62,145 nucleotides of DNA from contig JADZBC010000015.1 of NCBI GenBank assembly GCA_020852295.1, forward strand, positions 1 through 62,145. The letters are read 5' to 3'. The notes beneath the pieces are model-generated. The model ran no database searches, was not told the DNA's origin, and worked only from the letters and a program-made list of their open reading frames with translations. Below are positions 1 through 62,145 of this stretch, in pieces (positions within the stretch are counted from its first letter, which is position 1; every line of letters starts with the position of its first letter). Origin of the DNA: a bacterium. Lineage in GTDB: Bacteria > Patescibacteriota > Saccharimonadia > CAILAD01 > JADZBC01. The translations under genes and the position numbers were made by a program.

Positions 1-220
1 GTTGGGGCCGACTTTTTGGAGTGCTGCCGGCGCAAAAAAACCAACTGGGCTACCAAGCTCTAAGACCTTCTGTCCCTCACGCAAATCAATACTCGTGAGC
101 AACTCTGAAGGGCTGCTAAAATGCTGGCTAACCCGCTTGAGTATGCGATGTGGCAATGCCCGTAACATAATCCACCTTATCTATAACTCTATGATAAAGC
201 AAAAGCAGCTTGCTGAGAAG

Positions 221-2776
221 CTACTCCTTGCTTGGCTTTGCAGTTTCGCCTTCGGGCGCCACTTCTTCGTTCTCAACATTTTCATAGGGGAGTGTAGCAA
301 CCGAGGCGACACTATCGCCATCGCTCAGGCGCATGATGCGCACACCCTGTGTGGCACGGCCAATGGTTGGGATAGCTTTGATGTGCAGCCGAATCACAAC
401 CCCTTGCTGCGAGATGATGATTACGTCATCACGTTTGTCATTAATCACCCGTACATCAATGGCTTTACCAGTCTTCTGAGTTACCACACCAGCCTTGATA
501 CCAACGCCACCGCGGTTGTGCCGCGTGAAGTGATTGGTCTTCGTGACCTTGCCGTAGCCTTTTTCCATCACCACAAGCATCTCACCTTCTTCGGCACCGA
601 TCACATCCATGCCGACGACACTGTCGCCGCTGCGAAGCCGGATACCGCGTACCCCACGAGTAGCTCGACCCATTGGTCGCGCATCGCGTTCGGAGAAACG
701 GATCGCCAGCGCCATGGCAGTACTCATGATGATATCGTCGTTGCCAGAGGTCTTCTTCACCCACTTCAGTTCGTCATCTTTATCGAGCTTGATAGCGATG
801 AGTCCTGAGCTTCGAACATTTTGATACTCTTCAATCTTAGTCTTCTTCACGACACCACACTTGGTCGCCATAAACAAGAATTGTGACTTATTGTCTTTTT
901 CAATGGTGAGCATCGAAGTGACGCGCTCGTCAGGGGAGAGATTGAGCAGATTTACTACTGGCTGGCCCTTGGCAATACGTGAGGCGGCCGGGATTTCGTA
1001 AACTTTGAGCTTGAAGGCGCGTCCAAGGCTCGTGAAGAACAGCATAGTGTCGTGGTTGCGTGTCTGAATGAGGTGCTCGACTACGTCTTCTTCTTTAGTG
1101 GTCATACCCATCTTGCCCTTACCGCCGCGACCCTGGGTACGATACGTATTGCTTGGCATACGCTTGATGTAGTTACCAGCTGTAAGTGTCACAATAACAT
1201 CTTCATTTGGCACCAAATCTTCGTCAGAGAATTTGCCGGCAGCGCTCTTGATAATCTGGGTTCGGCGCGCATCACCATACTTTTCTTTCATCTCGGTCAG
1301 CTCCTCGCGAATCACCCTAAGGATGTTGGCTTCGCTCGAGAGAATCTCTTCGAGTTCCTTGATGAGTGCCATGAGCTGCTTAAACTCGTCTTCGATCTTT
1401 TTGCGTTCAAGTCCGGCCAGGGTACGAAGCTGCATAGCCAAAATTGCTTTGGCCTGGATTTCGGTCAGCTTGAAGTTTGCAATCAGGTTCTTGAGTGCTT
1501 CCTCTTGAGTTTCGGAGCCGCGGATCGTCGCGATGACTTTATCGATCTGATCAAGTGCGATGAGTAGGCCCTCGAGGATGTGCGCACGGTCTTTAGCCTT
1601 ACGCAGCTCAAACTCGGTGCGGCGTCGGACAACGACTTGACGGTGCTTCAGGTATTCGTTGAGTACCTGCTCAAGATTGAGAACGCGTGGCTGGATACCA
1701 TCAACCAACGCCAACATGTTGACGTGGAAGCTCGACTGCATCGGTGTCAGTTTGTAGAGCTGATTGAGAATCTTCTTGGCGTAAGCGTCTTTTTTGAGGT
1801 CAATGACAACTCGCACTTCACCCTTTGAGCTCTCATCGCGCAAATCAGCAATACCAACAACCTTTTTATCGCGCACTAGCTCGGCTATCTTCTCAATGAG
1901 CGTCGACTTATTGACCTGATAGGGGATTTCGGTCATGACGATGCGCTGATTGCCCTTTTTGCCCTCTTCGATCTCAGCAACCGCTCGCATTACGATGCTA
2001 CCCTTACCGGTACCGTAAGCCTGGGCGATGCTACCATCGTCAAAAATCACCCCGCCCGTCGGAAAGTCTGGTCCTTTCACGAATTGCATTAGATCTGCAA
2101 CGGTTGCCTGCGGATTATCAATAATATATATAACCGCATCAATCACTTCACTGAGATTGTGAGTCGGGATATTGGTGGCCATACCAACTGCGATACCCTG
2201 AACACCATTTAGGAGAAGGTTTGGCAGCTTAGCGGGCAATACTTTTGGCTCTTGCTGCGAACCATCATAGTTATCCATGAAGTCGACAGTATCCTTGTCA
2301 ATATCGGCCAACATCTCCTCGGCAATTTTCGTCATACGTGCTTCGGTATAACGCATGGCGGCCGCACCATCCCCATCCATCGAGCCAAAGTTACCCTGAC
2401 CATCGACCATCATGTAGCGAAGACTGAAGTCCTGGGCCATACGCACCATAGCATCATAGACAGCCACATCACCGTGCGGGTGATACTTACCAAGTACTTC
2501 ACCGACTACCGTGGCGGACTTACGATACTTCGCGGTTGAACGCAGCCCGATATTGTTCATGGCGTAGAGAATACGACGGTGCACCGGCTTGAGACCGTCG
2601 CGAACGTCCGGCAGGGCACGAGCCACAATGACTGACATAGCATATTCGAGATAGCTTTTTTCCATCTCGTTCTCGAGTGGCTGAGCCAATACTTTACCGT
2701 GCTCACTCTCCAAAAACTGCGGCTGTGAGACCTCGATTGCCTTTTCTTCTTCGGGTTGTTTTGTATCTTCTGCCAT
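221..2776 (-). CDS. gyrA: DNA gyrase subunit A
   Basis: 851-aa ORF. GyrA N-terminal signature [28 protein letters not shown], catalytic Tyr region [11 protein letters not shown]-terminal beta-pinwheel repeats. Lies immediately downstream of gyrB. Confidence 0.97.
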
Positions 2777-2779
2777 GAT

Positions 2780-4879
<2,100 letters not shown>

Positions 4880-4985
4880 CTAGTTTGAAACGTCAAAATT
4901 AAAAAAGGTCTCAGCCTTTTTACTACAAAAAGTATGTCTTTATTATAGCCCAACAGATAGGGATGCCGCAAGCACAATTCGTGGA

Positions 4986-5543
4986 CTAGCCACGTTTGCG
5001 CTTGAGTGTACGCACAATAGTCTCACCGACAGCACCAATCACCCAGCCGGCCGCAAAACCTATCACTACCTCTGAGCCACTTAGTCGAATACCCTGGATC
5101 TGTGCCACAACATAGACAACGATACTAAACAGCAGACCAATCACAGCACCGGTAATCAGTAGCGGCGGTCGCATGACTGTGTCCTCAAGAAACTCAGACA
5201 CGTCTTCGACCACACGATTGTGTACGACTTTTGAGAATGCTCGACTGGTGGATGGCAACTGGGCACGAACCTTGCTCATCTGACGTTCAAAAACGTCACG
5301 CTTGGCCTTTTTCCCAACTGGCTCAGCCTGTGGTTCGGTCTGCTTCTGTCGCTCAGTTGGCTCAGGCGCCGGTTTGTGCTCAACTTTTTTAAGCTGTTCG
5401 CGAGCGGCCTCGACCGTCTTATCGCGGTCAAATTTACCTGCCTCAGCCGAACGCTCGGCGGAGCGCGTTACCTCTAGTTTTTCGCTCTTGCTCTGTTCGG
5501 ATTGTCGCTCAGGGGAGCGTATGTCGTTAAATCGTTCAGCCAC
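4986..5543 (-). CDS. Hypothetical membrane protein (charged N-terminal half, two C-terminal TM helices)
   Basis: 185-aa ORF that overlaps the upstream gene end by 8 nt (operon-like). No recognisable family motif. Confidence 0.55.
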   Translation of the reverse strand: MAERFNDIRSPERQSEQSKSEKLEVTRSAERSAEAGKFDRDKTVEAAREQLKKVEHKPAPEPTERQKQTEPQAEPVGKKAKRDVFERQMSKVRAQLPSTSRAFSKVVHNRVVEDVSEFLEDTVMRPPLLITGAVIGLLFSIVVYVVAQIQGIRLSGSEVVIGFAAGWVIGAVGETIVRTLKRKRG

Positions 5544-7182
5544 TATAATCCTCCACGTGTACCGCCATTAGTTCGAGTTCTTTCTTGATCAGTCGATTGC
5601 GCAGGAATATGAAGGTTGCGGCCGCACCAAACACGGCGAGAATAGCGGTCGGCCAATCACTACCGGTCTGCGGCAGGCTCTGTACAATCACATCGACAGT
5701 CTTGGTGGGTGGTGGTGGCAGCATAATTCTGACGTATTGCCCTTCAAAGACATTATCCATCTTCAAGTCATAGCTCAAGGTATCACTGCTGCTACGTGGC
5801 TTATCAGGAATAGTGCTCTTCACTTTGACGATGAAGCTCTTGGTTTCTTTGGAGTTTGCCTTAATGTCGAGCGGAGCCCAGGTCAAGAGTGTCGAACCAT
5901 ACTTTTGTGACTTGAGTGCACCACCAAGATCTTCGAGGTCAGCGTACTCCAGGATGTCTGTAATGTCTTCGTTGAAAATGTATTTCTTTTGGTCAGCCTT
6001 GCCGGTGTTGTTCGCCACCAAGTTGTAGCGGATACGATCACCCGGTTTGACGGTTGTATTGTTGGCGTCACTTGGCTTGCCGTTGACCAGCTGAGTAAGG
6101 TTTTCAGCTGATTTGATGTAGCTTAAGTTAGGCGAGACGATCGGAGTAGGAGTGACGGACGGAGTTGGCTTCACAGTCGGGGTTACCGTTGGAGTAGGCG
6201 TCGAAGTCGGACTTGGTGTCGGGGTTGGTGTAGCAGGCTTATCCATGACGGTAAATGCTGTGTCGCAACCACCGGCGCCATTGGTCAAGAAACAGGCTTC
6301 GTTCTTGGTCTGACCCGCGAGGTAGCGAGTAGCCTTGGCAAATATCACGAGGCGTTTCGTTTCACCCCGGCGTAGGAGCTGAATGACCGTCTTGTATTCT
6401 GACTTGGTGGTTTGATCGTTTGGCACAAACTCAATCCCGTCAGGAGCCTTATCGACGACATAAACATCACGCATATCGACTGAGCCGGTGTTTTTGACGT
6501 CAATTGTGTAGGCAAATATTTCGTCTTTCGCTACTTTGAGCTCATTGACGTCTTTGATTTTTTCGCTGCTTACCAACTTATTGATGCTACCGGTTGGTCG
6601 CGGTGGTGGGGTTGGCAAGATAGGTTGGCCAGGCCAGGCTAAGTTACCGCAATCGTACATAATATAGAAGGTTTGACCTGAAGAACTGCGACCCTTGAGT
6701 GCTGTGTAGCGAGCACCAGCCCCCCAGTTGGCTAGTGGGCGCAAATACACATTAGTAGAAGCCCCGGCGATGACAATCTGCTGATCATTCGAAAACCGGT
6801 GATTGCGACCAAGTGAATACAGACCCATACCACCGGTAATAGTGACCGTGGTAGCCGCCTCTACGTTCTGGCGAGTAATGCCAAAATGGTCCCAGATAAC
6901 CTTGATGTCAGCCGGATTGCGACTATCGAAGCGTGCGAGCGCCTGTGTCTTTGAACTAAAGCCTCCGTACATGATGTCGTTCGGGCTGGCAGCATTTGAT
7001 GGCTTTGGCGGGAACAAGAACGTAACCATCTGGAATACCATAACGGTCACGGTGAGCGCAGCCGCAATCCCACGACTCGAGTTTTCTTTCGAGAGACGGC
7101 GAACGTAAAAACTAAGACCGGACTTTGCCTCTTCTCGGTTGTGCGTGCGCGCTAGATTTGTAACGATATCGCGAAATAACAT
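5536..7182 (-). CDS. Cell-surface protein with DUF11-like repeats, Pro/Thr linker and LPXTG-type sorting signal
   Basis: 548 aa. N-terminal TM/signal segment. Two DUF11-like segments (e.g. IFAYTIDVKNTGSVDMRDVYVVDKAPDGIEFV). PTPTPTPSPTSTPTPTVTPTVKPTPSVTPTP linker. C-terminal LPQTG + hydrophobic stretch + RNRLIKK. Confidence 0.7.
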   Translation of the reverse strand: MLFRDIVTNLARTHNREEAKSGLSFYVRRLSKENSSRGIAAALTVTVMVFQMVTFLFPPKPSNAASPNDIMYGGFSSKTQALARFDSRNPADIKVIWDHFGITRQNVEAATTVTITGGMGLYSLGRNHRFSNDQQIVIAGASTNVYLRPLANWGAGARYTALKGRSSSGQTFYIMYDCGNLAWPGQPILPTPPPRPTGSINKLVSSEKIKDVNELKVAKDEIFAYTIDVKNTGSVDMRDVYVVDKAPDGIEFVPNDQTTKSEYKTVIQLLRRGETKRLVIFAKATRYLAGQTKNEACFLTNGAGGCDTAFTVMDKPATPTPTPSPTSTPTPTVTPTVKPTPSVTPTPIVSPNLSYIKSAENLTQLVNGKPSDANNTTVKPGDRIRYNLVANNTGKADQKKYIFNEDITDILEYADLEDLGGALKSQKYGSTLLTWAPLDIKANSKETKSFIVKVKSTIPDKPRSSSDTLSYDLKMDNVFEGQYVRIMLPPPPTKTVDVIVQSLPQTGSDWPTAILAVFGAAATFIFLRNRLIKKELELMAVHVEDYSG

Positions 7183-7225
7183 AACTTTGTTTAATTCTAA
7201 CCCTCTTACGTTTAGCTGGCAAGTT

Positions 7226-9763
7226 TTAGCGATTCACCACTGGCGCAGGGGGCGGTGGTGCACCAGCAGCAGTTGCTATCTTGAGACTTTCAAAAATCTC
7301 TTTTTCAATCTCTGCCTTCGGATGGCCATACTTGGCGCGTGATAGGTCGCGTACTGCCTTGGCAACCACTGGATCGACCGTACCCGTTGCTGGTAGTGTC
7401 TTGAGGGTGAATGGTGTCGTCGGGACCCCTTTGGCAATCATTTTTACAACCGCAGTATAGTTTGGAATATTGACCATGTCATATTGATCAAACTGTGGCG
7501 TAAACTGCTTGGTCATAAACTCAGCATCTTCAGGACCGGTACGAAAACTCATCAGACTACCAACGTTTCCAAAAATCGCCTCCCGAATCTTGTCGTCCAG
7601 CTGACCGATGAACTGGTTGGCCAAGATAAGGCTTAGTCGATATTTACGTGCCTCGGACAAAATAGTCGCGATCGAATCGGTTGAGAAGTTCTGAAACTCA
7701 TCGACGTAGAGGGAGAAGTCGCGGCGCTGCTCTTCATCAATATTGGCTCGACTCATGGCTGCCATCTGGAACTTAATCACAAAAATAATACCCAAAAGCT
7801 GCGAATTAAGATCACCCAGCAGACCCTTACTGAGGTTTACCAGCAGGATCTTACCGTCATCCATTACTTCACGAAGATTAAAGGCTGATTTCTTCTGGCC
7901 GATAATATTACGCATAATCTCATTGCTCGCAAAAGCGCCAAACTTACTCACAAACCACCCAAGCATCTCACTCTTGTGGTAGTCGCTGGTTTGAGCCATT
8001 TCTTTTGTCCAAAAATCCTGGACGGTCGGATCGGTCACATACTTAAACTTTTGTTTGATATAGTCGTTATCGGTAAAAACTTTTGGTATCTCGATAAACG
8101 TGCCGCCCTCTGGATCAGCCATCACGGTTAGCGCAGCGTTGCGGAACCAATGCTCATAGCGCGGTCCAATGATACCTTGGTGTTGCGGGTCGTAGAGTTT
8201 ATAGAGCATCGAAATTGCTTCTTGGATAATGAAGTCTTTTTGTTCAGGATGATCGATATCGTATTCCATGATGTTAAAGCCAAGCGGAAACTCAGTATCA
8301 CCCGGATTGAAATACACAACGTCCTCGCTGCGATGCTGAGGGATCTTAGCCAGGATCTTTTCGGCAGTATCGCCGTGTGGATCGATAAACGCCAGGCCTT
8401 TGCCTGCCTCAATGTCTTGCATGATCAGATTTTCGAGTAAGTTAGATTTACCTGTACCAGTTTGACCAAGTATGTAGAGATGGCGGCGGCGGTCATTATC
8501 ACTCAAGTAGACCGGTGAGGTCACACCACGATACAAATTGTTACCAAGCTGCAGGCCTTCTTTTGGTACCGTATGCGGGGCAGCCACCTCCTTGTGGGCC
8601 GTGCGATCGATTGGGGTAGCATTTGGCATGTTCTCGCTCGGCAAGTGAAAAAGAGTTGCGAGTTCAGCCGATCCGAGTACTACATAGCGCCAGTGAACCG
8701 GGAAAAATCGAAATATAAAATCGGTCGCCAATTGCTGGACTGATCCATAGTTGTAGATTTTAAACCCGTTGTAGCCCGGATTATTAAGCTGCGTAAAACT
8801 ACTCATCATATCTGCGACGATAATTTTGGAGCGCTGGGCGGATGCTGAACTGGCAATGACCCGAATCATACATTCATAAACTGGACCGCTAATCTTCTCA
8901 GTGACCGCCTGACTTTTTTGTTGATCGATCGCATCGGGCTGCTTGTCGGCGGGCTTGGCTTGCTGTTCGCTCTGCGGATTGCTGTATGGCTTCTTGACGA
9001 GTTCGCCGACTGCACTTAGTGCTCCCTTCTTCTCTTCTTTTGGATGCAAGTGACTCTTTGCGATCGATTTCGCTTGACGGTGCCATTTCTTTCGCGCTGG
9101 ACGAACGAGAATTTGGATTGCGGCACCTTCATCGGCGCCAAGCTTAGACATGCTCGCCAAGATGCCGCTCATCGCGTCAAAATCTAAATGTTTATAGCTC
9201 TTAATGGGGTAGTGACTATCATTGGTCATGACCACCGCACCCCCAGCCACACCATCGATCTTACTGACTTGCGAAAAGATATTATGATCCTCTTGTGCTT
9301 CAATCTGGATATCAGGGTAGTTGGCCAATAGAGCCTTCTCAACCATGCTCACAAGACTGATCGGCGCCCCAACATAGAAGAAAATCTGATCGGCGTCGGC
9401 AATGATTTCAAAACTCAAATAGCGCCAACCAAAGATTCGCCGCTTTATGGCTGACTTGCCAAGCAACAGATCGGTCATCGATTTAATTTTCGTGGACCCC
9501 ATGCCGGTGAGCAGATTAAATACACCTTCGGCCCGCGCGATGTATTCCTTGGTCATCTCACGGGAGTCACGATTGTTGGCTTCGTTTCTTTCACTCGGCG
9601 GCAATTTGATCAGCATTGGTACGATCTTGAGCGAACGCTCAACATCTTTGGCGTGCCGGAGAATGCGCCGATAGATAAAAAAGGCAATTGTACCAATAAT
9701 ACCCACTACTATGATGAGTAGCAGGACCATGAACAACGTAAAAGAATTATTTGTCTCGTTCAC
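7226..9763 (-). CDS. VirD4/TraD-like (type IV coupling protein family) membrane P-loop ATPase
   Basis: 845 aa. N-terminal TM helix. Walker A GQTGTGKSN. Walker B-like FSLYVDEFQNF, followed by LSLILANQFIGQL. Overall layout matches T4CP/TraG-D-type NTPases. Confidence 0.65.
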   Translation of the reverse strand: MNETNNSFTLFMVLLLIIVVGIIGTIAFFIYRRILRHAKDVERSLKIVPMLIKLPPSERNEANNRDSREMTKEYIARAEGVFNLLTGMGSTKIKSMTDLLLGKSAIKRRIFGWRYLSFEIIADADQIFFYVGAPISLVSMVEKALLANYPDIQIEAQEDHNIFSQVSKIDGVAGGAVVMTNDSHYPIKSYKHLDFDAMSGILASMSKLGADEGAAIQILVRPARKKWHRQAKSIAKSHLHPKEEKKGALSAVGELVKKPYSNPQSEQQAKPADKQPDAIDQQKSQAVTEKISGPVYECMIRVIASSASAQRSKIIVADMMSSFTQLNNPGYNGFKIYNYGSVQQLATDFIFRFFPVHWRYVVLGSAELATLFHLPSENMPNATPIDRTAHKEVAAPHTVPKEGLQLGNNLYRGVTSPVYLSDNDRRRHLYILGQTGTGKSNLLENLIMQDIEAGKGLAFIDPHGDTAEKILAKIPQHRSEDVVYFNPGDTEFPLGFNIMEYDIDHPEQKDFIIQEAISMLYKLYDPQHQGIIGPRYEHWFRNAALTVMADPEGGTFIEIPKVFTDNDYIKQKFKYVTDPTVQDFWTKEMAQTSDYHKSEMLGWFVSKFGAFASNEIMRNIIGQKKSAFNLREVMDDGKILLVNLSKGLLGDLNSQLLGIIFVIKFQMAAMSRANIDEEQRRDFSLYVDEFQNFSTDSIATILSEARKYRLSLILANQFIGQLDDKIREAIFGNVGSLMSFRTGPEDAEFMTKQFTPQFDQYDMVNIPNYTAVVKMIAKGVPTTPFTLKTLPATGTVDPVVAKAVRDLSRAKYGHPKAEIEKEIFESLKIATAAGAPPPPAPVVNR

Positions 9764-9789
9764 TCGTGGTTCCGCCCAATACTAATTTG

Positions 9790-10215
9790 CTACTTCGCAT
9801 CCTCAACGTCGATATTAAACCGCTTCTTTAGATACGCCTGACTTAGGTCCTCTTCGGCCTCTTCTTCTCCTGCTGGATCATTGGCCCGCGCAGCCATAAT
9901 CTTGTCCGCCTGATCTACCCATTCCTTCTCAATAATATCGGCGTCAGAAGCATCAAGAGCTGCCACAGCCGGATCAATTACTGGCGCAGCTGCTCCGGCT
10001 GTCTGCGGAGTAGCTGCTGCACTGGCATCAGCCTGCGATACAGCTGGTGCAGCTTGCGTTACGTCGTTTTGCGGTGTTGTCGCTGCTGGAGCAGCCGGCA
10101 TACCTTCAGTATTTGTGACCTCTAACTCAGGCTGGGCTGGAATAGCCTGCTCGGTTGACGGCATACTCTCTGGTGCCGGAATCGACTCTGGGATTTTTGT
10201 GTTATCACCCTGCAT
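9790..10215 (-). CDS. Hypothetical low-complexity acidic protein
   Basis: 141-aa ORF in an operon-like position. Ala/Pro/Thr-rich N-terminal half and acidic C-terminus. No family recognised. Confidence 0.45.
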   Translation of the reverse strand: MQGDNTKIPESIPAPESMPSTEQAIPAQPELEVTNTEGMPAAPAATTPQNDVTQAAPAVSQADASAAATPQTAGAAAPVIDPAVAALDASDADIIEKEWVDQADKIMAARANDPAGEEEAEEDLSQAYLKKRFNIDVEDAK

Positions 10216-10252
10216 ACCAGCATTATATCAGATAGGATGCGTTTTTCTAAAA

Positions 10253-11731
10253 CTAGTTATGTACCCAAACAGGCGTACCGATTTCGGCCCAACCATAAAT
10301 AAATGCCGCTGTCGCTTTTGGAAGATTTACGCAACCATGCGAACCATTATAGTAATAGTCCTGTCCGCCAAACTGACCATTGCGCCAATCAGCGTCATGC
10401 AGGCCGTAGCCCTGATAGAATGGCATCCAATAATCGACGTGAACATTGTAGTTATAGCCATAAATTTGGCCATTGAGATAGGTGTTAGTCGTCTTGTAGT
10501 AGATCGAGAAGAGACCAGTAACGGTAGGGAAGCCTGCCCCTGTGGCCCCACTTGTTACTGGTGATTCGTAGATCACCTGGTGGTCCTGGTAGACCCAAAG
10601 TCGCTGCTGACTGAGATTAACCTCGATGTAGCGGCCGAGGTCGAGCGTCACTACGGTACTCGATTCGGTCTTGAACGGCACCGGCTTCGATGTAATCGTA
10701 TAGCTAAATGGCTGACTATCTGTCATAGCACCGGTAATCGCGCGTGCTGTGGCAGCCTGGTCTATTGCCGTCCCATCAACTCCTTCGCGATCAACTTGTG
10801 AAACACCATTTTTGACGGTTACTTTTTTGTTGATCGGAGCAACATTCACTTCATTGGCAATCGCCTGGATATAACCCTCAATCTGTTTGTTGTCGATGCC
10901 AACCACCAACTTGGCCTTGCCCGTTTCATTCTTTGCTTCTGAGAAAACCAGCCAGTGACCGATCGTGGCAGCATCAGGGGAGAAGATCTTGTCTTGATAG
11001 GTTAATGAGATTCGTTTGCCCATCAGCTCCTTCGCCCTGTCGGCGGCCGCCTGAGTGTCCTGCGGCTGGATATCAGCCGGTGTGACGACTGGGCTGAGTG
11101 CGATGACCTGATCCTTGGCATCGACGACCGACCGCTGAATTGCAGCGTTGAGCAAGTCACTACTGATACGGTAGCCGGACTTGGCTGGCACTACTTCGAT
11201 TTCGCCAGCATCGCTAATTTTCAGTGTGGCATTAACCGGATCAGAGCCAATCGCCTTCACAACCTTATTGGTAAAATCGTTAAATGCCTTACTGTCAATA
11301 TGATAAGCGTAGCCAAGCTGCGCTGCCTGGCCCGTCTTCATTACGCCCATGATCGGCAAGTTGCGCACCCGACCCTGCTCATAAGCAGCATCAACCGACT
11401 TAGCTAAATCATATTCAACACCAAGGGTTTTATTATCAGCTTCAAAAGTTTTATCGCCGACTTTTACCGTCAAACGCTGTGTAGGCGGGTTAGCCTGTAA
11501 AGTCTTGAGGGCTTCAGCACGGGTCTTCCAGCTGAGATCATGGCCACCAACCGACACCCCTGGATAAATGACCCCTTCAAGCGTTGCCTCGAGTGCGGCA
11601 TTGGCGATCAGCGACACGAGCACTACGCCGAGCACGACAAACTGCAGGCGCGCCCAAAGTGATGGCTTCATGCCAGATCGAGATACGACCTTTGGTAAAT
11701 GAAGAAAATGACTGTGTGATTCTGGTGGCAT
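10253..11731 (-). CDS. L,D-transpeptidase (YkuD domain) with N-terminal membrane anchor
   Basis: 492 aa. C-terminal YkuD catalytic signature YGLHDADWR...GSHGCVNL. N-terminal TM helix. TATAAT sits 8 nt upstream of the ATG. Confidence 0.8.
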   Translation of the reverse strand: MPPESHSHFLHLPKVVSRSGMKPSLWARLQFVVLGVVLVSLIANAALEATLEGVIYPGVSVGGHDLSWKTRAEALKTLQANPPTQRLTVKVGDKTFEADNKTLGVEYDLAKSVDAAYEQGRVRNLPIMGVMKTGQAAQLGYAYHIDSKAFNDFTNKVVKAIGSDPVNATLKISDAGEIEVVPAKSGYRISSDLLNAAIQRSVVDAKDQVIALSPVVTPADIQPQDTQAAADRAKELMGKRISLTYQDKIFSPDAATIGHWLVFSEAKNETGKAKLVVGIDNKQIEGYIQAIANEVNVAPINKKVTVKNGVSQVDREGVDGTAIDQAATARAITGAMTDSQPFSYTITSKPVPFKTESSTVVTLDLGRYIEVNLSQQRLWVYQDHQVIYESPVTSGATGAGFPTVTGLFSIYYKTTNTYLNGQIYGYNYNVHVDYWMPFYQGYGLHDADWRNGQFGGQDYYYNGSHGCVNLPKATAAFIYGWAEIGTPVWVHN

Positions 11732-11758
11732 TTTATAAAATTATACCCCGAAAAGCGC

Positions 11759-14413
11759 TTATGCACTATCAAAATGTTTGGCAAGCTTGTGCTCAGCCTG
11801 CTTGGTGGCATCCGCTATCTGATTTTGGGTTGGGTTTGGTCCCAAATCAAACACAAGGCGAATGGCAAAACGCTTTTTGGAGTTCTTCGCAAGAGCCTCG
11901 TCCGAGAAACTACTCAGATACTCAATTTCGGTTAAATGAGCAATGCTTTTGGCTGCCACTTCAACATCTTGCCACATCACTTGCGTAGCAACTTCCACGT
12001 TCACATCTCGCGTAACAAGCTGATAGGCCGGCACATCGACCGCCTCCAAGACACCAATGCACAGCATGGCTTGCACCACATCGACCGCGCCGTAACTTAC
12101 CTCATCCTTAATTCCAAATTTATTAAGCACCGCTGGCTTAACCTGATAGAGCTGCCCAAGCACTTGGCCGCCTACCTCAACGTCAAAACTGCGGCCGCTA
12201 ATCCCAGCGCTTGTTTGGCAGGGTCGGTAGGTTATAGCGGCCCGGCCAAACACCGCTTCAAGTGCTGCCTTAACTCGACCAATACTACCATCGCCAGTCC
12301 CCGCTACACCAATCACAACTCGCTCCTGCGGCAACGGCTGGCCCGCCAACGGAATATAGACATGAGATGCCTCAAAGAATGTCACCTTCTTTTTATTGAG
12401 ACGATTCGCCGAGATAGAGAGAAGATGACTCGCCAGCAAGTCAGATCGTAAATACTGCTGTTCGACCGTGAGGGGATTATGGATCTCAAGATGCTGGTTT
12501 GCCTTGACACCAACGGATTCGAGTGCTTGTCGACTCACAAATGCATAACTAATTACCTCATATAGACCACGCGAAACCAGTTGGTGTTTAAGTCGCATAA
12601 TGGTCGGTAAAAGCTGATGATCAAGCGTATTGGTCGCCGGTAAGTCGGGCAGTGTCATCGGGATATTGTCATAGCCAATCAGCTTAGTAACCTCCTCAAC
12701 AATATCCTCTTCAAGCCTCACGTCGGTGCGCCACCACGGTGGCTTGACGCTAAATATATGATTGAAGCTCGGAATTGGTCGAGCAATAAAGCCGAAGTCC
12801 GGTCGGCTAACGACTTCGCTGAGGGTCAATGTGTGTATGGCTCCTGACTGATCGGCGCCGATGATTTTTTGCTTGGAAGCAACGACGCCAAGCATGGTTG
12901 GCTTTTGTAGTGAGCTACCACATTGCACAACATCGCCTGGGCGTGCCATATCCGAATCAATCGAATTACGCTGCCACTGCTTCAGACTTTCCTGGTCACA
13001 ACTCAACCCAAGTGGCGCAAAGACGTCATTGATAAAACTATAGACACTCTCATGATTACGTTGTGATTTGGCCTGCTCGATTGCTTTGGTTAGACTGTAG
13101 TGACTTACATCAAATCCTAGTCGGCGGAGTCCTGCACTAAACTCTTTATCATTCAGCTCAATACCGATGAGTTTTTCGGCTCGACGTTGCGAAAATTTTA
13201 CCGGCTGAAGTTCGAGCGGTTTTACAAAATCGTCATAGACAGGGGAGAGCAATACACCTTCGCAGCACTCTTCAAGTAAGCCGATAAGGCGCGCGGCTGC
13301 ATCGTGCGCCAAGTGAGGGGGGAGAGAGCGCTCGAATCGAGCCGATGCATCACTTCGCAACCCATGGCGCAGCGCTGCTTTACGCACGCGCGGACCATTG
13401 AACGTTGCGATCTCGAGGATAATCTCTTTGGTGGCTTCAGACACCTCGGTGTCAATTCCGCCCATCACGCCCGCCAAAGCCACAACCTGTGCATCGTCTG
13501 CGATAACAAGATCCTCTGGCCCTAGCTTGCGCTCCTTACCATCTAGTGTTGTAATTTTTTCCGAAGACAGGGCAGAGCGCAGTCGAATTTCGCCATGAAG
13601 CTTTGCGGCATCATATGCATGAGTAGGCTGACCGAGCTCAAGCATCACAAAGTTCGTGATATCAACGACTGGGCTCACACTCCGTAGACCACTGCTCTGC
13701 AAGTTATCCACAATCCACTGCGGAGTTTTCACGGCGTTGTCCACCCCTATTTTCACGGCTATAAACCGACTTGCCTCTTCCCCGTTCTTGACATATTTGT
13801 TTTTTATTGATTTATATGTTTTTTGGCTAATTTGCGGATATTTTACCTCATTTAGACTCTCCCGCTTGTCAAAGGCTGCAACTTGGAGTGCTACCCCGAC
13901 CAAACTCAGAAAATCCCATCGATTTGGGGGTGTCTTAATATCCACGATAATGTCGTTATTATCTATGTCGCACAATTTTTTTCCTACAGGTGTAGTAGGG
14001 TCGAGCACTAGTATTCCTTCGTGATCATCGCTGATTCGCAGTTCGCGCTCCGAGCAAAGCATGCCATTTGAAATAATGCCGCGAATTTTCGATTTCGTAA
14101 TCTTCGTTCCATCGGGTAAAACCGCGCCAACCGTAGCAAGCACAACTATTTGATCCTTCGCAACATTTGGCGCGCCACACACAATCTCGAGTTGCTCATC
14201 GCCGCCAATTTGTACAGTCACAATCTTGAGTCTGTCGGCATCAGGATGTTTTTCGACTGTCATCACTTGAGCTGTGATGATCTTATCGTCGTAGCGAATT
14301 GGCTGCCGAACCTCCTCAACTTCAATCTCAGTTCGTGAAAATATCTCGACCAGCTGATCGATCGTGACCGGATTTTTTAGATATTGGTTGATTTGTTTAA
14401 GTCCGATAAGCAT
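11759..14413 (-). CDS. pheT: Phenylalanine--tRNA ligase beta subunit (with about 110-aa insertion in the B5 region)
   Basis: 884 aa. N-terminal tRNA-binding OB fold (KHPDADRLKIVTV...CGAPNV), B3/B4, B5 motif WWRTDVRLEEDIVEEVTKLIGYDNIP, C-terminal FDX-ACB-like domain. Start overlaps the pheS stop. Confidence 0.93.
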   Translation of the reverse strand: MLIGLKQINQYLKNPVTIDQLVEIFSRTEIEVEEVRQPIRYDDKIITAQVMTVEKHPDADRLKIVTVQIGGDEQLEIVCGAPNVAKDQIVVLATVGAVLPDGTKITKSKIRGIISNGMLCSERELRISDDHEGILVLDPTTPVGKKLCDIDNNDIIVDIKTPPNRWDFLSLVGVALQVAAFDKRESLNEVKYPQISQKTYKSIKNKYVKNGEEASRFIAVKIGVDNAVKTPQWIVDNLQSSGLRSVSPVVDITNFVMLELGQPTHAYDAAKLHGEIRLRSALSSEKITTLDGKERKLGPEDLVIADDAQVVALAGVMGGIDTEVSEATKEIILEIATFNGPRVRKAALRHGLRSDASARFERSLPPHLAHDAAARLIGLLEECCEGVLLSPVYDDFVKPLELQPVKFSQRRAEKLIGIELNDKEFSAGLRRLGFDVSHYSLTKAIEQAKSQRNHESVYSFINDVFAPLGLSCDQESLKQWQRNSIDSDMARPGDVVQCGSSLQKPTMLGVVASKQKIIGADQSGAIHTLTLSEVVSRPDFGFIARPIPSFNHIFSVKPPWWRTDVRLEEDIVEEVTKLIGYDNIPMTLPDLPATNTLDHQLLPTIMRLKHQLVSRGLYEVISYAFVSRQALESVGVKANQHLEIHNPLTVEQQYLRSDLLASHLLSISANRLNKKKVTFFEASHVYIPLAGQPLPQERVVIGVAGTGDGSIGRVKAALEAVFGRAAITYRPCQTSAGISGRSFDVEVGGQVLGQLYQVKPAVLNKFGIKDEVSYGAVDVVQAMLCIGVLEAVDVPAYQLVTRDVNVEVATQVMWQDVEVAAKSIAHLTEIEYLSSFSDEALAKNSKKRFAIRLVFDLGPNPTQNQIADATKQAEHKLAKHFDSA

Positions 14414-15417
14414 TAGAATTGCCTCAAGTAACGGAAGTTAGGTCGCCAAAAGTAGCGAATATCACTGACGCCGTATTTTACCATTGCGATACGCTCTGCT
14501 CCTAAACCAAAGGCAAATCCGGAGTATCGTACACTATCAATTCCGGCGTTCTCTAAGACCTGCGGGTGCACCATACCGGCACCGGCCATCTCGAGCCATT
14601 CGCCGTTATACCATGCATCTATCTCAACCGACGGTTCGGTGTATGGGAAGAAACTCGGACGCAGCCGAATCTTGGTTTCTTCACCAAGTATAGCTCGCAT
14701 CACGTGATTAAGTGTTCCCTTGAGATCGCTAAGCGACACATTCTCGCCAACCACAAGTCCTTCTATCTGATAAAACGACCAGGAATGAGTTCGGTCTTCA
14801 TCTTCATTACGGAATACCCGACCAGGCACAATAATCTTAAATGGCGGCTCATGCTGCTCCATAAAACGGACCTGCATGGCCGATGTTTGAGTGCGTGGCA
14901 AATGCGTATCTGGCTCATCTACCCCCTGCTTCTTCAGATAAAAAGTATCCTGCATATCACGAGCTGGGTGCTCGGGTGGCTGATTGAGGGCTTCAAAATT
15001 GTACCAGTCAGACTCGATTTCGGGACCGTCAACAATGGCGAATCCCAGCGAACTAAAAACGTCATAGACGGTCGAGAGTACGTGCGAGATCGGATGTAGA
15101 TGACCATAAGGCTGACCATATTCTGGTGTGGAGATATCAATTGGCGGAAAAGCTTGCTCCTCGAGAAGACCCTCTATTCGCTCACGTGCCAACTGCTCAA
15201 GCTGCTTCTTTGCCTGATTAAGCAGTGGGCCCTGTAGCTTCTTCTCCTCAATCGACAGCCCGGGCAGATCATTCAGCCAACTCTGGATCGGACTTTTTGC
15301 ACCAAGATATTTTGAGCGTACCTGATTAATCTCCCATTCATTGGTCGCTTCCTGTAGTGCCTTCTTCGCAAGATCTACGCTTTTTTCTAGTTCTACTTTG
15401 GAAAATTTCGTCATCAA
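14413..15417 (-). CDS. pheS: Phenylalanine--tRNA ligase alpha subunit
   Basis: 334 aa. Class II aaRS motifs (HPARDMQDTFY, VFRNEDEDRTHSWSFYQIEG, GAGMVHPQVL, GFAFGLGAERIAM). Confidence 0.95.
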   Translation of the reverse strand: MMTKFSKVELEKSVDLAKKALQEATNEWEINQVRSKYLGAKSPIQSWLNDLPGLSIEEKKLQGPLLNQAKKQLEQLARERIEGLLEEQAFPPIDISTPEYGQPYGHLHPISHVLSTVYDVFSSLGFAIVDGPEIESDWYNFEALNQPPEHPARDMQDTFYLKKQGVDEPDTHLPRTQTSAMQVRFMEQHEPPFKIIVPGRVFRNEDEDRTHSWSFYQIEGLVVGENVSLSDLKGTLNHVMRAILGEETKIRLRPSFFPYTEPSVEIDAWYNGEWLEMAGAGMVHPQVLENAGIDSVRYSGFAFGLGAERIAMVKYGVSDIRYFWRPNFRYLRQF

Positions 15418-15806
15418 TATGCCCTTCTCGTTCTGAAGTACAGTTCAACCACCACAAGCGTCAGTACAAACAGAACAATATCTCGCATATTAAGGCTGCC
15501 GAGAGATTTGAGTGCCAACAGAACAGTTACCCCAAGAGAAATTATTACTCCGGTACGTAGACTCCCCGACAATAACTTCGATAACTTATCCTGATTTGCA
15601 GGTTTGCGAAATCTAAGACCATAGCCAATAAGCGCCGCCAAAGATGCAAGAAAAACAAACAGGCCGATAAACCAAATTGTGACACCGCCCGGCCCCAACT
15701 CCTTTGGTGTAGTACCAAATAGGATTAGAAACACATAGCCACCAGCGACTAGCAAAGAAATAAAAAGAGCAGCAAGCTGCATTAAAAGTTTATTTTGCAC
15801 TTTCAT
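15414..15806 (-). CDS. Hypothetical small membrane protein (4 predicted TM helices)
   Basis: 130-aa hydrophobic ORF overlapping the pheS start by 4 nt. TATAAT-type -10 box about 20 nt upstream. Confidence 0.55.
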   Translation of the reverse strand: MKVQNKLLMQLAALFISLLVAGGYVFLILFGTTPKELGPGGVTIWFIGLFVFLASLAALIGYGLRFRKPANQDKLSKLLSGSLRTGVIISLGVTVLLALKSLGSLNMRDIVLFVLTLVVVELYFRTRRAY

Positions 15807-15975
15807 ATCGGTTTTATTATCTCAAATCATGATTATAGGTACAAGTCAATAAATATTGAATACATTAATTATTTCATTGAATGCAAATTATTTTTCGAAC
15901 ACTTTTTTTGTTCTTTTTTGTGTCACAATGCTCTGCGCGGGATCATCTTCATTTTTTTTCAAAAAAACGATAAAC

Positions 15976-15997
15976 AAAAAAACACCCGTCTGGGTGT
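15976..15997 (-). terminator. Intrinsic terminator (minus strand)
   Basis: Minus strand reads ACACCCAGACGGGTGTTTTTTT: a 6-bp GC-rich stem followed by a T7 run. Confidence 0.65.
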
Positions 15998-16405
15998 TTG
16001 TCCGTAAAAATGGTTACGGGCCAACAAATGTGGCCGTTAAAGTTAAGAAACTAGATTGCCACTTGTTGGCCCGGGATGAGCCCTAGGTTTCCCTAAGGTC
16101 AAAGTTTGGTTTTGGGATCGCGATACTGTGCGATCGACCAAAAACTTCCCTGCCATCCTTGTGGTTAATAGTCAGGGCGCTGAAGCTGTAGAAGAGCAAG
16201 CTCTCACACAGCTAGCAGCACTCTGACTATTACCGTCGGGATAGTAGTAACTACAAGATGTAGCTGTCCGCCCTAGAACAGTAGGGAAAATCCGTCTAGA
16301 AACAAGGGGGCTGTTTCTAGATCGGACTACCCCTACCGTTGGGTCCTTTGCGAGTTCAGGACCGGCGATGATGTTTTTTTTATTTTTGTTTTAATGAACG
16401 ATGTT
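15976..16405 (-). ncRNA. Candidate structured non-coding RNA of unknown class (about 430 nt)
   Basis: Bounded by promoter TTGACA-N18-TATACT (16412-16441) and the terminator at 15976-15997. At least 8 stable hairpins, including a 67-nt extended hairpin (TAATAGTCAG...CTGACTATTA), a GAAA-capped stem and a 14-bp stem (GGCCAACAAGTGGC/GCCACATTTGTTGGCC). No ORF with an SD. Distinct from ssrA and rnpB found elsewhere in the window. Confidence 0.45.
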
Positions 16406-16411
16406 GGATAT

Positions 16412-16441
16412 AGTATAGCACGACGCTTATGCTTATGTCAA
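16412..16441 (-). promoter_or_regulatory. Sigma70-type promoter TTGACA-N18-TATACT
   Basis: Plus strand shows agtata at 16412-16417 and tgtcaa at 16436-16441. Located just after the trpS 3' hairpin and points into the ORF-free region. Confidence 0.55.
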
Positions 16442-16510
16442 CACTTTTTGTGAATTTTAATAGTTGTCTCCAGGTTAAACCTGGAATTTCGTTGTAAAAA
16501 TTACACGTCG

Positions 16511-17494
16511 CTAAGTTAGGCCGATTTTTTGCTTTATTCCGTTAAGTTTCTTCTGAGCGATGCCTGCAGCCCGTTGGCTCCCCTCCTCGATAACGTCATC
16601 GAGTCGTTTTTTGTCTTGTCGGATAACTTCGTAGTCCATTTGTAATTGTGATATTTGCTCAACTACAAGCTCAGCCAGCTCAGTCTTGAAGGTTCCATAG
16701 CCGACTCCTGCATACTTATTGGCTACCTCGGGGACCGACATATCGCTAAATCCTGCATATACCTGGAGAAGATTCGCGATGGCCGGCTTATCATCACTCA
16801 GCTCTATTGTACTGCCTGAGTCGGTCACTGCTCGCTTAATTTTTTTGGTAATTACTTTTGGCTCATCGGCAAGCATGATATTTCCATTCTGATTCGCATC
16901 GCTCTTACTCATCTTGATTGTAGGTGTAGTCAGGCTCATGACTCGAGCACCGACTTGCGGTAGGGCCGGCTCGGGTACCACAAAGCAGTCGCCGTAGATA
17001 TTGTTCATGCGAGTAGCGATATCTCGCGTTAGTTCGACGTGTTGCTTCTGGTCTTCGCCAACCGGCACGATATCGGCACTGTAAAGCAGAATATCGGCCG
17101 CCATGAGTACTGGATAGGTGTACAGCGCCACCACCTGACCATCTGCACCGCGTTTACTACTCTTGTCTTTGTACTGAGTCATGCGATTGAGCTCGCCCAT
17201 TGTCACATAATTTTGCAATATCCAGCACAGTTCTGCATGGGCGGGCACACGTGACTGCACAAAAATAGTTGATTTGCGAGGATCGATACCGACCGCTAGC
17301 AGCCAAGCAACGGTATCATAGATATTGCCGCGCAGCGTCTCCGCATCTGGACGGACGTTGAGCGTATGTAGATCTGGTATAAAGAAAAATGCCCGCCCCT
17401 GATTCTGCCAGTCGACCCACGGCTTCATCGCTCCTAGGTAATTGCCAATGTGCATCTTGCCAGTCGCCTGCACCCCCGAAAGTATGGTTTTCAT
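16511..17494 (-). CDS. trpS: Tryptophan--tRNA ligase
   Basis: 327 aa. Class I aaRS with a HIGH-like MHIGNYLGA motif and the KMSKS motif (KMSKSD). Confidence 0.95.
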   Translation of the reverse strand: MKTILSGVQATGKMHIGNYLGAMKPWVDWQNQGRAFFFIPDLHTLNVRPDAETLRGNIYDTVAWLLAVGIDPRKSTIFVQSRVPAHAELCWILQNYVTMGELNRMTQYKDKSSKRGADGQVVALYTYPVLMAADILLYSADIVPVGEDQKQHVELTRDIATRMNNIYGDCFVVPEPALPQVGARVMSLTTPTIKMSKSDANQNGNIMLADEPKVITKKIKRAVTDSGSTIELSDDKPAIANLLQVYAGFSDMSVPEVANKYAGVGYGTFKTELAELVVEQISQLQMDYEVIRQDKKRLDDVIEEGSQRAAGIAQKKLNGIKQKIGLT

Positions 17495-18492
17495 AAGTCT
17501 CCTTTGTCCATATTATGGCCTATCGTCTGATCAAGAGCCACCTCGGCGTGCTTACCTGCTCCGAGCTGACTAGCAGACTCAATCTTCGTGCCAAGTCGGC
17601 CATAGCTGGCCGAGGCTGTATCCATAGCATTCTTGGCGTTGTTGAGATGCTTTCCAGCTAGGTTTAGTTCATCGCCAAACTTGCGAGCATCAACCTGTAT
17701 GCCCTTGAGATAATTCATGACCTCCTTAGCCTTCTCCTCGATTAGTTCACCTTCAAGAGCGAGCAGAACGGTGCGCAGAAAGTAGTAAAAACTGTGTGGC
17801 GAAACGAGATACACGCGCTGTGAAGCAGCAAACTCCGACAGATCAGTATTGGTAATAACCTCGTAATATATGGCCTCGCCAGGTATGTACATCAGAGCAA
17901 AATCGACGGTACCCTCACCTGGCAAGATATATTTTTTGGCAATCGCCTGAATGTGTTTTTTGACATCCCCCACAAACAACTTATGTGCCGCGGCACGATG
18001 CTCATCAGTTTGAGCCTGAGTAAAAGCCAAGAAATTCTCTGCCGGAAACTTGGAGTCTACTGGGATGTAGCCGTTTTTTGTCTTGATGATCGCATCAACC
18101 TTCTCGCCGGAACGAAACGCGTACTGCAACTGATAGCTGCCCTTTGGAATCTGTTGCGAGATCAAGTCGTTCATCATTTGCTCGCCAATATTTCCCCTGT
18201 TCTTCGGGCTTTTGAGCGCATCCTGGATGTCTTTCATGCTGCGGCCGAGTTCCTGCATCTTACCAAGTTCATTCTGGAGACTCCCAAAGACCGCAGCAGC
18301 TCGATCAAGCCGATCATTCATATGGGCTTGGGTTTGGTTGAGGGTCTGACTCATACCGACCAGATCTTGCTTGATCAATCCCAAGGCCGAATCGTCTTTG
18401 AGGGCACTTAGTTTTTGATTGAAGTACACAAAAACAAGGCCAAAACCGGCCAATACCACAACCAAAACAATGATGATCAACACCTCTGTCAT
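17491..18492 (-). CDS. rmuC: DNA recombination protein RmuC
   Basis: 333 aa. N-terminal TM helix, coiled-coil region, RmuC-type C-terminal domain (DFALMYIPGEAIYYE, VSPHSFYYFLRTV). 4-nt overlap with trpS. Confidence 0.8.
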   Translation of the reverse strand: MTEVLIIIVLVVVLAGFGLVFVYFNQKLSALKDDSALGLIKQDLVGMSQTLNQTQAHMNDRLDRAAAVFGSLQNELGKMQELGRSMKDIQDALKSPKNRGNIGEQMMNDLISQQIPKGSYQLQYAFRSGEKVDAIIKTKNGYIPVDSKFPAENFLAFTQAQTDEHRAAAHKLFVGDVKKHIQAIAKKYILPGEGTVDFALMYIPGEAIYYEVITNTDLSEFAASQRVYLVSPHSFYYFLRTVLLALEGELIEEKAKEVMNYLKGIQVDARKFGDELNLAGKHLNNAKNAMDTASASYGRLGTKIESASQLGAGKHAEVALDQTIGHNMDKGDL

Positions 18493-18509
18493 GAACTTAT
18501 TATACCAGC

Positions 18510-19346
18510 TTATGCTTCAATCGTGTCGGCTTGATAGCTACCCAGCTCGTACACCGTATTGCCCTGCTGCCGGATCTCGGCAAGTGCTTGTTGGGCAGCT
18601 GAGGCGTGCAGACCGATCTCTATATCAATGTAAAAATAGTATTGCCAAGTTTCTTCAGGTATAGGCCGCGATGAGAGCTTCGTAAGATTGATGCCGGGTT
18701 CAGCAAAGGCTCGCAGGACGTTGTAAAGCGCTCCTGGCTGATGGGCGGTCTTAATAATCAATGATGATTTGTTGTTATCCGCGCTCTCTCGCTGTTCGCG
18801 GCTCAAGACGAAAAATCTGGTGTAGTTTCGTTTGTCGGTTTCAATATCCGATGCGAGCACTGCGAGACCATGGCGCTCAGCTGCCGCACGACTGCCAATA
18901 GCTGCGTAAAATTCATCTGATCCAGCTACAAATTTCGCCGCTTCAGCCGTGTCGTGACGCTCATGAATATCTGCGTGACTCAGCTGTGATTGCAAGAACT
19001 CCTCGCACTGCAAGAGCGCCATCGGATGCGAAAAAACATCAGTGATCTGCGCTAAGACGACCCCAGGCTTCGCCATGAGATTTTGGGAGATACGAAGATA
19101 CTGTTCGCCCACTATCTTGAGCTGATAGCGTCGCAGTAAGTCATAAACTTCATTAATTGAGCCAACCAGTGAGTTTTCGATGGCCACCAGACCATAATCG
19201 GCCTTACTCTGCGCAACGTCATCAAATACTTCACGAAATGAGGCACGAAACAGTCGCGACGTATCACTCGTACCAAAATACTGATTGGCTGCGATATCAT
19301 GAAACGAAGTTTGTTCGCCCTGTATAGAGATAATCGGTTTTGACAT
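18510..19346 (-). CDS. pheA: Prephenate dehydratase (PDT + ACT domains)
   Basis: Start moved to the internal ATG (MSKPIISIQGEQTSFHD). PDT motifs include NYTRFFVLS. C-terminal ACT-like domain (SLIIKTAHQPGALYNVLRAF). TGCTACAAT lies 7 nt upstream of this ATG. Confidence 0.85.
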   Translation of the reverse strand: MSKPIISIQGEQTSFHDIAANQYFGTSDTSRLFRASFREVFDDVAQSKADYGLVAIENSLVGSINEVYDLLRRYQLKIVGEQYLRISQNLMAKPGVVLAQITDVFSHPMALLQCEEFLQSQLSHADIHERHDTAEAAKFVAGSDEFYAAIGSRAAAERHGLAVLASDIETDKRNYTRFFVLSREQRESADNNKSSLIIKTAHQPGALYNVLRAFAEPGINLTKLSSRPIPEETWQYYFYIDIEIGLHASAAQQALAEIRQQGNTVYELGSYQADTIEA

Positions 19347-19353
19347 AGTGGCT

Positions 19354-19362
19354 ATTGTAGCA
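19354..19362 (-). promoter_or_regulatory. Extended -10 box TGCTACAAT, 7 nt upstream of the pheA ATG
   Basis: Minus strand reads TTGCTACAATAGCCACTATG. There is no room for a 5' UTR or SD. Confidence 0.5.
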
Positions 19363-19397
19363 ATTTGCCACACATTAGCCCAGATAATTGCGTCCGT

Positions 19398-19427
19398 GAG
19401 GGTGGAATGGTCGCCCACTCCACCCTC
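19398..19427 (-). terminator. GC-rich 3' hairpin after the WhiB-like gene
   Basis: GAGGGTGGA-N12-TCCACCCTC (9-bp stem). No clear U-tract. Confidence 0.45.
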
Positions 19428-19440
19428 GCGGACTTGTTCG
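19427..19440. repeat. Inverted repeat arm IR1-L (CGCGGACTTGTTCG)
   Basis: Perfect reverse complement of 20856-20869. Followed by TGTACT, as is the other arm. Confidence 0.9.
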
Positions 19441-19453
19441 TGTACTTGTGCGC

Positions 19454-20815
19454 TCAGGCCAGCGCAGCCTCCTCAGCCTCGAGCTCCGCGCGTCGTCGCG
19501 CGATCTCGGCCAGCCGCTGCTGGCGCTCAGCCTCGGCCGCCTCGAGCTCGTCCACCCGATGCTGGAGCGTGGCGTTGCGCTCGGTGAGCTGCTCGACACG
19601 CGCTGCCAGCTGCTCGATGAGCTCCTCGGCCACCCTGTCGGCCTCGGCCTGGGCCTGGCTCGCGTCCTCGTGACGCTCACGCACGGTCCGCAGACCAGCC
19701 TCGACATCGATCGGGTCGAGCTCGACGAAGAGCGTGCCGTCACCAGCGGGTTCGGCCGACGCTGCATCAGCTGAGCCAGCGACCGCAGAGCCGTTGATGC
19801 CCAGCCACTGCCGACCAAGGTCGGTGATGGCGAGGCTCTTCGGGCGCTGCGTGCCCTCCCGGTCGACCAGCCCCGCCTTGACGAAGGCGGAGATGATGGG
19901 CGACAGCTCCGACTTGTCCATCGACAGCTGATCGGCGAGTTCGGCCGTAGCCTGACCCGATGAGCTCTCGATGGGCCCGTTGTCGGCGAGCCACTTCAGG
20001 ATGTCGCGATCGTCCTGATCGAGATCATCTGGTTCTGTATACGTAGCCATCGCTGGCCCTACCTTTCCTTGGTCGCCTCCCTTCTGGGGAGTGTCTTCTT
20101 GGGTTGGTATTGCTGTGGCGCCTGCTGTAGCCAGACCGAATTCGTTGAGCCCCTCTTCAGTTACCAGGTAGCCGATCTGATTCTCCTCACTCTCTTCGAT
20201 CCCCGCGATCCAGCCGCGCACCATCATGCTCGTCAGGAGCTTGAAGAAGCGTCCTTCCGACATGCCGAATCGACGCGCAAAGAGAGCGTCATCATCACCA
20301 GATGGCACGACTACGAGGTTGTTGTCGGCCAAGATGAACTGCACGAGTCGCAGCTGTTCTTCGCGCGATATCACAGGCTCCGGTGAGGCAGGTGCAACGC
20401 TTGGTCTCATTACCGGCTTCGGCGGTAGTCGTGGCGGCTGAAAAGCCTTGTGATCCGGCTCTGCGAGCTGGGGTGCCACGAAGACGTATGTGCCCTCCTT
20501 GCGTTCGATCGCACGCCTTCGGCGAATCCGCCGACGCTCACGCTCTGAGAGTCCGCCCCAAATACCGAACTTCTCGCCAGTGGCGATAGCGTACTCGAGA
20601 CAGAACTCACGTACGACGCAGCCCCTGCAGACCCCCTTGGCCTCCTTCGTCGAGGCGCCACGCTCTGGGAAGAACAGATCTGGATCGACACCGAGACAAT
20701 TGGCGCCATCACGCCAACCCATGTCATCAGTATCAAACCCAGGTTCCCCTTCGGTCTCACCTTCTTCTTCAGCGTCATCATCATCGCCCATGAGGGCGAT
20801 GTCTTCTGCAGACAT
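19454..20815 (-). CDS. WhiB-like (Wbl) Fe-S transcription factor domain fused to wHTH-like segments and a C-terminal coiled coil
   Basis: 453 aa, high GC. Residues about 35-105 match the Wbl pattern: C-X27-C-X2-C-X5-C (NCLGVDPDLFFPE...VCRGCVVREFC), the GIWGG turn, then the basic ERERRRIRRRR. Downstream are MarR/ArsR-like segments (e.g. TAELADQLSMDKSELSPIISAFVKAGLVDREG) and an Ala/Glu/Arg-rich heptad tail. SD AAGGAGGG upstream. Confidence 0.8.
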   Translation of the reverse strand: MSAEDIALMGDDDDAEEEGETEGEPGFDTDDMGWRDGANCLGVDPDLFFPERGASTKEAKGVCRGCVVREFCLEYAIATGEKFGIWGGLSERERRRIRRRRAIERKEGTYVFVAPQLAEPDHKAFQPPRLPPKPVMRPSVAPASPEPVISREEQLRLVQFILADNNLVVVPSGDDDALFARRFGMSEGRFFKLLTSMMVRGWIAGIEESEENQIGYLVTEEGLNEFGLATAGATAIPTQEDTPQKGGDQGKVGPAMATYTEPDDLDQDDRDILKWLADNGPIESSSGQATAELADQLSMDKSELSPIISAFVKAGLVDREGTQRPKSLAITDLGRQWLGINGSAVAGSADAASAEPAGDGTLFVELDPIDVEAGLRTVRERHEDASQAQAEADRVAEELIEQLAARVEQLTERNATLQHRVDELEAAEAERQQRLAEIARRRAELEAEEAALA

Positions 20816-20855
20816 GTGCCCTCCTTGGCCTAGATTTTCAAGCTACACATCTTTG

Positions 20856-20869
20856 CGAACAAGTCCGCG
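20856..20869. repeat. Inverted repeat arm IR1-R (CGAACAAGTCCGCG)
   Basis: Perfect reverse complement of 19427-19440. Lies in the predicted 5' UTR/promoter-proximal region of the WhiB-like gene. Confidence 0.9.
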
Positions 20870-20948
20870 TGTACTAAATCTAAACCTTATCGAGAAAATC
20901 AGCAATGCACAAAATGCACAAAATGCAGCCGCGGATTTGGTGAGAATG

Positions 20949-21458
20949 CTACCATTGCCAAAATGGCTTGGGGACACGTACTTTTTGACTTCTGCGACCG
21001 CCGCCCATCTGATAGCCAGTCATGTCAAAGTATTTTCCCAGTACAGCGAGCCAGTTATGGCGCAGCCATTGGCGCTGATCAAGAAAGAGCTGCTCTAGTC
21101 CTCGCTCGGCAAATTCTCGCCTAATTACACCTCCGCTGTGAGGATGTTGTTGCTTTTGTTGCAACGGTGAGTTAAAGCCATGGGCATAGTGTGTCATTTC
21201 GTGCACGATTGTTGCGCGTATCACGAATTCGGGCACGTCCAGATCTTGAAAGATAGGGTTGACGGTAATGATTGAGGTGACTCGGTCGACTGGATCGAGC
21301 CGGATTGAGCCTAGCTGACGCTTAGCCTTACGCCCATAGACGATTCGTACGTCATTTTGCTGCGGCACATCGATGAAATGTTTGTACCAAATATCAGCCA
21401 GCAAGTTCTCAAGCCACTCCTGATCACGATAGGAATCTTTGACGAGCATTCTACTCAT
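20949..21458 (-). CDS. Putative zinc metallopeptidase (HExxH; SprT/DUF45-like)
   Basis: 169 aa with IVHEMTHYAHG. 4-nt overlap with the upstream helicase gene. Confidence 0.5.
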   Translation of the reverse strand: MSRMLVKDSYRDQEWLENLLADIWYKHFIDVPQQNDVRIVYGRKAKRQLGSIRLDPVDRVTSIITVNPIFQDLDVPEFVIRATIVHEMTHYAHGFNSPLQQKQQHPHSGGVIRREFAERGLEQLFLDQRQWLRHNWLAVLGKYFDMTGYQMGGGRRSQKVRVPKPFWQW

Positions 21459-24274
21459 ATAAGCTCCTCCAGCGACTGGATATTCATCTGGCCAGAATGA
21501 AACCGATTATTACGGATGCCATCTGCTACCGAAGCTATCTTTTCAAGAATTTTTTCTGTATTGATCCGGTTGGTCGAAACTAAAATGTCACTATCGACAA
21601 AATCGAGCGACAACTGCTGCACAGACTGCTCGTGCAGTCGCTGCCAAGCCAGGGCGTAGATACCAAGCTGGATATTACCGCTCAACCGCCTTTTTGCAGC
21701 AGCCTCACCACTCAACTCAGAGGTCTTATAGTCGCGGATCTCAATCTGACCATCGCGATCATACACTGCGTCAAAGCGACCATTGATGCGCACCTTGATA
21801 TTTTCTAGGCTTAATGTGAAAGGCTCCTCAACATATGTCGGCCAATCATGGTCAGCTTCATGTTTCTCAAAAAACTTTTTCAGGACTACCCTACCGCGTG
21901 CTTTGCGCTCTAACTCATGCTCTTTAGAGGCAAAGCCCTCACTGCGCCAGGTTTGCTCAAACTCTTCAAGCAATTCGTTACAGGTTATCGGCTTTCTCTG
22001 CAGCTTAGCGCGATTATAGAGCTCAATCGCATTATGAATAGCCGAACCATACACCATCGCATGAAACGGCCCTTTTGGCATGTTGAGTAAGTGAAGTACC
22101 CAAAACTGGCCCGGATCGCGCAAGTAGTCATCAACCTGCTGGGCCGACAAATGTAGCCAACCATCATGAAAAAGCTGAGCTGCTAAATTGACATACTGAT
22201 CTGGTTTTTTGGCAAAATCTTCGATATGTTCCAGTCCGAGCGCCGAAGTGGTCGGTGCTGGCGTAATGATTTCTCCAAGCGTCTCGGCAATAAATGGTGA
22301 TGGTTTGCGCGGTCGTGTCTTCCCGTAATCTGCAGAGCTCGTGATGTAAAGTTGGCTTTTTGCGCGCGTGAGCGCTACATAAAATAGACGTCGCTCCTCC
22401 TGGATATGCCAGTCGCTACTGGATTTGACTGGGACAAGATCTGCCGGCAACGGCAGCTGGTCGGCCTGGCGACGACTCGGAAACACCTGATCAGCCACCT
22501 CAACGATAAATACCGCCTCAAATTCTAAACCCTTCGCGCGATGCACTGTCATGACCCGTATGGACTCATCATCCAAAGGTGACTCGACCGCGTTCAGATC
22601 TGAAGAGCTATCGAAGATCTCACTCATGTACTGGCCAAAGCCAATTGCCGATGGGTCATCGCTCACGGCTTCAAAATCCTTGATAAACCGAAAGAACTTC
22701 GCGATATTTTGCACCTTAATGGCAGATTCATTATCTGAATCAGCCCGTTCGATAAGCCGATCTAGCACGCCCGACTCCTTGAGATACTGATAGAGCAACT
22801 GTCCGACGGAGAGCTCTTTGATCTGTTCTCGCAATAACGTGAGCGTTACCAATGTCTGATAGACGACTTCTGGCTGCTGTTCAGAGATTACCTGACTTAG
22901 CGACAAATGAGAGCGACGCGCCTGAGCCATCAAAGGCTGCACACTATGAATATCCATCCTGTGATATTCGCCAATCAGGCAGCGATAAAGCGCCCCACTA
23001 TTTTCTGGGTCGATCAGAAAATCAATTAGGCTAACCAGGCCTTTTATCTCGGTTTTTTGCAGAAGGTTATCCGGGGCGGATGAGTTAGCTTTAATCTGAT
23101 GACGAGTCAGTGTCTGGACGACATTTTTAATCTGGGAATTTTTGCGTACTAGAATGGCGATATCTCGAGGCGCCACTCCAGTCCCGATCAGTTCCTTGAT
23201 CTGTAGCGCCACCCAGTCGTGCTCTTTTTGGATAGTGTCGAAATGATAATAACTTGGTCGATCCCCCACACGGGTAGCTTTGAGTTGCTTTGAAACTTTA
23301 TTTTGTACCTCGAGTCGATCAGGATTATTGTGCTGAATTAATCGATATGCACTATCTAGTATCTGTTGAGATGATCGATAGTTGTCAGTTAGTACAATCT
23401 GCACGGCTCCAGAGTAGTCTTTCTTAAAATCTAAGATATTGCTGATAGCGGCACCACGAAAACGATAGATTGACTGATCATCATCACCTACAACCATGAT
23501 ATTTCGTTGTTTATTTATCAACGATTTGAGCATATTTGCTTGGGCAGTATTGGTATCTTGATACTCGTCTACCAGGATAAACTTGAAGTTTGATTGGTAC
23601 TGTTCTGCTATAGAAGGACGATGTTGCAATAGCTCGGTGCTCAACACGATCTGGTCACCGAAATCCAGTTGACCAGAGCTACGACACTCTTCCACATAGA
23701 GTCCATACAGCATCGAGAGCTCATTGAGTCGGATGCGCTCCGACTGATCAATCTTTGTGTCCTTTTGCTTTAACCTGACGTACTGCTGGTACTGCTGCGC
23801 AGAAATTGATTCGTCTTTGAGCCGAGAAAAGTGGCCAAGAAGCGCATCAACGAATCGAAATGGGCTCCCGAGCGGTGCGAAATACTCTAGTTTTTGTCTG
23901 CGCAACAATTGCCGCAGAAAAACTACCTGCGAAAAATGACTCATGACACGAAAATCTGGACTTAGACCAATTTCTAGGCCATGGTCTCGTAAGATTTGGT
24001 CTCCGAGCGCATGAAAAGTCATGATTTGGGTGTTCACAAACCCCATGGGCACCAAGATGTCCACCCGCTCCTCCATCTCAGCCGCAGCTTTATCGGTGAA
24101 AGTTAGTGCCAAAATTTCATTTGGCTTAGCGTGGCCCTGCTCGATGAGCCAGGCAATTCTACGGGTGATGACGGTGGTTTTGCCCGTGCCTGCCCCTGCC
24201 AACACTAAGGCCGGGCCATTGACATGGGTTACGGCATCAAGCTGCGCTTTATTGAGTCCGTCGAGTAGCTGCAT
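21455..24274 (-). CDS. UvrD/PcrA-family DNA helicase with C-terminal PD-(D/E)xK nuclease domain
   Basis: Walker A AGAGTGKT, motif II LVDEYQDT, further SF1 motifs (VGDDDQSIYRFRGA, TVHRAKGLEF). C-terminal GRFDAVYDRDGQIEIRDYKT. Start chosen at MQLLDGLN, 7 nt after TGCTATAAT. Confidence 0.85.
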   Translation of the reverse strand: MQLLDGLNKAQLDAVTHVNGPALVLAGAGTGKTTVITRRIAWLIEQGHAKPNEILALTFTDKAAAEMEERVDILVPMGFVNTQIMTFHALGDQILRDHGLEIGLSPDFRVMSHFSQVVFLRQLLRRQKLEYFAPLGSPFRFVDALLGHFSRLKDESISAQQYQQYVRLKQKDTKIDQSERIRLNELSMLYGLYVEECRSSGQLDFGDQIVLSTELLQHRPSIAEQYQSNFKFILVDEYQDTNTAQANMLKSLINKQRNIMVVGDDDQSIYRFRGAAISNILDFKKDYSGAVQIVLTDNYRSSQQILDSAYRLIQHNNPDRLEVQNKVSKQLKATRVGDRPSYYHFDTIQKEHDWVALQIKELIGTGVAPRDIAILVRKNSQIKNVVQTLTRHQIKANSSAPDNLLQKTEIKGLVSLIDFLIDPENSGALYRCLIGEYHRMDIHSVQPLMAQARRSHLSLSQVISEQQPEVVYQTLVTLTLLREQIKELSVGQLLYQYLKESGVLDRLIERADSDNESAIKVQNIAKFFRFIKDFEAVSDDPSAIGFGQYMSEIFDSSSDLNAVESPLDDESIRVMTVHRAKGLEFEAVFIVEVADQVFPSRRQADQLPLPADLVPVKSSSDWHIQEERRLFYVALTRAKSQLYITSSADYGKTRPRKPSPFIAETLGEIITPAPTTSALGLEHIEDFAKKPDQYVNLAAQLFHDGWLHLSAQQVDDYLRDPGQFWVLHLLNMPKGPFHAMVYGSAIHNAIELYNRAKLQRKPITCNELLEEFEQTWRSEGFASKEHELERKARGRVVLKKFFEKHEADHDWPTYVEEPFTLSLENIKVRINGRFDAVYDRDGQIEIRDYKTSELSGEAAAKRRLSGNIQLGIYALAWQRLHEQSVQQLSLDFVDSDILVSTNRINTEKILEKIASVADGIRNNRFHSGQMNIQSLEELI

Positions 24275-24281
24275 ATGTATC

Positions 24282-24290
24282 ATTATAGCA
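24282..24290 (-). promoter_or_regulatory. Extended -10 box TGCTATAAT, 7 nt upstream of the helicase ATG
   Basis: Minus strand reads TTGCTATAATGATACATATG, the same architecture as at pheA. Confidence 0.45.
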
Positions 24291-24325
24291 ACCATCCTAT
24301 CTGGAATAAATCAAGGATAAATGTT

Positions 24326-26401
24326 ATGCTAGCGCTATTACCAATTACGCGTGTGATGGACGATCAATATATACATCGAGTCGCCAAGTTAATACCCTTT
24401 GCTGTCAAAAATAAGTCGCTGCCGACGATGGCCTTCTCTTACCACTTTGAGCCACCAGTCGATGACAACGGACGACTTGGTAGTTTTTTTGTTGTGATCG
24501 AGATTATGGCCAAGCAAGCGCTGGCCAGCCAACTGATCGACCTGATCATCAAAACGATTGGTGAGATCTACTACAACGAACAGTATGAAGCCGAACCCGA
24601 AGAACGCTTTGAAAAAGCGCTTCGTGAAGTTAATGGCCAGATAAAACAGCTATTCTCTGGACACGATAAAGAGTGGCAAACCAAGATCAGTGCGATTGTC
24701 GGCATTATCAATCGCGACCAGCTCATTATCTCGCAGGCTGGCTCGGCAACAGCCTTCCTCTACCGCAACCACCACACGACCAGTCTAGCTGACGAATCAA
24801 CCAAGCGCACCAGGAGTGACAAGGTCTTCGCAAACCTAACAAGCGGGCAGCTCAAGCCGCTGGATCGAATACTACTCGCTACCCCGGCGGTGATGTTTCA
24901 ATTCTCCTTGTCCGAACTGCGCGAGATCATCACCGACAACAGTCCAAATGCAGCGGTCAATAAACTCTCGAGCGTCCTGGCCGATCGCACCAATGCTGAA
25001 CGGTGTGCGGCAATTGTCGTTGAAGTAACAACTCCGGAAATCGCTGCCGAAACGCCGCTGACACACGTTCCAGATGAAGTAATGATCGGACAAGCACCAA
25101 CTGCGATCAATCGGACCAAAGACAAGGCAGCGCCAGTCGCGAAAAAGTCGCTCCATCTCGCAAAACAAGCGGCTGAAAAAACCAGCGAATTCACGAAGGA
25201 AAGAGTGATTCCAAAGCTCAAAGAGCGCTCGAAAACCAGCTGGAATCGGCTATGGACTGAATATATTAACCCGAACCCGCGACGTGCCCTTGTGGTGCTG
25301 GCGTGCGTGCTCGTGGTGACATTTGTTGCAATTAGCTTCCTGGGGTCGATCAATCCAAACCGTGCCGAAATCCTCAAACTCTACAGTCAGTCGCTAGACT
25401 ACAAATCTCAGGGTGAAGCAGCACTGCAAAAGGGAGACAAACTTACCGCAAAAGACCGGCTCAAGAAAGCCGAGGACCGCCTCAAGGCCATGCAAAAACT
25501 CCAAACTAACACCGACCAGCTCAACATCACCATCCAGAGTGCCAATCCAGATAAGCCAAATTTCTCTGACACTTCGAAGCAGGTAGAAGCACTGCTCGAC
25601 AAATCGCAAAACATTTCTCGCCCCAATACCGTACAAGTCGCCGACCTTAGCACAGTTAAGGATGGTCGCTTTAGCTTCGTTGCCAGCCTTGGCACTACCC
25701 TGTTTGCACTCGATACCAGCAGTGGAGCCATTTACAAATACGACCCATCCGAAGGTGAAGCGATTAAGGTCGCTGATGATGAAGGGCTGAAGAACGTTGT
25801 AGCACTTACAGCAAGCTACTCAGGTGACGGAGTCTTCTTCCTGACAAAAGACTCCGCGGTTTACTTCTTTCGCTCTGCAACCAACAATCTCAGCGCACTT
25901 CGTCTCAACAGTGGCACCTGGCAGAACGGCAACGCCATTGCCAGCTACCTGAGCAATCTATACATCCTCTCGCCAAAACAAAATAAGGTTTACAAATACG
26001 TATTGAGCGGAACTCGTTACAACGAGGCAATCTACACGCGCGGCGACGATGCATCTATCAAGACAGGTACTGGTCTGGCCATCAATGGCAGTGTATTTGT
26101 TAGTAAAAGCAGTCCCAGTGTCGCCTACTTTGAGAATGGCTATGAAAAGCCATTTGACGTCAGTGAACTATCCCTCATCCCATCTGGCATAGGTGCGCTG
26201 AGCTGGCAAAACAATACCGCAACGCTCGTCGGCCTCTCCCTCGAACAGGACAGGCTTATCGTTATTGGAACGACCACAGCCACCCCTCAACTCAAATCTC
26301 AGCTAATCCCAAATGGAGTCAACAAGATCGACAGCTTTAGCGCAACTGATGACACCATCTATATACTCAGTGGCAATAAGATTTATAAACTCAACAATTA
26401 A
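24326..26401 (+). CDS. Hypothetical membrane protein (N-terminal cytoplasmic domain, one TM helix, coiled coil, C-terminal beta-rich ectodomain)
   Basis: Start at the ATG preceded by AAGGA. TM segment ALVVLACVLVVTFVAISFLG. The N-terminal domain has a weak PP2C/SpoIIE-like flavour (low confidence). Confidence 0.55.
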   Translation: MLALLPITRVMDDQYIHRVAKLIPFAVKNKSLPTMAFSYHFEPPVDDNGRLGSFFVVIEIMAKQALASQLIDLIIKTIGEIYYNEQYEAEPEERFEKALREVNGQIKQLFSGHDKEWQTKISAIVGIINRDQLIISQAGSATAFLYRNHHTTSLADESTKRTRSDKVFANLTSGQLKPLDRILLATPAVMFQFSLSELREIITDNSPNAAVNKLSSVLADRTNAERCAAIVVEVTTPEIAAETPLTHVPDEVMIGQAPTAINRTKDKAAPVAKKSLHLAKQAAEKTSEFTKERVIPKLKERSKTSWNRLWTEYINPNPRRALVVLACVLVVTFVAISFLGSINPNRAEILKLYSQSLDYKSQGEAALQKGDKLTAKDRLKKAEDRLKAMQKLQTNTDQLNITIQSANPDKPNFSDTSKQVEALLDKSQNISRPNTVQVADLSTVKDGRFSFVASLGTTLFALDTSSGAIYKYDPSEGEAIKVADDEGLKNVVALTASYSGDGVFFLTKDSAVYFFRSATNNLSALRLNSGTWQNGNAIASYLSNLYILSPKQNKVYKYVLSGTRYNEAIYTRGDDASIKTGTGLAINGSVFVSKSSPSVAYFENGYEKPFDVSELSLIPSGIGALSWQNNTATLVGLSLEQDRLIVIGTTTATPQLKSQLIPNGVNKIDSFSATDDTIYILSGNKIYKLNN

Positions 26402-26412
26402 GCACTAAGCGT

Positions 26413-28128
26413 CTACATTTTGTCAGGCACTGAGAGCCCAAGCATATCAAGACCAGTCTGCATCGTGCGGACAAATGCCTCATTGAGTCGCAGCCGACGC
26501 GATCGGTCATCGGCAGCCGCCTTGAGGATATCAGTCCCATTGTAGAAGTTGTTATAGTGCTGTGCCAAAGTATAAAGATAGTTTGCGATGGCATTGGGAC
26601 GATTCTCGCTCACAGCCTCGCTCACAGCCTTCGGCAAACGATCGATGAGTAACATCAGCGCACGCTCAGCATCAACAGGCCCCTCTGAAGCGTTCTCGGC
26701 CGCCGTAGTGGTGCTTTTGGCCCGCTCCGCAATCGAACCCGCTCTAACTACTGTATAGAGTAAATAGGGTGCGCTATTACCTTCAAACGTAAGCATCTTA
26801 TCCCAGTCAAACTGAATGTCACTTTGACGATTCTGAGAAAGAGTATTGTATTTCAGCGCACCGACAGCTAAGACGTCAGCTAACACCGCCTGTTCATTAT
26901 CCGTCAAACTACCGGACTTCTCCGCCACTAGCTTACGGCTTCGTTTTTTTGCTTCGGCAATAAGCTCATGCAAAAGCAGGATATTGCCCTTTCGGGTGCT
27001 CATCGACTTATCGGCAAACCGCATCCGGCCAAATCCAACGTGTAGATTGGTTGCATCGGTGAGCTGCAAAGCCTCAGCGACCTCAAAGACTTGCTTAAAA
27101 TAAAAACTCTGCGCGTTATCGACTACAACCATCATCAGATCAGGCTGCCAGGTCTTCTCCCAATAGGCAATTCGAGCTAAATCCCGCGTTAGGTACAGTG
27201 TCGCCCCATCTTTTTTCTGGACGATCGCCGGAGGGAGGTCCGGCTCTTTCATCTGGTAGACTAACGCTCCCTGGCTCGAAGTAAACACGCCAAGCTGCTT
27301 GCCTTTCTCAATAATGCCTGCGAGATCCTTCTCGTAAAAGCTCTCGCCATGAATGACATCGAACTCAACGCCTAGTTCATCATAGATCGGCTGTATTTCG
27401 GCTCGGCTCCAGCCCACAATCTTCTGCCATAGTGCCCGATTCTGCGGATCGCCGTCTTCAAGCTTTTTGTATTCAGCCCGTGCTGCGTCATCAAGCTCAA
27501 CGTCATTTTCAGCTTCGATATGAAACTGGACGTACAGCTTTAGAAGCTCAGCGATCGGATCTTTGTCGATTTTTTCAAGATCACCCCATGATTTAACCGC
27601 GTGAATGAGCTTTCCAAACTGCGTGCCAAGATCGCCAATAAAATTATCGGCCACGACCTCAACACCAACCCGGCGATAGGTCCGCTTGATAGCATCGCCA
27701 ATAATGGTCGAAAGCAGGTGATGTACACCCATTGGCTTGCCGATATTGGGGTGTGAGTAGTCCATAACAAGCTTTTTACCCTGCCAGTCAGCAGACTCAG
27801 CAATAATATAGCTGTCAAAGTCTTTTAAGACATTGGCTATCTGCTGCTGCAAATACTCATCGGCAAAACGTATGTTAATAAAGCCAGGCCCTGCAGTTTC
27901 AACTGATGTCAGGGCCTCGTCGCTACGAAGCATTTCAACGATATCTTCGGCTAAATCGAGTGGCTTCTTGCCTTCCTTTTTGGCAAGCTGCATCGCAATA
28001 TTGCTCGCAAAATGGCCGAATTGCAGATCGGTCGGACTGATAGTGGCTGCATAGTCAAAATCGTCGCCAAACCTGTTGCCGAGTTTTCCTGCGAAGATTT
28101 TTGCTAACTGCTGCTCAAGTGTTTTCAT
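26413..28128 (-). CDS. argS: Arginine--tRNA ligase
   Basis: Class I aaRS: HPNIGKPMGVHH (HIGH region), MSTRKG (KMSKS variant), C-terminal DALR-type anticodon-binding domain. Start ambiguous: ATG at 28128 or 28137, TTG at 28164. Confidence 0.92.
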   Translation of the reverse strand: MKTLEQQLAKIFAGKLGNRFGDDFDYAATISPTDLQFGHFASNIAMQLAKKEGKKPLDLAEDIVEMLRSDEALTSVETAGPGFINIRFADEYLQQQIANVLKDFDSYIIAESADWQGKKLVMDYSHPNIGKPMGVHHLLSTIIGDAIKRTYRRVGVEVVADNFIGDLGTQFGKLIHAVKSWGDLEKIDKDPIAELLKLYVQFHIEAENDVELDDAARAEYKKLEDGDPQNRALWQKIVGWSRAEIQPIYDELGVEFDVIHGESFYEKDLAGIIEKGKQLGVFTSSQGALVYQMKEPDLPPAIVQKKDGATLYLTRDLARIAYWEKTWQPDLMMVVVDNAQSFYFKQVFEVAEALQLTDATNLHVGFGRMRFADKSMSTRKGNILLLHELIAEAKKRSRKLVAEKSGSLTDNEQAVLADVLAVGALKYNTLSQNRQSDIQFDWDKMLTFEGNSAPYLLYTVVRAGSIAERAKSTTTAAENASEGPVDAERALMLLIDRLPKAVSEAVSENRPNAIANYLYTLAQHYNNFYNGTDILKAAADDRSRRLRLNEAFVRTMQTGLDMLGLSVPDKM

Positions 28129-28191
28129 GTTGCCCATTATATCAGCTAACAGGTTGGAGCCCAATTACCCAGAATCGGATATAATAAAGCC

Positions 28192-28650
28192 ATGAAAATC
28201 ATCGCTAAAAATAAACGAGCTCGCTATGACTACGAGGTAAAGGATATTTTGGTAGCTGGCATAGTGCTTAGCGGCGCCGAAGTGAAGAGCGTCAAGGCTG
28301 GGCATGCCTCGCTCAAGGGTAGCTTCGTGACGATTCGCGAATCTGAGGCCTACCTGACCAACGCTCATATCAACCCATACAAATTTGCCAGCAACCAAGC
28401 AAGCTATGATCCAACCCAATCGCGCAAACTGTTACTACACCGTAAACAGATCGATACCCTACTCGCACAGATCAAATCCGAAGGCATGACTGCAGTACCG
28501 CTTGCGATAGGTCTCGAACGCGGCTTAGTCAAAATCGAGATTGGCGTGGGGCGAGGTAAAAAACGTCACGACAAACGCGAAGTGATCAAAAAACGCGACA
28601 TGATTCGCGATGCAAATTTAGAGATCAAATCTGGAAAAAGGGCTAAATAA
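28192..28650 (+). CDS. smpB: SsrA-binding protein
   Basis: 152 aa. NKRARYDYEV...GIVLSGAEVKS...L..H, with a basic C-terminal tail typical of SmpB. Confidence 0.95.
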   Translation: MKIIAKNKRARYDYEVKDILVAGIVLSGAEVKSVKAGHASLKGSFVTIRESEAYLTNAHINPYKFASNQASYDPTQSRKLLLHRKQIDTLLAQIKSEGMTAVPLAIGLERGLVKIEIGVGRGKKRHDKREVIKKRDMIRDANLEIKSGKRAK

Positions 28651-28686
28651 TACATAAGTACTATGCTTTAGCATAGTACTTATGTA
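28651..28686. terminator. Bidirectional hairpin between convergent smpB and fba
   Basis: Perfect 16-bp stem TACATAAGTACTATGC / GCATAGTACTTATGTA with loop TTTA. Confidence 0.7.
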
Positions 28687-28746
28687 TATGGGGTATTGTT
28701 TGCCTCAAGGTAGGCTCAAAGCTGATGGCAAATATTTTGCGACCTG

Positions 28747-29613
28747 CTAAACCGCCTTGCCAGTAGACCCAAATGTGTCCATATGGACCTCAACTACAGA
28801 CTGAATGTCCTCAATCACTGGACCCTCGATCTTTGGCACCGCATACTCTTTTGGATTTTCGGCCAGCGCCTGCTCGAGTCCGGTACGAAACGCTTTGCGC
28901 ATCTCTGAGTTGATATTGATCTTGCTCACACCAACCTTCACAGCCTCTTCAAAAAAGTGTGGCGGCGTACCACTGCCACCATGCAAGCTAATGTAGCAAT
29001 CAAGGCGGTCACGAATTTTCTGCAGAAGCTCAATATCAAGCTTCTTCGGCACCGGATAGAGGCCGTGTAGATTGCCAATAGAAGCGGCGAACGTATCGAT
29101 CTTGGTTTCTTCTACAAATTTCGCTGCAACCTCGGGGTCGGTAAAATGCTTCTGGATCTCAGCGTAATCAATTGTTTCCGTGTGCACATTGGAACTGCCG
29201 GCAAAATATTCAAGCTCCCCCTCTACTAAGCAGCCATGTTCGTGCGCGTAAGGTACGAATTCTTTGGTCATGGCCACGATATCGTCGTAGCTCGTCTTAC
29301 CCTTGTCGGTGACATCCAAGTGAATCAGTTCGAAGCCTGCCTCGACCCCCCTCCGTGCTTCTTCGACACTTGGGGTGTGATCTTGGTTGATGAACATCAT
29401 CACGCCCTCGTCTCGCGCGTTGCGGACGAGATCGACGATATTGTCATAGCCCCAAAAATCTACTTCGCCCTTTGATACCTCAACCAGGACCGGCGACTTC
29501 TTGTTTTTAGCGGCAGCTACTACCGCTTTAAATATTTCTAAGTTATCGATGTTAAAAGCCCCAACCGCAAAATGCTCTTTGCGCGTTCGCTCCATCAAAT
29601 CTTTGTGGTTCAT
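28747..29613 (-). CDS. fba: Class II fructose-bisphosphate aldolase
   Basis: Start at MNHKDLMERTRKEHFAVGAFN, preceded by AGGAGGA. Class II motifs FINQDHT and ISLHGGSGTP. Confidence 0.9.
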   Translation of the reverse strand: MNHKDLMERTRKEHFAVGAFNIDNLEIFKAVVAAAKNKKSPVLVEVSKGEVDFWGYDNIVDLVRNARDEGVMMFINQDHTPSVEEARRGVEAGFELIHLDVTDKGKTSYDDIVAMTKEFVPYAHEHGCLVEGELEYFAGSSNVHTETIDYAEIQKHFTDPEVAAKFVEETKIDTFAASIGNLHGLYPVPKKLDIELLQKIRDRLDCYISLHGGSGTPPHFFEEAVKVGVSKININSEMRKAFRTGLEQALAENPKEYAVPKIEGPVIEDIQSVVEVHMDTFGSTGKAV

Positions 29614-29696
29614 ACATCCTCCTAGTTCATAGTTTAGCGCACTCCTTATATATTGAGAAACGCACAAGTTATCCACAATTTTTTTGATTTCGACTG

Positions 29697-29725
29697 TTGA
29701 CAGGCATAATTCTACAGCTTATATT
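29697..29725 (+). promoter_or_regulatory. Sigma70-type promoter TTGACA-N17-TATATT
   Basis: Read directly from the plus strand. Lies in the divergent fba/surface-protein intergenic region. Confidence 0.55.
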
Positions 29726-29775
29726 GGATTCAGTGCTTGCACACATAAATTACTCAAAAACAAAAACACAATCTG

Positions 29776-29803
29776 AAAGAGGCCGGTTTTTACCGGCCTC
29801 TTT
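29776..29803. terminator. Orphan intrinsic-terminator-like hairpin
   Basis: AAAGAGGCCGG-TTTTTA-CCGGCCTCTTT with T-rich sequence on both sides. Not at the 3' end of any CDS. Confidence 0.55.
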
Positions 29804-29865
29804 CTATTGCAATTAATATTTTGAGGTATTACACTCTATTTAACGTAACAACTATAAAAACAAAA

Positions 29866-32523
29866 ATGAAAAAACCATATCCCAAATATCGACGAGTCCT
29901 GCCGCGAATCTTTGTATCAGTCTTGTTATTGCTGCAGTCTTTCGTCGGACTACTCACCCCGCAAGCCGCGCGTGCCGCAACAGCGCCCAGCGTTCCACAA
30001 AATTTTTATCACACTGTATCGGCTAGCTCCATCACCCTAAATTGGTCAACGCCGATCGACGACGGCGGATCTGCCATAACGGGCTACTACGCGCGCATTC
30101 GCGTCCATGGCGATAGCCTATGGAGTTCTTTGTGGGTACAGAGCAACTTATCCTCTCTTGAATTTGCCGGTCTAACGGCTAATGGCCACTACGACATCGC
30201 TATAGCGGCAATAAATGATATCGGAACGAGTGACGACAGCGTAATCAGCGACATTACTGTCGGTGCCGTTCCAGATGAAGTAGATGGATTCAGCTTCACC
30301 AATAACGGTTCGAGCCTCTATAGTAGCTGGGTTGCCCCCGCGAACCCTGGCTCGAGCGCGATAACCAGCTATGAGTTTGCATACTCATTAGCTGGCGAAA
30401 ATAACTGGGACACATATAGCTTGGCCGCGAATTCTACTTCAGCACAAATTAATGGCCTTTTAGCTGGACGATATGACATTCGTGTACGCGCCATAAATGA
30501 CTTTGGGGCTGGCGACTGGTCATATGTTTACGATCAGTATCTTGGTCCCTACTACTACAACATCACCAACTGCGAGCAGCTACAGGCAATGCAAAATAAA
30601 CTCGACGCCGCCTACAGTCTTGCCAACGACATCGATTGCACAGGGGTGAACTTTACCCCTATTGGCACATCTTCACAGCCATTCTTTGGCAGCCTCGAAG
30701 GCAACGGCCACACCATCTCCAATCTGTACGTTGAAGCGCAAATGGACTATGTCGGTCTATTTGGTGCAATCGACGCAGCCCACATTCAAAACGTAACAGT
30801 TAGTGGTGAAGTGAGCGGTGGCGCCTATACGGGCGGGTTGGCCGGTTGGGCCAATAACTTGGCGGTCATTGACAATGTGACGAGTCATGTAAATATCACT
30901 GGGGGCAGTAATTCTGGTGGGCTGATTGGCTACGCTGCGGGAATCAATAATGAGTACCCGCTCACAATCACCGAAAGCACCGCTACTGGTGAAGTACTTG
31001 GAGGTGACACTGCTGGTGGGCTCGTTGGTTACACGAACTCAGTCGTGGTTACCCGTAGCTCAGCTTCAGGAGCCATTTATTCAGTCGGTGATAATGCCGG
31101 CGGATTGATTGGGCACTCGTCAGGCTCTGAGATCACACAAAGCTTTGCTACTGGGAACGTCATCAGCGGCGCTACCCGCGCCGGCGGGCTCATCGGAGAG
31201 TCCGAGGGAGATGTGATATCCGATAGTTATGCCAGAGGCGACGCCACAACGCCAAACATCTATTATGCCGGCGGGCTCATCGGAGCGATGAACACCTCGC
31301 ACCTCAGTAGGGTGTATTCCACGGGTGTCGTAAATGGCTATGGCATAATTGGCGGTCTCGTGGGCTACAATGTCGGAGCATCGACTATTACCGACAGCTT
31401 TAGCGCAAGCTACGTACTGCCGAGCGATCCGGGCTGGGACGCAAGAGCCAACAATGGTCTGGTCGGTATCGATTACGCCCAAGAGATCACCTATTCGAAC
31501 GTGTTCTATAACACGATCAATAATGCAAATAACTGCACACGAGATGACAACTTCGAAATCGTTAGTTCGGCCGACTGTACCGGCATCAACCTGCAATACA
31601 ACGAAACGATGTTCAAAAAAGCCACTGACGAACCCATCAATGGCTGGGACATTGGCGGTATTTGGCATATCAACAACAACGATTTCCCTACCCTGTCGCC
31701 TAACACTGAGCCGCAGATCCTCTGTGAACAAGCTACTCGTACCGACACAAGCATCAGCATTCACTGTATGACAGAACCTGAGGGTTGGGGCCGAACTACC
31801 TGGGAAATGCAGTACAAGCGATCAGTCGATAGTAACTGGATTAATGTTGCACTTGCCGATATCACCGACGCTAAGGCCACCATTACGGGCCTCACTCCTG
31901 GTACCGAATATATGGTCCGCTTCCGCTTCACTAACGACTGGGGTACCGGCCAATGGGGCCGCATCGATGCCAAAACAAGTGGTGTCGCGCCGGTCGTAAC
32001 GGTTCCAACAGATCAAACGAACAGTTATATAGTTCAACTTACCAATGAAGTAGTCACCGCCGCTCAGCAGGAGTCGATAGATCTAAGTAACGACAAGCTA
32101 TTCTTGAGTGAATCTGGAAAGCAGCTCGATCTCAAACTCAATCAGGTGGTCTACTTTATGGTGAACGGTGAACGCCACAGCGCTACCGTCAAAGAGATTG
32201 GCGCCGACTACGTTATTCTCACGATCGCCTCTACACCTTTCGATGTACGTCTCTCCCTCAATTCTCCGCTAGACATCGACGTCGACAAGGATGGTAAGAA
32301 TGACATTACGATCCAGCTCCTCGCTACCACCAATGGCACCGCTACGCTCAATTTCAAGCAGCTTTCAGAAAAGATTAGTGCCCCTGTCGCCAGCAATGAC
32401 ACTATGATCGGCCAGATCAACAACACTCTGTTTTACCTCTTTATCCTCGGTGCAGTCAGCTTCGTACTCATGCTACTGATCCTTGGCCGTCTGCACGATC
32501 GCGACGACCGCATCACGGCCTAA
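29866..32523 (+). CDS. Large surface protein with FN3-like domains, GLUG-type Gly-rich repeats and a C-terminal TM anchor
   Basis: Start at MKKPYPKYRR with a signal-like segment. FN3-like segments (PSVPQNF...ITLNWSTPIDDGGSAITGY). Repeated GGLIG/GGLVGY motifs. C-terminal hydrophobic helix. Confidence 0.7.
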   Translation: MKKPYPKYRRVLPRIFVSVLLLLQSFVGLLTPQAARAATAPSVPQNFYHTVSASSITLNWSTPIDDGGSAITGYYARIRVHGDSLWSSLWVQSNLSSLEFAGLTANGHYDIAIAAINDIGTSDDSVISDITVGAVPDEVDGFSFTNNGSSLYSSWVAPANPGSSAITSYEFAYSLAGENNWDTYSLAANSTSAQINGLLAGRYDIRVRAINDFGAGDWSYVYDQYLGPYYYNITNCEQLQAMQNKLDAAYSLANDIDCTGVNFTPIGTSSQPFFGSLEGNGHTISNLYVEAQMDYVGLFGAIDAAHIQNVTVSGEVSGGAYTGGLAGWANNLAVIDNVTSHVNITGGSNSGGLIGYAAGINNEYPLTITESTATGEVLGGDTAGGLVGYTNSVVVTRSSASGAIYSVGDNAGGLIGHSSGSEITQSFATGNVISGATRAGGLIGESEGDVISDSYARGDATTPNIYYAGGLIGAMNTSHLSRVYSTGVVNGYGIIGGLVGYNVGASTITDSFSASYVLPSDPGWDARANNGLVGIDYAQEITYSNVFYNTINNANNCTRDDNFEIVSSADCTGINLQYNETMFKKATDEPINGWDIGGIWHINNNDFPTLSPNTEPQILCEQATRTDTSISIHCMTEPEGWGRTTWEMQYKRSVDSNWINVALADITDAKATITGLTPGTEYMVRFRFTNDWGTGQWGRIDAKTSGVAPVVTVPTDQTNSYIVQLTNEVVTAAQQESIDLSNDKLFLSESGKQLDLKLNQVVYFMVNGERHSATVKEIGADYVILTIASTPFDVRLSLNSPLDIDVDKDGKNDITIQLLATTNGTATLNFKQLSEKISAPVASNDTMIGQINNTLFYLFILGAVSFVLMLLILGRLHDRDDRITA

Positions 32524-33230
32524 AACAAATCAGCACTATAGCTCGTCGAGCGCTCTATCAGCCACTCTTTGGCCTCGAGGATATCTATCTCCATCTTAAA
32601 GCTGTCGAACTTCTTTGGCTTTTGATAGGCTTCTTCAAATGTCATCCACTGATTCCGTCCACCCTCAAATTGCTCTAGCAAATCCCCATTCGGCCGAGTG
32701 CCATGCGCAATGAAAAATATCTTGTCCTCAAGCATTTCGCCACTCTCTTCTGAGCTCACCTGCTCATGATAGACGCCCGCTATTCGCCAGTCGGCAGTCA
32801 GACCCGTTTCTTCTAATGCTTCGCGCTCAGCGGTCTGTATGATCGTCTCACCCCAACGTATTTTGCCGGAGGGTAGCCCCCAAAAGCCGTAGTAAGGATT
32901 CTTGAGCCGCTCTTGAAAAGCAAATTGCCGCTTCCCGCCATAAGTCCGCTCAATGCACAGAATGACCGCCGCCTTCGGCTGCCGCTCCACAGTATTGTTG
33001 TCAGTATCGAGCCGATTGGCATACTCCTTGCCGCGCTGTGTCAGACGATATTTACCACGGGCTTCTTTTTCGACCAGCTCCAGCTCGACTAATCGCGCGA
33101 TATGAAAGTTGAAATGATCACTACTCAAGCCAGTCGGACGCTGCAAAGTAGCAAAGCCCGCACTGGGGTGAAACAGTAGCTCGCGCAATATCGAGGTTTG
33201 CGCATCGTGTATTTTGATCTCCAGACTCAT
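32520..33230 (-). CDS. NUDIX hydrolase with N-terminal winged-helix domain
   Basis: 236 aa. Nudix box GKIRWGETIIQTAEREALEETGL. N-terminal MarR-like wHTH (HIARLVELELVEKEARGKYRLTQRG). Confidence 0.8.
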   Translation of the reverse strand: MSLEIKIHDAQTSILRELLFHPSAGFATLQRPTGLSSDHFNFHIARLVELELVEKEARGKYRLTQRGKEYANRLDTDNNTVERQPKAAVILCIERTYGGKRQFAFQERLKNPYYGFWGLPSGKIRWGETIIQTAEREALEETGLTADWRIAGVYHEQVSSEESGEMLEDKIFFIAHGTRPNGDLLEQFEGGRNQWMTFEEAYQKPKKFDSFKMEIDILEAKEWLIERSTSYSADLF

Positions 33231-33373
33231 GATTGTCTCCTTATTGATTGTAGTTATCAGATAAGGACGCGTCCACCGTAACTGTAAACAAGTCTAGAGT
33301 TTAGTTCTAGTAAAGTATGCTTCACCTTTTCGCTAGTCATACAACCCAAAAGCCCTAGGTTTGGGCGTAACTA

Positions 33374-33703
33374 CTACAGGATGTCGAGTGATTCACCAAC
33401 CTGATTAGCTAAATGGGCGATTTTTTCAGCCGCCTCGAGATTGTCGCCGTTGGCCATATGCGCATGTAGCTGATCGTTATCGCGGACTATTAGTACGAAA
33501 TGGGTTCCGACGAGATCGTAAAAGTCGATGATAGCAATGGCGATACTATCTTTCGCTGAGAGGATGATGATCTGCTGGTCGCAAAGCTTGCGTACCTCCT
33601 CAGCCGTCCGCTGCATAGTAAGCTCATCTTCTTTTGTACCATCGTGAATGAAGATGATAGCCGGACCCGGCTGGTCTTTAATCTTAGTAAAATCGAGTGC
33701 CAT
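33374..33703 (-). CDS. Hypothetical protein (109 aa, low GC)
   Basis: Only the low-GC C-terminal part of the 224-aa track ORF looks real; start at MALDFTKIKDQ. The upstream part of that ORF is an off-frame read into high-GC DNA. Confidence 0.45.
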   Translation of the reverse strand: MALDFTKIKDQPGPAIIFIHDGTKEDELTMQRTAEEVRKLCDQQIIILSAKDSIAIAIIDFYDLVGTHFVLIVRDNDQLHAHMANGDNLEAAEKIAHLANQVGESLDIL

Positions 33704-33751
33704 ACAGACATTATACACAATGATGTGGCGAGGTATTTTAGTACAAATGCG

Positions 33752-33813
33752 AAAGGCCCTGGAATATCCAGGGCCCGTGGGGCCGGGAGTCCATGCTCCC
33801 AGCCCCGCCTCTT
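33752..33813 (-). repeat. Conserved 3'-UTR module, copy A
   Basis: Shares the blocks AAGAGGCGGGGC, ATGGACT and GGGCCCTGGA.AT.TCCAGGGC.TTT (minus-strand reading) with 35941-36010. Confidence 0.7.
33755..33775 (-). terminator. CCWGG-stem hairpin after the 191-aa gene
   Basis: GGCCCTGGA-ATA-TCCAGGGCC, followed by TTT on the minus strand. Confidence 0.55.
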
Positions 33814-33821
33814 GGTGGTGA

Positions 33822-34397
33822 TCAGCCCTCGGCCGCGACCTCCGGGTCGGAGGGCGTGTGGTCGTTCGGGTTCTCGTTGGGCAGGTACTTCCAGCCCGGG
33901 CGACGCGCCTTGCAGGCCTCGATGGCCGGCTTGGCCGCCGCGGCGCGGAGCTCGATGTAGCGGTCCACGATCTCGCAGAACCATCGCCAATCGGACTCCT
34001 GACGGCCGCCGGACACACCGCCCTCGTAGCCGCGGTACTCGCCGGCACCCTCGAAGGGGAAGTCGCCCGGCTCGACCAGATCAGGGCGCGTCAGCGCCTC
34101 GACCGAGTTGCGGCCGGTCCGCAGGTAGAAGCGGATCTTGCCGACGACGTTCATCAGCAGCCCCTCCGGGCCGGTGAACTTGTCGCTCTCCTCGCCGGAG
34201 ATGAGGCCCAGCTCGACCGCGGCCAGGATCTTCTCCGCCGGGTCATCCCAGCTGAGGCCATGGCCCTGCTTCAGGATGATGCAGGCCAGGTCGGTGTCCT
34301 CACCGTAGTTGGTACGGATCAACGGCACCTTCACGTCGAGGAACCAGACGTACATCTGGTCCGAGATGTCGATGCCGAAGCGGTTGTCTGCGGGCAT
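33822..34397 (-). CDS. Hypothetical protein (191 aa, high GC)
   Basis: Balanced amino-acid composition, unlike the overlapping Arg/Ala/Pro-rich antisense ORFs. SD AAGGAGGG 5 nt upstream of the ATG. Own consensus promoter. No family recognised. Confidence 0.6.
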   Translation of the reverse strand: MPADNRFGIDISDQMYVWFLDVKVPLIRTNYGEDTDLACIILKQGHGLSWDDPAEKILAAVELGLISGEESDKFTGPEGLLMNVVGKIRFYLRTGRNSVEALTRPDLVEPGDFPFEGAGEYRGYEGGVSGGRQESDWRWFCEIVDRYIELRAAAAKPAIEACKARRPGWKYLPNENPNDHTPSDPEVAAEG

Positions 34398-34454
34398 GAC
34401 GCCCTCCTTGTTGTCGTAGCGGGGTCACCGCCACCCCACCATAGGGGTCATAGC

Positions 34455-34483
34455 ATAATACTATATTTGTTATGTTTTGTCAA
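34455..34483 (-). promoter_or_regulatory. Near-consensus promoter TTGACA-N17-TATTAT driving the 191-aa high-GC gene
   Basis: Plus strand shows ataata at 34455-34460 and tgtcaa at 34478-34483, within an AT-rich spacer inside the island. Confidence 0.6.
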
Positions 34484-34497
34484 TATATGTAAGTATC

Positions 34498-34519
34498 AAA
34501 AAACCAGGGATAAACCTGG
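34498..34519 (-). terminator. Intrinsic terminator (CCWGG-stem hairpin + T6)
   Basis: Minus strand reads CCAGGTTTATCCCTGGTTTTTT. Confidence 0.65.
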
Positions 34520-34542
34520 CAGTGCAAATAATCTAAGTTGGA

Positions 34543-34556
34543 GACAGTTGTAGGAC
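34543..34556. repeat. Inverted repeat arm IR2-L (GACAGTTGTAGGAC)
   Basis: Perfect reverse complement of 35408-35421. Confidence 0.9.
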
Positions 34557-34563
34557 TCCGTAA

Positions 34564-34591
34564 GGAGGGCGGGGCCGAAGCCCCGCCCTCC
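34564..34591 (-). terminator. GC-rich 3' hairpin (11-bp stem) after the 232-aa gene
   Basis: GGAGGGCGGGG-CCGAAG-CCCCGCCCTCC. No U-tract, so possibly a stabiliser rather than a terminator. Confidence 0.5.
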
Positions 34592-34629
34592 TCCGGGGTG
34601 TGGGTGAACTCTGGAGGGGCTGCTCGCCG

Positions 34630-35328
34630 TCAGGCGCTCGTGGTCGGCGCGCCCTGGTCCACGTCGGAACGCGGCGACAGGTGCTCGTCGCCCATCGAAC
34701 CCTCGGCGGAAGCCGCCGACTCGTCGGTCCACCAGGGCGTCTGGCCCTGGCGCTCGGCCTCGCGGGCCATGCCCTCGTCGAACATCACGGCGAGCCGGTC
34801 GTTCTGCTCGGTGATGAACCGATCGAGGTCGCGCACCAGGTCCTGGTACTTCTCCGTCGCCGTCGTGAGCGCGAGGCGCTCGACGGCGATGAAGTCGTCG
34901 AGCATGGTGTCGTGGTGCGCGTCCGGGTTCTGCTCGTGCCAGAGCACGTGCTTGGCGTTGACCCGTGCCTGCGCCGTGGCCACGTCGGCCTTGGCGTGGT
35001 GGATGGCCACCTCGCGCTGGCTGACCATGGCGGCCAGCCGCTCGACCTCGGCGGAGTGCTCGAGGACCCAGGGCTGGATGGCGCTGGGCGGGGCCGAACG
35101 GATGGCGTCCTCGTAGATCGCCCGGCGGAGCCGGTCGAGACCGGGGCCCTCGACGCCGATGGTGGCGTCGATGACGATGGCGCCGTCGAGCAGGTCACCG
35201 AAGTCGCGCTTGATCATCTCCCGGAGCTGTGGCGGCAGATCGGCGAGCATGTCGTCGATCGAGCCGAAGCCCAGGGTGGTGTCGGTGGTGCTGGTGCTGC
35301 GGCCGCGCAGCAGGTCGAAGAGGTTCAT
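34630..35328 (-). CDS. Hypothetical protein (232 aa, high GC)
   Basis: Start at MNLFDLLRGR, preceded by GAGAAAGAGAGG. Helical, acidic protein with no family recognised. The overlapping 291-aa plus-strand ORF looks like an off-frame artefact. Confidence 0.6.
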   Translation of the reverse strand: MNLFDLLRGRSTSTTDTTLGFGSIDDMLADLPPQLREMIKRDFGDLLDGAIVIDATIGVEGPGLDRLRRAIYEDAIRSAPPSAIQPWVLEHSAEVERLAAMVSQREVAIHHAKADVATAQARVNAKHVLWHEQNPDAHHDTMLDDFIAVERLALTTATEKYQDLVRDLDRFITEQNDRLAVMFDEGMAREAERQGQTPWWTDESAASAEGSMGDEHLSPRSDVDQGAPTTSA

Positions 35329-35407
35329 GGGGAACCTACCTCTCTTTCTCCCCTCGTGGGGAGACAAATTAGAACTGTTTCTAAGCTGTCTTCCCAGAAG
35401 GGAGAGT

Positions 35408-35421
35408 GTCCTACAACTGTC
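35408..35421. repeat. Inverted repeat arm IR2-R (GTCCTACAACTGTC)
   Basis: Perfect reverse complement of 34543-34556. Lies in the predicted 5' UTR of the 232-aa gene. Confidence 0.9.
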
Positions 35422-35456
35422 AAAAAACACAGCCTCAAAAAAAGCTGCGAATTCCT

Positions 35457-35484
35457 ATGCTACCACAACTACTAAAAAAGTCAA
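35457..35484 (-). promoter_or_regulatory. Promoter TTGACT-N16-TAGCAT for the 232-aa gene
   Basis: Plus strand shows atgcta at 35457-35462 and agtcaa at 35479-35484. Confidence 0.45.
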
Positions 35485-35490
35485 TACATA

Positions 35491-35539
35491 CGAAAACACC
35501 CCGCCGGCCCGAAGGCCGACGGTTGGTCGGTGTTTTCGG
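35491..35539 (-). terminator. Long GC-rich hairpin + T-run after the 95-aa gene
   Basis: Minus strand reads CCGAAAACACCGACCAACCGTCGGCCTTCGGGCCGGCGGGGTGTTTTCG. Confidence 0.6.
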
Positions 35540-35561
35540 ACTGACGGGGCAGTTGGGTGAC

Positions 35562-35849
35562 TCAGGAAGCTGTCTGGAGCCGGGCTGGCGCCAGATAGAG
35601 TCCGTAACCCCCTTCGGGTAGTGGGTGGCAGTAGAGCCAGCCCACCTGGAGTGCCCGCTGCAGGCCACGTAGCACGCGACCCTTGGTGGTGTGCATGTCA
35701 GCGGCCATCTGTTCGATGGTCTGCCAACCGGCCACCCCACTGCCGGAGATGTAGTCGATCACATCCTGGCAGTCGTGGGCGCGCAACAATTCATGCCAGC
35801 GCGACAGCAGCCACAGCAGTGGCAGCGCCCCCAATATGATGAGTACCAT
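35562..35849 (-). CDS. Small protein with N-terminal TM helix and wHTH-like C-terminal part (95 aa, high GC)
   Basis: MVLIILGALPLLWLL, then IEQMAADMHTTKGRVLRGLQRALQVGWLY. Weak family evidence. Confidence 0.45.
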   Translation of the reverse strand: MVLIILGALPLLWLLSRWHELLRAHDCQDVIDYISGSGVAGWQTIEQMAADMHTTKGRVLRGLQRALQVGWLYCHPLPEGGYGLYLAPARLQTAS

Positions 35850-35940
35850 GCTTTCCCCCAGCTACTCATGTGTGCAGCCCCGATCTGGAGCTTGGCATCA
35901 AAATACCACGATCACACAAAAAAACAAGTATAAATATTAC

Positions 35941-36010
35941 AAAAGCCCTGGATATCTCCAGGGCCCAGGGGCTGATGGATCCTATTGCAGTCCATCACGC
36001 CCCGCCTCTT
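35941..36010 (-). repeat. Conserved 3'-UTR module, copy B
   Basis: See 33752-33813. Includes the terminator hairpin GCCCTGGA-TATC-TCCAGGGC (35945-35964) followed by TTTT on the minus strand. Confidence 0.7.
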
Positions 36011-36015
36011 ATGCT

Positions 36016-36996
36016 CTACTCCTTGGTCTCCTTCTCTACGGTGCCGACGTTGTGGCCGTCGTAGCGGATCTGGACCCGCCCTTCGTCACGACCGGCGTTG
36101 ACCGCTCGGATCCAGGCGTCTCGCATGGCCCGTTCGGCCTCATCGGTTGGAAGATGCTCGAAGTCACGCGGCGAGATCGGGTCGCAGACCACCGCCAGCA
36201 CCACCCGCCGCCAAGGCAGGAATCCTGGTCGGATGATCGGATCGTCCTGCGAGACCCCCACGATGGCGATGGGCAGCAGCGGCACGCCGGTACGACGCGA
36301 CACCCGGATGGCTCCGAGGAAGCCGCCCTCCACCGTACTGGAACCCTTGCGGGTACCTTCGATGAAGAACTCGGCACTGAAGCCCTGGTTGATCCGTCGC
36401 TCCACCTCGATGAGGGCCTCCTCGGGCTTGTACGAGCGCATCTGGAGACGATGGATCTTGTCCAGCCGGTTGTGCTTCGGGTGGTAGCGGCCGTCCAGCT
36501 GGGGTCGGAACATCGGGAAAGCCCCGTTGATCAGGCACCAGTTGGCCAACCAGCGCGGTCCGCTGACGAACCACGGCTTGCAGGTCCACACCAGCGGTCG
36601 TCGGAACGACCCCGTGATGAGGATGTCCCGCTCATCGGCGTGCGTTGGCGCCACGATGATCGGCCGCTGACCGCGGTTGTCGATCGGTGCCTTGGTGCCT
36701 CGCAGGTAGAAGCGGGAGTACTGCTTGAGTCCCCCGGGCACCTTCTGCTTGTCGATGAAGACGCGCTTCACCAGCAGGCTGCCGATCAGCAGGATGAATC
36801 CCCGAAAGAAGGGGTACTCCCACCAGCTGCCGCGACCAGTCGCCCGGCGCAGGAACTTGCGTCGCTGGGCGTCCTCCTCGTCGGTGAGGAGCCAGGGCAC
36901 GATGTCACCCTTCTCGAAGTCCTCGTCGGTGACGACGGTGCCATCCGGCAACGTGTACTTCCGAGGCTCCATCACTGGCTTCATTGGTGCTGTCAT
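36016..36996 (-). CDS. Lysophospholipid/1-acyl-sn-glycerol-3-phosphate acyltransferase family protein (PlsC-like)
   Basis: 326 aa, high GC. HX4D catalytic motif (APTHADERD), FIEGTR block, TM segment FFRGFILLIGSLLV. Confidence 0.78.
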   Translation of the reverse strand: MTAPMKPVMEPRKYTLPDGTVVTDEDFEKGDIVPWLLTDEEDAQRRKFLRRATGRGSWWEYPFFRGFILLIGSLLVKRVFIDKQKVPGGLKQYSRFYLRGTKAPIDNRGQRPIIVAPTHADERDILITGSFRRPLVWTCKPWFVSGPRWLANWCLINGAFPMFRPQLDGRYHPKHNRLDKIHRLQMRSYKPEEALIEVERRINQGFSAEFFIEGTRKGSSTVEGGFLGAIRVSRRTGVPLLPIAIVGVSQDDPIIRPGFLPWRRVVLAVVCDPISPRDFEHLPTDEAERAMRDAWIRAVNAGRDEGRVQIRYDGHNVGTVEKETKE

Positions 36997-37065
36997 GTCT
37001 CCCCCTTGGGATCTGGCCGATTACTCGGCGTACTTCTGGAATAGAATGTGAGGTTCGTGGGTGCA

Positions 37066-37093
37066 ATTGTAACAGATTTTAGCATTTTTTCAA
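37066..37093 (-). promoter_or_regulatory. Promoter TTGAAA-N16-(TGT)TACAAT for the acyltransferase gene
   Basis: Plus strand shows attgtaaca at 37066-37074 and tttcaa at 37088-37093, in AT-rich DNA at the island edge. Confidence 0.5.
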
Positions 37094-37159
37094 GATCTTT
37101 ACTGATCTAGAGCAAGTTTTTTGGTAAAATGATCATTACCACTTTGGAGAAAAATTCAT

Positions 37160-38176
37160 TTGCTCGTAAAAAAATCGATTAAAAATAAGCTATTTGACAC
37201 CGATCATCTTGGAAAGACCCTCGTTCTCGGGATCCTGTTCATTATTTTCTTGAGTGTCGGGGTAAGCATCACCGCCTACGAATTGACGCGATCACACAAC
37301 AAACTTGGTCCGGCTGATGCCGCACCGCCACTCTCCAATAGCTACAAAATCGTGGCAGCGGGAGATCTAGTGTGCAACGAAATTGACGAGGGATACAACG
37401 GGGGTCGCGGTAGTGAGACCACCTGTCAGATGGAGGCGACGTCAAATATTGCCCTTGGTCTGCAGCCCGACGCCGTTCTGCTGCTCGGCGATCTGCAGTA
37501 CTACTATGGAGAGTATGACTACTTTGAGCGTGTTTACGACAAATCCTGGGGGCGACTCAAATCCATATCCTACCCCACTCCAGGTAACCACGAGTATGGC
37601 AGCCCAAACGCTGAAGGCTATTTCAAATATTTTGATGCCGCTGCCGGCGACCCACAAAAAGGCTACTATCGCTTCACCAAAGGTCAGTGGCAGATCTATA
37701 GCATCAACTCCAACTGCCAATACATCGGCGGCTGCCAAAAAGGCTCACTACAGTACAACTGGCTCAAGGCCGAGCTCGAAGCGAATCCAAGCAAATGCAC
37801 GCTCGCCTATTGGCACCACCCGCTGTTCTCATCGGGTTATCACGGCAATAACACCTTTATGCGCGACATCTGGCAACTTCTCGAAGAGCACAATACTGAG
37901 CTCGTACTCGCCGGACATGATCATCTGTACGAACGCTTCGATCCCCAAACCAGCCGGGGCAAGCTAGATGAGGAGAATGGGATCCGCCAGATTACAGTCG
38001 GAACCGGTGGAAAAAGCTTGTTCAGATTGCAACGTACACTCAAAAATAGCTTGGTGCGAGACGATAGCAACTTCGGTGTTCTCGAGCTCAACCTCAGCGA
38101 CATCGATTACTCATGGCGATACGTGGTGACCGGCGACCAGCCGCCAGCCGACAGCGGCTACGCGCTCTGTAAATAA
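37160..38176 (+). CDS. Secreted/membrane-anchored metallophosphoesterase (calcineurin-like)
   Basis: TTG start 9 nt after GGAGA. N-terminal TM helix. Motifs AAGDLVC, LGDLQY, GNHEY, WHHP, GHDHLYER. Confidence 0.8.
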   Translation: MLVKKSIKNKLFDTDHLGKTLVLGILFIIFLSVGVSITAYELTRSHNKLGPADAAPPLSNSYKIVAAGDLVCNEIDEGYNGGRGSETTCQMEATSNIALGLQPDAVLLLGDLQYYYGEYDYFERVYDKSWGRLKSISYPTPGNHEYGSPNAEGYFKYFDAAAGDPQKGYYRFTKGQWQIYSINSNCQYIGGCQKGSLQYNWLKAELEANPSKCTLAYWHHPLFSSGYHGNNTFMRDIWQLLEEHNTELVLAGHDHLYERFDPQTSRGKLDEENGIRQITVGTGGKSLFRLQRTLKNSLVRDDSNFGVLELNLSDIDYSWRYVVTGDQPPADSGYALCK

Positions 38177-38400
38177 CAAAAAACCAGACATTTAACCTGG
38201 CTTTTTGATGTTGTAATAATTACATTGGTGGAGCGAGTACGAAATAGTTGGCACAACCTGGCAGCTGAATCAGGGCATTGGAAGGAATTATCGAGTTATT
38301 ACTAATCGGACTGTTAACCAGAATTGATAGTGATAGAGATTAGTACGATATATCCGATTTAGATATGAGTAGTATAATTCTACTTAGAGGATTAAATATC

Positions 38401-39098
38401 ATGCCTAACAAACGTAAAATAGACGCAAAAAGCAAGAAAAAGTTACAGGCCATTAGAAAAGGCTATAAGAAAAAATAGGCACTGACCCTTCCGAGAGTAC
38501 CCTTGAGAAACTCAGTATCAAAGAACTCAACAGATACTATAAAATTGGCATAAAACGTAAAACCTGGATAATAGGTCTGGCTTTACTGTTGCTAGTTCTC
38601 GGAGTAGGCGGATACGTCTTTGCTGCACAAAATATATTCACTTCTGATAATCCGCCAATCAGTAGTGATACTCCAGATAAAACGAGTAAAATACCACTAC
38701 AATCAAAACCCTCTACTGGGTCCCCAAAAAATAGCAATGCGAATAGCGCCTATACCCCTGGAGTCTGCACCAAGACTGTTATCCCTTCAAAAACAATCTA
38801 CAAGGATGACCCCCAAGTAAACGAAGGAACTACTTATCTAGCTGTAACAGGACGAGATGGGTATAAGGAGACTTGCACTGCTGACTCAACTGGATATGTT
38901 ATACCTCCTAGTACTGTACCAGCTATCGATTATGTATATGTTCGCGGTACGAAGAAAGCAACACCAGCACCCTCCAACACACCAAGATATTCATATGCTG
39001 AGGTTATGGCTATTGCACAAAATCAATGCGCACAATATAGCGGTTCTAGTGCATACAACCAGTGCATTAATGCCGTTCTAAGGCAGTATGGATACTAA
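38401..39098 (+). pseudogene. Membrane-anchored secreted protein (G5-like domain) interrupted by a frameshift at an A6 tract
   Basis: TATAAT (38373-38378), AGAGGA SD and the ATG at 38401 open a 25-codon ORF that stops at 38476. The domain-bearing frame is open from 38469 to 39098 but has no ATG or SD before the TM helix. The frames differ by -1 at AAAAAA (38470-38475). Confidence 0.5.
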
Positions 39099-39148
39099 TC
39101 ACTTAGCTTGTAACAAAAAAGAACTTCATCAATCCCGAAGTTCCCTTA

Positions 39149-39536
39149 TGGTGGAGCTGCCGGGAATCGCACCCGGGTCCATCAGACCGTTCAGATAGCC
39201 AACTACAAGCTTAGTTTGCTTGGTATTTGTTTGAAAAGATCACGAGGCTTTAAGCAAACCAAAAACTCCGTGCGCTTTCCCTAGAGAGTCTTAGTGCTTT
39301 GCCCTAGGCAGCAAAACAAGCAATCAGATGTATTGACGCCCTCACCTATATCTGATGTCTAGATGAATGGACGGCATTCGAATTTAAGCGAATGCTGGTG
39401 CAAAAGTAGGCATGGCAAAAGCCGCGCGTACTTTGCTAGCAAGTGATTTTACACTTATTTGGGTTGGACAGCTAACGTGTATCCAGCCGGCTTGCGTCTA
39501 TCTGTCAAGTTACCGATGTCGAAGCTAAACAGCCCC
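39149..39536 (-). ncRNA. ssrA: tmRNA (transfer-messenger RNA)
   Basis: Minus strand starts GGGGCTGTTTAGCTTCGACATCGG and ends GGACCCGGGTGCGATTCCCGGCAGCTCCACCA (T-arm, acceptor stem, encoded CCA). An internal frame ending GCA TTC GCT TAA gives a candidate tag. smpB is present in the window. Confidence 0.9.
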
Positions 39537-39619
39537 AAGAGCCCTACTATAGCATATTTCGAGGCTAAATTCTAGATTGGACTTGGCAGCACATCTGCTT
39601 TACTGCCATAATAGGTCCA

Positions 39620-40639
39620 ATGAACAAGTTGCGCATCAATATCATCTCCGAAACGGTATTTTCTGTCCGAGGCCATGGTGTCCATACTGCCTATATGGAA
39701 AACCTCCTTTCCCTCAAGAAGCGAGATGATGTGATCGTCACGACCAATGTGCGCCGCCCAGCCGATGTTATTCATATCCATACGATTGGCCCATACAGCT
39801 TGCGCTTCTTGCTCTTTGGCGAAGCCAAGCTAAAATTCGTCTCTGCCCATGTCGTTCCCGACTCCTTTGTCGGAAGCCTGGTGGGTGCCCGCTACTGGAA
39901 ACCACTCTCGGCACTGTATCTGCGCTGGTTTTACAACCGAGCCGATGGCGTCTTTGCGGTCAGCTCAGAAGTAGTAACTGAGCTCAAAAAACTCGGCGTC
40001 AAAAAACCAGTCTATCTGGTACCCAACACGATCGACACGACACCCTACCGCGTCACGCCAGCTCAAAAACAACAGATACGCAAAAAAATTGGTATACCAA
40101 AAGATAAGTTCGTCATCGTAGCCAGCGGCCAGGTACAACCCCGCAAGCGCGTCGATAGCTTTATCGCAGCTGCCAAGGCACTGCCCGACATGGACTTCAT
40201 CTGGATCGGCGGTATTCCCTTCAAGGGCGTCGCTGCCAATCACCGCGCCATGCAGCGCGTCATGGATAACCATCCTAAAAACGTGCGCTTCACCGGCGTG
40301 ATCGAACATGACGATGTCGTACCCTACTACCAAGCAGCCGATATGTTCTTCCTACCTTCCATGCAAGAAACTTTTGGTATCGTTATCGTCGAGGGTGCGG
40401 CCGCTGGCCTTCCTGTCATGTTGCGAGACAATACACAGTACCGGGTCACTTTTGAGGACTGGTACCTGAGGGGATCAGATGATACATTCGTCAAAATCAT
40501 CAAGTCACTCGCACGCGACAAGACTGAATACAAAAAGTGGCAAGCGGCTGCCGCCCACATCGCCAGCAAATACGACGCCAGTGCCGGAGCCCAACAGATT
40601 GTAGATATCTACAAAACAGCGCTAGGAAACACCAAATGA
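39620..40639 (+). CDS. Glycosyltransferase family 4 (GT-B, group 1)
   Basis: 339 aa. C-terminal GT1 motif FFLPSMQETFGIVIVEGAAAGLPV. Confidence 0.85.
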   Translation: MNKLRINIISETVFSVRGHGVHTAYMENLLSLKKRDDVIVTTNVRRPADVIHIHTIGPYSLRFLLFGEAKLKFVSAHVVPDSFVGSLVGARYWKPLSALYLRWFYNRADGVFAVSSEVVTELKKLGVKKPVYLVPNTIDTTPYRVTPAQKQQIRKKIGIPKDKFVIVASGQVQPRKRVDSFIAAAKALPDMDFIWIGGIPFKGVAANHRAMQRVMDNHPKNVRFTGVIEHDDVVPYYQAADMFFLPSMQETFGIVIVEGAAAGLPVMLRDNTQYRVTFEDWYLRGSDDTFVKIIKSLARDKTEYKKWQAAAAHIASKYDASAGAQQIVDIYKTALGNTK

Positions 40640-41883
40640 GAATCGGATTTTTTACCGATAGCTACTTCCCGTGGGTCAATGGAGTCTCTGTCTCGGTGCG
40701 TGCTTTTGCTGAGGAGCTCGAGAAGCTCGGTCATGAGGTGTTTATTTTTTGTCCTGGCAGTAGCCGCGGCAACGAAAGTGAGCATGCGCACATCATACGA
40801 TTTCGGTCGTTTCCGAGTATCTGGCATGAAGAGTTTCGCGACACGATTCCGTTTAGCTCGAAGAACATCGAGCAAGCCAAGAGCTACAATCTTGACATCA
40901 TCCACGTACACACCCCGGCCCAGATGGGGCTGTTTGGTGCCCGGATAGCGCGCGAGACTGGCGTGCCCCTGGTGACCACCTACCATACTGACATCGAGCA
41001 ATATGCCGAAGTATACCGCCGTATCCTGATGGGCTTTATCGCCGGTGCGGCCTTTGGACCAATGGTAATGGGTGATATTCGCCTGCTGAAAGATACGCTC
41101 AAGACCATCACTCCTGAACGGCCAATCCGTAACTGGAACAAGAAAGTAGTTCGAGAGGGACTCAATGTCTTTCATGGCAACTGTGATCTTGTGCTGGCCC
41201 CCTCGGTCAAGATCCAAAAACTACTTAAATCCTATAAGACCCCGACAACAGTACGGGTGCTCGCCACCGGTGTCGATCCAGGTGAAGCCAAGCACGCCTC
41301 AAAGGCCAGCATCCGCAAACGCTTCGGTATTGCTGATGATGCGATCCTGCTGATGATTACCGCTCGGCTCGGCCAAGAAAAGAATATCCAAACTTTGATC
41401 GCTGCCCTTGCAAAAATAGTTATGCTGGAGCCACGTGTGCACCTTCTGATCGCAGGAACTGGCCCACACCACGACCTGTTCGTAGACCAAGCAAATGAGC
41501 TCAATGTCGCACAACATATCACCTTTGCCGGCCTCCTGTCTCGCCCCGACGTCTACGCTGCCCTGCGCGACGCCGATATCTTTACCTTCCCGTCTGTTAT
41601 GGATACTCAAGGCCTGGTCATAAACGAAGCTGCCCTAATGGGACTCCCGATCGTTTACGTTGACGAGGATATCTCACCAATCACAATCAATAAAAAAACT
41701 GGCTTACGCGCCCGTAACACTATCAAATCTTTGGCCGACACCATCATGGTGATGGTCAAGAAGCCTGCCCTGCGCAAACAATACGGCCAAGCTGCCCACG
41801 AAGCCGCAATGAATCTCACCATGAGTAAGCAGGCTAAACTGCTCGAGCACGAGTACCAGCTCCTCCTGGATTCTCAGAAATAA
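40636..41883 (+). CDS. Glycosyltransferase family 4 (GT-B, group 1)
   Basis: Start at MRIGFFTDSYFPWVNGVS (ATGA overlap with the upstream stop). FTFPSVMDTQGLVINEAALMGLPIV. Confidence 0.85.
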   Translation: MRIGFFTDSYFPWVNGVSVSVRAFAEELEKLGHEVFIFCPGSSRGNESEHAHIIRFRSFPSIWHEEFRDTIPFSSKNIEQAKSYNLDIIHVHTPAQMGLFGARIARETGVPLVTTYHTDIEQYAEVYRRILMGFIAGAAFGPMVMGDIRLLKDTLKTITPERPIRNWNKKVVREGLNVFHGNCDLVLAPSVKIQKLLKSYKTPTTVRVLATGVDPGEAKHASKASIRKRFGIADDAILLMITARLGQEKNIQTLIAALAKIVMLEPRVHLLIAGTGPHHDLFVDQANELNVAQHITFAGLLSRPDVYAALRDADIFTFPSVMDTQGLVINEAALMGLPIVYVDEDISPITINKKTGLRARNTIKSLADTIMVMVKKPALRKQYGQAAHEAAMNLTMSKQAKLLEHEYQLLLDSQK

Positions 41884-41936
41884 CTTTTCTGCCCTCACAA
41901 AAGTTGCTACCATAAGAACTAAGAATCAGAGGGCGG

Positions 41937-43031
41937 ATGAATTCAAATCCAAATCCAGCAGCAGACTTTCACCAGTCAAGAGCGTCAGTTGGTAGCACGC
42001 AGCCAGCTAGCGCGGTGCAACCTGCAATAAGCCAGTCGAACCCAGCCCCCCAACAGGTCAACCCAAGCGACTACGAACCGTTCGCCAAGAAGAAGCTCGA
42101 TCTCCATGTCGAACCAGCCGAACCGGAGATACGCAAAGATTACTTACACGACTACTTCGTACTGATTGCGCCCAAGCGTCACTCTCGCCCATTCGACCAC
42201 AACAAGATCGAAGATGAGCTTATCGAAACCGCGGCCAGCCCCAAACTCTGGGAGCAAACCCAGGTGATGTCTATCAAGAACGATAAAGGTCAATGGCGCG
42301 TTATGGTGGTTGAAAATAAGTTCCCCTCCCTGACACTCGACCAACCAAAAGCCTACGGCAAGCAAGAAATCCTGATCGATACCCCGCAGGCCAGCATCCA
42401 ACTTGGCGAACTTGACCTGGATCAGATCAAAACTGTCCTCAAGGGCTACGCCCAGCGCATTACTGACCTCAAGAAAGTGCACGATATCAAATATGTGCTT
42501 GTCTTCAAGAATGAAGGTCGGGCCGCTGGAGCTTCACTCGCCCATGCCCACACCCAGATATTTGGTCTCCCGATCGTACCTGACAAATTTGTTGAGGAGG
42601 CCAAAACGGTCCAAAACTATGTCATCGAACACAATGCCGATCCCTACGACAAGATCATCGAGTTTGAACAGAAGCAAAAAGTGCGCATCATCGAGGATGG
42701 ACAGCAGCTGCTAACCTTCTGCCCATATGCACCGCTGTGGGATATGGAGACCTGGATTCTACCTAAGCGTGCGGTTCGGAGCATCACCGAACTCAACGAT
42801 GCCGAGCTCGAAGCTGTCGCCAAGCAGTTTCAAAAAATTCTGGGCAAGCTCTGCGAGTACGGTGTGAGCTACAATTTTTACCTCGAAGAGGGCGTAAGTG
42901 AACATCACCGCTTCTGTATTAAGATTCGCGGTCGCGACGTCGTCAGCCCAATGGGTGGCTTTGAGGTAGCAACAGGTATGCGCATCAATACGATTCCACC
43001 TGAAGCTTCGGCCAACTGGTTCCGCAACTAG
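41937..43031 (+). CDS. Galactose-1-phosphate uridylyltransferase-like (HIT superfamily, GalT branch) protein
   Basis: 364 aa. HxHxQ-type active-site motif SLAHAHTQIFG. Low-complexity N-terminal extension of about 60 aa. Confidence 0.65.
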   Translation: MNSNPNPAADFHQSRASVGSTQPASAVQPAISQSNPAPQQVNPSDYEPFAKKKLDLHVEPAEPEIRKDYLHDYFVLIAPKRHSRPFDHNKIEDELIETAASPKLWEQTQVMSIKNDKGQWRVMVVENKFPSLTLDQPKAYGKQEILIDTPQASIQLGELDLDQIKTVLKGYAQRITDLKKVHDIKYVLVFKNEGRAAGASLAHAHTQIFGLPIVPDKFVEEAKTVQNYVIEHNADPYDKIIEFEQKQKVRIIEDGQQLLTFCPYAPLWDMETWILPKRAVRSITELNDAELEAVAKQFQKILGKLCEYGVSYNFYLEEGVSEHHRFCIKIRGRDVVSPMGGFEVATGMRINTIPPEASANWFRN

Positions 43032-43053
43032 GTTGGCGCTACCAACGAAAGCA

Positions 43054-43077
43054 AGAGCCCCTCGTGGGGCTCTTTTC
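43054..43077. terminator. Hairpin terminator between convergent genes
   Basis: AGAGCCCC-TCGT-GGGGCTCT followed by TTT. Confidence 0.7.
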
Positions 43078-43104
43078 TATCATGCAAAATACGTATCTGC
43101 TGGC

Positions 43105-46100
43105 CTATGATTTGTCGTGAAGTCGGACTTCGAAGGTGGCACCGCCCTGCAGACCACGCTCGTTGAGGGCAATCTCACCATCGTTCTTACCGAGAATAAG
43201 CTTAGCCAGGTAGAGACTGAGACCTTGACCCTCATAATCAAACTTTAGGGCACTCTGAGTGCGCGAGAATGGCTTAAACAAGCTATCTCGTTTCGCTTCG
43301 GCAATACCTGGACCATTGTCGCTTACGCGGATAAGTACTTCTTCGCCTTTGCGTTGAGCCGATACGACCACTCGGCCGGTTTTTTCTGGGGCAAACTTGA
43401 TTGCGTTATCGACCAGTGCGGTCAAGACGAGGTCAAGCATCTCTCGGCTTTGTCGTACCGAGAAGCCTTCGAGGCCCTGCAGTTCGAGCTCAATACCCTT
43501 GGCTTTAAGGCCCTTTGCGTAGGTCGTCTTGATGTCGCCAGCGAGTCCACCGAGGCTAAATGTGCTCTTCTGGAGCTTCTTGGCACTGCGTTCAATGGTC
43601 GAAAGCAGGTCTAGTCGAGCAAGTAGTGATTGTAGGCGTGCAAGACCATCTTTTACCTGTTTGTTACTCAGACCGCCGGTTGCGCTCAGATACTTACGAA
43701 GCGTTTCGACATCAGTATTCAACTCGCCAACCGTCTCATGGAGAAACTCATCACGAGTCTTCTCGAGTCGCTCAATCTGCTTGAGTTGGGCCTGCACGAG
43801 CGCAAGATCTTGCGCTGAATGCTGTCGATAGCGCTGAGAGCTCACCACAAACTGGACCAAGATACCCAGCGCAACAAGCTGAGTGATGATGTTGATTGCG
43901 GACAGCTGCAGCGTACCGGCACCGATAAAGAGCCAGTTACTGATGATAACAAGTGCTACCACCAGGCTAATTGCTACAATTACGGCTGGCCGCATCACGA
44001 TGCTCTTCGGCATATCTTCAGGAGTAATTGTACCGGCTGTATCTGCCCGCCCACCCGATAGGTTTGACGAGATGAGCTTGGCCTTGTCAGCAATGCGTTT
44101 GGTCATATCTTGCAGCTTCTTGGCGGTAGATTGAGGGATTTTCTTCGTTGTATAAAGTACATCAATTGCACCCTGGATGATAGTAATTGGGGTATTGAGG
44201 TAGTGAGAGGCCAGTGAGATAAAGTTTGTTTCATCTTCATTGATCTGTTGACGCTTCGTGAGTAGTTCGCGCAGGCGACGATTGGCCTGGATTTCGCGAC
44301 GAGCCTGCCAAACGAGACGGGCGGCAAGGACAAGCAGTAGGAAGAGCAGGAGCCATGGGAAGCCGAGCGCTGCTGGAGCTGGGATTAGCTTCACACCGCT
44401 GATGATACTATTGCCCACCTGACCCATGAAACTATTTGCCTTCGAGATAATATCAGCCACACTACCCTGCTCAATCACCACGCTGCCTGGACCACTCGAG
44501 GAGTTGGCTGATCCAGATCCGGTTGGAGCACCCGTAGGCTCAGTCGAACTATCTGGTGATGGGCTGAACGGAACTGGTGTCTCAACGATCGGCGAACCCG
44601 AAGGATCCCGTCTTTCTGGCGTCACAGTCACAACTGGTCCTGGTACATTCGCAATCACCGAGTGACTAGATGACTTCGATGGCAGATACCCTACATAGTC
44701 CCCACCGCGATTATTGCCAAGTCCGAAGCTGGACATGAAGAGCATGATATACGGCAAGAACATATCAGGATCACTCAGCTGCAGCGTGCGATCCACTGTC
44801 CTCGACTGCAGGTTGAGCATACGATACTCATAAGTTCCAACTGGCAACAATAGGTTTTGCTGACCCATGAACGGCTGCAGCTGCAGATTGAGATACGGCA
44901 TAATCAGATGCTGATCATCATACGACAGGCTTGGCTGGCCGGTGCCCAGTATGGAGAGAAGTAGGAATATTGGATTAAGCTCTTCCGCGGAATCCCCAAA
45001 TGCATTGCTTAAGTCAGCCCGATCGATATCGGTATAGATGTTCTGGATGGACGCCAGATAATCCGCCTGCTCCTGTTCATCGGCAAACGATGTTGGCACC
45101 GGATTCATCTCGATGGTGCCATAATTGAACTTAGCACTCTCAAACGCACCAGCCAACTCTGACGGCTGTGGCGTCGACGAGGCCGATGGTTCAGGTGAAG
45201 GCAAGGTTACACGACTAGCTTTAATACCAGATGCGTACAGCTTGCCGGTTGTCTTGCTCGTCGTAACGTTGAGCGGCAAGAAAAGAGCATCTTCTGAAAG
45301 CGCCATAAACGGAAGGGCTGAATCGGTCTGGCGAGTCTGAGTGTTAAGATTGATCATTGAGTTGCTACCGATCATTGTCGAGTAGAGGTGCTTACCATCT
45401 TTTGAGAAGTCAAAATCATTAAAACCAAAGAAAAATGGTGCATCATTTGGCACTATTTGTCCCATTGGTATTGGGTTTGCCGATGGCAGCCAGGTGTCTG
45501 TGCTACTATCGAGTACTGAGAAGCCAAGCCCATCGCGCACCCAGACATTGTTGCTCTGTGGTTGCGTCTTGATGTCCGCTCCAAAGAACATCGTTGCGAT
45601 AATATACATCAGCGCCTGGTCTTCATCTCCTGTTGATAGACCTTGCCCGATAGGGATCGGGTCAGCGTCAACCGTGTTGTGGACCAAGTCGATTGGTTGG
45701 AGGTATGGCTGAAGTTTGTAGCCTTGCGGTGTCGGCGCAAAGGTAACGACATAGGCATAAGCCTTGCCATCATTTGGCCCCATGCCAAAGCCGAGCACGC
45801 CAAAGGCACTATTGGCTTTCGTTGGCGACGGGAGTGGCGTGACCGTTGGAGAGGCTGACGGATCTGGAGTTGGGGTGTCGGTTGGAGTTACTGATGGATC
45901 CGGTGTCGTCGTATCTGTTGGAGTCGCCGAAGCTGAAGGCGAAGGCGCTACATACTGTGCATCGGCAATGCCATATTTATCAGGCTTGATCTTGATCGTA
46001 CCCGTCACCTTCTGAGTCTCAGTATCGATGATCGAGACGTCTGAACTGAGCTTATTAATGAAGTTCACGATCGACTGATTGCCCGTCACATCGTCACTAC

Positions 46101-49100
46101 CCTGTGTCAGCAAGGCTACAAGGTTACTAAACGAGTTAGCTACCGAATATGCTTTCGTGCTCGCCCGATTCAGCGTCATGGCGCCATTAAACATCGGCGT
46201 GTCATGCGACAGGTCGTAGACCGTTTCAGTTTCTCCGGTGCGCACATTGATGCTGGCCGCCGTCGGTCTCTGCTGGAAGATGAGCCCTAATATTCCGTAT
46301 TCAGGCCCAAAAACGCCAAGTAGGAAGTTACCATCTGTCTTATATGCATTGAAGAGCAGGAACTCTCGCTCAGGTTTGGTGTAACTGGCCTTAAAGGTGT
46401 GCTGGCCCGGCGTGAGACCAGAAACCTGCGCACTCCACTTGCCATCACGCCCAACCTTCACCTTGATTGGCCCTCGGCTATCAACCGTTAGATTGATTTC
46501 CGTATCGCCTGCGCCTGTGCCTGCAACGGTTGTCTCTGCCCCAATCGTCGCACCTGAAGTCGGCGAAGTTATGACAAGTGGCCTGATAGTCGCAGGCGGT
46601 ACAGGCATTTTGACATTTTCAAAGCCCATGATTCGGCTAGCACCAATATCACTCACCAGCATTGTTTTAGTTGATGCATCATAGAACGTTGCGTACGGCA
46701 CTAAAACATTATCCCTACTCACTAGCAGCTGTGATTGATCACCAAACAGAATAAGAGCCAGGAAGCCAGTTACGCCAGCGCTGGTTTGATTGAGGATCCC
46801 GAAGACCTTTTCGCCATCATCAATCGAGTTCGTGTCATAGATGTTGACGCGACCAAGTAAAGTATCGGTCACCATCAGGCCTTGCGAGGCTGGATCAAAT
46901 GACATCGCCAGAGGGGTAAAGAGGGTACTATCTGAATTGCGCAATAAAGACTCATAAATGGCAGTTGGGTCGCCGCCCCCACCAATCAGACCAAAAGCAA
47001 GCGAAATCAGGCCATATGACTGAGTCATACTGGCCTGCCCTAAGACGTGCGATGCCGGCTTGTTGTTTGAGAGACTAGCTGTGTCAAATTGCAGAATACG
47101 AGCGAAACCAATGTCACCAACAAAGAGGCGATTCTGAACCGGGTCAAAGGTAATACTATTCGGTATCAGGAAGTTTGAAGCGCTTGGCTGCGGTACATTG
47201 GGTGCTGCACCAGTAATAAGGCCGAGGAGCGTCTGCCCAACAGTCGTAAAGTCACTCTGTCCAAGTACGTAGCTCGCAGGCATACCGTTCGCGATACTGT
47301 TGAGGTCATAGACTGTTACGCGGTTCGCGATCGGATCTACCACGAACAAGCGGTTGCCGGCGGAATCTACTGTCACGCCCATTGGTAATATCATGTTACG
47401 TTCATTGAGGCCATTGTAACTACCGCCAGACAGATAGGCCTGTAGTGCGTCAAAGGTACTTGGCATTGAATTGAAGCTTGGCTTACCGATAACATAGCTT
47501 GCGTTCATGCCATTGGTCGGATTACTCAGATCATACACCATAATACAGCCGCCCAGCTGGTCGGCTACAAACAGGCGGTTACGCACTGGATCGTAAGCGA
47601 GAGGGTTGGAGGCACTAGCCAAGCCAGCTATGGCGCCCTGGGCAAAGTCTGGCAAACCTTCATCACTATTACCTGAAAATACAGCTGGAGGAAACGATAG
47701 CCCAACAAGTTTATTTTGACCATACCACCCACTCAGATCGTCGTCGGGGCCCGGTGGACGCTGCAGAGACACACCAAGATCCTGGGCTGATGAGTTCTCG
47801 TACATATTTGGTTGGCCGATCACAACATCAGCCGATGAAGATACCGGTCGATTATTTTGATCAAGATTACGGATCAAGACACGATTGTTGGCTGCATCAG
47901 CGATAATCATGCGATGTCGGATCGGATCAACTATCTGACCTGTTGGAATATCCATCCCCTTGGCGTTTGTAGACGGATTATCCGCACGAGTATTTGACCA
48001 TTGTGGGCGACCATCACCGGTAGTCTGGCCAATGATGCCGATGGCTTCTTCATTGTTGGCTATCGTCGCAACATCATAAATGAGAATTCGATTCAAGCTC
48101 GTGTCTGTCGCGTACAGTTTCTGCCCAGAAGAAACAAACTGGCTGTTGTATTTATTTGCCGAGGTACGGCTCCACTCGGTCAGAGGGGTGGTAAAATCTG
48201 GTGCACCGAGTACGTTAACGGCTGCTTCGCCATTCGTAATCTGAGCGACATCAAATACGAGTGTACGCCCACCATTATTACCTTGGGCACAGTTTTGTGG
48301 GTTCTGCTCGTCAGCACGAATGCACCACACCTCATCATCACCCACAAACAATCTTTGTGTTTGTGGATCAATTGCCAGGCTGACAGGCTTAAACTCCGAT
48401 GCCGATATTGTATAAGGTGTGGTTGAATGCCCTTCGTTGGTATAGTTCGTTTGCCCGAGAACACCCAATACGTCAATTGTTCTTATCGGGTCTTTCTCGC
48501 GGGTGTCTGCGGCGTCCAGCACAAGGACTCGATTCTTACCATTATCGGCCACATACAGTCGATCGTTCACGCTATCAAGCGCTAACCCCCCATTGGCGTA
48601 ATAAATGTTGCTTTCCGAATCGCCATTAAAATTATTTCCGAGACCAGAATACGGCAGCATACCATTAGAGATATTTGAAAGATCATAGAAGTAAACGCCT
48701 TGATAACTATTGCCTTTCCCGACGTATAGGATCTGGTTTGTATCGTCTGCAAGAAGCGCTCTCGAATCATCAAGGTTCTGATCCCACGGTCGCCCTGTTT
48801 CCATAGTTGTAAAATCTGACTGGCCAATAACATTACTGGCTGCCATGCCGTTTGCAAGGGTTGTCGTATTGAACACTAAAATGCGTCGAGCCTCATTCCA
48901 AACGTCAGAGCGACCACTATCCATCACAAACAGTCGACCATTCGTTGGCGTAATTGCGAGCGCAGTTGGCCGATATAGACTCGATGCGGTGGTCGCACCG
49001 TTCGGTGCTGTGTTGGAGCTAAGACTATTCTGGCCAATAACATAATCAGCCGTCGTATCAGTCAGCTCGTTCTGATTGCTAAGGTTAAAGACTAGAACCC

Positions 49101-49425
49101 GATTGTTTTTTGAATCTGCCACATAGAGACGGTGACGAATCGGATCCTCGACGACGCCCTGAGGATTGTTTACGCCAGCGGCGTTCGGCCGCGCAACGTT
49201 ATTTCGGTTTGCTCGTGTGAAATCAGGTTTATCCTGGCTGTCATATTGACCGATCACAAAGCTGGCACTTGGTTTGTCAGCTCGAGAGAGGCTAATCGTC
49301 AGTAAAATAATCGAAATGACCGAGGATAAGCTAACCAGAACGATCGTGATAATAGAAAAAATCCGCGTCAGGCGGTACTGCTTGAGTAAGTATTGCTCGG
49401 TTGGACTTTCAGACATCTTGCTCAC
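43105..49425 (-). CDS. Giant membrane sensor histidine kinase with an NHL-repeat beta-propeller ectodomain
   Basis: 2106 aa. N-terminal TM helix. Many NHL-like repeats (DSKNNRVLVFN, ADNGKNRVLVLD, AANNRVLIRN, IANRVTVYD ...). Pro/Thr/Ser linkers and internal TM helices. C-terminal HisKA H-box FISLASHYLNTPIT and HATPase_c boxes (VDNAIKF, DNGPGI, GQGLSLYL). Confidence 0.85.
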   Translation of the reverse strand: MSKMSESPTEQYLLKQYRLTRIFSIITIVLVSLSSVISIILLTISLSRADKPSASFVIGQYDSQDKPDFTRANRNNVARPNAAGVNNPQGVVEDPIRHRLYVADSKNNRVLVFNLSNQNELTDTTADYVIGQNSLSSNTAPNGATTASSLYRPTALAITPTNGRLFVMDSGRSDVWNEARRILVFNTTTLANGMAASNVIGQSDFTTMETGRPWDQNLDDSRALLADDTNQILYVGKGNSYQGVYFYDLSNISNGMLPYSGLGNNFNGDSESNIYYANGGLALDSVNDRLYVADNGKNRVLVLDAADTREKDPIRTIDVLGVLGQTNYTNEGHSTTPYTISASEFKPVSLAIDPQTQRLFVGDDEVWCIRADEQNPQNCAQGNNGGRTLVFDVAQITNGEAAVNVLGAPDFTTPLTEWSRTSANKYNSQFVSSGQKLYATDTSLNRILIYDVATIANNEEAIGIIGQTTGDGRPQWSNTRADNPSTNAKGMDIPTGQIVDPIRHRMIIADAANNRVLIRNLDQNNRPVSSSADVVIGQPNMYENSSAQDLGVSLQRPPGPDDDLSGWYGQNKLVGLSFPPAVFSGNSDEGLPDFAQGAIAGLASASNPLAYDPVRNRLFVADQLGGCIMVYDLSNPTNGMNASYVIGKPSFNSMPSTFDALQAYLSGGSYNGLNERNMILPMGVTVDSAGNRLFVVDPIANRVTVYDLNSIANGMPASYVLGQSDFTTVGQTLLGLITGAAPNVPQPSASNFLIPNSITFDPVQNRLFVGDIGFARILQFDTASLSNNKPASHVLGQASMTQSYGLISLAFGLIGGGGDPTAIYESLLRNSDSTLFTPLAMSFDPASQGLMVTDTLLGRVNIYDTNSIDDGEKVFGILNQTSAGVTGFLALILFGDQSQLLVSRDNVLVPYATFYDASTKTMLVSDIGASRIMGFENVKMPVPPATIRPLVITSPTSGATIGAETTVAGTGAGDTEINLTVDSRGPIKVKVGRDGKWSAQVSGLTPGQHTFKASYTKPEREFLLFNAYKTDGNFLLGVFGPEYGILGLIFQQRPTAASINVRTGETETVYDLSHDTPMFNGAMTLNRASTKAYSVANSFSNLVALLTQGSDDVTGNQSIVNFINKLSSDVSIIDTETQKVTGTIKIKPDKYGIADAQYVAPSPSASATPTDTTTPDPSVTPTDTPTPDPSASPTVTPLPSPTKANSAFGVLGFGMGPNDGKAYAYVVTFAPTPQGYKLQPYLQPIDLVHNTVDADPIPIGQGLSTGDEDQALMYIIATMFFGADIKTQPQSNNVWVRDGLGFSVLDSSTDTWLPSANPIPMGQIVPNDAPFFFGFNDFDFSKDGKHLYSTMIGSNSMINLNTQTRQTDSALPFMALSEDALFLPLNVTTSKTTGKLYASGIKASRVTLPSPEPSASSTPQPSELAGAFESAKFNYGTIEMNPVPTSFADEQEQADYLASIQNIYTDIDRADLSNAFGDSAEELNPIFLLLSILGTGQPSLSYDDQHLIMPYLNLQLQPFMGQQNLLLPVGTYEYRMLNLQSRTVDRTLQLSDPDMFLPYIMLFMSSFGLGNNRGGDYVGYLPSKSSSHSVIANVPGPVVTVTPERRDPSGSPIVETPVPFSPSPDSSTEPTGAPTGSGSANSSSGPGSVVIEQGSVADIISKANSFMGQVGNSIISGVKLIPAPAALGFPWLLLFLLLVLAARLVWQARREIQANRRLRELLTKRQQINEDETNFISLASHYLNTPITIIQGAIDVLYTTKKIPQSTAKKLQDMTKRIADKAKLISSNLSGGRADTAGTITPEDMPKSIVMRPAVIVAISLVVALVIISNWLFIGAGTLQLSAINIITQLVALGILVQFVVSSQRYRQHSAQDLALVQAQLKQIERLEKTRDEFLHETVGELNTDVETLRKYLSATGGLSNKQVKDGLARLQSLLARLDLLSTIERSAKKLQKSTFSLGGLAGDIKTTYAKGLKAKGIELELQGLEGFSVRQSREMLDLVLTALVDNAIKFAPEKTGRVVVSAQRKGEEVLIRVSDNGPGIAEAKRDSLFKPFSRTQSALKFDYEGQGLSLYLAKLILGKNDGEIALNERGLQGGATFEVRLHDKS

Positions 49426-49644
49426 GTGGCTCGTTGAATATATTCATTTTACCCGCATAACGGTCATGCTTGCAAGCAAATTTCCAGATATAAGTGGGCT
49501 GGTTGGCGTGCGGTTACGGAGATAACAAAATTTACGTATTTTTTGTTGTTTTTTTTACACTATTTATGGTAATTTTATTACTAAAAATTGCTATGCTTGC
49601 ATATTCGCTTTTTGTTTGTTTATCATCTGTTGAGGAGCATAAAT

Positions 49645-51141
49645 ATGTACGCAAAAACAATGAGCATTAGCCATGTTGGCTATGATCCCCATAGAGTAGA
49701 AATTGAAGTCGACCTTTCGAACGGTCTACCAGGCTGCACGATCGTCGGAATGGCACAGCGAGCCGTCGATGAGGCGCGCGACCGCATCCGGTCGGCCTTT
49801 CGTAATTCCAATTTGAATTTTCCGCAAAAGAAAATCACCGCCAATCTAGCCCCTGCCGACCTACCAAAGCGATCAACCGGATTCGACTTAGCGTTAGCTG
49901 TCGCAATTTTATCCGCGTCCGGTCAAGTGCCCACTCAGCCACAAAATACTCTTTTCTTCGGTGAGCTTGGCCTCGATGGCGAAATTCGCCCTACTCAAGA
50001 CTTTTTTGCCGTTGCGTTGGATGCTCCAAATGGCAAATTTTCAACGATTATTACTTGTCCAGAAAATGTTGTAAATATTCCTACTTCTATAGGTTCACAT
50101 ATCTTAACAGCCACCCACTTACGCGATGTTTACCAGCACCTCATTGGCGAGACAGCACTACCAAGTCACTCCGTCCCTGCCAGGCTGACTGTCTTGGACA
50201 ATCAGCAAATAATAGATTTTATCGATATTGCTGGCCATGAGTTTCCGAAACGCGGACTTATCATTGCTGCGGCCGGAGGGCATAATGTCTTAATGACTGG
50301 GCCGCCCGGAAGCGGCAAAACCATGCTTGCGAAAGCCTTTGCGAACATTTTACCGCCACTAACTCACGAAGAGTACATTGAGAATCAGAAGATACGCAGC
50401 CTGTGTGGTCACACACTGGATTCGCATTATTCACGACCCTTTCGAAGCCCCCATCACACCGCAAGCCTAACCTCATTAGTGGGCGGCGGCACAATTCCCC
50501 GACCCGGCGAAATTAGCCTGGCCCATAACGGGGTACTATTTCTTGACGAATTACCTGAGTTTAGCCGTAGTGCAATCAACTCATTACGCCAGCCGCTTGA
50601 GGAGAAAGTTATTGCTATCCATCGAGCGAACGGTGCACAAGTATTTCCAGCTAACTTTTCACTGATCGCCGCACAAAACCCCTGCCCCTGCGGATTTCTG
50701 ACTGATAGCTCTCGTGAATGCACTTGCAGCGCTGGCGCTATTGCCCGATATGCAGCCCGAGTTTCTGGCCCGATCATGGATCGAATAGATCTTAAAATTG
50801 AGGTCCCACGACTGGCTATTGATGATATTTCTACAACAAAAGTTGATGGTCGTATCTGTAGCGATCAAATCCAAAAAAACGTAGCAAAGGCCAGATACAA
50901 AAATTCTGAGAGGCGCAAACATGCCAGCGCAGCAAAAAATCGAACTCTACTAGTGGATTCGCTCGATATGACACCAAAAGCTGCAGCTTTAGCTGCCAGC
51001 CAAGCTGAACGCTTGGACTTATCGGTCCGGGCCTACCACAAACTCTTGCGTGTTGCCCGTACTATCTCTGACCTTGAGGCCAGCGATAACGTTGGTGAAG
51101 ACTCAGTTCTAGAAGCGTTGCAATATTTTACGAGAAACTAA
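49645..51141 (+). CDS. comM: YifB/ComM family Mg-chelatase-like AAA+ ATPase
   Basis: Start at MYAKTMSIS after GAGGAG. Walker A GPPGSGKT, Walker B VLFLDELPEF. Typical C-terminal domain. Confidence 0.9.
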   Translation: MYAKTMSISHVGYDPHRVEIEVDLSNGLPGCTIVGMAQRAVDEARDRIRSAFRNSNLNFPQKKITANLAPADLPKRSTGFDLALAVAILSASGQVPTQPQNTLFFGELGLDGEIRPTQDFFAVALDAPNGKFSTIITCPENVVNIPTSIGSHILTATHLRDVYQHLIGETALPSHSVPARLTVLDNQQIIDFIDIAGHEFPKRGLIIAAAGGHNVLMTGPPGSGKTMLAKAFANILPPLTHEEYIENQKIRSLCGHTLDSHYSRPFRSPHHTASLTSLVGGGTIPRPGEISLAHNGVLFLDELPEFSRSAINSLRQPLEEKVIAIHRANGAQVFPANFSLIAAQNPCPCGFLTDSSRECTCSAGAIARYAARVSGPIMDRIDLKIEVPRLAIDDISTTKVDGRICSDQIQKNVAKARYKNSERRKHASAAKNRTLLVDSLDMTPKAAALAASQAERLDLSVRAYHKLLRVARTISDLEASDNVGEDSVLEALQYFTRN

Positions 51142-51422
51142 AGCTTGATGAGTTTATAAACGGCTGGCCCGAGCGCGGTATTGGTAAATAAGTACCACAG
51201 GATTAAGTAGCTGAGCATAATTGCACCCATCACAATGAGTGTGTGTCGAATTTCATGACCAACATATTCAAAGCCGGTGGTGACGAGCTCGTTTTTCGGT
51301 TTCGCCGGGGCCGACTTTGTCGTCGCTTCTACCTTAGCCTCGCTCTTAGCGGCCTGAGGCTGCTGAACTGAAGCTGCTTGCTTTCTGAACTTCTTTTTTT
51401 GTGCTTTACGTTTCTTTGCCAT
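51138..51422 (-). CDS. Hypothetical small protein (Lys-rich N-terminus, C-terminal TM helix)
   Basis: Start at MAKKRKAQKKK, or 7 codons upstream. No family recognised. Confidence 0.4.
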   Translation of the reverse strand: MAKKRKAQKKKFRKQAASVQQPQAAKSEAKVEATTKSAPAKPKNELVTTGFEYVGHEIRHTLIVMGAIMLSYLILWYLFTNTALGPAVYKLIKL

Positions 51423-51496
51423 ATCCAACATTGTATCTTGCAAACAGCGGAAATACCAGTCCGTTGCATGATATAATGATGAATATCTGAGGAGCC

Positions 51497-51973
51497 ATGG
51501 AAACAGTACTAATTATTGTTACTTTGATACTACTTGGGGCTGTTGGTTACACCCTACGCGAAGTTATCTTGCTCAAAAACCGGTACGGCCAATTCCTACA
51601 AGGCGCTGAAGCAAAAACGATTGAGCGACTACTCAAAACTTACTCCCACGATGTTGCACAAGTCGATCATAAACTCGAGCAGCTAGCGGCTTTTAGCGCT
51701 AAACTACATCAGACAACTGGCCGGGCACTTACCAGGCAGGGCTTTGTTCGGTTCAATCCATTCAATGACACCGGCGGAGATCAGAGTTTCTGTTTGGCAG
51801 CGATTGACGCTCACGGGAACGGCTTTGTGCTCTCCAGTATTCATGCTCGAACCGGCACCCGCATGTATGCCAAGGAAATTATCAAGGGTGAGTCACCACA
51901 CCACCTATCAGACGAAGAATCAGTCGCCCTCAAAAAAGCACTGGATGTAAAATTACCATTCCCGCAAGCATGA
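51497..51973 (+). CDS. DUF4446-family protein
   Basis: 158 aa. N-terminal TM helix. FVRFNPFNDTGGDQSFCLAAIDAHGNGFVLSSIH is typical of DUF4446. Confidence 0.65.
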   Translation: METVLIIVTLILLGAVGYTLREVILLKNRYGQFLQGAEAKTIERLLKTYSHDVAQVDHKLEQLAAFSAKLHQTTGRALTRQGFVRFNPFNDTGGDQSFCLAAIDAHGNGFVLSSIHARTGTRMYAKEIIKGESPHHLSDEESVALKKALDVKLPFPQA

Positions 51974-52350
51974 AAATTTTTCAAAGAAAGCCAAATGAAG
52001 CTTTGTCGCACGAAACGGGTATCGTGATTTCTTCCCGGGCGACCGTTGAGGGCGAACTGAATACCAATGAAGACGTACATCTTGACGGTGAATTCACTGG
52101 TAATCTTGTTACGACTGGACTTGTCGAAATCGAGGCTAACGGCAAAGTAGCCGGCTCAGTAAAATCTCGTTCACTACTTGTGGCCGGAAAGCTAATAGAT
52201 ACAGAGGCTGAGTGCAGAGACGCGATCGAGCTACTGCCAAGCGCAATTGCCCGTGCCAATCTGTCATCACGCACCATAGAAATTCAAAAAGGCGCCTATT
52301 TTGTAGGTAAAATAACAACGAAACAAGACCATGATCTACTACATACTTGA
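51970..52350 (+). CDS. Bactofilin-like polymer-forming protein
   Basis: 126 aa. Repetitive beta-helix-like pattern (GEFTGNLVTTGLVEIEANGKVAGSVKSRSLLVAGKL). 4-nt overlap with the upstream gene. Confidence 0.65.
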   Translation: MKIFQRKPNEALSHETGIVISSRATVEGELNTNEDVHLDGEFTGNLVTTGLVEIEANGKVAGSVKSRSLLVAGKLIDTEAECRDAIELLPSAIARANLSSRTIEIQKGAYFVGKITTKQDHDLLHT

Positions 52351-53131
52351 TCATTCAAGTAAATCCAGCCTTGAGGAACGAACACGTTCACAGATTGTAA
52401 GCTGGTTAAAGCAGCACAATCTGGCCGGTGAATTTGCTGAAGCTCATTCACCACAACAGATGAGCGAGCTTGCCCTTTCGGCGGCAAAGAAAGACTTTAA
52501 AACAATTGTTGCGATCGGTAACGACCGTTCTCTTCAGGCGACCATAACTGGCTGTCTCGCCGTAGAGCAAGATATCGTCGTCGGATTTATCCCTACGCAG
52601 CACGGTAGCTTGGCTGCGGATGCCCTAGGGCTATCAGATTGGCGTGCAGCCGCACAAAACATCTCTGGTCGCAAAACCCGACAACTCAAGCTCGCGCAAA
52701 GACCACATGGCTATTTTGTATTTGAAGAATCTTTCGAAACAGACACAGAGATGATACCGGAAGCCACAATAACGATAGATGGTAAGCTACGGATAAAAAC
52801 ACCCCTGAACCAAATTATTGTTCGTCACCAAACGAACAGCCTAACAGATACAGACAAAGCATTTATCGTGGAGGTCTATGCGAAAAATAGTACCGCAGAA
52901 AAAACACTACAGAGCAGCAAATCAGTGTTTTCTGGCATTGCACAGCTCGCAAAAACCAAACTTAGCCCCGCAAACGAGCTAGTGGTGCGCATATCTGCAG
53001 ATCACGTCGCACTGTCAGCCGGTAAAAATCATCTGTTGACGAGCACCGGCGAGAAAATTGGCTTCCCTTTTGAGATTTCGCCGAGCGGACGCACTATCCG
53101 GCTCATAGTTGGGAAACATTCACCCCTTTAG
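52331..53131 (+). CDS. Hypothetical protein, diacylglycerol/lipid-kinase catalytic-domain-like (degenerate)
   Basis: 266 aa. IVAIGNDRSLQATITG occupies the place of the GGDGT motif. Weak call. Confidence 0.35.
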   Translation: MIYYILDHSSKSSLEERTRSQIVSWLKQHNLAGEFAEAHSPQQMSELALSAAKKDFKTIVAIGNDRSLQATITGCLAVEQDIVVGFIPTQHGSLAADALGLSDWRAAAQNISGRKTRQLKLAQRPHGYFVFEESFETDTEMIPEATITIDGKLRIKTPLNQIIVRHQTNSLTDTDKAFIVEVYAKNSTAEKTLQSSKSVFSGIAQLAKTKLSPANELVVRISADHVALSAGKNHLLTSTGEKIGFPFEISPSGRTIRLIVGKHSPL

Positions 53132-53134
53132 GCC

Positions 53135-53163
53135 TTGATCTATTAGGTTCAAAGTGGTATCAT
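53135..53163 (+). promoter_or_regulatory. Promoter TTGATC-N17-TATCAT upstream of infC
   Basis: Read directly. About 27 nt upstream of the ATT start, with GGAGAAAGAGA in between. Confidence 0.5.
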
Positions 53164-53190
53164 AGCCAGGAGCTTTTTAGGAGAAAGAGA

Positions 53191-53721
53191 ATTAAAAAAC
53201 GTTTTCGGCTTAATCATGAGATTCGCGCTGCCAAAGTTCGCCTTCTGGACGAATCTGGACAACAGCTCGGAATACTCAGCTTGTCCGAGGCGCTCAGTAT
53301 CGCCCAGGAACGAGGATATGATCTAGCTGAGGTTTCTCCATCAGCCGACCCACCTGTCGCCAAACTTATTGACTGGGGTAAATACCAGTACGAACAAGGT
53401 AAGTTAGCTCAGAAGAGTCGGAAAAAGCAAAAAAGTATCGAAGTAAAACAGATACGACTCGGTCTCAAGATCGATGAGCACGACCTAAACGTTAAGATTC
53501 GGTCAGCTCAGAAATTTCTCAACCAAGGCAATAAAGTAAAGGTTAACCTGCGCTTTCGTGGAAGAGAGATTACTCACCCAGAACTTGCAAAGCAAGTACT
53601 TGATAATTTTTTCAGCTCACTCGATGGACTTGCAACCATGGAGCAGGCACCTAGCCTGTCGGGTCGCGAGATGTCAATGGTGCTGAATAGGAGCAAAGAT
53701 GCCAAAACTGAAAACGAATAA
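53191..53721 (+). CDS. infC: Translation initiation factor IF-3 (ATT start codon)
   Basis: The frame extends upstream of the track ORF to an ATT preceded by GGAGAAAGAGA. The N-terminus IKKRFRLNHEIRAAKVRLLDESGQQLG matches the IF-3 N-domain. A non-canonical AUU start is classic for infC. Confidence 0.9.
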   Translation: MKKRFRLNHEIRAAKVRLLDESGQQLGILSLSEALSIAQERGYDLAEVSPSADPPVAKLIDWGKYQYEQGKLAQKSRKKQKSIEVKQIRLGLKIDEHDLNVKIRSAQKFLNQGNKVKVNLRFRGREITHPELAKQVLDNFFSSLDGLATMEQAPSLSGREMSMVLNRSKDAKTENE

Positions 53722-53893
53722 GACTATGAGCAAGCGCGTGAAGGTGACCGCCTCAGGCAAAATCCTACATCGACGCGCCACTCGTGCCCACAAACTTTCT
53801 ATCAAGTCTGCAGCCCGTAAACGCGGCTTTACGCTTGAGCATGAAAACGCCAAGGGTGACAGTAAAAACATTAAAAAACTCTTAGGAATCTAA
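53699..53893 (+). CDS. rpmI: 50S ribosomal protein L35
   Basis: 64 aa. MPKLKTNKTMSKRVKVTASGKI. Confidence 0.95.
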   Translation: MPKLKTNKTMSKRVKVTASGKILHRRATRAHKLSIKSAARKRGFTLEHENAKGDSKNIKKLLGI

Positions 53894-53895
53894 CA

Positions 53896-54237
53896 ATGCG
53901 AGTCAAACGAGGGGTTACAGCCCGCCGCCGCCACAAAAAAATACTACAAGCCACAAAAGGAATGTCGCGTATTCGTCGCGCATCTTTCCGCAAGGCTAAC
54001 GAGGCCGTTCTTAAGGCACTCTCCTACCAGTACCGCGATCGCCGAAACAAGAAGCGCGACATGCGATCTCTCTGGATCACTCGAATCAATGCCGCATGCA
54101 AACAGAATGGTACGAGCTACTCAAAATTCATTGCCGGCCTAAGCAAGAATCAGATCAAGCTCAACCGAAAAGTGCTTGCCGAGCTAGCAGTGTCTCAGCC
54201 AAAAGCCTTCGAAGCAATCGTCAAGGCCGCCGAGTAG
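53896..54237 (+). CDS. rplT: 50S ribosomal protein L20
   Basis: 113 aa. MRVKRGVTARRRHKKIL...YRDRRNKKRDMR. Confidence 0.95.
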   Translation: MRVKRGVTARRRHKKILQATKGMSRIRRASFRKANEAVLKALSYQYRDRRNKKRDMRSLWITRINAACKQNGTSYSKFIAGLSKNQIKLNRKVLAELAVSQPKAFEAIVKAAE

Positions 54238-54245
54238 CATCAATT

Positions 54246-55712
54246 CTAGTTTGAACGCTCAAAAACCAGGCTAACCACCTGGTTTTTTTGTTGGATGAAT
54301 CCTACCTGATAGGTATTGTTAGTGTCACCAGCTACCTGCCCTAGTTCACGCTCAGACGACAATAGTAATCGATACTCTTTTGGTAGTTTTACTCTGAATT
54401 TGATCTGCTGGTCAAAACCCCCCGCCTGCTTCTCAAAAAGACTAGTCAGACTCAACTTATTATCTTGTAATGCATATTTAAACGGCAAAGAGTAGCGAAA
54501 TGTCACCTCATTGCTCTGCAGCGGCGCTAAAATGTTTTGATAATTTACACTCGTCCGCCCTTCCTCATCGCGAACAGACAGCTGACTAGTGTCCAATGAA
54601 CTATCGATTAGTTTACTGCCACGCGGAAGATACAGTTTAACCTTGTCTACGTTTTGAGCTACAAGCCACCTGGTGACATTATCCGCCGGGTCAAGGTATT
54701 GATGCTGATAGTCGGAAGTATGAGTTCGTCGAATGCGCAAATTAACCGTTGCCTCTCCAGCGCTTCCGATACTCAGTTCTTGATCAATTTCTTGGCGTAT
54801 AAACGGGCTGCTTTTATTCGCGCCGATATTTGCTTCGCCGACCAATATACTATTGCCGGAGAAATCAGATAGACGCCCAGCCATATCATTGGCTTCGAGT
54901 TTTGCCTGAATAGCCTTATCCCGACTATAGAGCATAAATTGCTTCTGCTGAATCATCTCTTCAAGAATCTTTGTTGTCTGGCTAAGGTCGGCGATCTTTT
55001 TTTCCAGAAGCTTTTGAATAACCTGATTACCAAGTGTACCTAAAATGGTTTTTGGGTCCTTTTTGTTCTGCTTATCTTCACCACTCTCAACTTCAAGCTG
55101 CACTTCGGTAAGGAAGTTATCTTCAGTGACGGTGATGCCATATTCTTTCAACTCTACTGGACCAGTGGTAGCGAGCAGCTTTTTAAAGGTTGTTGGTGTA
55201 ATTGCTACAACATTATCTACCTTTTGACCTGACTCTATTTCGAAATACTGGGCCGCCAATTCAGCACTTTTGCTCCAATCTAGATATATACCACTATCTC
55301 GCAAGTGCATGCGGTCGATAAACCCGATCATTTCTGGTGGAACCGGCGTTATGCTAGGACGATCATCAATCCTGTGGTCATAATAATATACACTCCGTAT
55401 AGGCTGAAGCTTGTATCCACCCGGACCTGAGTTGAGTACACCAACAGACCCAATAAAACCGCCGCCGTAGCGCAGCTCAGCGTTGTTCTGAAACAGCAAA
55501 AGTGTCGTCTGCTGCTTGTTTGGATGTATAAAGTGGGAATATATTTCAAGATATTGATTGTTCGTTGCAACTTTTGTAGCTGCCTGGTATAGACTTGCCA
55601 GGGAGACAATCCCCAGATAAAAACCAAATATGACAGCACTCACCACGAACGTCCTGATGTGAAGCCCGAGAAAGGTCTTTGACTTAGTTCTTTTTCTGAC
55701 GCGCTTCATCAA
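54246..55712 (-). CDS. DUF4012 domain membrane protein
   Basis: 488 aa. N-terminal TM helix. FQNNAELRYGGGFIGSVGVL is typical of DUF4012. Envelope-locus context. Confidence 0.7.
   Translation of the reverse strand: MMKRVRKRTKSKTFLGLHIRTFVVSAVIFGFYLGIVSLASLYQAATKVATNNQYLEIYSHFIHPNKQQTTLLLFQNNAELRYGGGFIGSVGVLNSGPGGYKLQPIRSVYYYDHRIDDRPSITPVPPEMIGFIDRMHLRDSGIYLDWSKSAELAAQYFEIESGQKVDNVVAITPTTFKKLLATTGPVELKEYGITVTEDNFLTEVQLEVESGEDKQNKKDPKTILGTLGNQVIQKLLEKKIADLSQTTKILEEMIQQKQFMLYSRDKAIQAKLEANDMAGRLSDFSGNSILVGEANIGANKSSPFIRQEIDQELSIGSAGEATVNLRIRRTHTSDYQHQYLDPADNVTRWLVAQNVDKVKLYLPRGSKLIDSSLDTSQLSVRDEEGRTSVNYQNILAPLQSNEVTFRYSLPFKYALQDNKLSLTSLFEKQAGGFDQQIKFRVKLPKEYRLLLSSERELGQVAGDTNNTYQVGFIQQKNQVVSLVFERSN
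54261..54289 (+). terminator. Intrinsic terminator of infC-rpmI-rplT (CCWGG-stem hairpin + T7)
   Basis: AAAAACCAGG-CTAACCA-CCTGGTTTTTTT. Overlaps the last codons of the convergent DUF4012 gene. Confidence 0.7.
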
Positions 55713-56799
55713 CTATCTTGTGTACTGCTTTGATAAATCTTTCTTCCGAATATTGCTCGGCGACAGACCGAATCTTGGTCGCATCCCAACTGCGTTTTTC
55801 AAGTGTGCTGATAGCATCAGCCACGTCTTCGACCGTCTGTCGATCAAAATGAATGCCCGTCTCGCCGTCGATAACTGTCTCTGCCGATCCGGCATGGCCA
55901 TATGCCACAACTGGCTTCCCTGCCGCCATAGCCTCGACCGGAGTAATGCCGAAATCCTCTTCTGCAGTAAAGATAAATGCCTTGCAGCCAAGATATAACT
56001 TTGTCACCTCGGCATCAGTCGGCCGCTCGATAAACTCAATATTATGATCAGCCAATGCTTTGAGTTTTTTGCTCTCGGGGCCAGCACCAGCAATCACAAG
56101 CTTCTTGCCAAGCCGTTTGCAGGCTAAAATCGCTAAATCCACCCTCTTGTAGGGTATGAGTCGCGAAACTACCAGGAAGTAGTCCCCATCCTGAGCCTTC
56201 GAGACACTAAAGCGCGAGATATCCACCGGCGGATTCACTACCAAACTTGATCTTTTGTAGTATTTTTTAATACGTTTCTGTACCTCGCGCGAGTTAGCAA
56301 CCAAAACGTCTGGGCGTTGAGCCGCGGCATAGTCCCAGCGACGGCGACCCCGGACAAACCCTGGCAACAAAAGCTGCACCAGAGGATTCAATGGTCCGAA
56401 CCCCGGACTACGCAGATATTCATGATAGTGACTCCAGTAATAGCGGGTTGGCGTATGGATATAACTAACGTGAAGCGTTTCGGTCGGCGTAATAACACCC
56501 TTGGACTCTGCACTGGCACTGGAAATCACGAGGTCATAGCCACTAAAGTCAAAACTCTCAAAGGCAAGCGGGCGCAGCGTTGGATAGAGCTGATGTTTCG
56601 TTGTAGCCAGTGGCCAGTTTTGCAAGAAACTCGTTTTGACAGTTTGGTTCTTGAGAGCTGGTACTGATCCGGGACGATAGACGCTTGTATAAAGATCAGC
56701 CTGCGGATAGGCTTTGATCAGACTGGCAACCACCCGTTCTGCCCCACCTTGATTCGTGAGCCAGTCATGTACAATGGCCACTCTGAGCTTAGTATCCAC
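55684..56799 (-). CDS. Glycosyltransferase family 4
   Basis: 371 aa. N-terminal HDWLTNQGGAERV. C-terminal FIFTAEEDFGITPVEAMAAGKPVV. Confidence 0.85.
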   Translation of the reverse strand: MDTKLRVAIVHDWLTNQGGAERVVASLIKAYPQADLYTSVYRPGSVPALKNQTVKTSFLQNWPLATTKHQLYPTLRPLAFESFDFSGYDLVISSASAESKGVITPTETLHVSYIHTPTRYYWSHYHEYLRSPGFGPLNPLVQLLLPGFVRGRRRWDYAAAQRPDVLVANSREVQKRIKKYYKRSSLVVNPPVDISRFSVSKAQDGDYFLVVSRLIPYKRVDLAILACKRLGKKLVIAGAGPESKKLKALADHNIEFIERPTDAEVTKLYLGCKAFIFTAEEDFGITPVEAMAAGKPVVAYGHAGSAETVIDGETGIHFDRQTVEDVADAISTLEKRSWDATKIRSVAEQYSEERFIKAVHKIVDEARQKKN

Positions 56800-58210
56800 T
56801 GCGCCCCTTTAACAGCATCACGACCGTCTTAAAGATGATTGTCAGGTCCATGAGCAAACTCCAATTCTCGACGTAGTAGATATCAAGTTTGACACGCTCG
56901 GCATAGCTCACATCATTGCGCCCGGACACCTGCCACAGGCCGGTAAGGCCTGGACGGATGGAAAGAAAAGCGCCTGAACGCTTACCATACCGCTCAAGTT
57001 CAGCCTCTACTATGGGGCGAGGCCCGACTAGGCTCAGATCTCCGACGAGAACATTGTAAAACTGCGGCAGCTCATCGAGACTGGTTGATCGCAGAAAACG
57101 TCCGAGCTTAGTTATTCTTGGGTCATTTTTAAGCTTTTGAGTGCGTCGAAATTCTTCGACAAGCTGCGGATCGCCAAACTCTCCAATCAACTCAATTGCC
57201 GATTTATTGCCGTTATGCGGACCTTCACTATATCGCCATTTCATGCTGCGAAACTTATAGACCTTCATTTTTTTGCCCGTACGCGACAAGCGAGTGTGGG
57301 AAAAGAATATTGGGCCGCTCGGATCGGTTATCTTTACCAGTAAAGCAACAATGGCAAAGATTGGAGACAAGATTAAGAGTGCAAAAAATGATGTAATAAT
57401 ATCTACGATACGCTTCACAATTCTGCCCCAGCCATCGAGTGGCGTCTGCTGTAGCTGTATAGTTGGAACACCAAGAAACAGTCCCGTGCGTACATTACTA
57501 TGAAATGTATCGGTAACACTTGGAATGTAGCTGTACCCAACGTGATGCTGATGACACCAATCAATAATCTCATCATGACTGAGAGCAACTCGGCCGCTCA
57601 TCACCTGTACTATCTGGTCAATGCCGTGACGCTTTCGCAACTGCTCAAGCTCTTTTGTGCTTGTGGGCATCGAGAAGTTCTCGAGATTATTCAGAAAAAG
57701 CAGTCCAGAGTATCGACTATCGGCGACCTTGAGCTGATCGGTGAGTTTTGTCTGGCCGAGCAGTAGTACGGTATGAACACCAACGCCGAAACGAAATAGA
57801 ATTTTTTGTATAGTTCCGACGATAAGTCTTGCCAGGACGATAAAGAGAAAGGCGAAGGCAAAGCCAATGACGGGGATGCTCTTCGAAGGAAAGACAGGAT
57901 CATAGTTGAAAAAGTCGAGCATAATTATCACCATAGTCCCAGCTAGTGACGCCGCACCAATACGAACGATCTCCCGCAAGCGACCACGATTGCTCTCCAT
58001 GCTATACAGGCCCATCAGGGCAAATATCAGGATCCAGATAGGCAAAATGGTGAGCATGAGGCCCAGATATGCCCTGCCTCCTATTGGAAAAGCAAGCGGC
58101 CGATCTTCGCCGACACGCACAAAATAAGCCATCACAAAACCGGCGATCATCATCAGATAATCAATTGGCACTAGTATGAGGCTAAATAGCAGCTCGCTTC
58201 GTTTTTTCAT
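56789..58210 (-). CDS. Polyprenyl-phosphate glycosyl-1-phosphate transferase (bacterial sugar transferase, WbaP-like)
   Basis: Start at MKKRSELLF. Several TM helices. C-terminal sugar-transferase domain (LDELPQFYNVLVGDLSLVGPRP, RPGLTGLWQVSGRN, DIYYVENWSLLMDL). Confidence 0.85.
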   Translation of the reverse strand: MKKRSELLFSLILVPIDYLMMIAGFVMAYFVRVGEDRPLAFPIGGRAYLGLMLTILPIWILIFALMGLYSMESNRGRLREIVRIGAASLAGTMVIIMLDFFNYDPVFPSKSIPVIGFAFAFLFIVLARLIVGTIQKILFRFGVGVHTVLLLGQTKLTDQLKVADSRYSGLLFLNNLENFSMPTSTKELEQLRKRHGIDQIVQVMSGRVALSHDEIIDWCHQHHVGYSYIPSVTDTFHSNVRTGLFLGVPTIQLQQTPLDGWGRIVKRIVDIITSFFALLILSPIFAIVALLVKITDPSGPIFFSHTRLSRTGKKMKVYKFRSMKWRYSEGPHNGNKSAIELIGEFGDPQLVEEFRRTQKLKNDPRITKLGRFLRSTSLDELPQFYNVLVGDLSLVGPRPIVEAELERYGKRSGAFLSIRPGLTGLWQVSGRNDVSYAERVKLDIYYVENWSLLMDLTIIFKTVVMLLKGRSGY

Positions 58211-58237
58211 AATATACACTCCATTATAACGCAATAT

Positions 58238-58257
58238 AGCCAGGACCCAACCTGGCT
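58238..58257 (-). terminator. CCWGG-stem hairpin immediately 3' of rnpB
   Basis: AGCCAGG-ACCCAA-CCTGGCT. Confidence 0.45.
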
Positions 58258-58265
58258 ACATAGCA

Positions 58266-58632
58266 CTAATAAGTAAGCTATAAGCCGAATTCTGTATCCG
58301 TAAACGGACGGCAGCCATCTATCTTGGCAAAAACCACGTCATAAGCAATGCTGTCTGATCGTGCGACTTACCTATTGGGAGCGAGCAACTCCTCTGCAAG
58401 GCAGAAAGGCCCATAGTCTTGCAGCAGATGGGGTTTACCACCACCCTATGTCACCATAGGGCGCTGTGCGCTCTTACCGCACTCTTTTCACCCTTACTCC
58501 CGAAGGAGCGGTATCGTCTCTGTGGCACTTTCCCTAGGGTCACCCCCGGTTGCCGTTAGCAACCATCCTGCTCTGTGCTGTTCGGACTTTCCTCTAGGAT
58601 AAAATCCCAGCGACTGCCCACTTACTTATTAG
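58266..58632 (-). ncRNA. rnpB: RNase P RNA, bacterial type A
   Basis: On the minus strand the two ends pair as P1 (CTAATAAGTAAG / CTTACTTATTAG). Contains GAGGAAAGTCCGAAC, GGGTGAAAAGAGTGCGGTAAGAGCGCAC and ACAGAATTCGGCTTATAG, the hallmark conserved blocks. Confidence 0.9.
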
Positions 58633-58653
58633 TAATAATACTATACGATAATT

Positions 58654-59073
58654 TTAGCCTTTTGTCGAGTACTGATCGAGGCATTTGTTGACCTGTGCAT
58701 CAGCGAGTTTGTTGTACTCACGTCGTACATGCGTGAAACTAAGCTGCATTTTTCCTTCATACAGCTTGATCTGCTCATAAATTGGTCGTAAATCCGGGTT
58801 TTTCATACGATACTCCCCCTTGATTTGCTTCGTGACAAGTTCGCTATCCAAGTAGAAATCAGCGGCCAGCACGCCCTGTTCTTCTAGTTTTTTCAAAGCC
58901 AGCAGTACCGCTCGATATTCAGCCTGATTGTTGGTTGTAACGCCAAGGTATTCAGAGTATTCGCCAACTACCACACCTTCTTGGTTGATAAATACTACAC
59001 CGGACGCCGCTGGTCCCGGGTTACCACGCGAACCGCCATCACAATAAACCTTTAATCGCTTGTCGTCATTCAT
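58654..59073 (-). CDS. rnhA: Ribonuclease HI
   Basis: Start at MNDDKRLKVYCDGGSRGNPGPAA. TNNQAEYRAVLLAL. C-terminal REYNKLADAQ. Confidence 0.85.
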   Translation of the reverse strand: MNDDKRLKVYCDGGSRGNPGPAASGVVFINQEGVVVGEYSEYLGVTTNNQAEYRAVLLALKKLEEQGVLAADFYLDSELVTKQIKGEYRMKNPDLRPIYEQIKLYEGKMQLSFTHVRREYNKLADAQVNKCLDQYSTKG

Positions 59074-59289
59074 GTGTTTTATTTTATCACTAAAGCGCGA
59101 CGGAACGTTAGGCGGCACCGTGGCTTATCGCTCAGTATCTAGCTAAAGAACACGTAAAAACGCGGCCTTAATGCCGAATCGAAATGATATCTACCGTTCA
59201 ACTATTTTACCCATTGAGCAAAATTGATTTTTGCTTATTTCTTAGTATTTTTTATGCTTTACTAACAATTCCGACTTAAAAATTGCCAG

Positions 59290-60078
59290 TTATTTTTTGA
59301 CGAAAAAATACAATCCAAGCACTAAAATACCAAGTAGTATGCGGTATAGTACGAAGACTTTCATGTCGTGCTTATTGAGGTATTGCAAGAGCCATTTGAT
59401 AACCACCAGCCCTGTCAAAGCTGAGACGATAATACCAAGTACCAAGTATGGCAATGACGTTTCAGGCGTAGGGTCCTTTAGAATGCCGACGATTTTGTAA
59501 AGACCCGCCCCAAGGCTGATCGGTGTTGCAAGCAAGAAACTAAAACGAGCCGCTTCTTCACGTTTGAGACCAGCCCAAAGACCGGCGCTAATCGTAATAC
59601 CCGAGCGAGATACTCCCGGAACCAAGGCAAGAGCTTGTGCAAGACCGATAAGAAACGATCGCTTAAAGCCGAGGTCGGCCGTAGTAAGCTTTTGCTTTGC
59701 CAGCTTATCGCTCATATAGAGAACCCCACTAAAGACGATCATGCCTATACCAACAATGAGTGGCGCATTGGGGCTGCCATGGAGGTTATTTTCAATCCAT
59801 TTGTCACCGAAAAAGCCGATTGCAGCACCTGGTATTGTAGAAATTACAATATATTTTACCAGGTTAGATTTACGTTTTATGAGCTCGATGAAGTCTTTTG
59901 AGAAGAATATCAAGAGCGCTATCGCCGTACCGACATGGATCGCGGCATCAAAGCTCAATCCGGGGTCGGGCCAAGAGAATAGCCATGGTACTAACAACAA
60001 GTGGGCTGAGGACGAAATCGGCAAAAACTCGGTTATTCCCTGTACGATCGCCAATACGATTGTTACAAAAATCATCAT
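59290..60078 (-). CDS. uppP: Undecaprenyl-diphosphatase
   Basis: 262 aa. BacA signature GITEFLPISSSAHL and PGVSRSGITI. Multi-TM protein. Confidence 0.93.
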   Translation of the reverse strand: MMIFVTIVLAIVQGITEFLPISSSAHLLLVPWLFSWPDPGLSFDAAIHVGTAIALLIFFSKDFIELIKRKSNLVKYIVISTIPGAAIGFFGDKWIENNLHGSPNAPLIVGIGMIVFSGVLYMSDKLAKQKLTTADLGFKRSFLIGLAQALALVPGVSRSGITISAGLWAGLKREEAARFSFLLATPISLGAGLYKIVGILKDPTPETSLPYLVLGIIVSALTGLVVIKWLLQYLNKHDMKVFVLYRILLGILVLGLYFFVKK

Positions 60079-60494
60079 AGATAGCCTCTTTCCTGTAGAG
60101 CGGCGCGAATGAGAGTCGCATCCTCACTGAGCTGCTCGGCCGAAGCCGGTCGAGCCTTATCGTGATCCATGTCGCCAATGTGATTAATTGGAATAACATG
60201 CACATGGGCATGTGGCACCGCGAGCCCCTCAACAGACAGTCCGACTCGCTTTGGCTGGTAAATTTCTTCGAGAACGAGGCTCAAGACCTTTGCAAAATCG
60301 AGCACCTTACGATACGACTTTTCGTCGAGATCATAGAGCTTGTCGACCTGTTTTCTTGGTATTACGAGGCTATGGCCCGGGTGGTGCGGCATAATCGTCA
60401 GAATCGCAAAGATATCGTCATCCCGATACAGCACCTCGCCTGGCACATCGCCATCCAACACCTTTAAGAAGATACTTTTTTCCATAAATCCCAT
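60075..60494 (-). CDS. HIT family (histidine triad) protein
   Basis: 139 aa. Histidine triad VPHAHVHVIP. Confidence 0.85.
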   Translation of the reverse strand: MGFMEKSIFLKVLDGDVPGEVLYRDDDIFAILTIMPHHPGHSLVIPRKQVDKLYDLDEKSYRKVLDFAKVLSLVLEEIYQPKRVGLSVEGLAVPHAHVHVIPINHIGDMDHDKARPASAEQLSEDATLIRAALQERGYL

Positions 60495-60590
60495 TATAGG
60501 CTATTCGACTCTCAGAAAAAACTCGGCTTTATCTTGTCAGCATAAGTGTTTTAGATATAAAATGGGTACATATTTATATAAGTGCGGTGA

Positions 60591-62145
60591 ATGCAAGAGC
60601 GGACCATTAATCCTGATAGTATCGTGCCGAAGCGTCGTTTCTCGTGGCGGATTTTTTTGTGCTCACTCCTAGTACTCAATAACTTTGTTATTATCGTCAA
60701 TAACCTCAAGGCTAAGGCTGACAATGTCGTCACGATCACCTCGCCATCTCAAGGCCAGAGCCTCACATCGGCCAACCCCACCATCACAGGCACCGCAACA
60801 GCCGGTAAATGGGTCAACATCAAGATTGATAATACGTATGTCGGGGTCGTACAAGCCGATAACAATGGCAACTGGAGCTACCAAGCCCAAGACTTGAGCA
60901 ATACCACACACAGTGTGCAGGCCTCCATTACTGATGGCACAGGCATAGCAGGCTCAGTGTCCGGGAGATACGGCCTAGCGAAGTTCAGCATAAACAAACC
61001 AACCACTGATTCTGTAACCACCAATGACGCCAAGATTAGTTCACCTACCAAGGCTGTATTTAACAGTGACAGCACCAGGGTGTATGTGATGGACACAAGC
61101 TCCAACAAGGTAAATGTAATCGATACTAATACGAAAGCAATCTTGGCAACCGTCACGTTGTCAGGACAACCAAAAGACATCGCCTACTCACAAACAAAAA
61201 ATAAAGTGTACGTTACAACTGGTACAACGCAAAATGTTGATGTAATTGACGCAACAAACTTGCCAAATTCATCCACCCCAATCGATATGAATCGAGACAC
61301 TGGTGTCATTCGCCTCGATACTGACGGCGAGACGTTTTATATAAGCTGTGGGACCTACTTAGAGGCGATATGTATAGGAGACCTCGACGATGTAGCAAAT
61401 CTGTCGAATGAACAAAATCTGAGCGGTACCATCTACCAAATTGTACAGATTGCGGACAATAAAGTTGTGGTAGTGAATAGCCAACTAGACCTATTCACTA
61501 ATGGCGCACTTGCCGGATCAAGTGCATATGACGTGACGGGTGTGAATGTAGTTGATCCTGCGGCGCAATCAATCGCCCCGTTTGGTAGTAATCCTGACTA
61601 TATTGCGGTACCAAATAACACTACTGGCAGCCTAGATCTGCGTAGTGCGACAGACCTATCTTACGCCAGCAGTATCTCGAGCATAGGTAACGGACCATAT
61701 ACCATCATGCAGCACAATGACCAACTCTTCGTCTACTGTGCCGGCTCACAGCATGTAGCACAGCTCTCAATTAGCCTACAGAGCCTTCAGAACTACTCCG
61801 CAACAATTGGCTACGGCAGCACCGTCACTGGCATAGGGCAATATGGCGGAAACCTCAAATTGTACTTCGCTGTACAAGCAAATTACCCAAATGTCGAAAC
61901 TGCCAAAATTCAAGTCTACAACCCAACTTCCCTACAAGTCGAGAACACCGTACAGCTCGATAATATCAACTTCGCACACGCCTACATGCAGCCGGATAAT
62001 GGTCAGCTATGGGTTACCTCTCAGACAGCCTCTCAGATTCGCGTCTTGAGTCCTGGCGACGATTCGATCGTGAGTACTATTTACGATAGCCCTAGCGCGG
62101 GACCTATATTTGTCGGTAACTTCTATGGCACCGAATACTACACAA
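60591..62145 (+). CDS. Surface protein with Ig-like domain and YVTN/beta-propeller repeats (3' partial, runs off the window)
   Basis: Not in the ORF track because there is no stop in the window. ATG at 60591 gives MQERTINPDSIVPKRRFSWRIFLCSLLVLNNFVIIV (signal anchor). Then ITGTATAGKWVNIKIDNTYVG...DNNGNWSY (Ig-like) and repeats such as RVYVMDTSSNKVNVIDTNT and KVYVTTGTTQNVDVIDATN. Confidence 0.7.
   Translation, partial: MQERTINPDSIVPKRRFSWRIFLCSLLVLNNFVIIVNNLKAKADNVVTITSPSQGQSLTSANPTITGTATAGKWVNIKIDNTYVGVVQADNNGNWSYQAQDLSNTTHSVQASITDGTGIAGSVSGRYGLAKFSINKPTTDSVTTNDAKISSPTKAVFNSDSTRVYVMDTSSNKVNVIDTNTKAILATVTLSGQPKDIAYSQTKNKVYVTTGTTQNVDVIDATNLPNSSTPIDMNRDTGVIRLDTDGETFYISCGTYLEAICIGDLDDVANLSNEQNLSGTIYQIVQIADNKVVVVNSQLDLFTNGALAGSSAYDVTGVNVVDPAAQSIAPFGSNPDYIAVPNNTTGSLDLRSATDLSYASSISSIGNGPYTIMQHNDQLFVYCAGSQHVAQLSISLQSLQNYSATIGYGSTVTGIGQYGGNLKLYFAVQANYPNVETAKIQVYNPTSLQVENTVQLDNINFAHAYMQPDNGQLWVTSQTASQIRVLSPGDDSIVSTIYDSPSAGPIFVGNFYGTEYYT

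Follow-up and report, generated by a model that had tools for sequence, protein, structure and literature searches.

Few large structured RNAs are known in bacteria, and RNase P, tmRNA, SRP, OLE and ROOL/GOLLD each opened new biology. The described systems closest to the locus studied here are OLE (RF01071), ROOL, GOLLD and the raiA motif, RNAs of 400-600 nt with their own promoter and terminator, in which covarying helices are arranged around invariant junctions and loops, and which are confined to certain lineages. The RNA described below shares all of these properties, and its function, like theirs, is not readable from the sequence. It differs from them in that it matches no Rfam model and in its host, which belongs to the Saccharimonadia of the CPR and not to the Firmicutes or to phages. 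Unlike the ornate RNAs borne by phages and plasmids, it is a single-copy, syntenic chromosomal gene; and unlike OLE, which has OapA, its neighbour, a protein with four transmembrane (TM) segments, is not specific to the RNA. Our literature search turned up no report of such an RNA in Saccharibacteria or Patescibacteria, and no large structured RNA of this kind described for Patescibacteria.

We propose that the 700-bp gap between trpS and the next coding sequence of the window (the whole 62,145-nucleotide stretch of DNA that was analysed) contains a free-standing gene for a non-coding RNA of about 430 nt, that this RNA belongs to an undescribed family of 400-590 nt, and that it would act in trans as a housekeeping RNA and probable core of a ribonucleoprotein. 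Judged from sequence comparison, this reading as a whole has a probability of roughly 0.6; the narrower claim, that the locus is a gene in its own right and encodes a non-coding RNA of a new family, is considerably firmer, and we hold it with high confidence. The initial annotation had described an independent transcription unit encoding a structured RNA of about 430 nt and of unknown class. This description is supported, as no Rfam family fits the RNA, it is conserved in relatives, and it has no conserved protein frame. The gap indeed contains a predicted separate transcription unit on the minus strand, and all the elements listed for it were recovered at, or within a few bases of, their assigned positions.

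The sigma-70 promoter at 16412-16441 (minus strand) is near consensus. The previously noted TTGACA-N18-TATACT is present, with 11 of 12 consensus matches and a TG extended -10 element, and it is the only promoter-like site that the promoter scan returned in 15400-17000. Its -35 box TTGACA lies at 16436-16441, the conserved spacer segment TAAGCATAAGC at 16425-16435 and the extended -10 element TGCTATACT at 16412-16420; the promoter, with its spacer, is kept in about 50 homologs. At the other end, the terminator scan confirmed the intrinsic terminator (15999-15976, minus strand), which reads AAACACCC-AGAC-GGGTGTTT and then a T run; its hairpin, AAACACCC-AGAC-GGGUGUUU before the U run, is 8 bp long and G+C-rich. 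In the alignment, the terminators of the homologs are unrelated in sequence and stand at a variable distance, 20-70 nt, beyond the conserved core. The predicted primary transcript of about 430 nt (15976-16405, minus strand) follows from the promoter and terminator scans, the fold and the length of the homologs (403-589 nt), with the start inferred to lie about 7 nt downstream of the -10 box and the terminator U run taken as the 3' end. The G+C content of the folded core is 47-50%, versus 25% in the adjacent spacer.

The neighbouring genes lie on the same strand. Upstream is trpS (16511-17494), the invariably syntenic neighbour, with a hairpin of its own at 16469-16485. Downstream, a unit with its own -10 box (11759-15806) comprises the gene of a 130-aa 4-TM protein without a Pfam family (15414-15806), pheS (14413-15417) and pheT (11759-14413); the -10 box that had been assigned to the gene after the gap is thus borne out, as the downstream genes carry their own. 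The tmRNA and RNase P RNA, which had been placed elsewhere in the window, were located with Rfam 15 at 39149-39536 and 58265-58629, respectively.

The minimum free energy of 15976-16410 (minus strand) is -183.8 kcal/mol, versus -110.7 +/- 5.2 kcal/mol for 100 dinucleotide shuffles (z = -14.2). The corresponding fold is a chain of at least seven hairpins, and all the helices named in the initial annotation reappear in it. From the alignments, the elements follow one another in the order promoter, A-rich leader, P1, P2, junction CUACUGUUCUAGGG, P3, P4, GGGAAG, P5a/P6/P7, GUAAC(CA), variable spacer and terminator. The conserved A-rich 5' leader (GUUCAUUAAAACAAAAAUAAAA, 16373-16399) is unpaired, here and across the homologs, where its consensus is GUUCAUUAAAA(A)CAAAAAUAAAA. 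Hairpin P1 (16342-16363) joins GGUCC to GGACC under a large conserved loop, YUGRNCUC..AAA (here UGAACUCGCAAA), and P2 (16278-16339) is a long irregular hairpin of about 60 nt, in which GTAGGG/CCCTAC enclose TCTAGAAAC/GTTTCTAGA and the apical loop CCCCCUU occupies 16304-16310. The segment 16249-16277 contains P3 (AGCUACAUCUUGUAGUU), a small hairpin that varies, and the conserved J2/3 sequence CUGUUCUAGGG, which the base of P2 shares. P4a/P4 (16150-16247) forms a 92-nt unbranched hairpin, TAATAGTCAG...CTGACTATTA, closed by CUAUCC/GGAUGG. The purine junction GGGAAG (16145-16150) marks the entry to the 3' domain, where P5a and P6 share 16081-16144. In P5a (16109-16144), GGTTTTGG/CCAAAACC, with GGUUUUGG/CCAAAACC nested, surrounds GAUCGC/GCGAUC, and P6 (16081-16098) is the GAAA-capped stem CCUUAGG/CCUAGGG. 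P7, GGCCAACAAGTGGC/GCCACATTTGTTGGCC (16017-16073), which is backed by pair counts as well as by the fold, has three tiers, a U-rich internal loop and an apical mini-hairpin; the conserved GUAACCA (16011-16017) stands on its 3' side. All these elements are on the minus strand.

The gene is single-copy in its own genome (0.82 Mb, 99.6% complete). Among 61 relatives in the order Saccharimonadales (Candidatus Saccharibacteria, very small symbiotic bacteria; Patescibacteria, CPR), BLAST recovers it in 55, and in 40 of the 42 that are of high quality; both sequence and fold are kept in these 55, with compensatory changes, so the expected conservation in relatives is found. The homolog set used for comparison holds 50 non-identical sequences of 403-589 nt. 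For P2, an alignment built with a covariance model (n = 48) has 91.4% of cells paired, where slid controls reach 57% at most, and both sides have changed in 12 of 22 pairs; for P7, a sequence-only MAFFT alignment (n = 29) likewise has 91.4% of cells paired, versus at most 46% in slid controls, with 12 of 18 pairs changed on both sides. The P1 stem differs in sequence in 38 of the 51 homologs that fold P1, and its loop of 10-14 nt keeps YUGRNCUC..AAA. The P4 hairpin is found in all 49 homologs compared (median 28 bp and 74 nt) with largely different sequences, and its closing helix carries a compensatory change, GGAUGG to GGACGG with AUCC to CCGUC (homologs L083 and L188). The alignments thus show that P1, P2, P4 and P7, as predicted helices, retain their pairing while their sequences change.

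The opposite behaviour, fixed sequence, is seen in loops and junctions. The P2 loop CCCCCUU is invariant in all homologs, including two from outside the order (G229 and G060, described below). Among 29 diverse sequences, G9-G11 of GGGAAG never change and A12-A13 hardly ever do; G229 has this motif as well. GUAACCA is kept in most families and absent in families f4 and f6, in G229 and in G060. The remaining parts are looser: P3 varies in size and sequence between families, the P5a/P6 region keeps two hairpins with other sequences and loops (UUCG, UCAU, UUUU), and the indels of the homologs are located in hairpin tips. What the comparison shows is an autonomous, conserved, single-copy gene for a predicted structured RNA, in which helices covary and loops and junctions are invariant.

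Beyond the order, a covariance model of the 5' half (R1) gave one further match, G229, among 300 genomes sampled phylum-wide. G229 belongs to another order of the same class and has a clear homolog in its trpS neighbourhood. Inspection of trpS neighbourhoods also revealed a more divergent homolog at the same syntenic spot in G060, from another lineage of the class; in 14 further genomes of the class, trpS and pheS are not linked and no gap of the size of the RNA precedes pheS. In every RNA-bearing locus the order and orientation are trpS, RNA, a 4-TM protein of about 130 aa, pheS and pheT, except that one genome has purD inserted behind the RNA, ahead of the membrane-protein-pheS unit. R1 scores the sense strand at 110-155 bits versus about 30-40 bits for the antisense strand, and because of this large difference we take the minus strand to be the functional one. 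Pattern scans gave, among the matches listed, mostly chance matches in the genome collection and only chance matches in the viral and metagenome collections.

The initial annotation had found no ORF with a Shine-Dalgarno sequence in the interval, and no conserved frame exists in the window copy. The ATG frame that begins in AAGGATGG overlies the invariant RNA motif GGAUGGN-GGGAAG and stops after 5 codons in the nearest relatives. Among the 50 homologs, the longest complete ORF on either strand has a median length of 61 aa and is not conserved. A different kind of frame is found at the 5' end. In about 28 of the 50 homologs a mini-ORF stands directly after the A-rich leader, starting with AUG-CCA-CA in family f5, and a related frame beginning AUG-AAA (MKSAIPP) occurs in part of f1, the window's own family. 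In 17 homologs this frame has 7-9 codons and a Pro-Pro-stop end (MPHxKPP, MPYKIPP, MLHIKPP, MKSAIPP), with synonymous third-position changes (CCA/CCT/CCG; UAA/UAG), and in 6 others it has 14 codons and an Asp-Pro-stop end. The longer mini-ORFs, whatever their sequence, stop at the UGA with which the P1 loop motif UGAACUC begins. In the window copy there is no mini-ORF: a UAA is followed by no start codon, and this copy appears to have lost the frame and kept the leader only. Families f2, f3, f4 and f6 have no mini-ORF either; because of these absences we regard it as an accessory module and not as the core function. Longer, aromatic-rich leader peptides serving as Phe/Tyr sensors were considered and rejected, as the AT-rich sequence explains their composition and there is no conserved run of codons.

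A very short frame behind an A-rich leader at the extreme 5' end is also a feature of the ermC and ermA leaders, of B. subtilis hbs and of the cryIIIA STAB-SD. As with these 5' stabilisers, which work through a stalled or bound ribosome, the PP-stop and DP-stop endings would leave a ribosome parked where a long untranslated RNA begins. The known examples protect mRNAs, whereas here the body is non-coding, the frame is missing in the window copy, and an effect on stability would be presumed by analogy. Hayes, Bose and Sauer reportedly found in 2002 that Pro-Pro and Asp-Pro are the C-terminal dipeptides that slow termination most in E. coli; on this E. coli precedent, the ribosome would sit on or just before P1.

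Considering these features, the RNA is most likely a trans-acting housekeeping structural RNA that would form the core of a ribonucleoprotein. In the mechanism that we propose, the variable hairpins would be scaffolding, and the C5UU loop, the P1 loop, GGGAAG and GUAAC(CA) would be where a protein or RNA partner makes contact. The A-rich leader may be a landing pad for the ribosome or S1, recruiting 30S/S1, and in about half of the homologs it would drive translation of the frame of 7-15 codons with a PP-stop or DP-stop end. A ribosome terminating there would pause on P1 or immediately in front of it; from this position at the 5' end it might shield the RNA from 5'-end-dependent decay, gate it, or couple its folding to the status of translation. 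The anti-SD-like C5UU loop, the ribosome-loading leader with its stalling mini-ORFs, and the place of the gene between two aminoacyl-tRNA synthetase genes all point towards a stronger version, in which the RNA would be the core of a hitherto undescribed, essential, class-wide ribonucleoprotein or ribozyme working with the translation apparatus; this version is a long shot by our estimate.

The position of the gene invites a reading in cis, in which the RNA is a leader or attenuator of the membrane-protein-pheS-pheT operon and senses a tRNA, an amino acid or a ribosome to gate read-through of the terminator. pheST is under attenuator or T-box control in other bacteria, and the E. coli pheM-pheST attenuator and the pheS and trpS T-boxes of Firmicutes share with this RNA a location upstream of pheST, a frequent leader peptide and an intrinsic terminator. 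Indeed, in about 40 loci, two other orders included, the RNA has the orientation of the membrane-protein-pheS unit and immediately precedes it; its same-orientation position upstream of pheST is fixed in every locus, it ends in an intrinsic terminator, and many homologs carry a leader peptide. However, it is four times larger than those elements, it has no conserved terminator/anti-terminator alternative, no run of regulatory codons and no T-box or specifier signature, and the unit downstream has its own promoter. Terminators that are unrelated in sequence and 20-70 nt from the core leave no conserved anti-terminator pairing, and the two alternative pairings that were considered do not covary. 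A switch in which J5 (GGUNGGGAAG) competes with the 5' strand of P2 was rejected because in G229 covariation is seen in P2 and not in J5; for the long-range AUGGU/ACCAU pairing that RNAalifold placed at the closure of the 3' domain, the partner of GGAUGG is the CUAUCC upstream of it, a helix with a compensatory change, and f4, f6, G229 and G060 lack ACCAU. A leader-peptide attenuator would need an ORF that the window copy lacks, and elsewhere the ORFs are about 400 nt from the terminator. The T-box that the initial annotation had looked for in vain was not found here either: RF00230 has no match in the region at E<=10, a candidate UUC/UUU is not conserved (homolog L020 is without it), and UGGU is taken up in cis by helix P4a, where a compensatory change is seen. 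Finally, with their own -10 boxes on the downstream genes, and with purD inserted after the RNA in one genome, the RNA is not tied to one downstream gene; and in the 14 further genomes of the class mentioned above, pheS is not preceded by a gap of this kind. Control in cis is therefore unlikely in our view, and a second regulatory reading is about equally doubtful. Here the RNA would be a trans regulator resembling RNAIII, whose CCCCCUU loop (and a ACCUCCUUUU loop in G060) would pair with Shine-Dalgarno (SD) regions AAGGGGG/AAGGAGG of target mRNAs, and which in some lineages would also encode a small peptide. The RNAIII and Rsa RNAs of S. aureus, with their C-rich UCCC loops, resemble it as multi-hairpin RNAs of about 0.5 kb with an exposed, SD-complementary C-rich loop, and a short ORF near the 5' end is present both in RNAIII and in many of the Saccharimonadia homologs; in size and 5' ORF it is similar to RNAIII. 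This reading draws on the invariant C5UU loop, on an anti-SD-like loop in G060 and on an enrichment of AGGGGG and AAGGGG, about 15-20-fold, at -20 to -4 of the long ORFs of the window's own genome; in genera g19 and g20, an internal AAGGGGGA could pair with the loop. Against this, no theme common to the genes preceded by an AAGGGGG SD is obvious, and base-pairing sRNAs rarely keep a 400-nt architecture with invariant junctions class-wide. Such class-level conservation is not known for RNAIII, and the ORF here has 7-15 codons and a stalling C-terminus instead of encoding a toxin peptide.

We also weighed whether a universal RNA, SRP (4.5S) or 6S RNA, has diverged so far that Rfam misses it. Since the SRP models RF00169 and RF01854 and the 6S model RF00013 find nothing in the whole genome (E<=1 for the SRP models) or in the region (E<=10), and RF00169 finds nothing in 31 relatives or among 301 Patescibacteria, the missing RNA could hide here. 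Yet this is very improbable. A search of 41 genomes of the order, a one-contig genome included, detected the Ffh M domain (PF02978) in none of them, with all control genomes scoring, and six-frame translation of the window's own genome contains no SRP-GTPase G1/G3 motifs. The helix-8 motif, which the initial annotation could not find, is also missing from the alignment, which has no conserved GNRA loop with the AGCA symmetric-loop signature; the P6 loops vary among GAAA, UUCG, UCAU and UUUU. A disguised SRP RNA was rejected on the missing partner and the missing signature, and 6S RNA because, besides the absence of a match, a chain of seven or more hairpins is unlike its single bubbled helix. 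The Rfam 15 scan that had been suggested for the gap yields no family at gathering score, and in the whole window it gives nothing besides the tmRNA and RNase P RNA. Relaxing the threshold to E<=10 in the region, or to E<=1 in 20 diverse homologs, gives only chance-level hairpin matches (in the region, miRNA precursors, for example), and OLE, ROOL, GOLLD, raiA and HEARO match neither at these thresholds nor in the window at gathering score. A tRNA-like or tmRNA identity was dismissed because ARAGORN finds nothing in 15800-16600, the genuine tmRNA is elsewhere and GUAACCA is missing in several families. For 5S rRNA or an rRNA fragment, no rRNA match exists in the region at E<=10; the look-alikes GAACUC, GAUGGUAG and AGUAGGGAA, seen in comparison with a 5S sequence, lie in Watson-Crick helices or another loop context, and we take the resemblance as chance. 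Neither 16S nor 5S rRNA was found in the organism's own assembly. The last alternative, a decayed protein gene, or what is left of a phage or mobile element, in which a good fold is incidental, could draw on plus-strand ORFs of 60-76 aa. These are not conserved, however, and the two in the window have no Pfam match; the indels fall in hairpin tips, base changes are compensatory, and the locus is single-copy and strictly syntenic with a conserved promoter, so that the probability of this alternative is negligible.

Separately from the RNA gene, the lineage seems to lack SRP altogether, which is surprising in itself. In the long-shot version, an essential ribonucleoprotein or ribozyme working with the translation apparatus, the RNA could take over one of the ribosome-related jobs, for example targeting, rescue or quality control, for which other bacteria have known RNPs, as the lineage has neither an Ffh M domain nor a 4.5S RNA. 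An RNA of about 0.5 kb is likely to be important here, because genomes of about 0.8 Mb keep little that is dispensable, the promoter is among the best-conserved promoters of the region, and retention is class-wide. The new points of this study are the test and refutation of a disguised SRP RNA, the class-level synteny map, the PP/DP-stop mini-ORF module, and the exclusion of several attractive pairings and of the membrane protein as a partner. Saccharibacteria are cultivable and can be genetically modified by natural transformation (PMC10633639), which makes deletion, pulldown and structure work feasible. The PP/DP-stop mini-ORFs offer a concrete and testable handle on how ribosomes might engage a non-coding RNA.

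Several candidate contacts of the RNA were also examined. The 4-TM protein was rejected as a dedicated partner of the OLE/OapA type, because a genome of another class, with no room for the RNA, has a homolog (29% identity) in front of its pheS. The P1 loop as a mimic of the tRNA-Phe anticodon (U-GAA) was discarded, the triplet varying among GAA, GAU, GUA, GGU and GGA, and a pseudoknot between the P1 loop and J2/3 shows no covariation. A closing helix of loop-E-like character between GGGAAG and CGUAAC is tentative: it overlaps P7 base pairs, and homolog L018, with UUUCUC, supports some pairing.

The promoter of the structured RNA gene (15976-16405, minus strand) carries the spacer TAAGCATAAGC (16425-16435, minus strand), which contains a tandem TAAGC and is kept, together with a TG extended -10, in about 50 homologs of the RNA. 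Spacer conservation of such degree is unusual; it suggests that the spacer may be a regulator-binding site or mark a special promoter class. Just upstream of this promoter, and just past the trpS stop codon, lies a hairpin, CCAGG...CCTGG (TCCAGGTTAAACCTGGA, 16469-16485), which is probably the terminator-like hairpin of trpS. The neighbouring gene at 15414-15806 (minus strand) encodes a 130-aa protein with four predicted transmembrane segments; its reading frame shares 4 bases with the start of pheS. No Pfam family was found for this protein; a homolog also precedes pheS in one genome of another Patescibacteria class.

In the relatives, mini-ORFs are located directly 3' of the A-rich leader, the unpaired 5' stretch of the RNA, for example at loci L008 (1359-1524), L012 (1349-1525) and L002 (1547-1695). 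Among the homologs, 17 have a mini-ORF of the form MP(H/Y)xKPP-stop or, alternatively, MKSAIPP-stop, and six others carry a 14-codon version with a DP-stop ending; the long mini-ORF frames terminate at a UGA within the loop of P1, the first hairpin. The window copy of the RNA has no mini-ORF.

The lineage seems to lack SRP, judging from RNA, Ffh M-domain and GTPase-motif searches. Neither a small nor a large SRP RNA was matched in the genome of the window (G000), and RF00169 was found in none of 31 relatives and none of 301 Patescibacteria. The RNA-binding M domain of the SRP protein Ffh (PF02978) was absent from all 41 Saccharimonadales searched, a one-contig genome among them, and the six-frame translation of G000 contained no SRP-GTPase motifs.

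The divergent homolog from another lineage of the class (genome G060, locus L162) has an additional hairpin at about 2420-2445 with the loop sequence ACCUCCUUUU. This loop is the canonical anti-Shine-Dalgarno sequence, and the same homolog also has the CCCCCUU segment, which forms the P2 apical loop. Neither a 16S primer-site sequence nor a recognisable 5S rRNA was found in the G000 assembly, so that the real anti-SD tail of the window's lineage is unreadable from it. The SD variants in G000 include AGGGGG and AAGGGG, beside AAGGAG. The most enriched hexamer at -20 to -4 of its long ORFs is TATAAT (37 of 557), thus suggesting that many mRNAs of this genome may be leaderless or near-leaderless.

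What the first reader, a model, noticed from the sequence alone, without database searches (positions are those of the whole stretch)
19395..20880. High-GC island encoding an oversized WhiB-like (Wbl) fusion regulator inside a low-GC, CPR-like genome
Composition jumps from about 45% GC (27/60 hand-counted at 18001-18060) to about 73% (44/60 at 19501-19560) exactly over one gene, then drops again. The 453-aa product carries a textbook Wbl core: NCLGVDPDLFFPE, VCRGCVVREFC (C-X27-C-X2-C-X5-C), the GIWGG turn and a basic tail. To my knowledge this family is regarded as confined to Actinobacteria and their phages or plasmids. Typical Wbl proteins are about 80-130 aa. This one adds an acidic N-terminal tail, two wHTH-like segments and an Ala/Glu/Arg coiled coil of about 70 aa. 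It is flanked by housekeeping genes (pheA and the helicase operon) and has a strong SD (AAGGAGGG). If the genome is a Saccharibacteria-type epibiont of Actinobacteria, this looks like a host- or actinophage-derived regulator captured by the epibiont, possibly to sense or mimic host redox/NO signalling. No integrase or transposase accompanies it.
Basis: partly seen in the sequence, partly recalled or inferred. Interest (0 to 1): 0.8.

Follow-up and report, generated by a model that had tools for sequence, protein, structure and literature searches.

The report
WhiB-type regulator fusion in Saccharibacteria
A tiny bacterium that lives attached to other bacteria carries an accessory gene for an iron-sulfur regulator of a family thought to be confined to Actinobacteria and their phages, here fused to its own DNA-binding modules that differ sharply between near-identical strains.

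Summary
A 453-aa ORF (window 19454-20815, minus strand) has 62.6% GC and GC3s 0.69, in a 49.7% GC window with mean GC3s 0.50. It scores 80.9 bits on Pfam Whib (cutoff 23.6).

- **Host.** The host is a Saccharibacterium: all 27 species-level relatives of the adjacent gene are Saccharibacteria or Patescibacteria MAGs.
- **Not a chimera.** Eight independent assemblies carry the identical gene and flanks.
- **Position.** The gene is an insertion into a backbone conserved across Saccharibacteria. It is absent near this slot in all 27 species, yet a 34%-identical relative sits in the same slot in a distant lineage.
- **Architecture.** The core is WhiB/WhiB2-class, followed by two tandem winged-helix modules and an ~80-residue helix.
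- **Alleles.** A strain with ~96% identical flanks carries an allele only ~50% identical. Its synonymous sites are saturated over the core and both winged-helix modules. Divergence is at background level in a short junction block and in the C-terminal helix, which indicates cassette exchange.

The "oversized" claim needs tempering, because long Whib fusions are common in metagenomes. Direct capture from a phage is not supported. My best reading is an acquired, self-contained sigma-docking activator with swappable DNA-recognition modules. This is a new variant of a known kind, of moderately high interest.

The parts
19454..20815 (-). Complete gene for the 453-aa Wbl fusion protein (stop codon at 19454-19456)
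   Evidence: ORF list. The identical product is called on 8 independent contigs. GC 0.626, GC3s 0.686, z = +3.1.
20717..20815 (-). Acidic N-terminal tail (aa 1-33), variable between alleles
   Evidence: Sequence. 24% aa identity to the L011 allele, with pS 0.94. pLDDT below 50.
20516..20716 (-). Wbl core (aa 34-100): W34, C40, F48-F49, C63, C66, C72, the EKF-GIWGG turn with W86, and the Arg-rich tail RERRRIRRRR
   Evidence: Pfam Whib 80.9 bits. 93 bits to Streptomyces WhiB 8DY7_H. Invariant columns in A1 and A3. pN 0.11 against pS 0.78 between alleles, indicating purifying selection.
20378..20515 (-). Pro-rich, probably disordered linker (aa 101-146)
   Evidence: Sequence. pLDDT 42-52.
20111..20377 (-). 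Winged-helix-like module 1 (aa 147-235), a diverged copy of module 2; hypervariable between alleles
   Evidence: HHalign of module 1 against module 2: probability 93%, E = 2.9e-7, 67 columns. AF2 helices at 151-163, 174-182 and 187-208 with pLDDT 51-75. 24% aa identity between alleles over aa 101-235.
20048..20110 (-). Conserved junction block (aa 236-256, ...QKGGDQGKVGPAMAT...) between the two variable modules
   Evidence: A 49-nt stretch is 98% identical to L011 inside otherwise unalignable DNA. pS 0.14, which is background level.
19781..20047 (-). Winged-helix module 2 (aa 257-345), MarR/ArsR-like; hypervariable between alleles
   Evidence: pLDDT 94-97 with H-beta-H-H-beta-beta topology. 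Foldseek top hits are MarR/ArsR wHTH domains, some DNA-bound. Sub-threshold Pfam MarR, MarR_2 and HTH_IclR hits. Stand-alone wHTH relatives P0086-P0088 at 38-43% identity. 30% aa identity between alleles.
19724..19780 (-). Ala/Ser-rich linker (aa 346-364); the 3' boundary of the divergent tract lies here
   Evidence: Identity to L011 returns to 92-100% at about 19720.
19457..19723 (-). C-terminal long helix, probably a coiled coil (aa 365-453), invariant between alleles; the highest-GC part of the gene
   Evidence: AF2 predicts a single helix over 371-452 with pLDDT 95-98. 98% aa identity and pS 0.12 against L011. Homologous to the C-terminus of P0004 and P0005. GC3 0.81.
20819..20826 (-). Shine-Dalgarno sequence AAGGAGGG
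   Evidence: Read directly from the sequence.
20856..20869 (-). Upstream arm of a perfect 14-nt inverted repeat (CGCGGACTTGTTCG) bracketing the gene
   Evidence: the repeat finder pair I4. These are the only two copies in the window. Present in all 8 assemblies and in L011.
19427..19440 (+). Downstream arm of the 14-nt inverted repeat, 13 nt after the stop codon
19392..19433 (-). 19-nt-arm hairpin immediately downstream of the gene (89% complementary, 4-nt loop); no U-tract follows
   Evidence: the repeat finder pair I3. Sequence.
20903..20927 (-). Tandem TGCATTTTG repeats (about 2.5 copies) in the upstream intergenic region; a candidate operator
   Evidence: Read directly from the sequence. 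Identical in L011.
20949..21458 (-). Upstream neighbour p169 (a conserved Saccharibacteria protein with an HEMTH motif), used as the anchor for synteny and taxonomy
   Evidence: 69% identical to the L009 copy. 27 relatives found, all in Saccharibacteria or Patescibacteria MAGs.
18510..19418 (-). Downstream neighbour: prephenate dehydratase with an ACT domain. The true start is probably the ATG near 19346.
   Evidence: Pfam PDT and ACT. The N-termini of relatives align from MSKPIISIQG onward.

Best explanation
This is a chromosomal accessory gene of a Saccharibacterium (Patescibacteria/CPR).

**Domain layout**
- An N-terminal WhiB/WhiB2-class Wbl module. It probably binds a [4Fe-4S] cluster through C40, C63, C66 and C72.
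- Two tandem winged-helix DNA-binding modules.
- A long C-terminal helix that probably forms a dimerising coiled coil.

**Most likely mechanism (inferred, not shown)**
- The protein works inside the Saccharibacterium as a self-contained transcription activator.
- The helix dimerises the protein, and the winged helices recognise a specific operator.
- The Wbl module docks through its aromatic patch (W34, F48, F49, W86) onto region 4 of the primary sigma factor.
- The Arg-rich tail contacts nearby DNA.
- The oxygen- and NO-labile cluster makes the activity redox-dependent.
- In effect, one polypeptide would combine the roles that WhiB and its DNA-binding partner WhiA divide between them in Actinobacteria.

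**Evolution (largely shown)**
- The Wbl core is of actinobacterial type and was acquired horizontally.
- The gene sits in a variable slot of an otherwise conserved Saccharibacteria backbone, and is present in only some lineages.
- Its N-tail, core and recognition modules are exchanged between strains as anciently diverged cassettes, by recombination at conserved junctions.
- Alleles probably therefore differ in DNA specificity.
For: **Wbl identity**
- Pfam Whib scores 80.9 bits against a cutoff of 23.6.
- The best solved relative is Streptomyces WhiB from the RNAP-sigma-WhiA-WhiB complex (8DY7_H, 93 bits). WhiB1 scores 58, WhiB3 48 and WhiB7 31.
- The four Cys, the Gly-rich turn and all four aromatic-patch positions defined in PMC13013590 are present, and they are invariant across relatives.
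- The core is under purifying selection between alleles (pN 0.11, pS 0.78).

**DNA-binding and dimerisation modules**
- AF2 gives a canonical wHTH at aa 262-340 (pLDDT 94-97) and an 82-residue helix (pLDDT 95-98).
- Foldseek's top hits are MarR/ArsR wHTH domains, including DNA complexes.
- Module 1 is a diverged copy of module 2 (HHalign probability 93%).
- Stand-alone wHTH relatives exist.

**Host and reality of the contig**
- All 27 of 27 loci found through the neighbouring gene are Saccharibacteria, Saccharimonadia or Patescibacteria MAGs.
- Eight independent assemblies are 99.8% identical across both junctions.

**Accessory insertion**
- The backbone ArgS-AddB-UvrD-p169-(PDT)-RmuC-TrpS-PheS-PheT-YkuD is conserved.
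- No Whib core lies within 10 kb of the slot in any of the 27 species.
- L021 is 91% identical to Whib-bearing L009 in backbone proteins, yet it lacks the gene.

**Actinobacterial affinity of the core**
- It is 87% identical to cores found in contexts that carry Rv0959/Mb0984-type domains, UPF0182, further short Whib paralogues and LCP-LytR_C genes.

**Cassette exchange**
- Against L011, the flanks are 95-100% identical, codons 1 to about 364 are 13-77% identical, and identity then returns to 92-100%.
- Synonymous sites are saturated in the variable parts but at background level in the junction block and the C-terminal helix.

**Need for a partner**
- Class II Wbls lack a DNA-binding domain of their own and act with WhiA (PMC6282962).
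Against: - No biochemical property was tested: cluster binding, sigma binding, DNA binding and dimerisation are all untested.
- AF2 models the Wbl core poorly (pLDDT about 45-65). This is expected without the cluster, but it means the core fold rests on sequence alone.
- The Saccharibacterial sigma factor and any WhiA homologue lie outside the window. Compatibility of the docking site is assumed from the general conservation of the His-Pro pair in primary sigma factors (my own knowledge).
- Hypervariable recognition modules are unusual for a housekeeping regulator. They fit a conflict-related or host-directed role at least as well.
- The core tree is unresolved: P0001 and P0002 are each closer to the actinobacterial consensus than to each other. 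One acquisition versus several cannot be decided.
- Absence in 27 species was tested only within 10 kb of this slot, not genome-wide.
- The taxonomy of the "actinobacterial-type" contigs is inferred from gene content, not from names.
Confidence: 0.6

Rival explanations
1. Host-directed mimic. The epibiont makes a WhiB2-like protein that is delivered into its actinobacterial host, for example by the chromosomal type IV secretion system. There it docks on the host's sigma A and misdirects or blocks host WhiB2/WhiA-controlled genes for cell division. This would resemble mycobacteriophage TM4 WhiB, but with its own swappable DNA-targeting modules that track host variation.
For: - The core is of the class that controls cell division in Actinobacteria, and it is 87% identical to actinobacterial-type cores.
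- Phage TM4 WhiB is a precedent for antagonising the host's WhiB2 (PMC6282962).
- Ancient, exchanged alleles concentrated in the recognition modules are typical of conflict genes.
- GC3 is raised toward actinobacterial values.
- A T4SS coupling-protein-like ATPase lies at 7226-9763.
- The Saccharibacteria T4SS is essential for epibiotic growth and lacks a relaxase (preprint 10.1101/2025.01.22.634366).
Against: - There is no signal peptide or recognisable secretion signal.
- The T4SS-like gene is 10 kb away and belongs to the conserved backbone, which is also present in Whib-less genomes.
- The L009 orthologue has native codon usage.
- Delivering a protein that holds an oxygen-labile cluster is mechanistically demanding.
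- Nothing here shows export.
Confidence: 0.12
2. Cargo of a small mobile or phage-derived cassette. The gene was brought in by, or is still part of, a non-autonomous element bounded by the 14-nt inverted repeats. It serves that element, for example in superinfection exclusion or defence, rather than the cell's own regulation.
For: - A perfect 14-nt inverted repeat brackets the ORF exactly. It is unique in the window and conserved across both alleles.
- The gene is patchily present at a hotspot slot that also holds a fast-evolving zinc-ribbon ORF.
- Wbl genes are common in actinophages (712 phage records).
- The alleles are hypervariable.
Against: - No integrase, transposase or other phage gene was found anywhere in the 62 kb.
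- There is no second copy of the repeat or of the cassette.
- Phage and IMG/VR hits cover only the core, at no more than 72% identity, and none has the extension.
- The L009 copy lacks the repeat.
- The inverted repeat could instead pair the mRNA ends.
Confidence: 0.1
3. Ancient resident. The Wbl fusion was already present in the common ancestor of a large Saccharibacteria clade and has since been lost many times. The raised GC is a gene-specific property, not a trace of recent transfer.
For: - The same slot is occupied in two lineages that are only ~52% identical in backbone proteins.
- The extensions are homologous (BLASTP E = 2e-12).
- GC3 is native in L009.
- Another high-GC island in this window has kept GC3 of 0.83-0.94 in the same slot across species. 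High GC3 therefore need not mean recent arrival.
Against: - It requires at least four or five independent losses, including one in a relative 91% identical to L009.
- The cores are closer to the actinobacterial consensus than to each other.
- Everywhere else the family is actinobacterial or from actinophages.
- Even if this is true, an earlier transfer from Actinobacteria is still the likeliest ultimate source.
Confidence: 0.12
4. Artefact. The gene is an assembly chimera or actinobacterial contamination joined to a Saccharibacteria contig, or the genome is really a low-GC actinobacterium.
For: - There is a sharp compositional contrast with the flanks.
Against: - Eight independent assemblies, made with different assemblers from different samples, carry the identical gene with both junctions at 99.8% identity.
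- A second allele and a distant orthologue sit in the same slot.
- All 27 relatives of the neighbouring gene are Saccharibacteria.
- The whole window is collinear with those genomes.
Confidence: 0.01

Closest known systems
Class II Wbl proteins: Streptomyces WhiB, Mycobacterium WhiB2, Corynebacterium WhcD
   Same: - It is the best sequence match to a solved structure (8DY7_H, 93 bits, about 65% identity over aa 30-100).
- It shares the four Cys, the FFPE aromatic pair, the E-x-F triplet before G[I/V]WGG, and the Arg-rich tail.
   Different: - Those proteins are about 87-130 aa and have no DNA-binding domain. They depend on the separate protein WhiA for specificity.
- This one is 453 aa, with two winged helices and a long helix attached.
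- It is encoded in a Saccharibacterium, not an actinobacterium.
Long Wbl proteins of uncultured Actinobacteria-type genomes (P0003, P0017, P0026, P0033 and about 75 others)
   Same: - They share the same core subtype (C[LM]GVDPDLFFPERGAST...GEKFGIWGG), at 77-88% identity.
- Several have the core at the N-terminus followed by repeated helix-rich segments that MAFFT aligns with the winged-helix modules.
   Different: - Their extensions are not detectably homologous by BLASTP.
- They lack the C-terminal coiled coil.
- They sit in a different conserved locus (LCP-LytR_C, long Whib, LssY_C, P-type ATPase).
[quoted passage not shown]
   Same: - They are precedents for a Wbl core joined to a transcription or DNA-binding function (PMC6282962).
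   Different: - The partner here is a pair of MarR/ArsR-like winged helices plus a coiled coil, not a sigma factor or an AT-hook.
Actinophage WhiB proteins, e.g. mycobacteriophage TM4 WhiB
   Same: - They are Wbl cores encoded outside an actinobacterial chromosome, used by an entity that exploits Actinobacteria.
- 712 phage records match the core.
   Different: - Phage proteins are short and match only aa 32-90, at no more than 65% identity (no more than 72% in IMG/VR).
- None has the extension.
MarR/ArsR-family winged-helix regulators
   Same: - Module 2 has the wHTH fold, with rmsd of about 2.7-3 Å over 75-82 residues to MarR/ArsR structures.
- It gives weak Pfam MarR, MarR_2 and HTH_IclR hits.
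   Different: - It scores below the Pfam MarR cutoffs.
- It lacks the MarR dimerisation helices. Dimerisation would come instead from the C-terminal helix.
HsdS specificity subunits of type I restriction systems (an analogy only)
   Same: - They have two DNA-recognition modules separated and followed by conserved helical or junction segments.
- Alleles arise by swapping recognition modules through recombination at the conserved parts. The divergence map has this shape.
   Different: - There is no sequence or fold relationship. I recalled this from general knowledge as a model for how the allele mosaic could arise.

Membership tests
Wbl (WhiB-like) family, Pfam PF02467 | Profile match above the curated threshold | tested here: met
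   80.9 bits against a cutoff of 23.6, covering 64 of 65 profile positions.
Wbl (WhiB-like) family, Pfam PF02467 | Four conserved Cys that ligate the [4Fe-4S] cluster | tested here: met
   C40, C63, C66 and C72 (C-X22-C-X2-C-X5-C) are invariant in A1 and A3. The feature is defined in PMC13013590.
Wbl (WhiB-like) family, Pfam PF02467 | Gly-rich beta-turn G[V/I]WGG | tested here: met
   G84-I85-W86-G87-G88 are invariant.
Wbl (WhiB-like) family, Pfam PF02467 | Aromatic patch AP1-4 for docking on sigma region 4 (W3, F17, F18, W60 of WhiB1) | tested here: met
   W34 lies 6 residues before the first Cys, as in WhiB1. F48, F49 and W86 occupy the matching positions, and all are invariant.
Wbl (WhiB-like) family, Pfam PF02467 | Positively charged C-terminal tail after the turn | tested here: met
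   SERERRRIRRRRAIERK at aa 90-106.
Wbl (WhiB-like) family, Pfam PF02467 | Actually binds a [4Fe-4S] cluster and region 4 of the primary sigma factor | not testable with these tools
   This needs purified protein. AF2 models the apo core at low confidence.
Wbl (WhiB-like) family, Pfam PF02467 | Small single-domain protein (about 80-140 aa) | tested here: not met
   The protein is 453 aa with three further modules. This is a typical trait of the family rather than a strict definition. 83 other long Whib proteins were found.
Wbl (WhiB-like) family, Pfam PF02467 | Confined to Actinobacteria and actinophages, as stated in reviews | tested here: not met
   The gene is encoded in a Saccharibacteria chromosome. 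Reviews state exclusivity (PMC6282962, PMC13013590).
Class II Wbl (WhiB/WhiB2/WhcD) | Closest to WhiB/WhiB2 among characterised classes; E-R-F-type triplet before the turn | tested here: met
   8DY7 WhiB scores 93 bits, against no more than 58 for the other classes. The triplet here is E81-K82-F83, against ERF in WhiB2.
Class II Wbl (WhiB/WhiB2/WhcD) | Acts together with WhiA | not tested
   No whiA gene lies in the window, and the rest of the genome is not available.
MarR family (PF01047 / PF12802) | Profile match above the curated threshold | tested here: not met
   MarR scores 23.7 against a cutoff of 24.6, and MarR_2 scores 23.8 against 27. HTH_IclR scores 22.0, equal to its cutoff. I file the module as MarR/ArsR-like wHTH, not as a family member.
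MarR family (PF01047 / PF12802) | Winged helix-turn-helix fold | tested here: met
   The AF2 topology has pLDDT 94-97. Foldseek's top 50 hits are mainly MarR/ArsR-type wHTH regulators.
Genomic island / mobile element | Integrase, transposase or recombinase; direct-repeat target duplication; tRNA insertion site | tested here: not met
   No such genes were found in the 62 kb. There are no tRNA genes. Only a 14-nt inverted repeat was found, with no flanking direct repeats.

The most novel reading that the evidence does not exclude
The epibiont encodes a host-directed mimic of WhiB2. The protein would be delivered into the actinobacterial host and would dock on the host's sigma A through its near-consensus actinobacterial Wbl core. 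Its own exchangeable winged-helix cassettes would then retarget host RNA polymerase, for example at cell-division genes. Under this reading, the ancient allele cassettes reflect an arms race with hosts.

A related point is that several genes in this genome keep actinobacterial-like GC3 in fixed slots across species. This hints at a set of epibiont genes tuned to, or continually recombining with, the host gene pool.
Probability: 0.08. Interest if true: 0.9.

Novelty: new variant of a known kind. Interest (0 to 1): 0.62.

Why it matters
- **Family range.** Reviews up to 2026 describe Wbl proteins as exclusive to Actinobacteria and their phages. A chromosomal, conserved and evidently selected Wbl in Saccharibacteria breaks that rule. 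Cultured Saccharibacteria are obligate epibionts of Actinobacteria, so this points to gene flow from hosts into epibionts that reaches core transcription machinery.
- **DNA specificity.** How Wbl proteins achieve DNA specificity without a DNA-binding domain is a long-standing puzzle. Here the partner function appears to be built in, which gives a simple system for testing Wbl-sigma-DNA geometry.
- **Allele mosaic.** Conserved junctions flank anciently diverged recognition modules. This suggests that regulator specificity is being shuffled within a species, which is unusual for a transcription factor and may relate to host range.

Tried and rejected
1. **Genome scan with the whole protein**. 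The patterns were too allele-specific and nothing was found. I replaced it with the conserved 169-aa neighbour.
2. **First tblastn run** over the 27 loci. It failed on empty output. I repeated it with positive controls, and the absence proved real.
3. **Chimera or contamination.** Rejected: 8 assemblies agree.
4. **Low-GC actinobacterium as host.** Rejected.
5. **Direct phage donor.** Phage records and IMG/VR contigs match only the core, at no more than 65-72% identity.
6. **Recent hypermutation or a DGR-like mechanism** as the cause of the allele divergence. Rejected, because synonymous sites are saturated and the core is under purifying selection.
7. **Sensitive search with the extension.** It returned 4 hits in 1.8 billion representatives. 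One (P0085) is a spurious low-complexity repeat protein.
8. **Two metagenome scans** with the C-terminal part. Both were empty.
9. **Core phylogeny.** It is unresolved and star-like, so it cannot distinguish one acquisition from several.
10. **Promoter and terminator scan.** It found no convincing sigma-70 promoter in the upstream spacer and no canonical terminator.
11. **GC content as proof of recent transfer.** I set this aside after finding that the other high-GC island keeps its GC3 across species.


Full report
**1. The observation**

A 453-aa ORF lies on the minus strand at 19454..20815.

- Gene GC is 0.626, against 0.497 for the window.
- The excess is strongest in the 3' third (0.70-0.72) and weaker (0.55-0.63) toward the 5' end. 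Both flanks are at 0.43-0.50.
- It is not only an amino-acid effect. GC3s is 0.686, against mean 0.503 and SD 0.060 for 32 other genes (z = +3.1).
- Pfam Whib scores 80.9 bits against a cutoff of 23.6.
- The quoted motifs, the SD (AAGGAGGG, 20819-20826) and the flanking genes are as described.

Two details need correcting. The Cys spacing is C-X22-C-X2-C-X5-C, not X27. And this is not the only high-GC gene in the window.

**2. Whose genome, and is the contig real?**

- The window is a run of packed housekeeping genes: gyrA/B, PheST, TrpS, ArgS, aldolase, tmRNA and RNase P RNA. It also holds surface proteins and a T4SS coupling-protein-like ATPase.
- I used the conserved 169-aa upstream neighbour as a probe of species-representative genomes. 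It returned 27 loci, and every record title is Candidatus Saccharibacteria, Saccharimonadia, Patescibacteria or an unnamed MAG.
- All of them share the backbone ArgS-AddB-UvrD-p169-(PDT)-RmuC-TrpS-PheS-PheT-YkuD with the window.
- The exact protein is encoded on eight contigs from independent assemblies. Each is 99.8% identical to the window across both junctions.

**3. Distribution**

- None of the 27 species has a Whib core within 10 kb of the slot. Positive controls worked.
- A 527-aa relative (P0004, 34% identity over 92% of the length) occupies the same slot in L009/L010.
- That lineage is only ~52% identical to the window in backbone proteins. Its closest relative L021 (91% identical) lacks the gene.
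- In L021, 2.3 kb of L009 is replaced by 0.5 kb holding only a diverged zinc-ribbon ORF.

The gene is thus an accessory insertion in a variable slot of a conserved backbone. This could reflect one old gain with repeated loss, or transfer among Saccharibacteria. I could not decide between these.

**4. Anatomy**

- The core (aa 34-100) is of the WhiB/WhiB2 class. It scores 93 bits to Streptomyces WhiB from the RNAP-sigma-WhiA-WhiB complex, against 58, 48 and 31 bits for WhiB1, WhiB3 and WhiB7.
- All the features listed as defining the family are present and invariant among relatives (PMC13013590). These are the four Cys, the Gly-rich turn, and aromatic patch AP1-4 (here W34, F48, F49, W86).
- AlphaFold2 gives two confident modules: a canonical winged helix at aa ~262-340 (pLDDT 94-97) and a single helix at 371-452 (pLDDT 95-98).
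- Foldseek places the winged helix among MarR/ArsR regulators.
- A profile comparison shows that the less confident segment at aa 147-235 is a diverged copy of the winged helix (probability 93%).
- The extension is rare. A search of 1.8 billion representatives found only three real relatives, all small stand-alone winged-helix proteins.
- By BLASTP the extension is shared only with P0002, P0004 and P0005.

**5. Allele mosaic**

- L011 is a close strain: the PDT, RmuC and TrpS genes have pS of 0.09-0.20. It nevertheless carries an allele (P0002) that is only ~50% identical overall.
- Nucleotide identity is 95-100% up to the start codon, 13-77% over codons 1 to ~364, and 92-100% thereafter.
- Synonymous sites are saturated in the N-tail, core and module 1 (pS 0.78-0.94) and high in module 2 (pS 0.60). 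The core stays under purifying selection (pN 0.11).
- A 21-codon junction block and the C-terminal helix are at background divergence (pS 0.12-0.14).
- This is the signature of anciently diverged cassettes exchanged by recombination at conserved junctions, not of local hypermutation. Both alleles have GC3 of ~0.70, while the L009 orthologue has 0.53.

**6. Borders**

- A perfect 14-nt inverted repeat (19427-19440 and 20856-20869) brackets the ORF. It is unique in the window and present in all assemblies and in L011, but absent around the L009 copy.
- A 19-nt-arm hairpin follows the stop codon.
- Tandem TGCATTTTG repeats lie upstream.
- No integrase, transposase, tRNA gene or direct-repeat duplication was found.

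**7. Origin**

- Named actinophages (712 records) and IMG/VR contigs match only the core, at no more than 65-72% identity.
- Closer cores (77-88% identity) occur in many 250-720-aa proteins.
- The contexts I sampled for these carry actinobacterial-type genes: Rv0959/Mb0984 domains, UPF0182, LCP-LytR_C, PucR-like regulators and extra short Whib paralogues.
- The core is therefore of actinobacterial type. This fits acquisition from Actinobacteria, the known hosts of cultured Saccharibacteria. A specific donor is not identified, and the core tree is star-like.
- Long Wbl fusions are evidently common in uncultured Actinobacteria, which tempers the "oversized" claim.

**8. Mechanism**

- Shown: family membership by sequence, the domain folds by prediction, selection on the core, accessory status and allele exchange.
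- Inferred: the protein dimerises through the helix, binds a specific operator through its winged helices, and docks its Wbl module on sigma region 4.
  - It would thereby unite in one chain the roles that WhiB and WhiA split in Actinobacteria (PMC6282962).
  - The labile cluster would make this activity redox-dependent.
- From my own knowledge, the His-Pro docking pair in region 4 is conserved in primary sigma factors generally, so the epibiont's own sigma is a plausible target.
- Rivals:
  - a host-directed WhiB2 mimic;
  - cargo of a repeat-bounded cassette;
  - an ancient resident lost many times.

**9. Novelty**

The library holds no report of a Wbl gene in CPR, Saccharibacteria or TM7. 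Reviews up to 2026 call the family exclusive to Actinobacteria and their phages. I rate this a new variant of a known kind: a known family in an unexpected phylum, with an undescribed architecture and an unusual allele structure.

**10. Limits**

- Absence was tested only near one slot, not genome-wide.
- The taxonomy of the closest-core contigs is inferred from gene content.
- The structure model rests on a shallow alignment.
- No function was tested.

Noticed in passing
window 33822-34397, 34630-35430 and 36016-36996 (all minus strand): Three further ORFs (191, 266 and 326 aa; only a weak Acyltransferase hit) have GC of 0.64-0.67 and GC3s of 0.84-0.93 (z = 5.6-7.1). Spacers of ordinary GC lie between them. 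Homologues sit in the same slot in L125, a relative with ~72% nt identity in the flanks. There they keep GC3 of 0.83-0.94 but are only 27-66% identical in protein. Only 4 relatives of the 326-aa protein exist in 5.8 billion clusters. Gene-confined high GC3 that persists across species remains unexplained.
   Followed up: partly
window 19427-19440 and 20856-20869: A perfect 14-nt inverted repeat (CGCGGACTTGTTCG) brackets the Whib ORF exactly. Each arm is preceded by AGTACA on the gene strand. It is unique in the window and conserved in both alleles. It could pair the ends of the mRNA, or it could be a relic of how the cassette arrived.
   Followed up: partly
window 19392-19433: A strong hairpin (19-nt arms, 4-nt loop) lies just after the Whib stop codon and overlaps the annotated GTG start of the prephenate dehydratase gene. 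Comparison with relatives suggests the true start is the ATG near 19346, so the hairpin would be intergenic. L009 also has a hairpin right after its Whib stop codon.
   Followed up: partly
window 20903-20927: About 2.5 tandem copies of TGCATTTTG lie in the spacer upstream of the Whib gene and are identical in the L011 strain. They are a candidate operator. No good sigma-70 promoter match was found in this spacer.
   Followed up: no
L009 9446-9805 and L021 10554-10913: The same variable slot holds a 119-aa CxxC...CxxC zinc-ribbon ORF. It is unalignable at the DNA level between two genomes whose flanks are 83% identical, so it is another fast-evolving occupant of the slot.
   Followed up: no
window 39149-39536 (minus strand): The tmRNA has an unusual predicted tag peptide, VKSLASKVRAAFAMPTFAPAFA, which ends in AFA rather than the common LAA.
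   Followed up: no
window 18510-19418: A prephenate dehydratase gene is present in a Saccharibacterium, a group known for minimal biosynthesis. It is itself patchy: among the 27 related species it is found next to p169 in only 4 (L025, L031, L035, L042).
   Followed up: partly
L012 9540-11164; also L014, L123 and L124: A separate, apparently actinobacterial lineage has its own conserved long-Wbl locus: LCP-LytR_C, sometimes a 100-aa Whib, then a 379-454-aa Whib with repeated helix-rich segments, LssY_C and a P-type ATPase. Long Wbl fusions seem common in uncultured Actinobacteria, yet the Wbl papers I consulted mention only WblP.
   Followed up: partly
window 38589-39098: A 169-aa ORF with a weak G5-domain hit has unusually low GC3s (0.30, z = -3.4). 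It is the opposite compositional outlier to the Whib gene.
   Followed up: no

What the first reader, a model, noticed from the sequence alone, without database searches (positions are those of the whole stretch)
33745..37095. Second high-GC island: four genes, each individually rewired with AT-rich near-consensus promoters and host-style terminators
Four minus-strand ORFs are about 65-70% GC (41/60 hand-counted at 34861-34920): a 326-aa acyltransferase, a 95-aa TM+wHTH-like protein, and 232-aa and 191-aa unknowns. They are embedded between low-GC genes. They are not arranged as an operon. Instead they are separated by short AT-rich spacers carrying sigma70-type promoters: TTGACA-N17-TATTAT at 34455-34483, TTGACT-N16-TAGCAT at 35457-35484, and TTGAAA-N16-TGTTACAAT at 37066-37093. 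The spacers also supply strong SDs (AAGGAGGG, GAGAAAGAGAGG) and terminators, some of the same CCWGG-stem type used by housekeeping genes of this genome. This fine-scale GC mosaic (foreign-looking coding sequence with native-looking expression signals) argues for domesticated horizontally acquired genes rather than a recent block insertion or contamination. Together with the WhiB-like island it points to a high-GC, probably actinobacterial, donor. No mobility genes are present.
Basis: partly seen in the sequence, partly recalled or inferred. Interest (0 to 1): 0.75.

Follow-up and report, generated by a model that had tools for sequence, protein, structure and literature searches.

The report
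GC-rich orphan gene cassettes in Saccharimonadia
Four unusually GC-rich genes, each with its own promoter and terminator, form a strain-variable accessory locus in a tiny parasitic (Saccharimonadia/CPR) bacterium; their only relatives are in that same group, and they have stayed GC-rich far longer than a "recently imported actinobacterial DNA" story allows.

Summary
Window 33750-37050 is 58-70% GC against 48.6 +/- 3.2% elsewhere. It carries four real minus-strand genes (A 326 aa, B 95 aa, C 232 aa, D 191 aa; GC3 0.75-0.95). Each has a sigma70-like promoter, a structured leader, a Shine-Dalgarno site and a hairpin terminator. Independent assemblies reproduce every GC junction, so it is not a chimera.

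No homologue was found in Actinobacteria, phages, plasmids or viral contigs. The few relatives (4 for A, 2 for C, 9 for D) all lie in Saccharimonadia MAGs.

A syntenic relative (L003) has the same A-B-C-D array beside the tmRNA gene and is equally GC-rich, although neutral sites between the two genomes are saturated. D-family genes exceed their genome's GC in six other Saccharimonadia genomes. So the high GC is old and maintained or replenished, not a fresh transfer scar.

Spacers are conserved as well as or better than coding sequence, with compensatory hairpin changes. Strains about 97% identical differ by a whole single-gene cassette and by a swapped C allele.

Best reading: a hotspot of moron-like accessory cassettes encoding fast-evolving orphan proteins. 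The ultimate donor and the force keeping GC high remain unknown.

The parts
37066..37093 (-). Promoter of gene A (TTGAAA-N16-TGnTACAAT)
   Evidence: The same promoter sits directly after the tmRNA terminator in L003 and L007.
36016..36996 (-). Gene A, 326 aa: divergent membrane LPLAT/PlsC-type acyltransferase with one hydrophobic segment at residues 63-81. GC 0.64, GC3 0.84.
   Evidence: PF01553 22.9 bits (cut-off 23). TIGR00530 weak hit. PDB 5kym PlsC E=2e-4. Invariant H119-x4-D124 and E213-G-T-R216. Hydropathy. Strain differences by codon position 2/1/14.
35939..36003 (-). 3' tail of A: conserved GC hairpin (36003-35968) followed by a CCWGG-stem terminator (35966-35943) and a U-tract
   Evidence: Fold -40.5 kcal/mol, z=-4.9. 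26-nt block identical in L003. One compensatory C:G to U:A pair. A similar tail follows D.
35900..35927 (-). Weak promoter-like site of gene B (TTGTTT-N16-TGnTATTTT)
   Evidence: Below the scan threshold, but conserved in sequence and spacing in L003. Inferred.
35562..35849 (-). Gene B, 95 aa: N-terminal hydrophobic anchor plus a possible winged-helix region. GC3 0.75.
   Evidence: Homologue in L003 at 5699-5974 with 32% identity. No profile hit. Strain differences by codon position 5/1/8.
35501..35522 (-). Terminator of B (9-bp stem, 8 GC pairs, T-run)
   Evidence: Conserved in L003.
35457..35484 (-). Promoter of gene C (TTGACT-N16-TGnTAGCAT)
   Evidence: Position conserved in L003, where it reads TTGACG-N17-TAATAT.
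35347..35449 (-). Structured 5' leader of C. It comprises a 5'-proximal hairpin plus U-run (35449-35428), the left arm of the inverted repeat (35421-35408), and a long hairpin (35405-35347) whose 3' arm holds the purine-rich SD region.
   Evidence: z=-3.6 in the window, -4.9 in L003. Same fold in L003 with changed apical stem.
34630..35328 (-). Gene C, 232 aa: orphan protein with a conserved N-terminal ~50 residues, a long helical hairpin (86-133/148-193) and disordered ends. GC3 0.95. Codons ~51 to stop are replaced by a divergent allele in ~97%-identical strains.
   Evidence: only 2 family members in the databases.. Allele swap at 34607-35177.
34503..34593 (-). 3' tail of C: 14-bp GC hairpin with UUCG loop (34593-34562), right arm of the inverted repeat (34556-34543), and a CCAGG/CCTGG terminator plus U7 (34520-34503)
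   Evidence: Three compensatory pair changes in the UUCG hairpin in L003. The last pair of the inverted repeat covaries, GGAC/GTCC to GGAT/ATCC.
34455..34483 (-). Promoter of gene D (TTGACA-N17-TATTAT, 11/12)
   Evidence: TTGACAAAAC block conserved in L003.
33822..34397 (-). Gene D, 191 aa: soluble Saccharimonadia-restricted family with a tentative GlcG/HbpS/DUF336-like fold. GC3 0.93.
   Evidence: Model pLDDT 81.6. The top 14 PDB fold hits are all DUF336-type proteins, but weak: best probabilities 0.97-0.99, falling to 0.4-0.6 lower in the list, TM 0.33-0.52, E about 0.03 at best. No sequence-profile support.
33754..33806 (-). 3' tail of D: GC hairpin (33806-33779) followed by a GGCCCTGG...CCAGGGCC terminator (33776-33754). 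This is the low-coordinate edge of the island.
   Evidence: z=-4.85.

Best explanation
The region is a long-established, strain-variable accessory locus of a Saccharimonadia (CPR/Patescibacteria) chromosome. Ancestrally it lay directly downstream of the 3' end of the tmRNA gene.

It is built from self-contained single-gene expression cassettes. Each has a sigma70-type promoter, a structured leader, an SD, a GC-rich ORF, a GC hairpin and a U-tract terminator. This is the architecture described for phage 'morons', but here it sits in a cellular chromosome with no phage genes.

The ORFs are fast-evolving, lineage-restricted proteins:
- A: a divergent membrane LPLAT acyltransferase.
- B: a small membrane-anchored putative DNA-binding protein.
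- C: a helical-hairpin protein with a constant N-terminus and a replaceable remainder.
- D: a soluble protein with a tentative GlcG/HbpS-like fold.

The array A-B-C-D, together with its spacers, has been inherited at least since the common ancestor of the window lineage and the L003 lineage. It is reshuffled among close strains by recombination, seen as cassette gain or loss at terminator T-tails and as allele replacement inside C.

The extreme GC3 is therefore not the fading scar of one transfer. It is a persistent state, kept by a non-neutral force (selection on composition or mRNA structure, or GC-biased conversion at a recombination hotspot) or by continual exchange with a GC-rich gene pool.

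Shown: the anatomy, the restriction to Saccharimonadia, the synteny, the persistence of GC, the conserved spacers and the strain variation. Inferred: the functions, the force that maintains GC, and the ultimate origin.
For: Anatomy:
- Promoters and terminators.
- Folds with z of -3.6 to -4.9.
- Long spacers (118-233 nt) against the tightly packed housekeeping genes.

Real genes under purifying selection: third-position excess of strain differences.

Restriction:
- A has 4 relatives, C has 2, D has 9.
- The D profile finds 5 of 185,579 species genomes. Four are titled Saccharimonadia/Saccharibacteria MAGs and one is titled Parcubacteria.
- Nothing in phages, plasmids, IMG/VR, PHROGs or PADLOC.

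Synteny: L003 has A (65%), B (44% over a partial tblastn match; 32% over the full alignment), C (~28%) and D (53%) in the same order. The array lies between the tmRNA gene and NUDIX. L007 has tmRNA followed by A.

Persistence of GC:
- Housekeeping 4-fold sites are 0.29-0.42 identical against 0.25-0.28 expected at random.
- Island GC4 is 0.75-0.96 in the window and 0.56-0.89 in L003, against 0.42-0.66 for housekeeping genes.
- D is GC-rich relative to background in L001, L003, L016, L018 and L019.
- A is GC-rich in L007 and L012.
- Both C alleles have GC3 0.95-0.97.

Spacers: identity is 0.67-0.74 against 0.53-0.70 for CDS, with compensatory changes in hairpins.

Strain variation:
- A 114-aa cassette is present in six assemblies and absent in the window.
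- C232 and C192/193 alleles assort independently of that cassette.
- Many contigs break inside the island.

Not a chimera: every junction is seen in independent ENA, JGI, NCBI and Logan assemblies.
Against: - Only one divergent syntenic island (L003) is available. Vertical inheritance of the whole array is therefore inferred from one comparison, not from a phylogeny.
- GC1 and GC2 are also raised, which is what long residence in a GC-rich genome would produce.
- The companion island carries a WhiB domain typical of Actinobacteria and their phages.
- In two higher-GC Saccharimonadia genomes (L015, L017) D matches its background and shares a context, PriA-PRT-D-SecDF. An origin there, followed by spread, is a live alternative.
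- The direction-of-substitution test was inconclusive: 18 GC>AT against 9 AT>GC at third positions, and polarisation errors could explain this.
- No expression data exist. The promoters are consensus matches only.
- No function is demonstrated for any of the four proteins.
Confidence: 0.55

Rival explanations
1. The four genes were acquired from a high-GC actinobacterial host or its phage and then domesticated one by one with native promoters and terminators. The donors are simply unsampled, or the proteins have diverged beyond recognition.
For: - GC3 of 0.93-0.97 (C, D) is at the level of ~70% GC genomes. GC1 and GC2 are also raised.
- The other island has a WhiB domain 65% identical to mycobacteriophage WhiB.
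- Cultivated Saccharibacteria live on Actinobacteria. Phages linked to both partners are reported (PMC10746230; PMC13578794), which gives a route.
- ORFans in general are thought to come from phage gene pools (own knowledge).
Against: - No actinobacterial or phage homologue appeared in any search, although Actinobacteria and actinophages are heavily sampled.
- Synonymous sites should ameliorate faster than proteins diverge beyond recognition. Here GC3 is nearly untouched while the proteins are orphans.
- The island is equally GC-rich in L003 across saturated neutral divergence.
- Allele replacement in C must have come from relatives carrying the same leader and 3' spacer.
Confidence: 0.2
2. 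This model proposes transfer within the class. The families are native to higher-GC Saccharimonadia (58-62% GC lineages such as L005, L006 and L015). They spread repeatedly into ~44-53% GC lineages, for example by natural transformation. The GC excess is incomplete amelioration after several recent imports.
For: - D matches its background and shares a PriA-PRT-D-SecDF context in L015 and L017. It sits in different contexts, always as a single gene, in the lower-GC genomes.
- The D tree is star-like, and the window copy is almost as close to L015 (51%) as to syntenic L003 (53%).
- The GC offset is never negative.
Against: - GC3 of C and D (0.93-0.97) exceeds that of typical genes in the 62% GC genome (0.67-0.81).
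- A, B and C have no homologue in those high-GC genomes.
- The window and L003 islands share order, position and spacer sequences. This argues for one ancestral array, not separate imports.
Confidence: 0.2
3. This model treats the region as an assembly or binning artefact. High-GC fragments from a co-occurring actinobacterium would have been stitched into a Saccharimonadia contig.
For: Sharp GC steps at 33750 and 37050. Metagenomic contigs often break inside the island.
Against: - Every low-GC/high-GC junction recurs in independent assemblies from different projects: L003 (JGI), L007 (NCBI), L008-L014 and L021-L025 (ENA, Logan).
- The GC steps coincide with gene boundaries that carry conserved promoters and terminators.
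- The contig breaks are explained by strain-level variants.
Confidence: 0.02

Closest known systems
Phage 'morons' (Hendrix/Juhala concept; criteria as restated in PMC2920897)
   Same: - Single genes with their own promoter and terminator.
- GC content unlike the neighbours.
- Inserted between genes that are adjacent in a related genome. The 114-aa cassette lies between A and B in six assemblies and is absent in the window.
- Different cassettes appear at the same hotspot.
   Different: - The carrier is a cellular chromosome with no phage genes nearby, and there is no PHROG hit.
- The cassettes are GC-richer, not AT-richer, than the carrier.
- The array and its spacers are conserved across a divergence that saturates neutral sites. 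They are old residents rather than recent additions.
Genomic islets or islands integrated at the 3' end of ssrA (tmRNA) or tRNA genes
   Same: In L003 and L007 the array starts right after the tmRNA terminator. Content varies between strains.
   Different: No integrase was found. No direct repeat of the tmRNA 3' end was found at the far border. The region is only ~3.3 kb.
ORFan / recently acquired genes in bacteria (short, fast-evolving, usually A+T-rich relative to the genome; own knowledge, Daubin and Ochman 2004)
   Same: Short, taxonomically restricted, fast-evolving. Proteins are 29-66% identical where the neighbours are 64-92% identical.
   Different: The compositional sign is reversed, with GC3 up to 0.97 in a 49.6% GC genome. 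The deviation does not decay.
LPLAT/PlsC 1-acyl-sn-glycerol-3-phosphate acyltransferases (PF01553; PDB 5kym)
   Same: Gene A has the HX4D and EGTR motifs and a membrane segment. It has weak profile and PDB matches.
   Different: It scores just under the Pfam gathering score and far under the TIGR00530 cut-off. It has a ~110-residue N-terminal extension. Only 4 relatives are known.
GlcG/HbpS/EfgA/PduO-C 'DUF336' ligand-binding proteins (PF03928)
   Same: The top 14 PDB fold matches of the D model all belong to this fold. D has a GGVSG-type glycine motif. The link between that motif and the family rests on my own recall.
   Different: TM is only 0.33-0.52 and E is about 0.03 at best. Neither Pfam nor a PDB sequence profile recognises D.
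mRNAs whose 5' and 3' UTRs pair (S. aureus icaR, B. subtilis hbs; own knowledge)
   Same: Gene C is bracketed by a 14-nt perfect inverted repeat lying in its leader and its 3' UTR. It is conserved with one covarying pair in L003.
   Different: The pairing is untested. It does not cover the SD. A DNA-level role, as an operator pair or recombination site, is not excluded.

Membership tests
LPLAT/PlsC acyltransferase (PF01553) | Catalytic HX4D motif (motif I) | tested here: met
   H119-A-D-E-R-D124 is invariant in all 4 family members.
LPLAT/PlsC acyltransferase (PF01553) | Motif III (F/Y)xEGTR | tested here: met
   F211-I-E213-G-T-R216 is invariant. This segment is the part that aligns to PlsC 5kym and to TIGR00530.
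LPLAT/PlsC acyltransferase (PF01553) | Profile score at or above the curated threshold | tested here: inconclusive
   PF01553 scores 22.9 bits against a cut-off of 23.0. TIGR00530 scores 24.9 against 102.95. One homologue, P0015, carries a precomputed PF01553 hit.
Gene horizontally acquired from Actinobacteria | Closest homologues, or an enclosing clade, in Actinobacteria or actinophages | tested here: not met
   No such homologue for A, C or D. B was not searched in the large databases.
Gene horizontally acquired from Actinobacteria | Composition like the donor and unlike the recipient | tested here: met
   GC3 is 0.75-0.95 against 0.31-0.61. Similarity to a particular donor's codon usage was not tested.
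Gene horizontally acquired from Actinobacteria | Patchy presence among close relatives, with the compositional deviation decaying over time | tested here: not met
   The array is present and equally GC-rich in syntenic L003 despite saturated 4-fold sites.
Phage moron | Own promoter and terminator | tested here: met
   These are consensus and conservation evidence only. There is no transcript data.
Phage moron | GC content different from flanking genes | tested here: met
Phage moron | Sits between genes that are adjacent in a related genome | tested here: met
   This was shown for the 114-aa cassette (L014, L021-L025 against the window). It was also shown for window 38235-39148. For A-D themselves no island-free relative was available.
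Phage moron | Resides in a phage or prophage genome | tested here: not met
   Neighbours are tmRNA, glycosyltransferases, NUDIX, FBA, SmpB and ArgRS. There are no PHROG hits and no viral contig.
Integron gene cassette | Integron integrase gene, attC recombination sites and promoterless cassettes | tested here: not met
   No integrase-like ORF lies in or near the region. Each cassette has its own promoter. The shared 3' tails of A and D are terminator hairpins and were not shown to be attC.
ssrA-targeted integrative island | Location at the 3' end of the tmRNA gene | tested here: met
   Directly adjacent in L003 and L007. About 2 kb away in the window because two further genes intervene.
ssrA-targeted integrative island | Tyrosine integrase and a direct repeat of the ssrA 3' end at the distal border | tested here: not met
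   No integrase was found. The longest repeat of the tmRNA 3' region within 32000-39090 is 10 nt (E=0.82), and it lies at 38174-38183, outside the island.
GlcG/HbpS/DUF336 (PF03928) | Fold similarity to solved members | tested here: inconclusive
   The top 14 Foldseek PDB hits are DUF336-type proteins. Best probabilities are 0.97-0.99, falling to 0.4-0.6 lower in the list. TM is 0.33-0.52 and E is 0.03-0.6.
GlcG/HbpS/DUF336 (PF03928) | Sequence-profile match | tested here: not met
   No Pfam hit for any of 9 members at E<=5. The PDB profile search found nothing relevant.
Mobile insertion cassette / MITE-like element (gene C) | Terminal inverted repeats | tested here: met
   A 14-nt perfect inverted repeat at 35421-35408 and 34556-34543.
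Mobile insertion cassette / MITE-like element (gene C) | Target-site duplication and additional copies elsewhere | tested here: not met
   The flanks are TTTTTT and TCCAAC, with no duplication. No other copy occurs in the 62 kb window. The position is the same in L003. The swapped segment lies inside the repeats.
Winged helix-turn-helix regulator (gene B) | Match to an HTH/wHTH profile or fold | tested here: not met
No Pfam, NCBIfam, PHROG or PADLOC hit at E<=0.1. No structure was predicted.

The most novel reading that the evidence does not exclude
A defined class of monocistronic, lineage-restricted genes in Saccharimonadia is actively held at an actinobacterial-like composition (GC3 about 0.9 or more) inside ~45-53% GC genomes. 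These are epibionts of high-GC Actinobacteria. The holding force would not be genome-wide mutation bias. It could be selection tied to the epibiotic lifestyle, such as a gene pool shared with host-range phages, or mRNA stability. It could also be strong GC-biased conversion at recombination hotspots. On this reading the GC-rich ORFans mark the organism's fast-evolving host- or phage-interaction genes.
Probability: 0.3. Interest if true: 0.8.

Novelty: new variant of a known kind. Interest (0 to 1): 0.55.

Why it matters
Compositional outliers are routinely read as recent horizontal transfer and used to name donors. Here that reading fails its own test. The outlier genes have no relatives outside Saccharimonadia. 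They are syntenic in a relative whose neutral sites are saturated, and they remain at GC3 0.9 or above.

If this is general, CPR epibionts would carry a recognisable class of GC-rich, autonomously expressed, rapidly evolving orphan genes at recombination hotspots. GC-rich Pfam-less single genes were also seen in four other Saccharimonadia loci.

That would give a simple sequence signature for finding candidate host- or phage-interaction genes in organisms where more than half the genes are unannotated. It would also offer a clean natural system for asking what, other than mutation bias, sets local GC content in bacteria.

Saccharibacteria are now genetically tractable (PMC10633639; listed, not read), so deletion and reporter tests are feasible in related cultivated strains.

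Tried and rejected
1. Actinobacterial or phage donor. Protein searches, the genome scan (39), phage and plasmid tblastn, IMG/VR (80-82), PHROGs, PADLOC and BFVD fold search gave no non-Saccharimonadia relative.

2. Alternative-strand ORFs as the real genes. Rejected by the codon-position pattern of strain differences, by GC3>GC1>GC2 in the minus frames, and by conserved homologues.

3. Chimeric assembly. Rejected by recurrence of the junctions in independent assemblies.

4. Integrase-mediated island at ssrA. No integrase and no att repeat.

5. Gene C as a TIR-bounded mobile cassette. No target duplication, no other copies, and a fixed position.

6. Known RNA families in the leaders and tails. 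Nothing at gathering score. The permissive search gave only sub-threshold chance-level hits.

7. 5'/3' UTR pairing for A, B and D. Duplex energies were no better than shuffles. Only C stands out, with 9 of 300 shuffles as good.

8. Function of C from structure. The model has pLDDT 63.6, and fold hits are generic coiled coils, with PspA/Vipp1 best at E=0.65. This was uninformative.

9. Direction of substitutions among near-identical haplotypes, as a test of decay against maintenance. The counts were 18 GC>AT and 9 AT>GC at third positions. That is too few sites, and polarisation by majority rule could itself produce the excess. Inconclusive.

10. The JGI metagenome scan with the A profile returned only the L003 contig again. 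No further divergent islands were obtained.

It was rerun with permitted rows.

Full report
**1. What is in the sequence**

The window is 49.7% GC. It carries ordinary bacterial housekeeping genes: gyrB/gyrA, PheST, TrpS, ArgRS, SmpB, and the tmRNA gene at 39149-39536. RNase P RNA lies at 58265-58629.

Two stretches stand out in a 1-kb GC profile, 19-21 kb and 34-37 kb. At 100-nt resolution the second rises from 0.41 to 0.71 at about 33750 and falls back at about 37050. It has three internal troughs, at about 34450-34550, 35400-35500 and 35850-36000. 500-nt windows inside are 0.58-0.70. The rest of the window has mean 0.486, sd 0.032 and maximum 0.556.

| Gene | Coordinates | Length | GC3 |
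|---|---|---|---|
| A | 36016-36996 | 326 aa | 0.84 |
| B | 35562-35849 | 95 aa | 0.75 |
| C | 34630-35328 | 232 aa | 0.95 |
| D | 33822-34397 | 191 aa | 0.93 |

All other genes have GC3 of 0.31-0.61.

High-GC DNA opens long ORFs on both strands, so the frame had to be tested. Two lines of evidence settle it.
- In strains 96-99% identical at the DNA level, differences fall mainly on codon position 3 of the minus-strand frames (A 2/1/14, B 5/1/8, D 1/2/9).
- The proteins have conserved homologues.

The minus-strand genes are therefore real and under purifying selection.

**2. Expression signals**

It found 5 promoter-like sites in the region against 1.5 +/- 1.3 in shuffles. It found 10 terminator-like sites against 3.2 +/- 2.1.

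B has a weaker TTGTTT-N16-TGnTATTTT site at 35927-35900. It is conserved in a divergent relative.

Each gene is followed by a GC-rich hairpin and then, for A, C and D, a second hairpin with a U-tract. The folds have z-scores of -3.75 to -4.9.

A CCAGG...CCTGG-stem terminator also serves the L20 gene junction at 54262-54286. The terminator style is therefore native to this genome.

One correction is needed. The spacers as a whole are 0.50-0.55 GC because of these hairpins. Only the promoter and T-tract cores are AT-rich.

The organisation is nevertheless unusual for this genome. Most genes overlap or are less than 50 nt apart, whereas the island genes are separated by 118-233 nt.

**3. Whose genes are these?**

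The three larger proteins are near-orphans.
- In 5.8 billion clustered proteins, A has 4 relatives, C has 2 and D has 9.
- A full HMMER pass over 1.84 billion representatives found only C itself and one other.
- The D profile matched 5 of 185,579 species genomes. Four are titled Saccharimonadia/Saccharibacteria MAGs and one is titled Parcubacteria. One database hit is named Candidatus Saccharimonas.
- There were no matches in 50,697 phage records, 72,556 plasmids, IMG/VR, PHROGs, PADLOC or BFVD.
- The JGI metagenome scan with the A profile returned only one contig.

The assignment of the window itself to Saccharimonadia is an inference. It rests on these relatives and on synteny with their contigs.

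**4. A syntenic relative**

Contig L003 (JGI 3300012956, 39.9 kb, 49.6% GC) is collinear with the window from the glycosyltransferases to the UvrD-like helicase. Housekeeping proteins are 59-88% identical by tblastn and 64-92% in global alignments.

Between its tmRNA gene and NUDIX gene it has the same array.
- A is 65% identical.
- B is 44% identical over a partial tblastn match and 32% over the full alignment. It is an ORF at L003 5699-5974 that the gene caller missed.
- C is about 28% identical.
- D is 53% identical.

A, C and D are again GC-rich (GC3 0.83-0.94).

In L003 and in L007 (NCBI GCA_052034495.1), A's promoter follows the tmRNA terminator directly. In the window two further genes (37160-39098) intervene. 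One of them, within 38235-39148, is missing from otherwise 97%-identical strains.

**5. The high GC is old**

At 4-fold degenerate sites of conserved residues, housekeeping orthologues of the window and L003 are 0.29-0.42 identical. Random expectation from composition is 0.25-0.28. Neutral sites are therefore close to saturation. A Jukes-Cantor conversion gives roughly 1.1-2.2 substitutions per site (my calculation).

The island genes are no less diverged: observed minus random identity is 0.08-0.12, against 0.04-0.16 for housekeeping genes.

Yet GC at these sites is 0.75-0.96 in the window copy and 0.56-0.89 in the L003 copy. For housekeeping genes it is 0.42-0.66.

In a two-state model, a compositional excess decays roughly as exp(-d). 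An initial excess of about 0.4 should then have shrunk to about 0.05-0.13. C and D retain 0.3-0.4. This is a rough calculation of mine, not a fitted model.

The same pattern recurs across the class.

| Locus | D-gene GC | Genome background GC |
|---|---|---|
| L019 | 0.59 | 0.44 |
| L018 | 0.61 | 0.467 |
| L016 | 0.64 | 0.52 |
| L001 | 0.66 | 0.53 |
| L015 | 0.66 | 0.62 |
| L017 | 0.56 | 0.546 |

In L015 and L017 the D gene is near its background. A-family genes are 0.59-0.61 GC in contigs of 0.51-0.55.

The offset is never negative.

**6. The spacers are conserved with the genes**

In a global alignment of the two islands, spacer identity is 0.67-0.74. CDS identity is 0.53-0.70.

There are long perfect blocks. 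One is 26 nt in the hairpin after A. Another is TTTTTTGACAGTTGTAGGA in the C leader. There are also conserved promoter hexamers.

Several hairpins keep their structure through compensatory changes:
- one pair in the A tail;
- three pairs in the UUCG hairpin after C;
- a re-made apical stem in the C leader.

The expression signals are therefore as old as the array. The data do not reveal a separate rewiring event.

In more distant genomes D is always a single gene with its own promoter-like site and hairpin terminator. Those flanks are unrelated in sequence.

**7. The locus is a recombination hotspot among close strains**

Contigs L008-L011 match the window at 96.6-97.9% from 24628 to 34606. 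They lose all similarity across 34607-35177 (codons ~51 to stop of C) and resume at 91-92% in 35178-35445. They encode a 192-aa C allele. It has the same first ~33 residues, is 43% identical overall, and has GC3 0.97.

Six assemblies (L014, L021-L025) carry an extra ~500-bp unit between A and B. The unit has a promoter-like site, GAAGGAGGG, a 114-aa hydrophobic-plus-HTH-like ORF and a terminator. The window lacks it. The indel is bounded by TTTTGTA at two terminator tails.

The cassette and the two C alleles occur in different combinations. L021 and L025 have the cassette with C232. L024 has the cassette with C193. The window has no cassette and has C232.

Downstream of D, the window has a 109-aa gene of ordinary GC. 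L003 has an unrelated, opposite-strand, GC-rich 104-aa gene in that position.

Many metagenomic contigs end inside the island. That is expected at such a polymorphic site. The same data exclude a chimeric assembly, because each junction is seen repeatedly in independent assemblies.

**8. What the proteins may do (inferred)**

- **A** has the HX4D (H119...D124) and EGTR (213-216) motifs of lysophospholipid/glycerolipid acyltransferases. It has one hydrophobic segment (63-81), a PF01553 hit 0.1 bit under threshold, and a weak match to PlsC 5kym. A lipid-remodelling role would fit organisms thought to scavenge lipids. That last point is my own knowledge and was not tested.
- **B** has an N-terminal hydrophobic anchor. 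The wHTH reading has no profile support.
- **C** is predicted, at low overall confidence (pLDDT 63.6, 80-97 in the core), to form a long helical hairpin with disordered ends. Fold matches are generic.
- **D** gives a confident model (pLDDT 81.6). Its top 14 PDB neighbours all belong to the GlcG/HbpS/EfgA/PduO-C DUF336 fold. The scores are weak (TM 0.33-0.52, E 0.03-0.6) and there is no sequence-profile support.

Nothing shows that the four act together. D and A occur alone elsewhere.

**9. Explanation and rivals**

The best-supported reading is an old, strain-variable hotspot of moron-like accessory cassettes beside ssrA. It encodes fast-evolving Saccharimonadia-restricted proteins whose GC-richness is maintained or replenished (confidence 0.55).

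The actinobacterial-donor model (0.2) keeps three points in its favour. These are the composition, the WhiB domain of the other island (PF02467 E=1e-22; 65% identical to mycobacteriophage WhiB) and the reported phage links between Saccharibacteria and Actinobacteria (PMC10746230, PMC13578794). It has no homology support. It also cannot explain an untouched GC3 in proteins that have diverged beyond recognition.

Spread from higher-GC Saccharimonadia (0.2) fits D's distribution and star-like tree. It does not fit GC3 values above those of such genomes. It also does not fit the shared spacers of the window and L003.

An attempt to see whether current substitutions favour GC was inconclusive. The counts were 18 GC>AT and 9 AT>GC third-position singletons among haplotypes.

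**10. Comparison with known systems, and novelty**

The cassettes meet three of the four moron criteria quoted in PMC2920897. They have their own transcription signals, deviant GC, and insertion between genes adjacent in a relative. They are not in a phage.

They are not integron cassettes, because there is no integrase and each has its own promoter. They are not a classical ssrA island, because there is no integrase and no att repeat.

They invert the usual rule that ORFans and acquired genes are A+T-rich (own knowledge).

I found no paper describing GC-rich orphan cassettes in Saccharibacteria in four literature searches. This is absence within the held library only.

I rate the finding a new variant of a known kind, with interest 0.55. 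The anatomy is ordinary for an accessory islet. The persistence of an extreme GC3 in lineage-restricted genes of a CPR epibiont is unexpected and testable.

Noticed in passing
window 35408-35421 and 34543-34556: A perfect 14-nt inverted repeat (GACAGTTGTAGGAC / GTCCTACAACTGTC) brackets gene C, lying in its 5' leader and its 3' UTR. It occurs nowhere else in the window. It is conserved in L003 with a covarying terminal pair (GGAT/ATCC). It could be 5'-3' mRNA pairing, an RNase III site or a paired operator.
   Followed up: partly
window ~35932-35944; L014 1519-2017; L021 ~4135-4633: A ~500-bp single-gene cassette is present between A and B in six other assemblies of ~97%-identical strains and absent in the window. 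It carries a 114-aa hydrophobic-plus-HTH-like ORF with GC3 0.65, its own promoter-like site, an SD and a terminator. The indel is bounded by TTTTGTA at terminator tails.
   Followed up: yes
window 34607-35177 (gene C codons ~51 to stop): This segment is replaced by a divergent allele (192/193 aa, 43% identical overall, GC3 0.97) in strains that are 96.6-97.9% identical on the low-coordinate side and 91-92% identical upstream. The N-terminal ~33 residues are nearly invariant.
   Followed up: yes
window 19454-20815: The other GC-rich island encodes a 453-aa fusion of a WhiB domain (PF02467, E=1e-22; 65% identical to mycobacteriophage WhiB) with a MarR-like wHTH and a C-terminal coiled coil. It recurs in the same context in at least four independent assemblies. 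WhiB is regarded as specific to Actinobacteria and actinophages (own knowledge).
   Followed up: partly
window 38235-39148: The stretch holding the 169-aa low-GC (43%) gene with a weak G5-domain hit lies between the phosphoesterase gene and the tmRNA gene. It is absent from L021 and L022, which have 157 nt there. This is a further strain-variable insertion at the ssrA hotspot.
   Followed up: partly
window 33701-33719 (upstream of the 109-aa gene 33374-33703): TGTGTATAAT (an extended -10) ends 7 nt before the ATG, with no SD. The gene may be translated from a leaderless mRNA. L003 has an unrelated, opposite-strand, GC-rich 104-aa gene at this position.
   Followed up: no
L001 3980-4543, 6176-6409, 13011-13739; L016 7004-7501, 13009-13557; L018 10855-12248; L012 1032-3566: Other Saccharimonadia contigs carry scattered single ORFs 7-15 GC points above their background. 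Nearly all lack Pfam hits; one has weak sigma-70 r2/r4 hits. The GC-rich-orphan pattern may be general in the class.
   Followed up: partly
window 39537-40536: A 1-kb stretch with only short ORFs (122 and 80 aa) lies where L003 and L021 have an intact 338/339-aa GT4 glycosyltransferase. It may be a decayed gene in the window lineage.
   Followed up: no
window 35968-36003 and 33779-33806: The hairpins immediately after the stop codons of A and D share AAGAGGCGGGGC...TGGACT...CCCC sequence and are followed by near-identical GGCCCTGG...CCAGGGC terminators. This suggests duplication of a 3' module between cassettes.
   Followed up: partly
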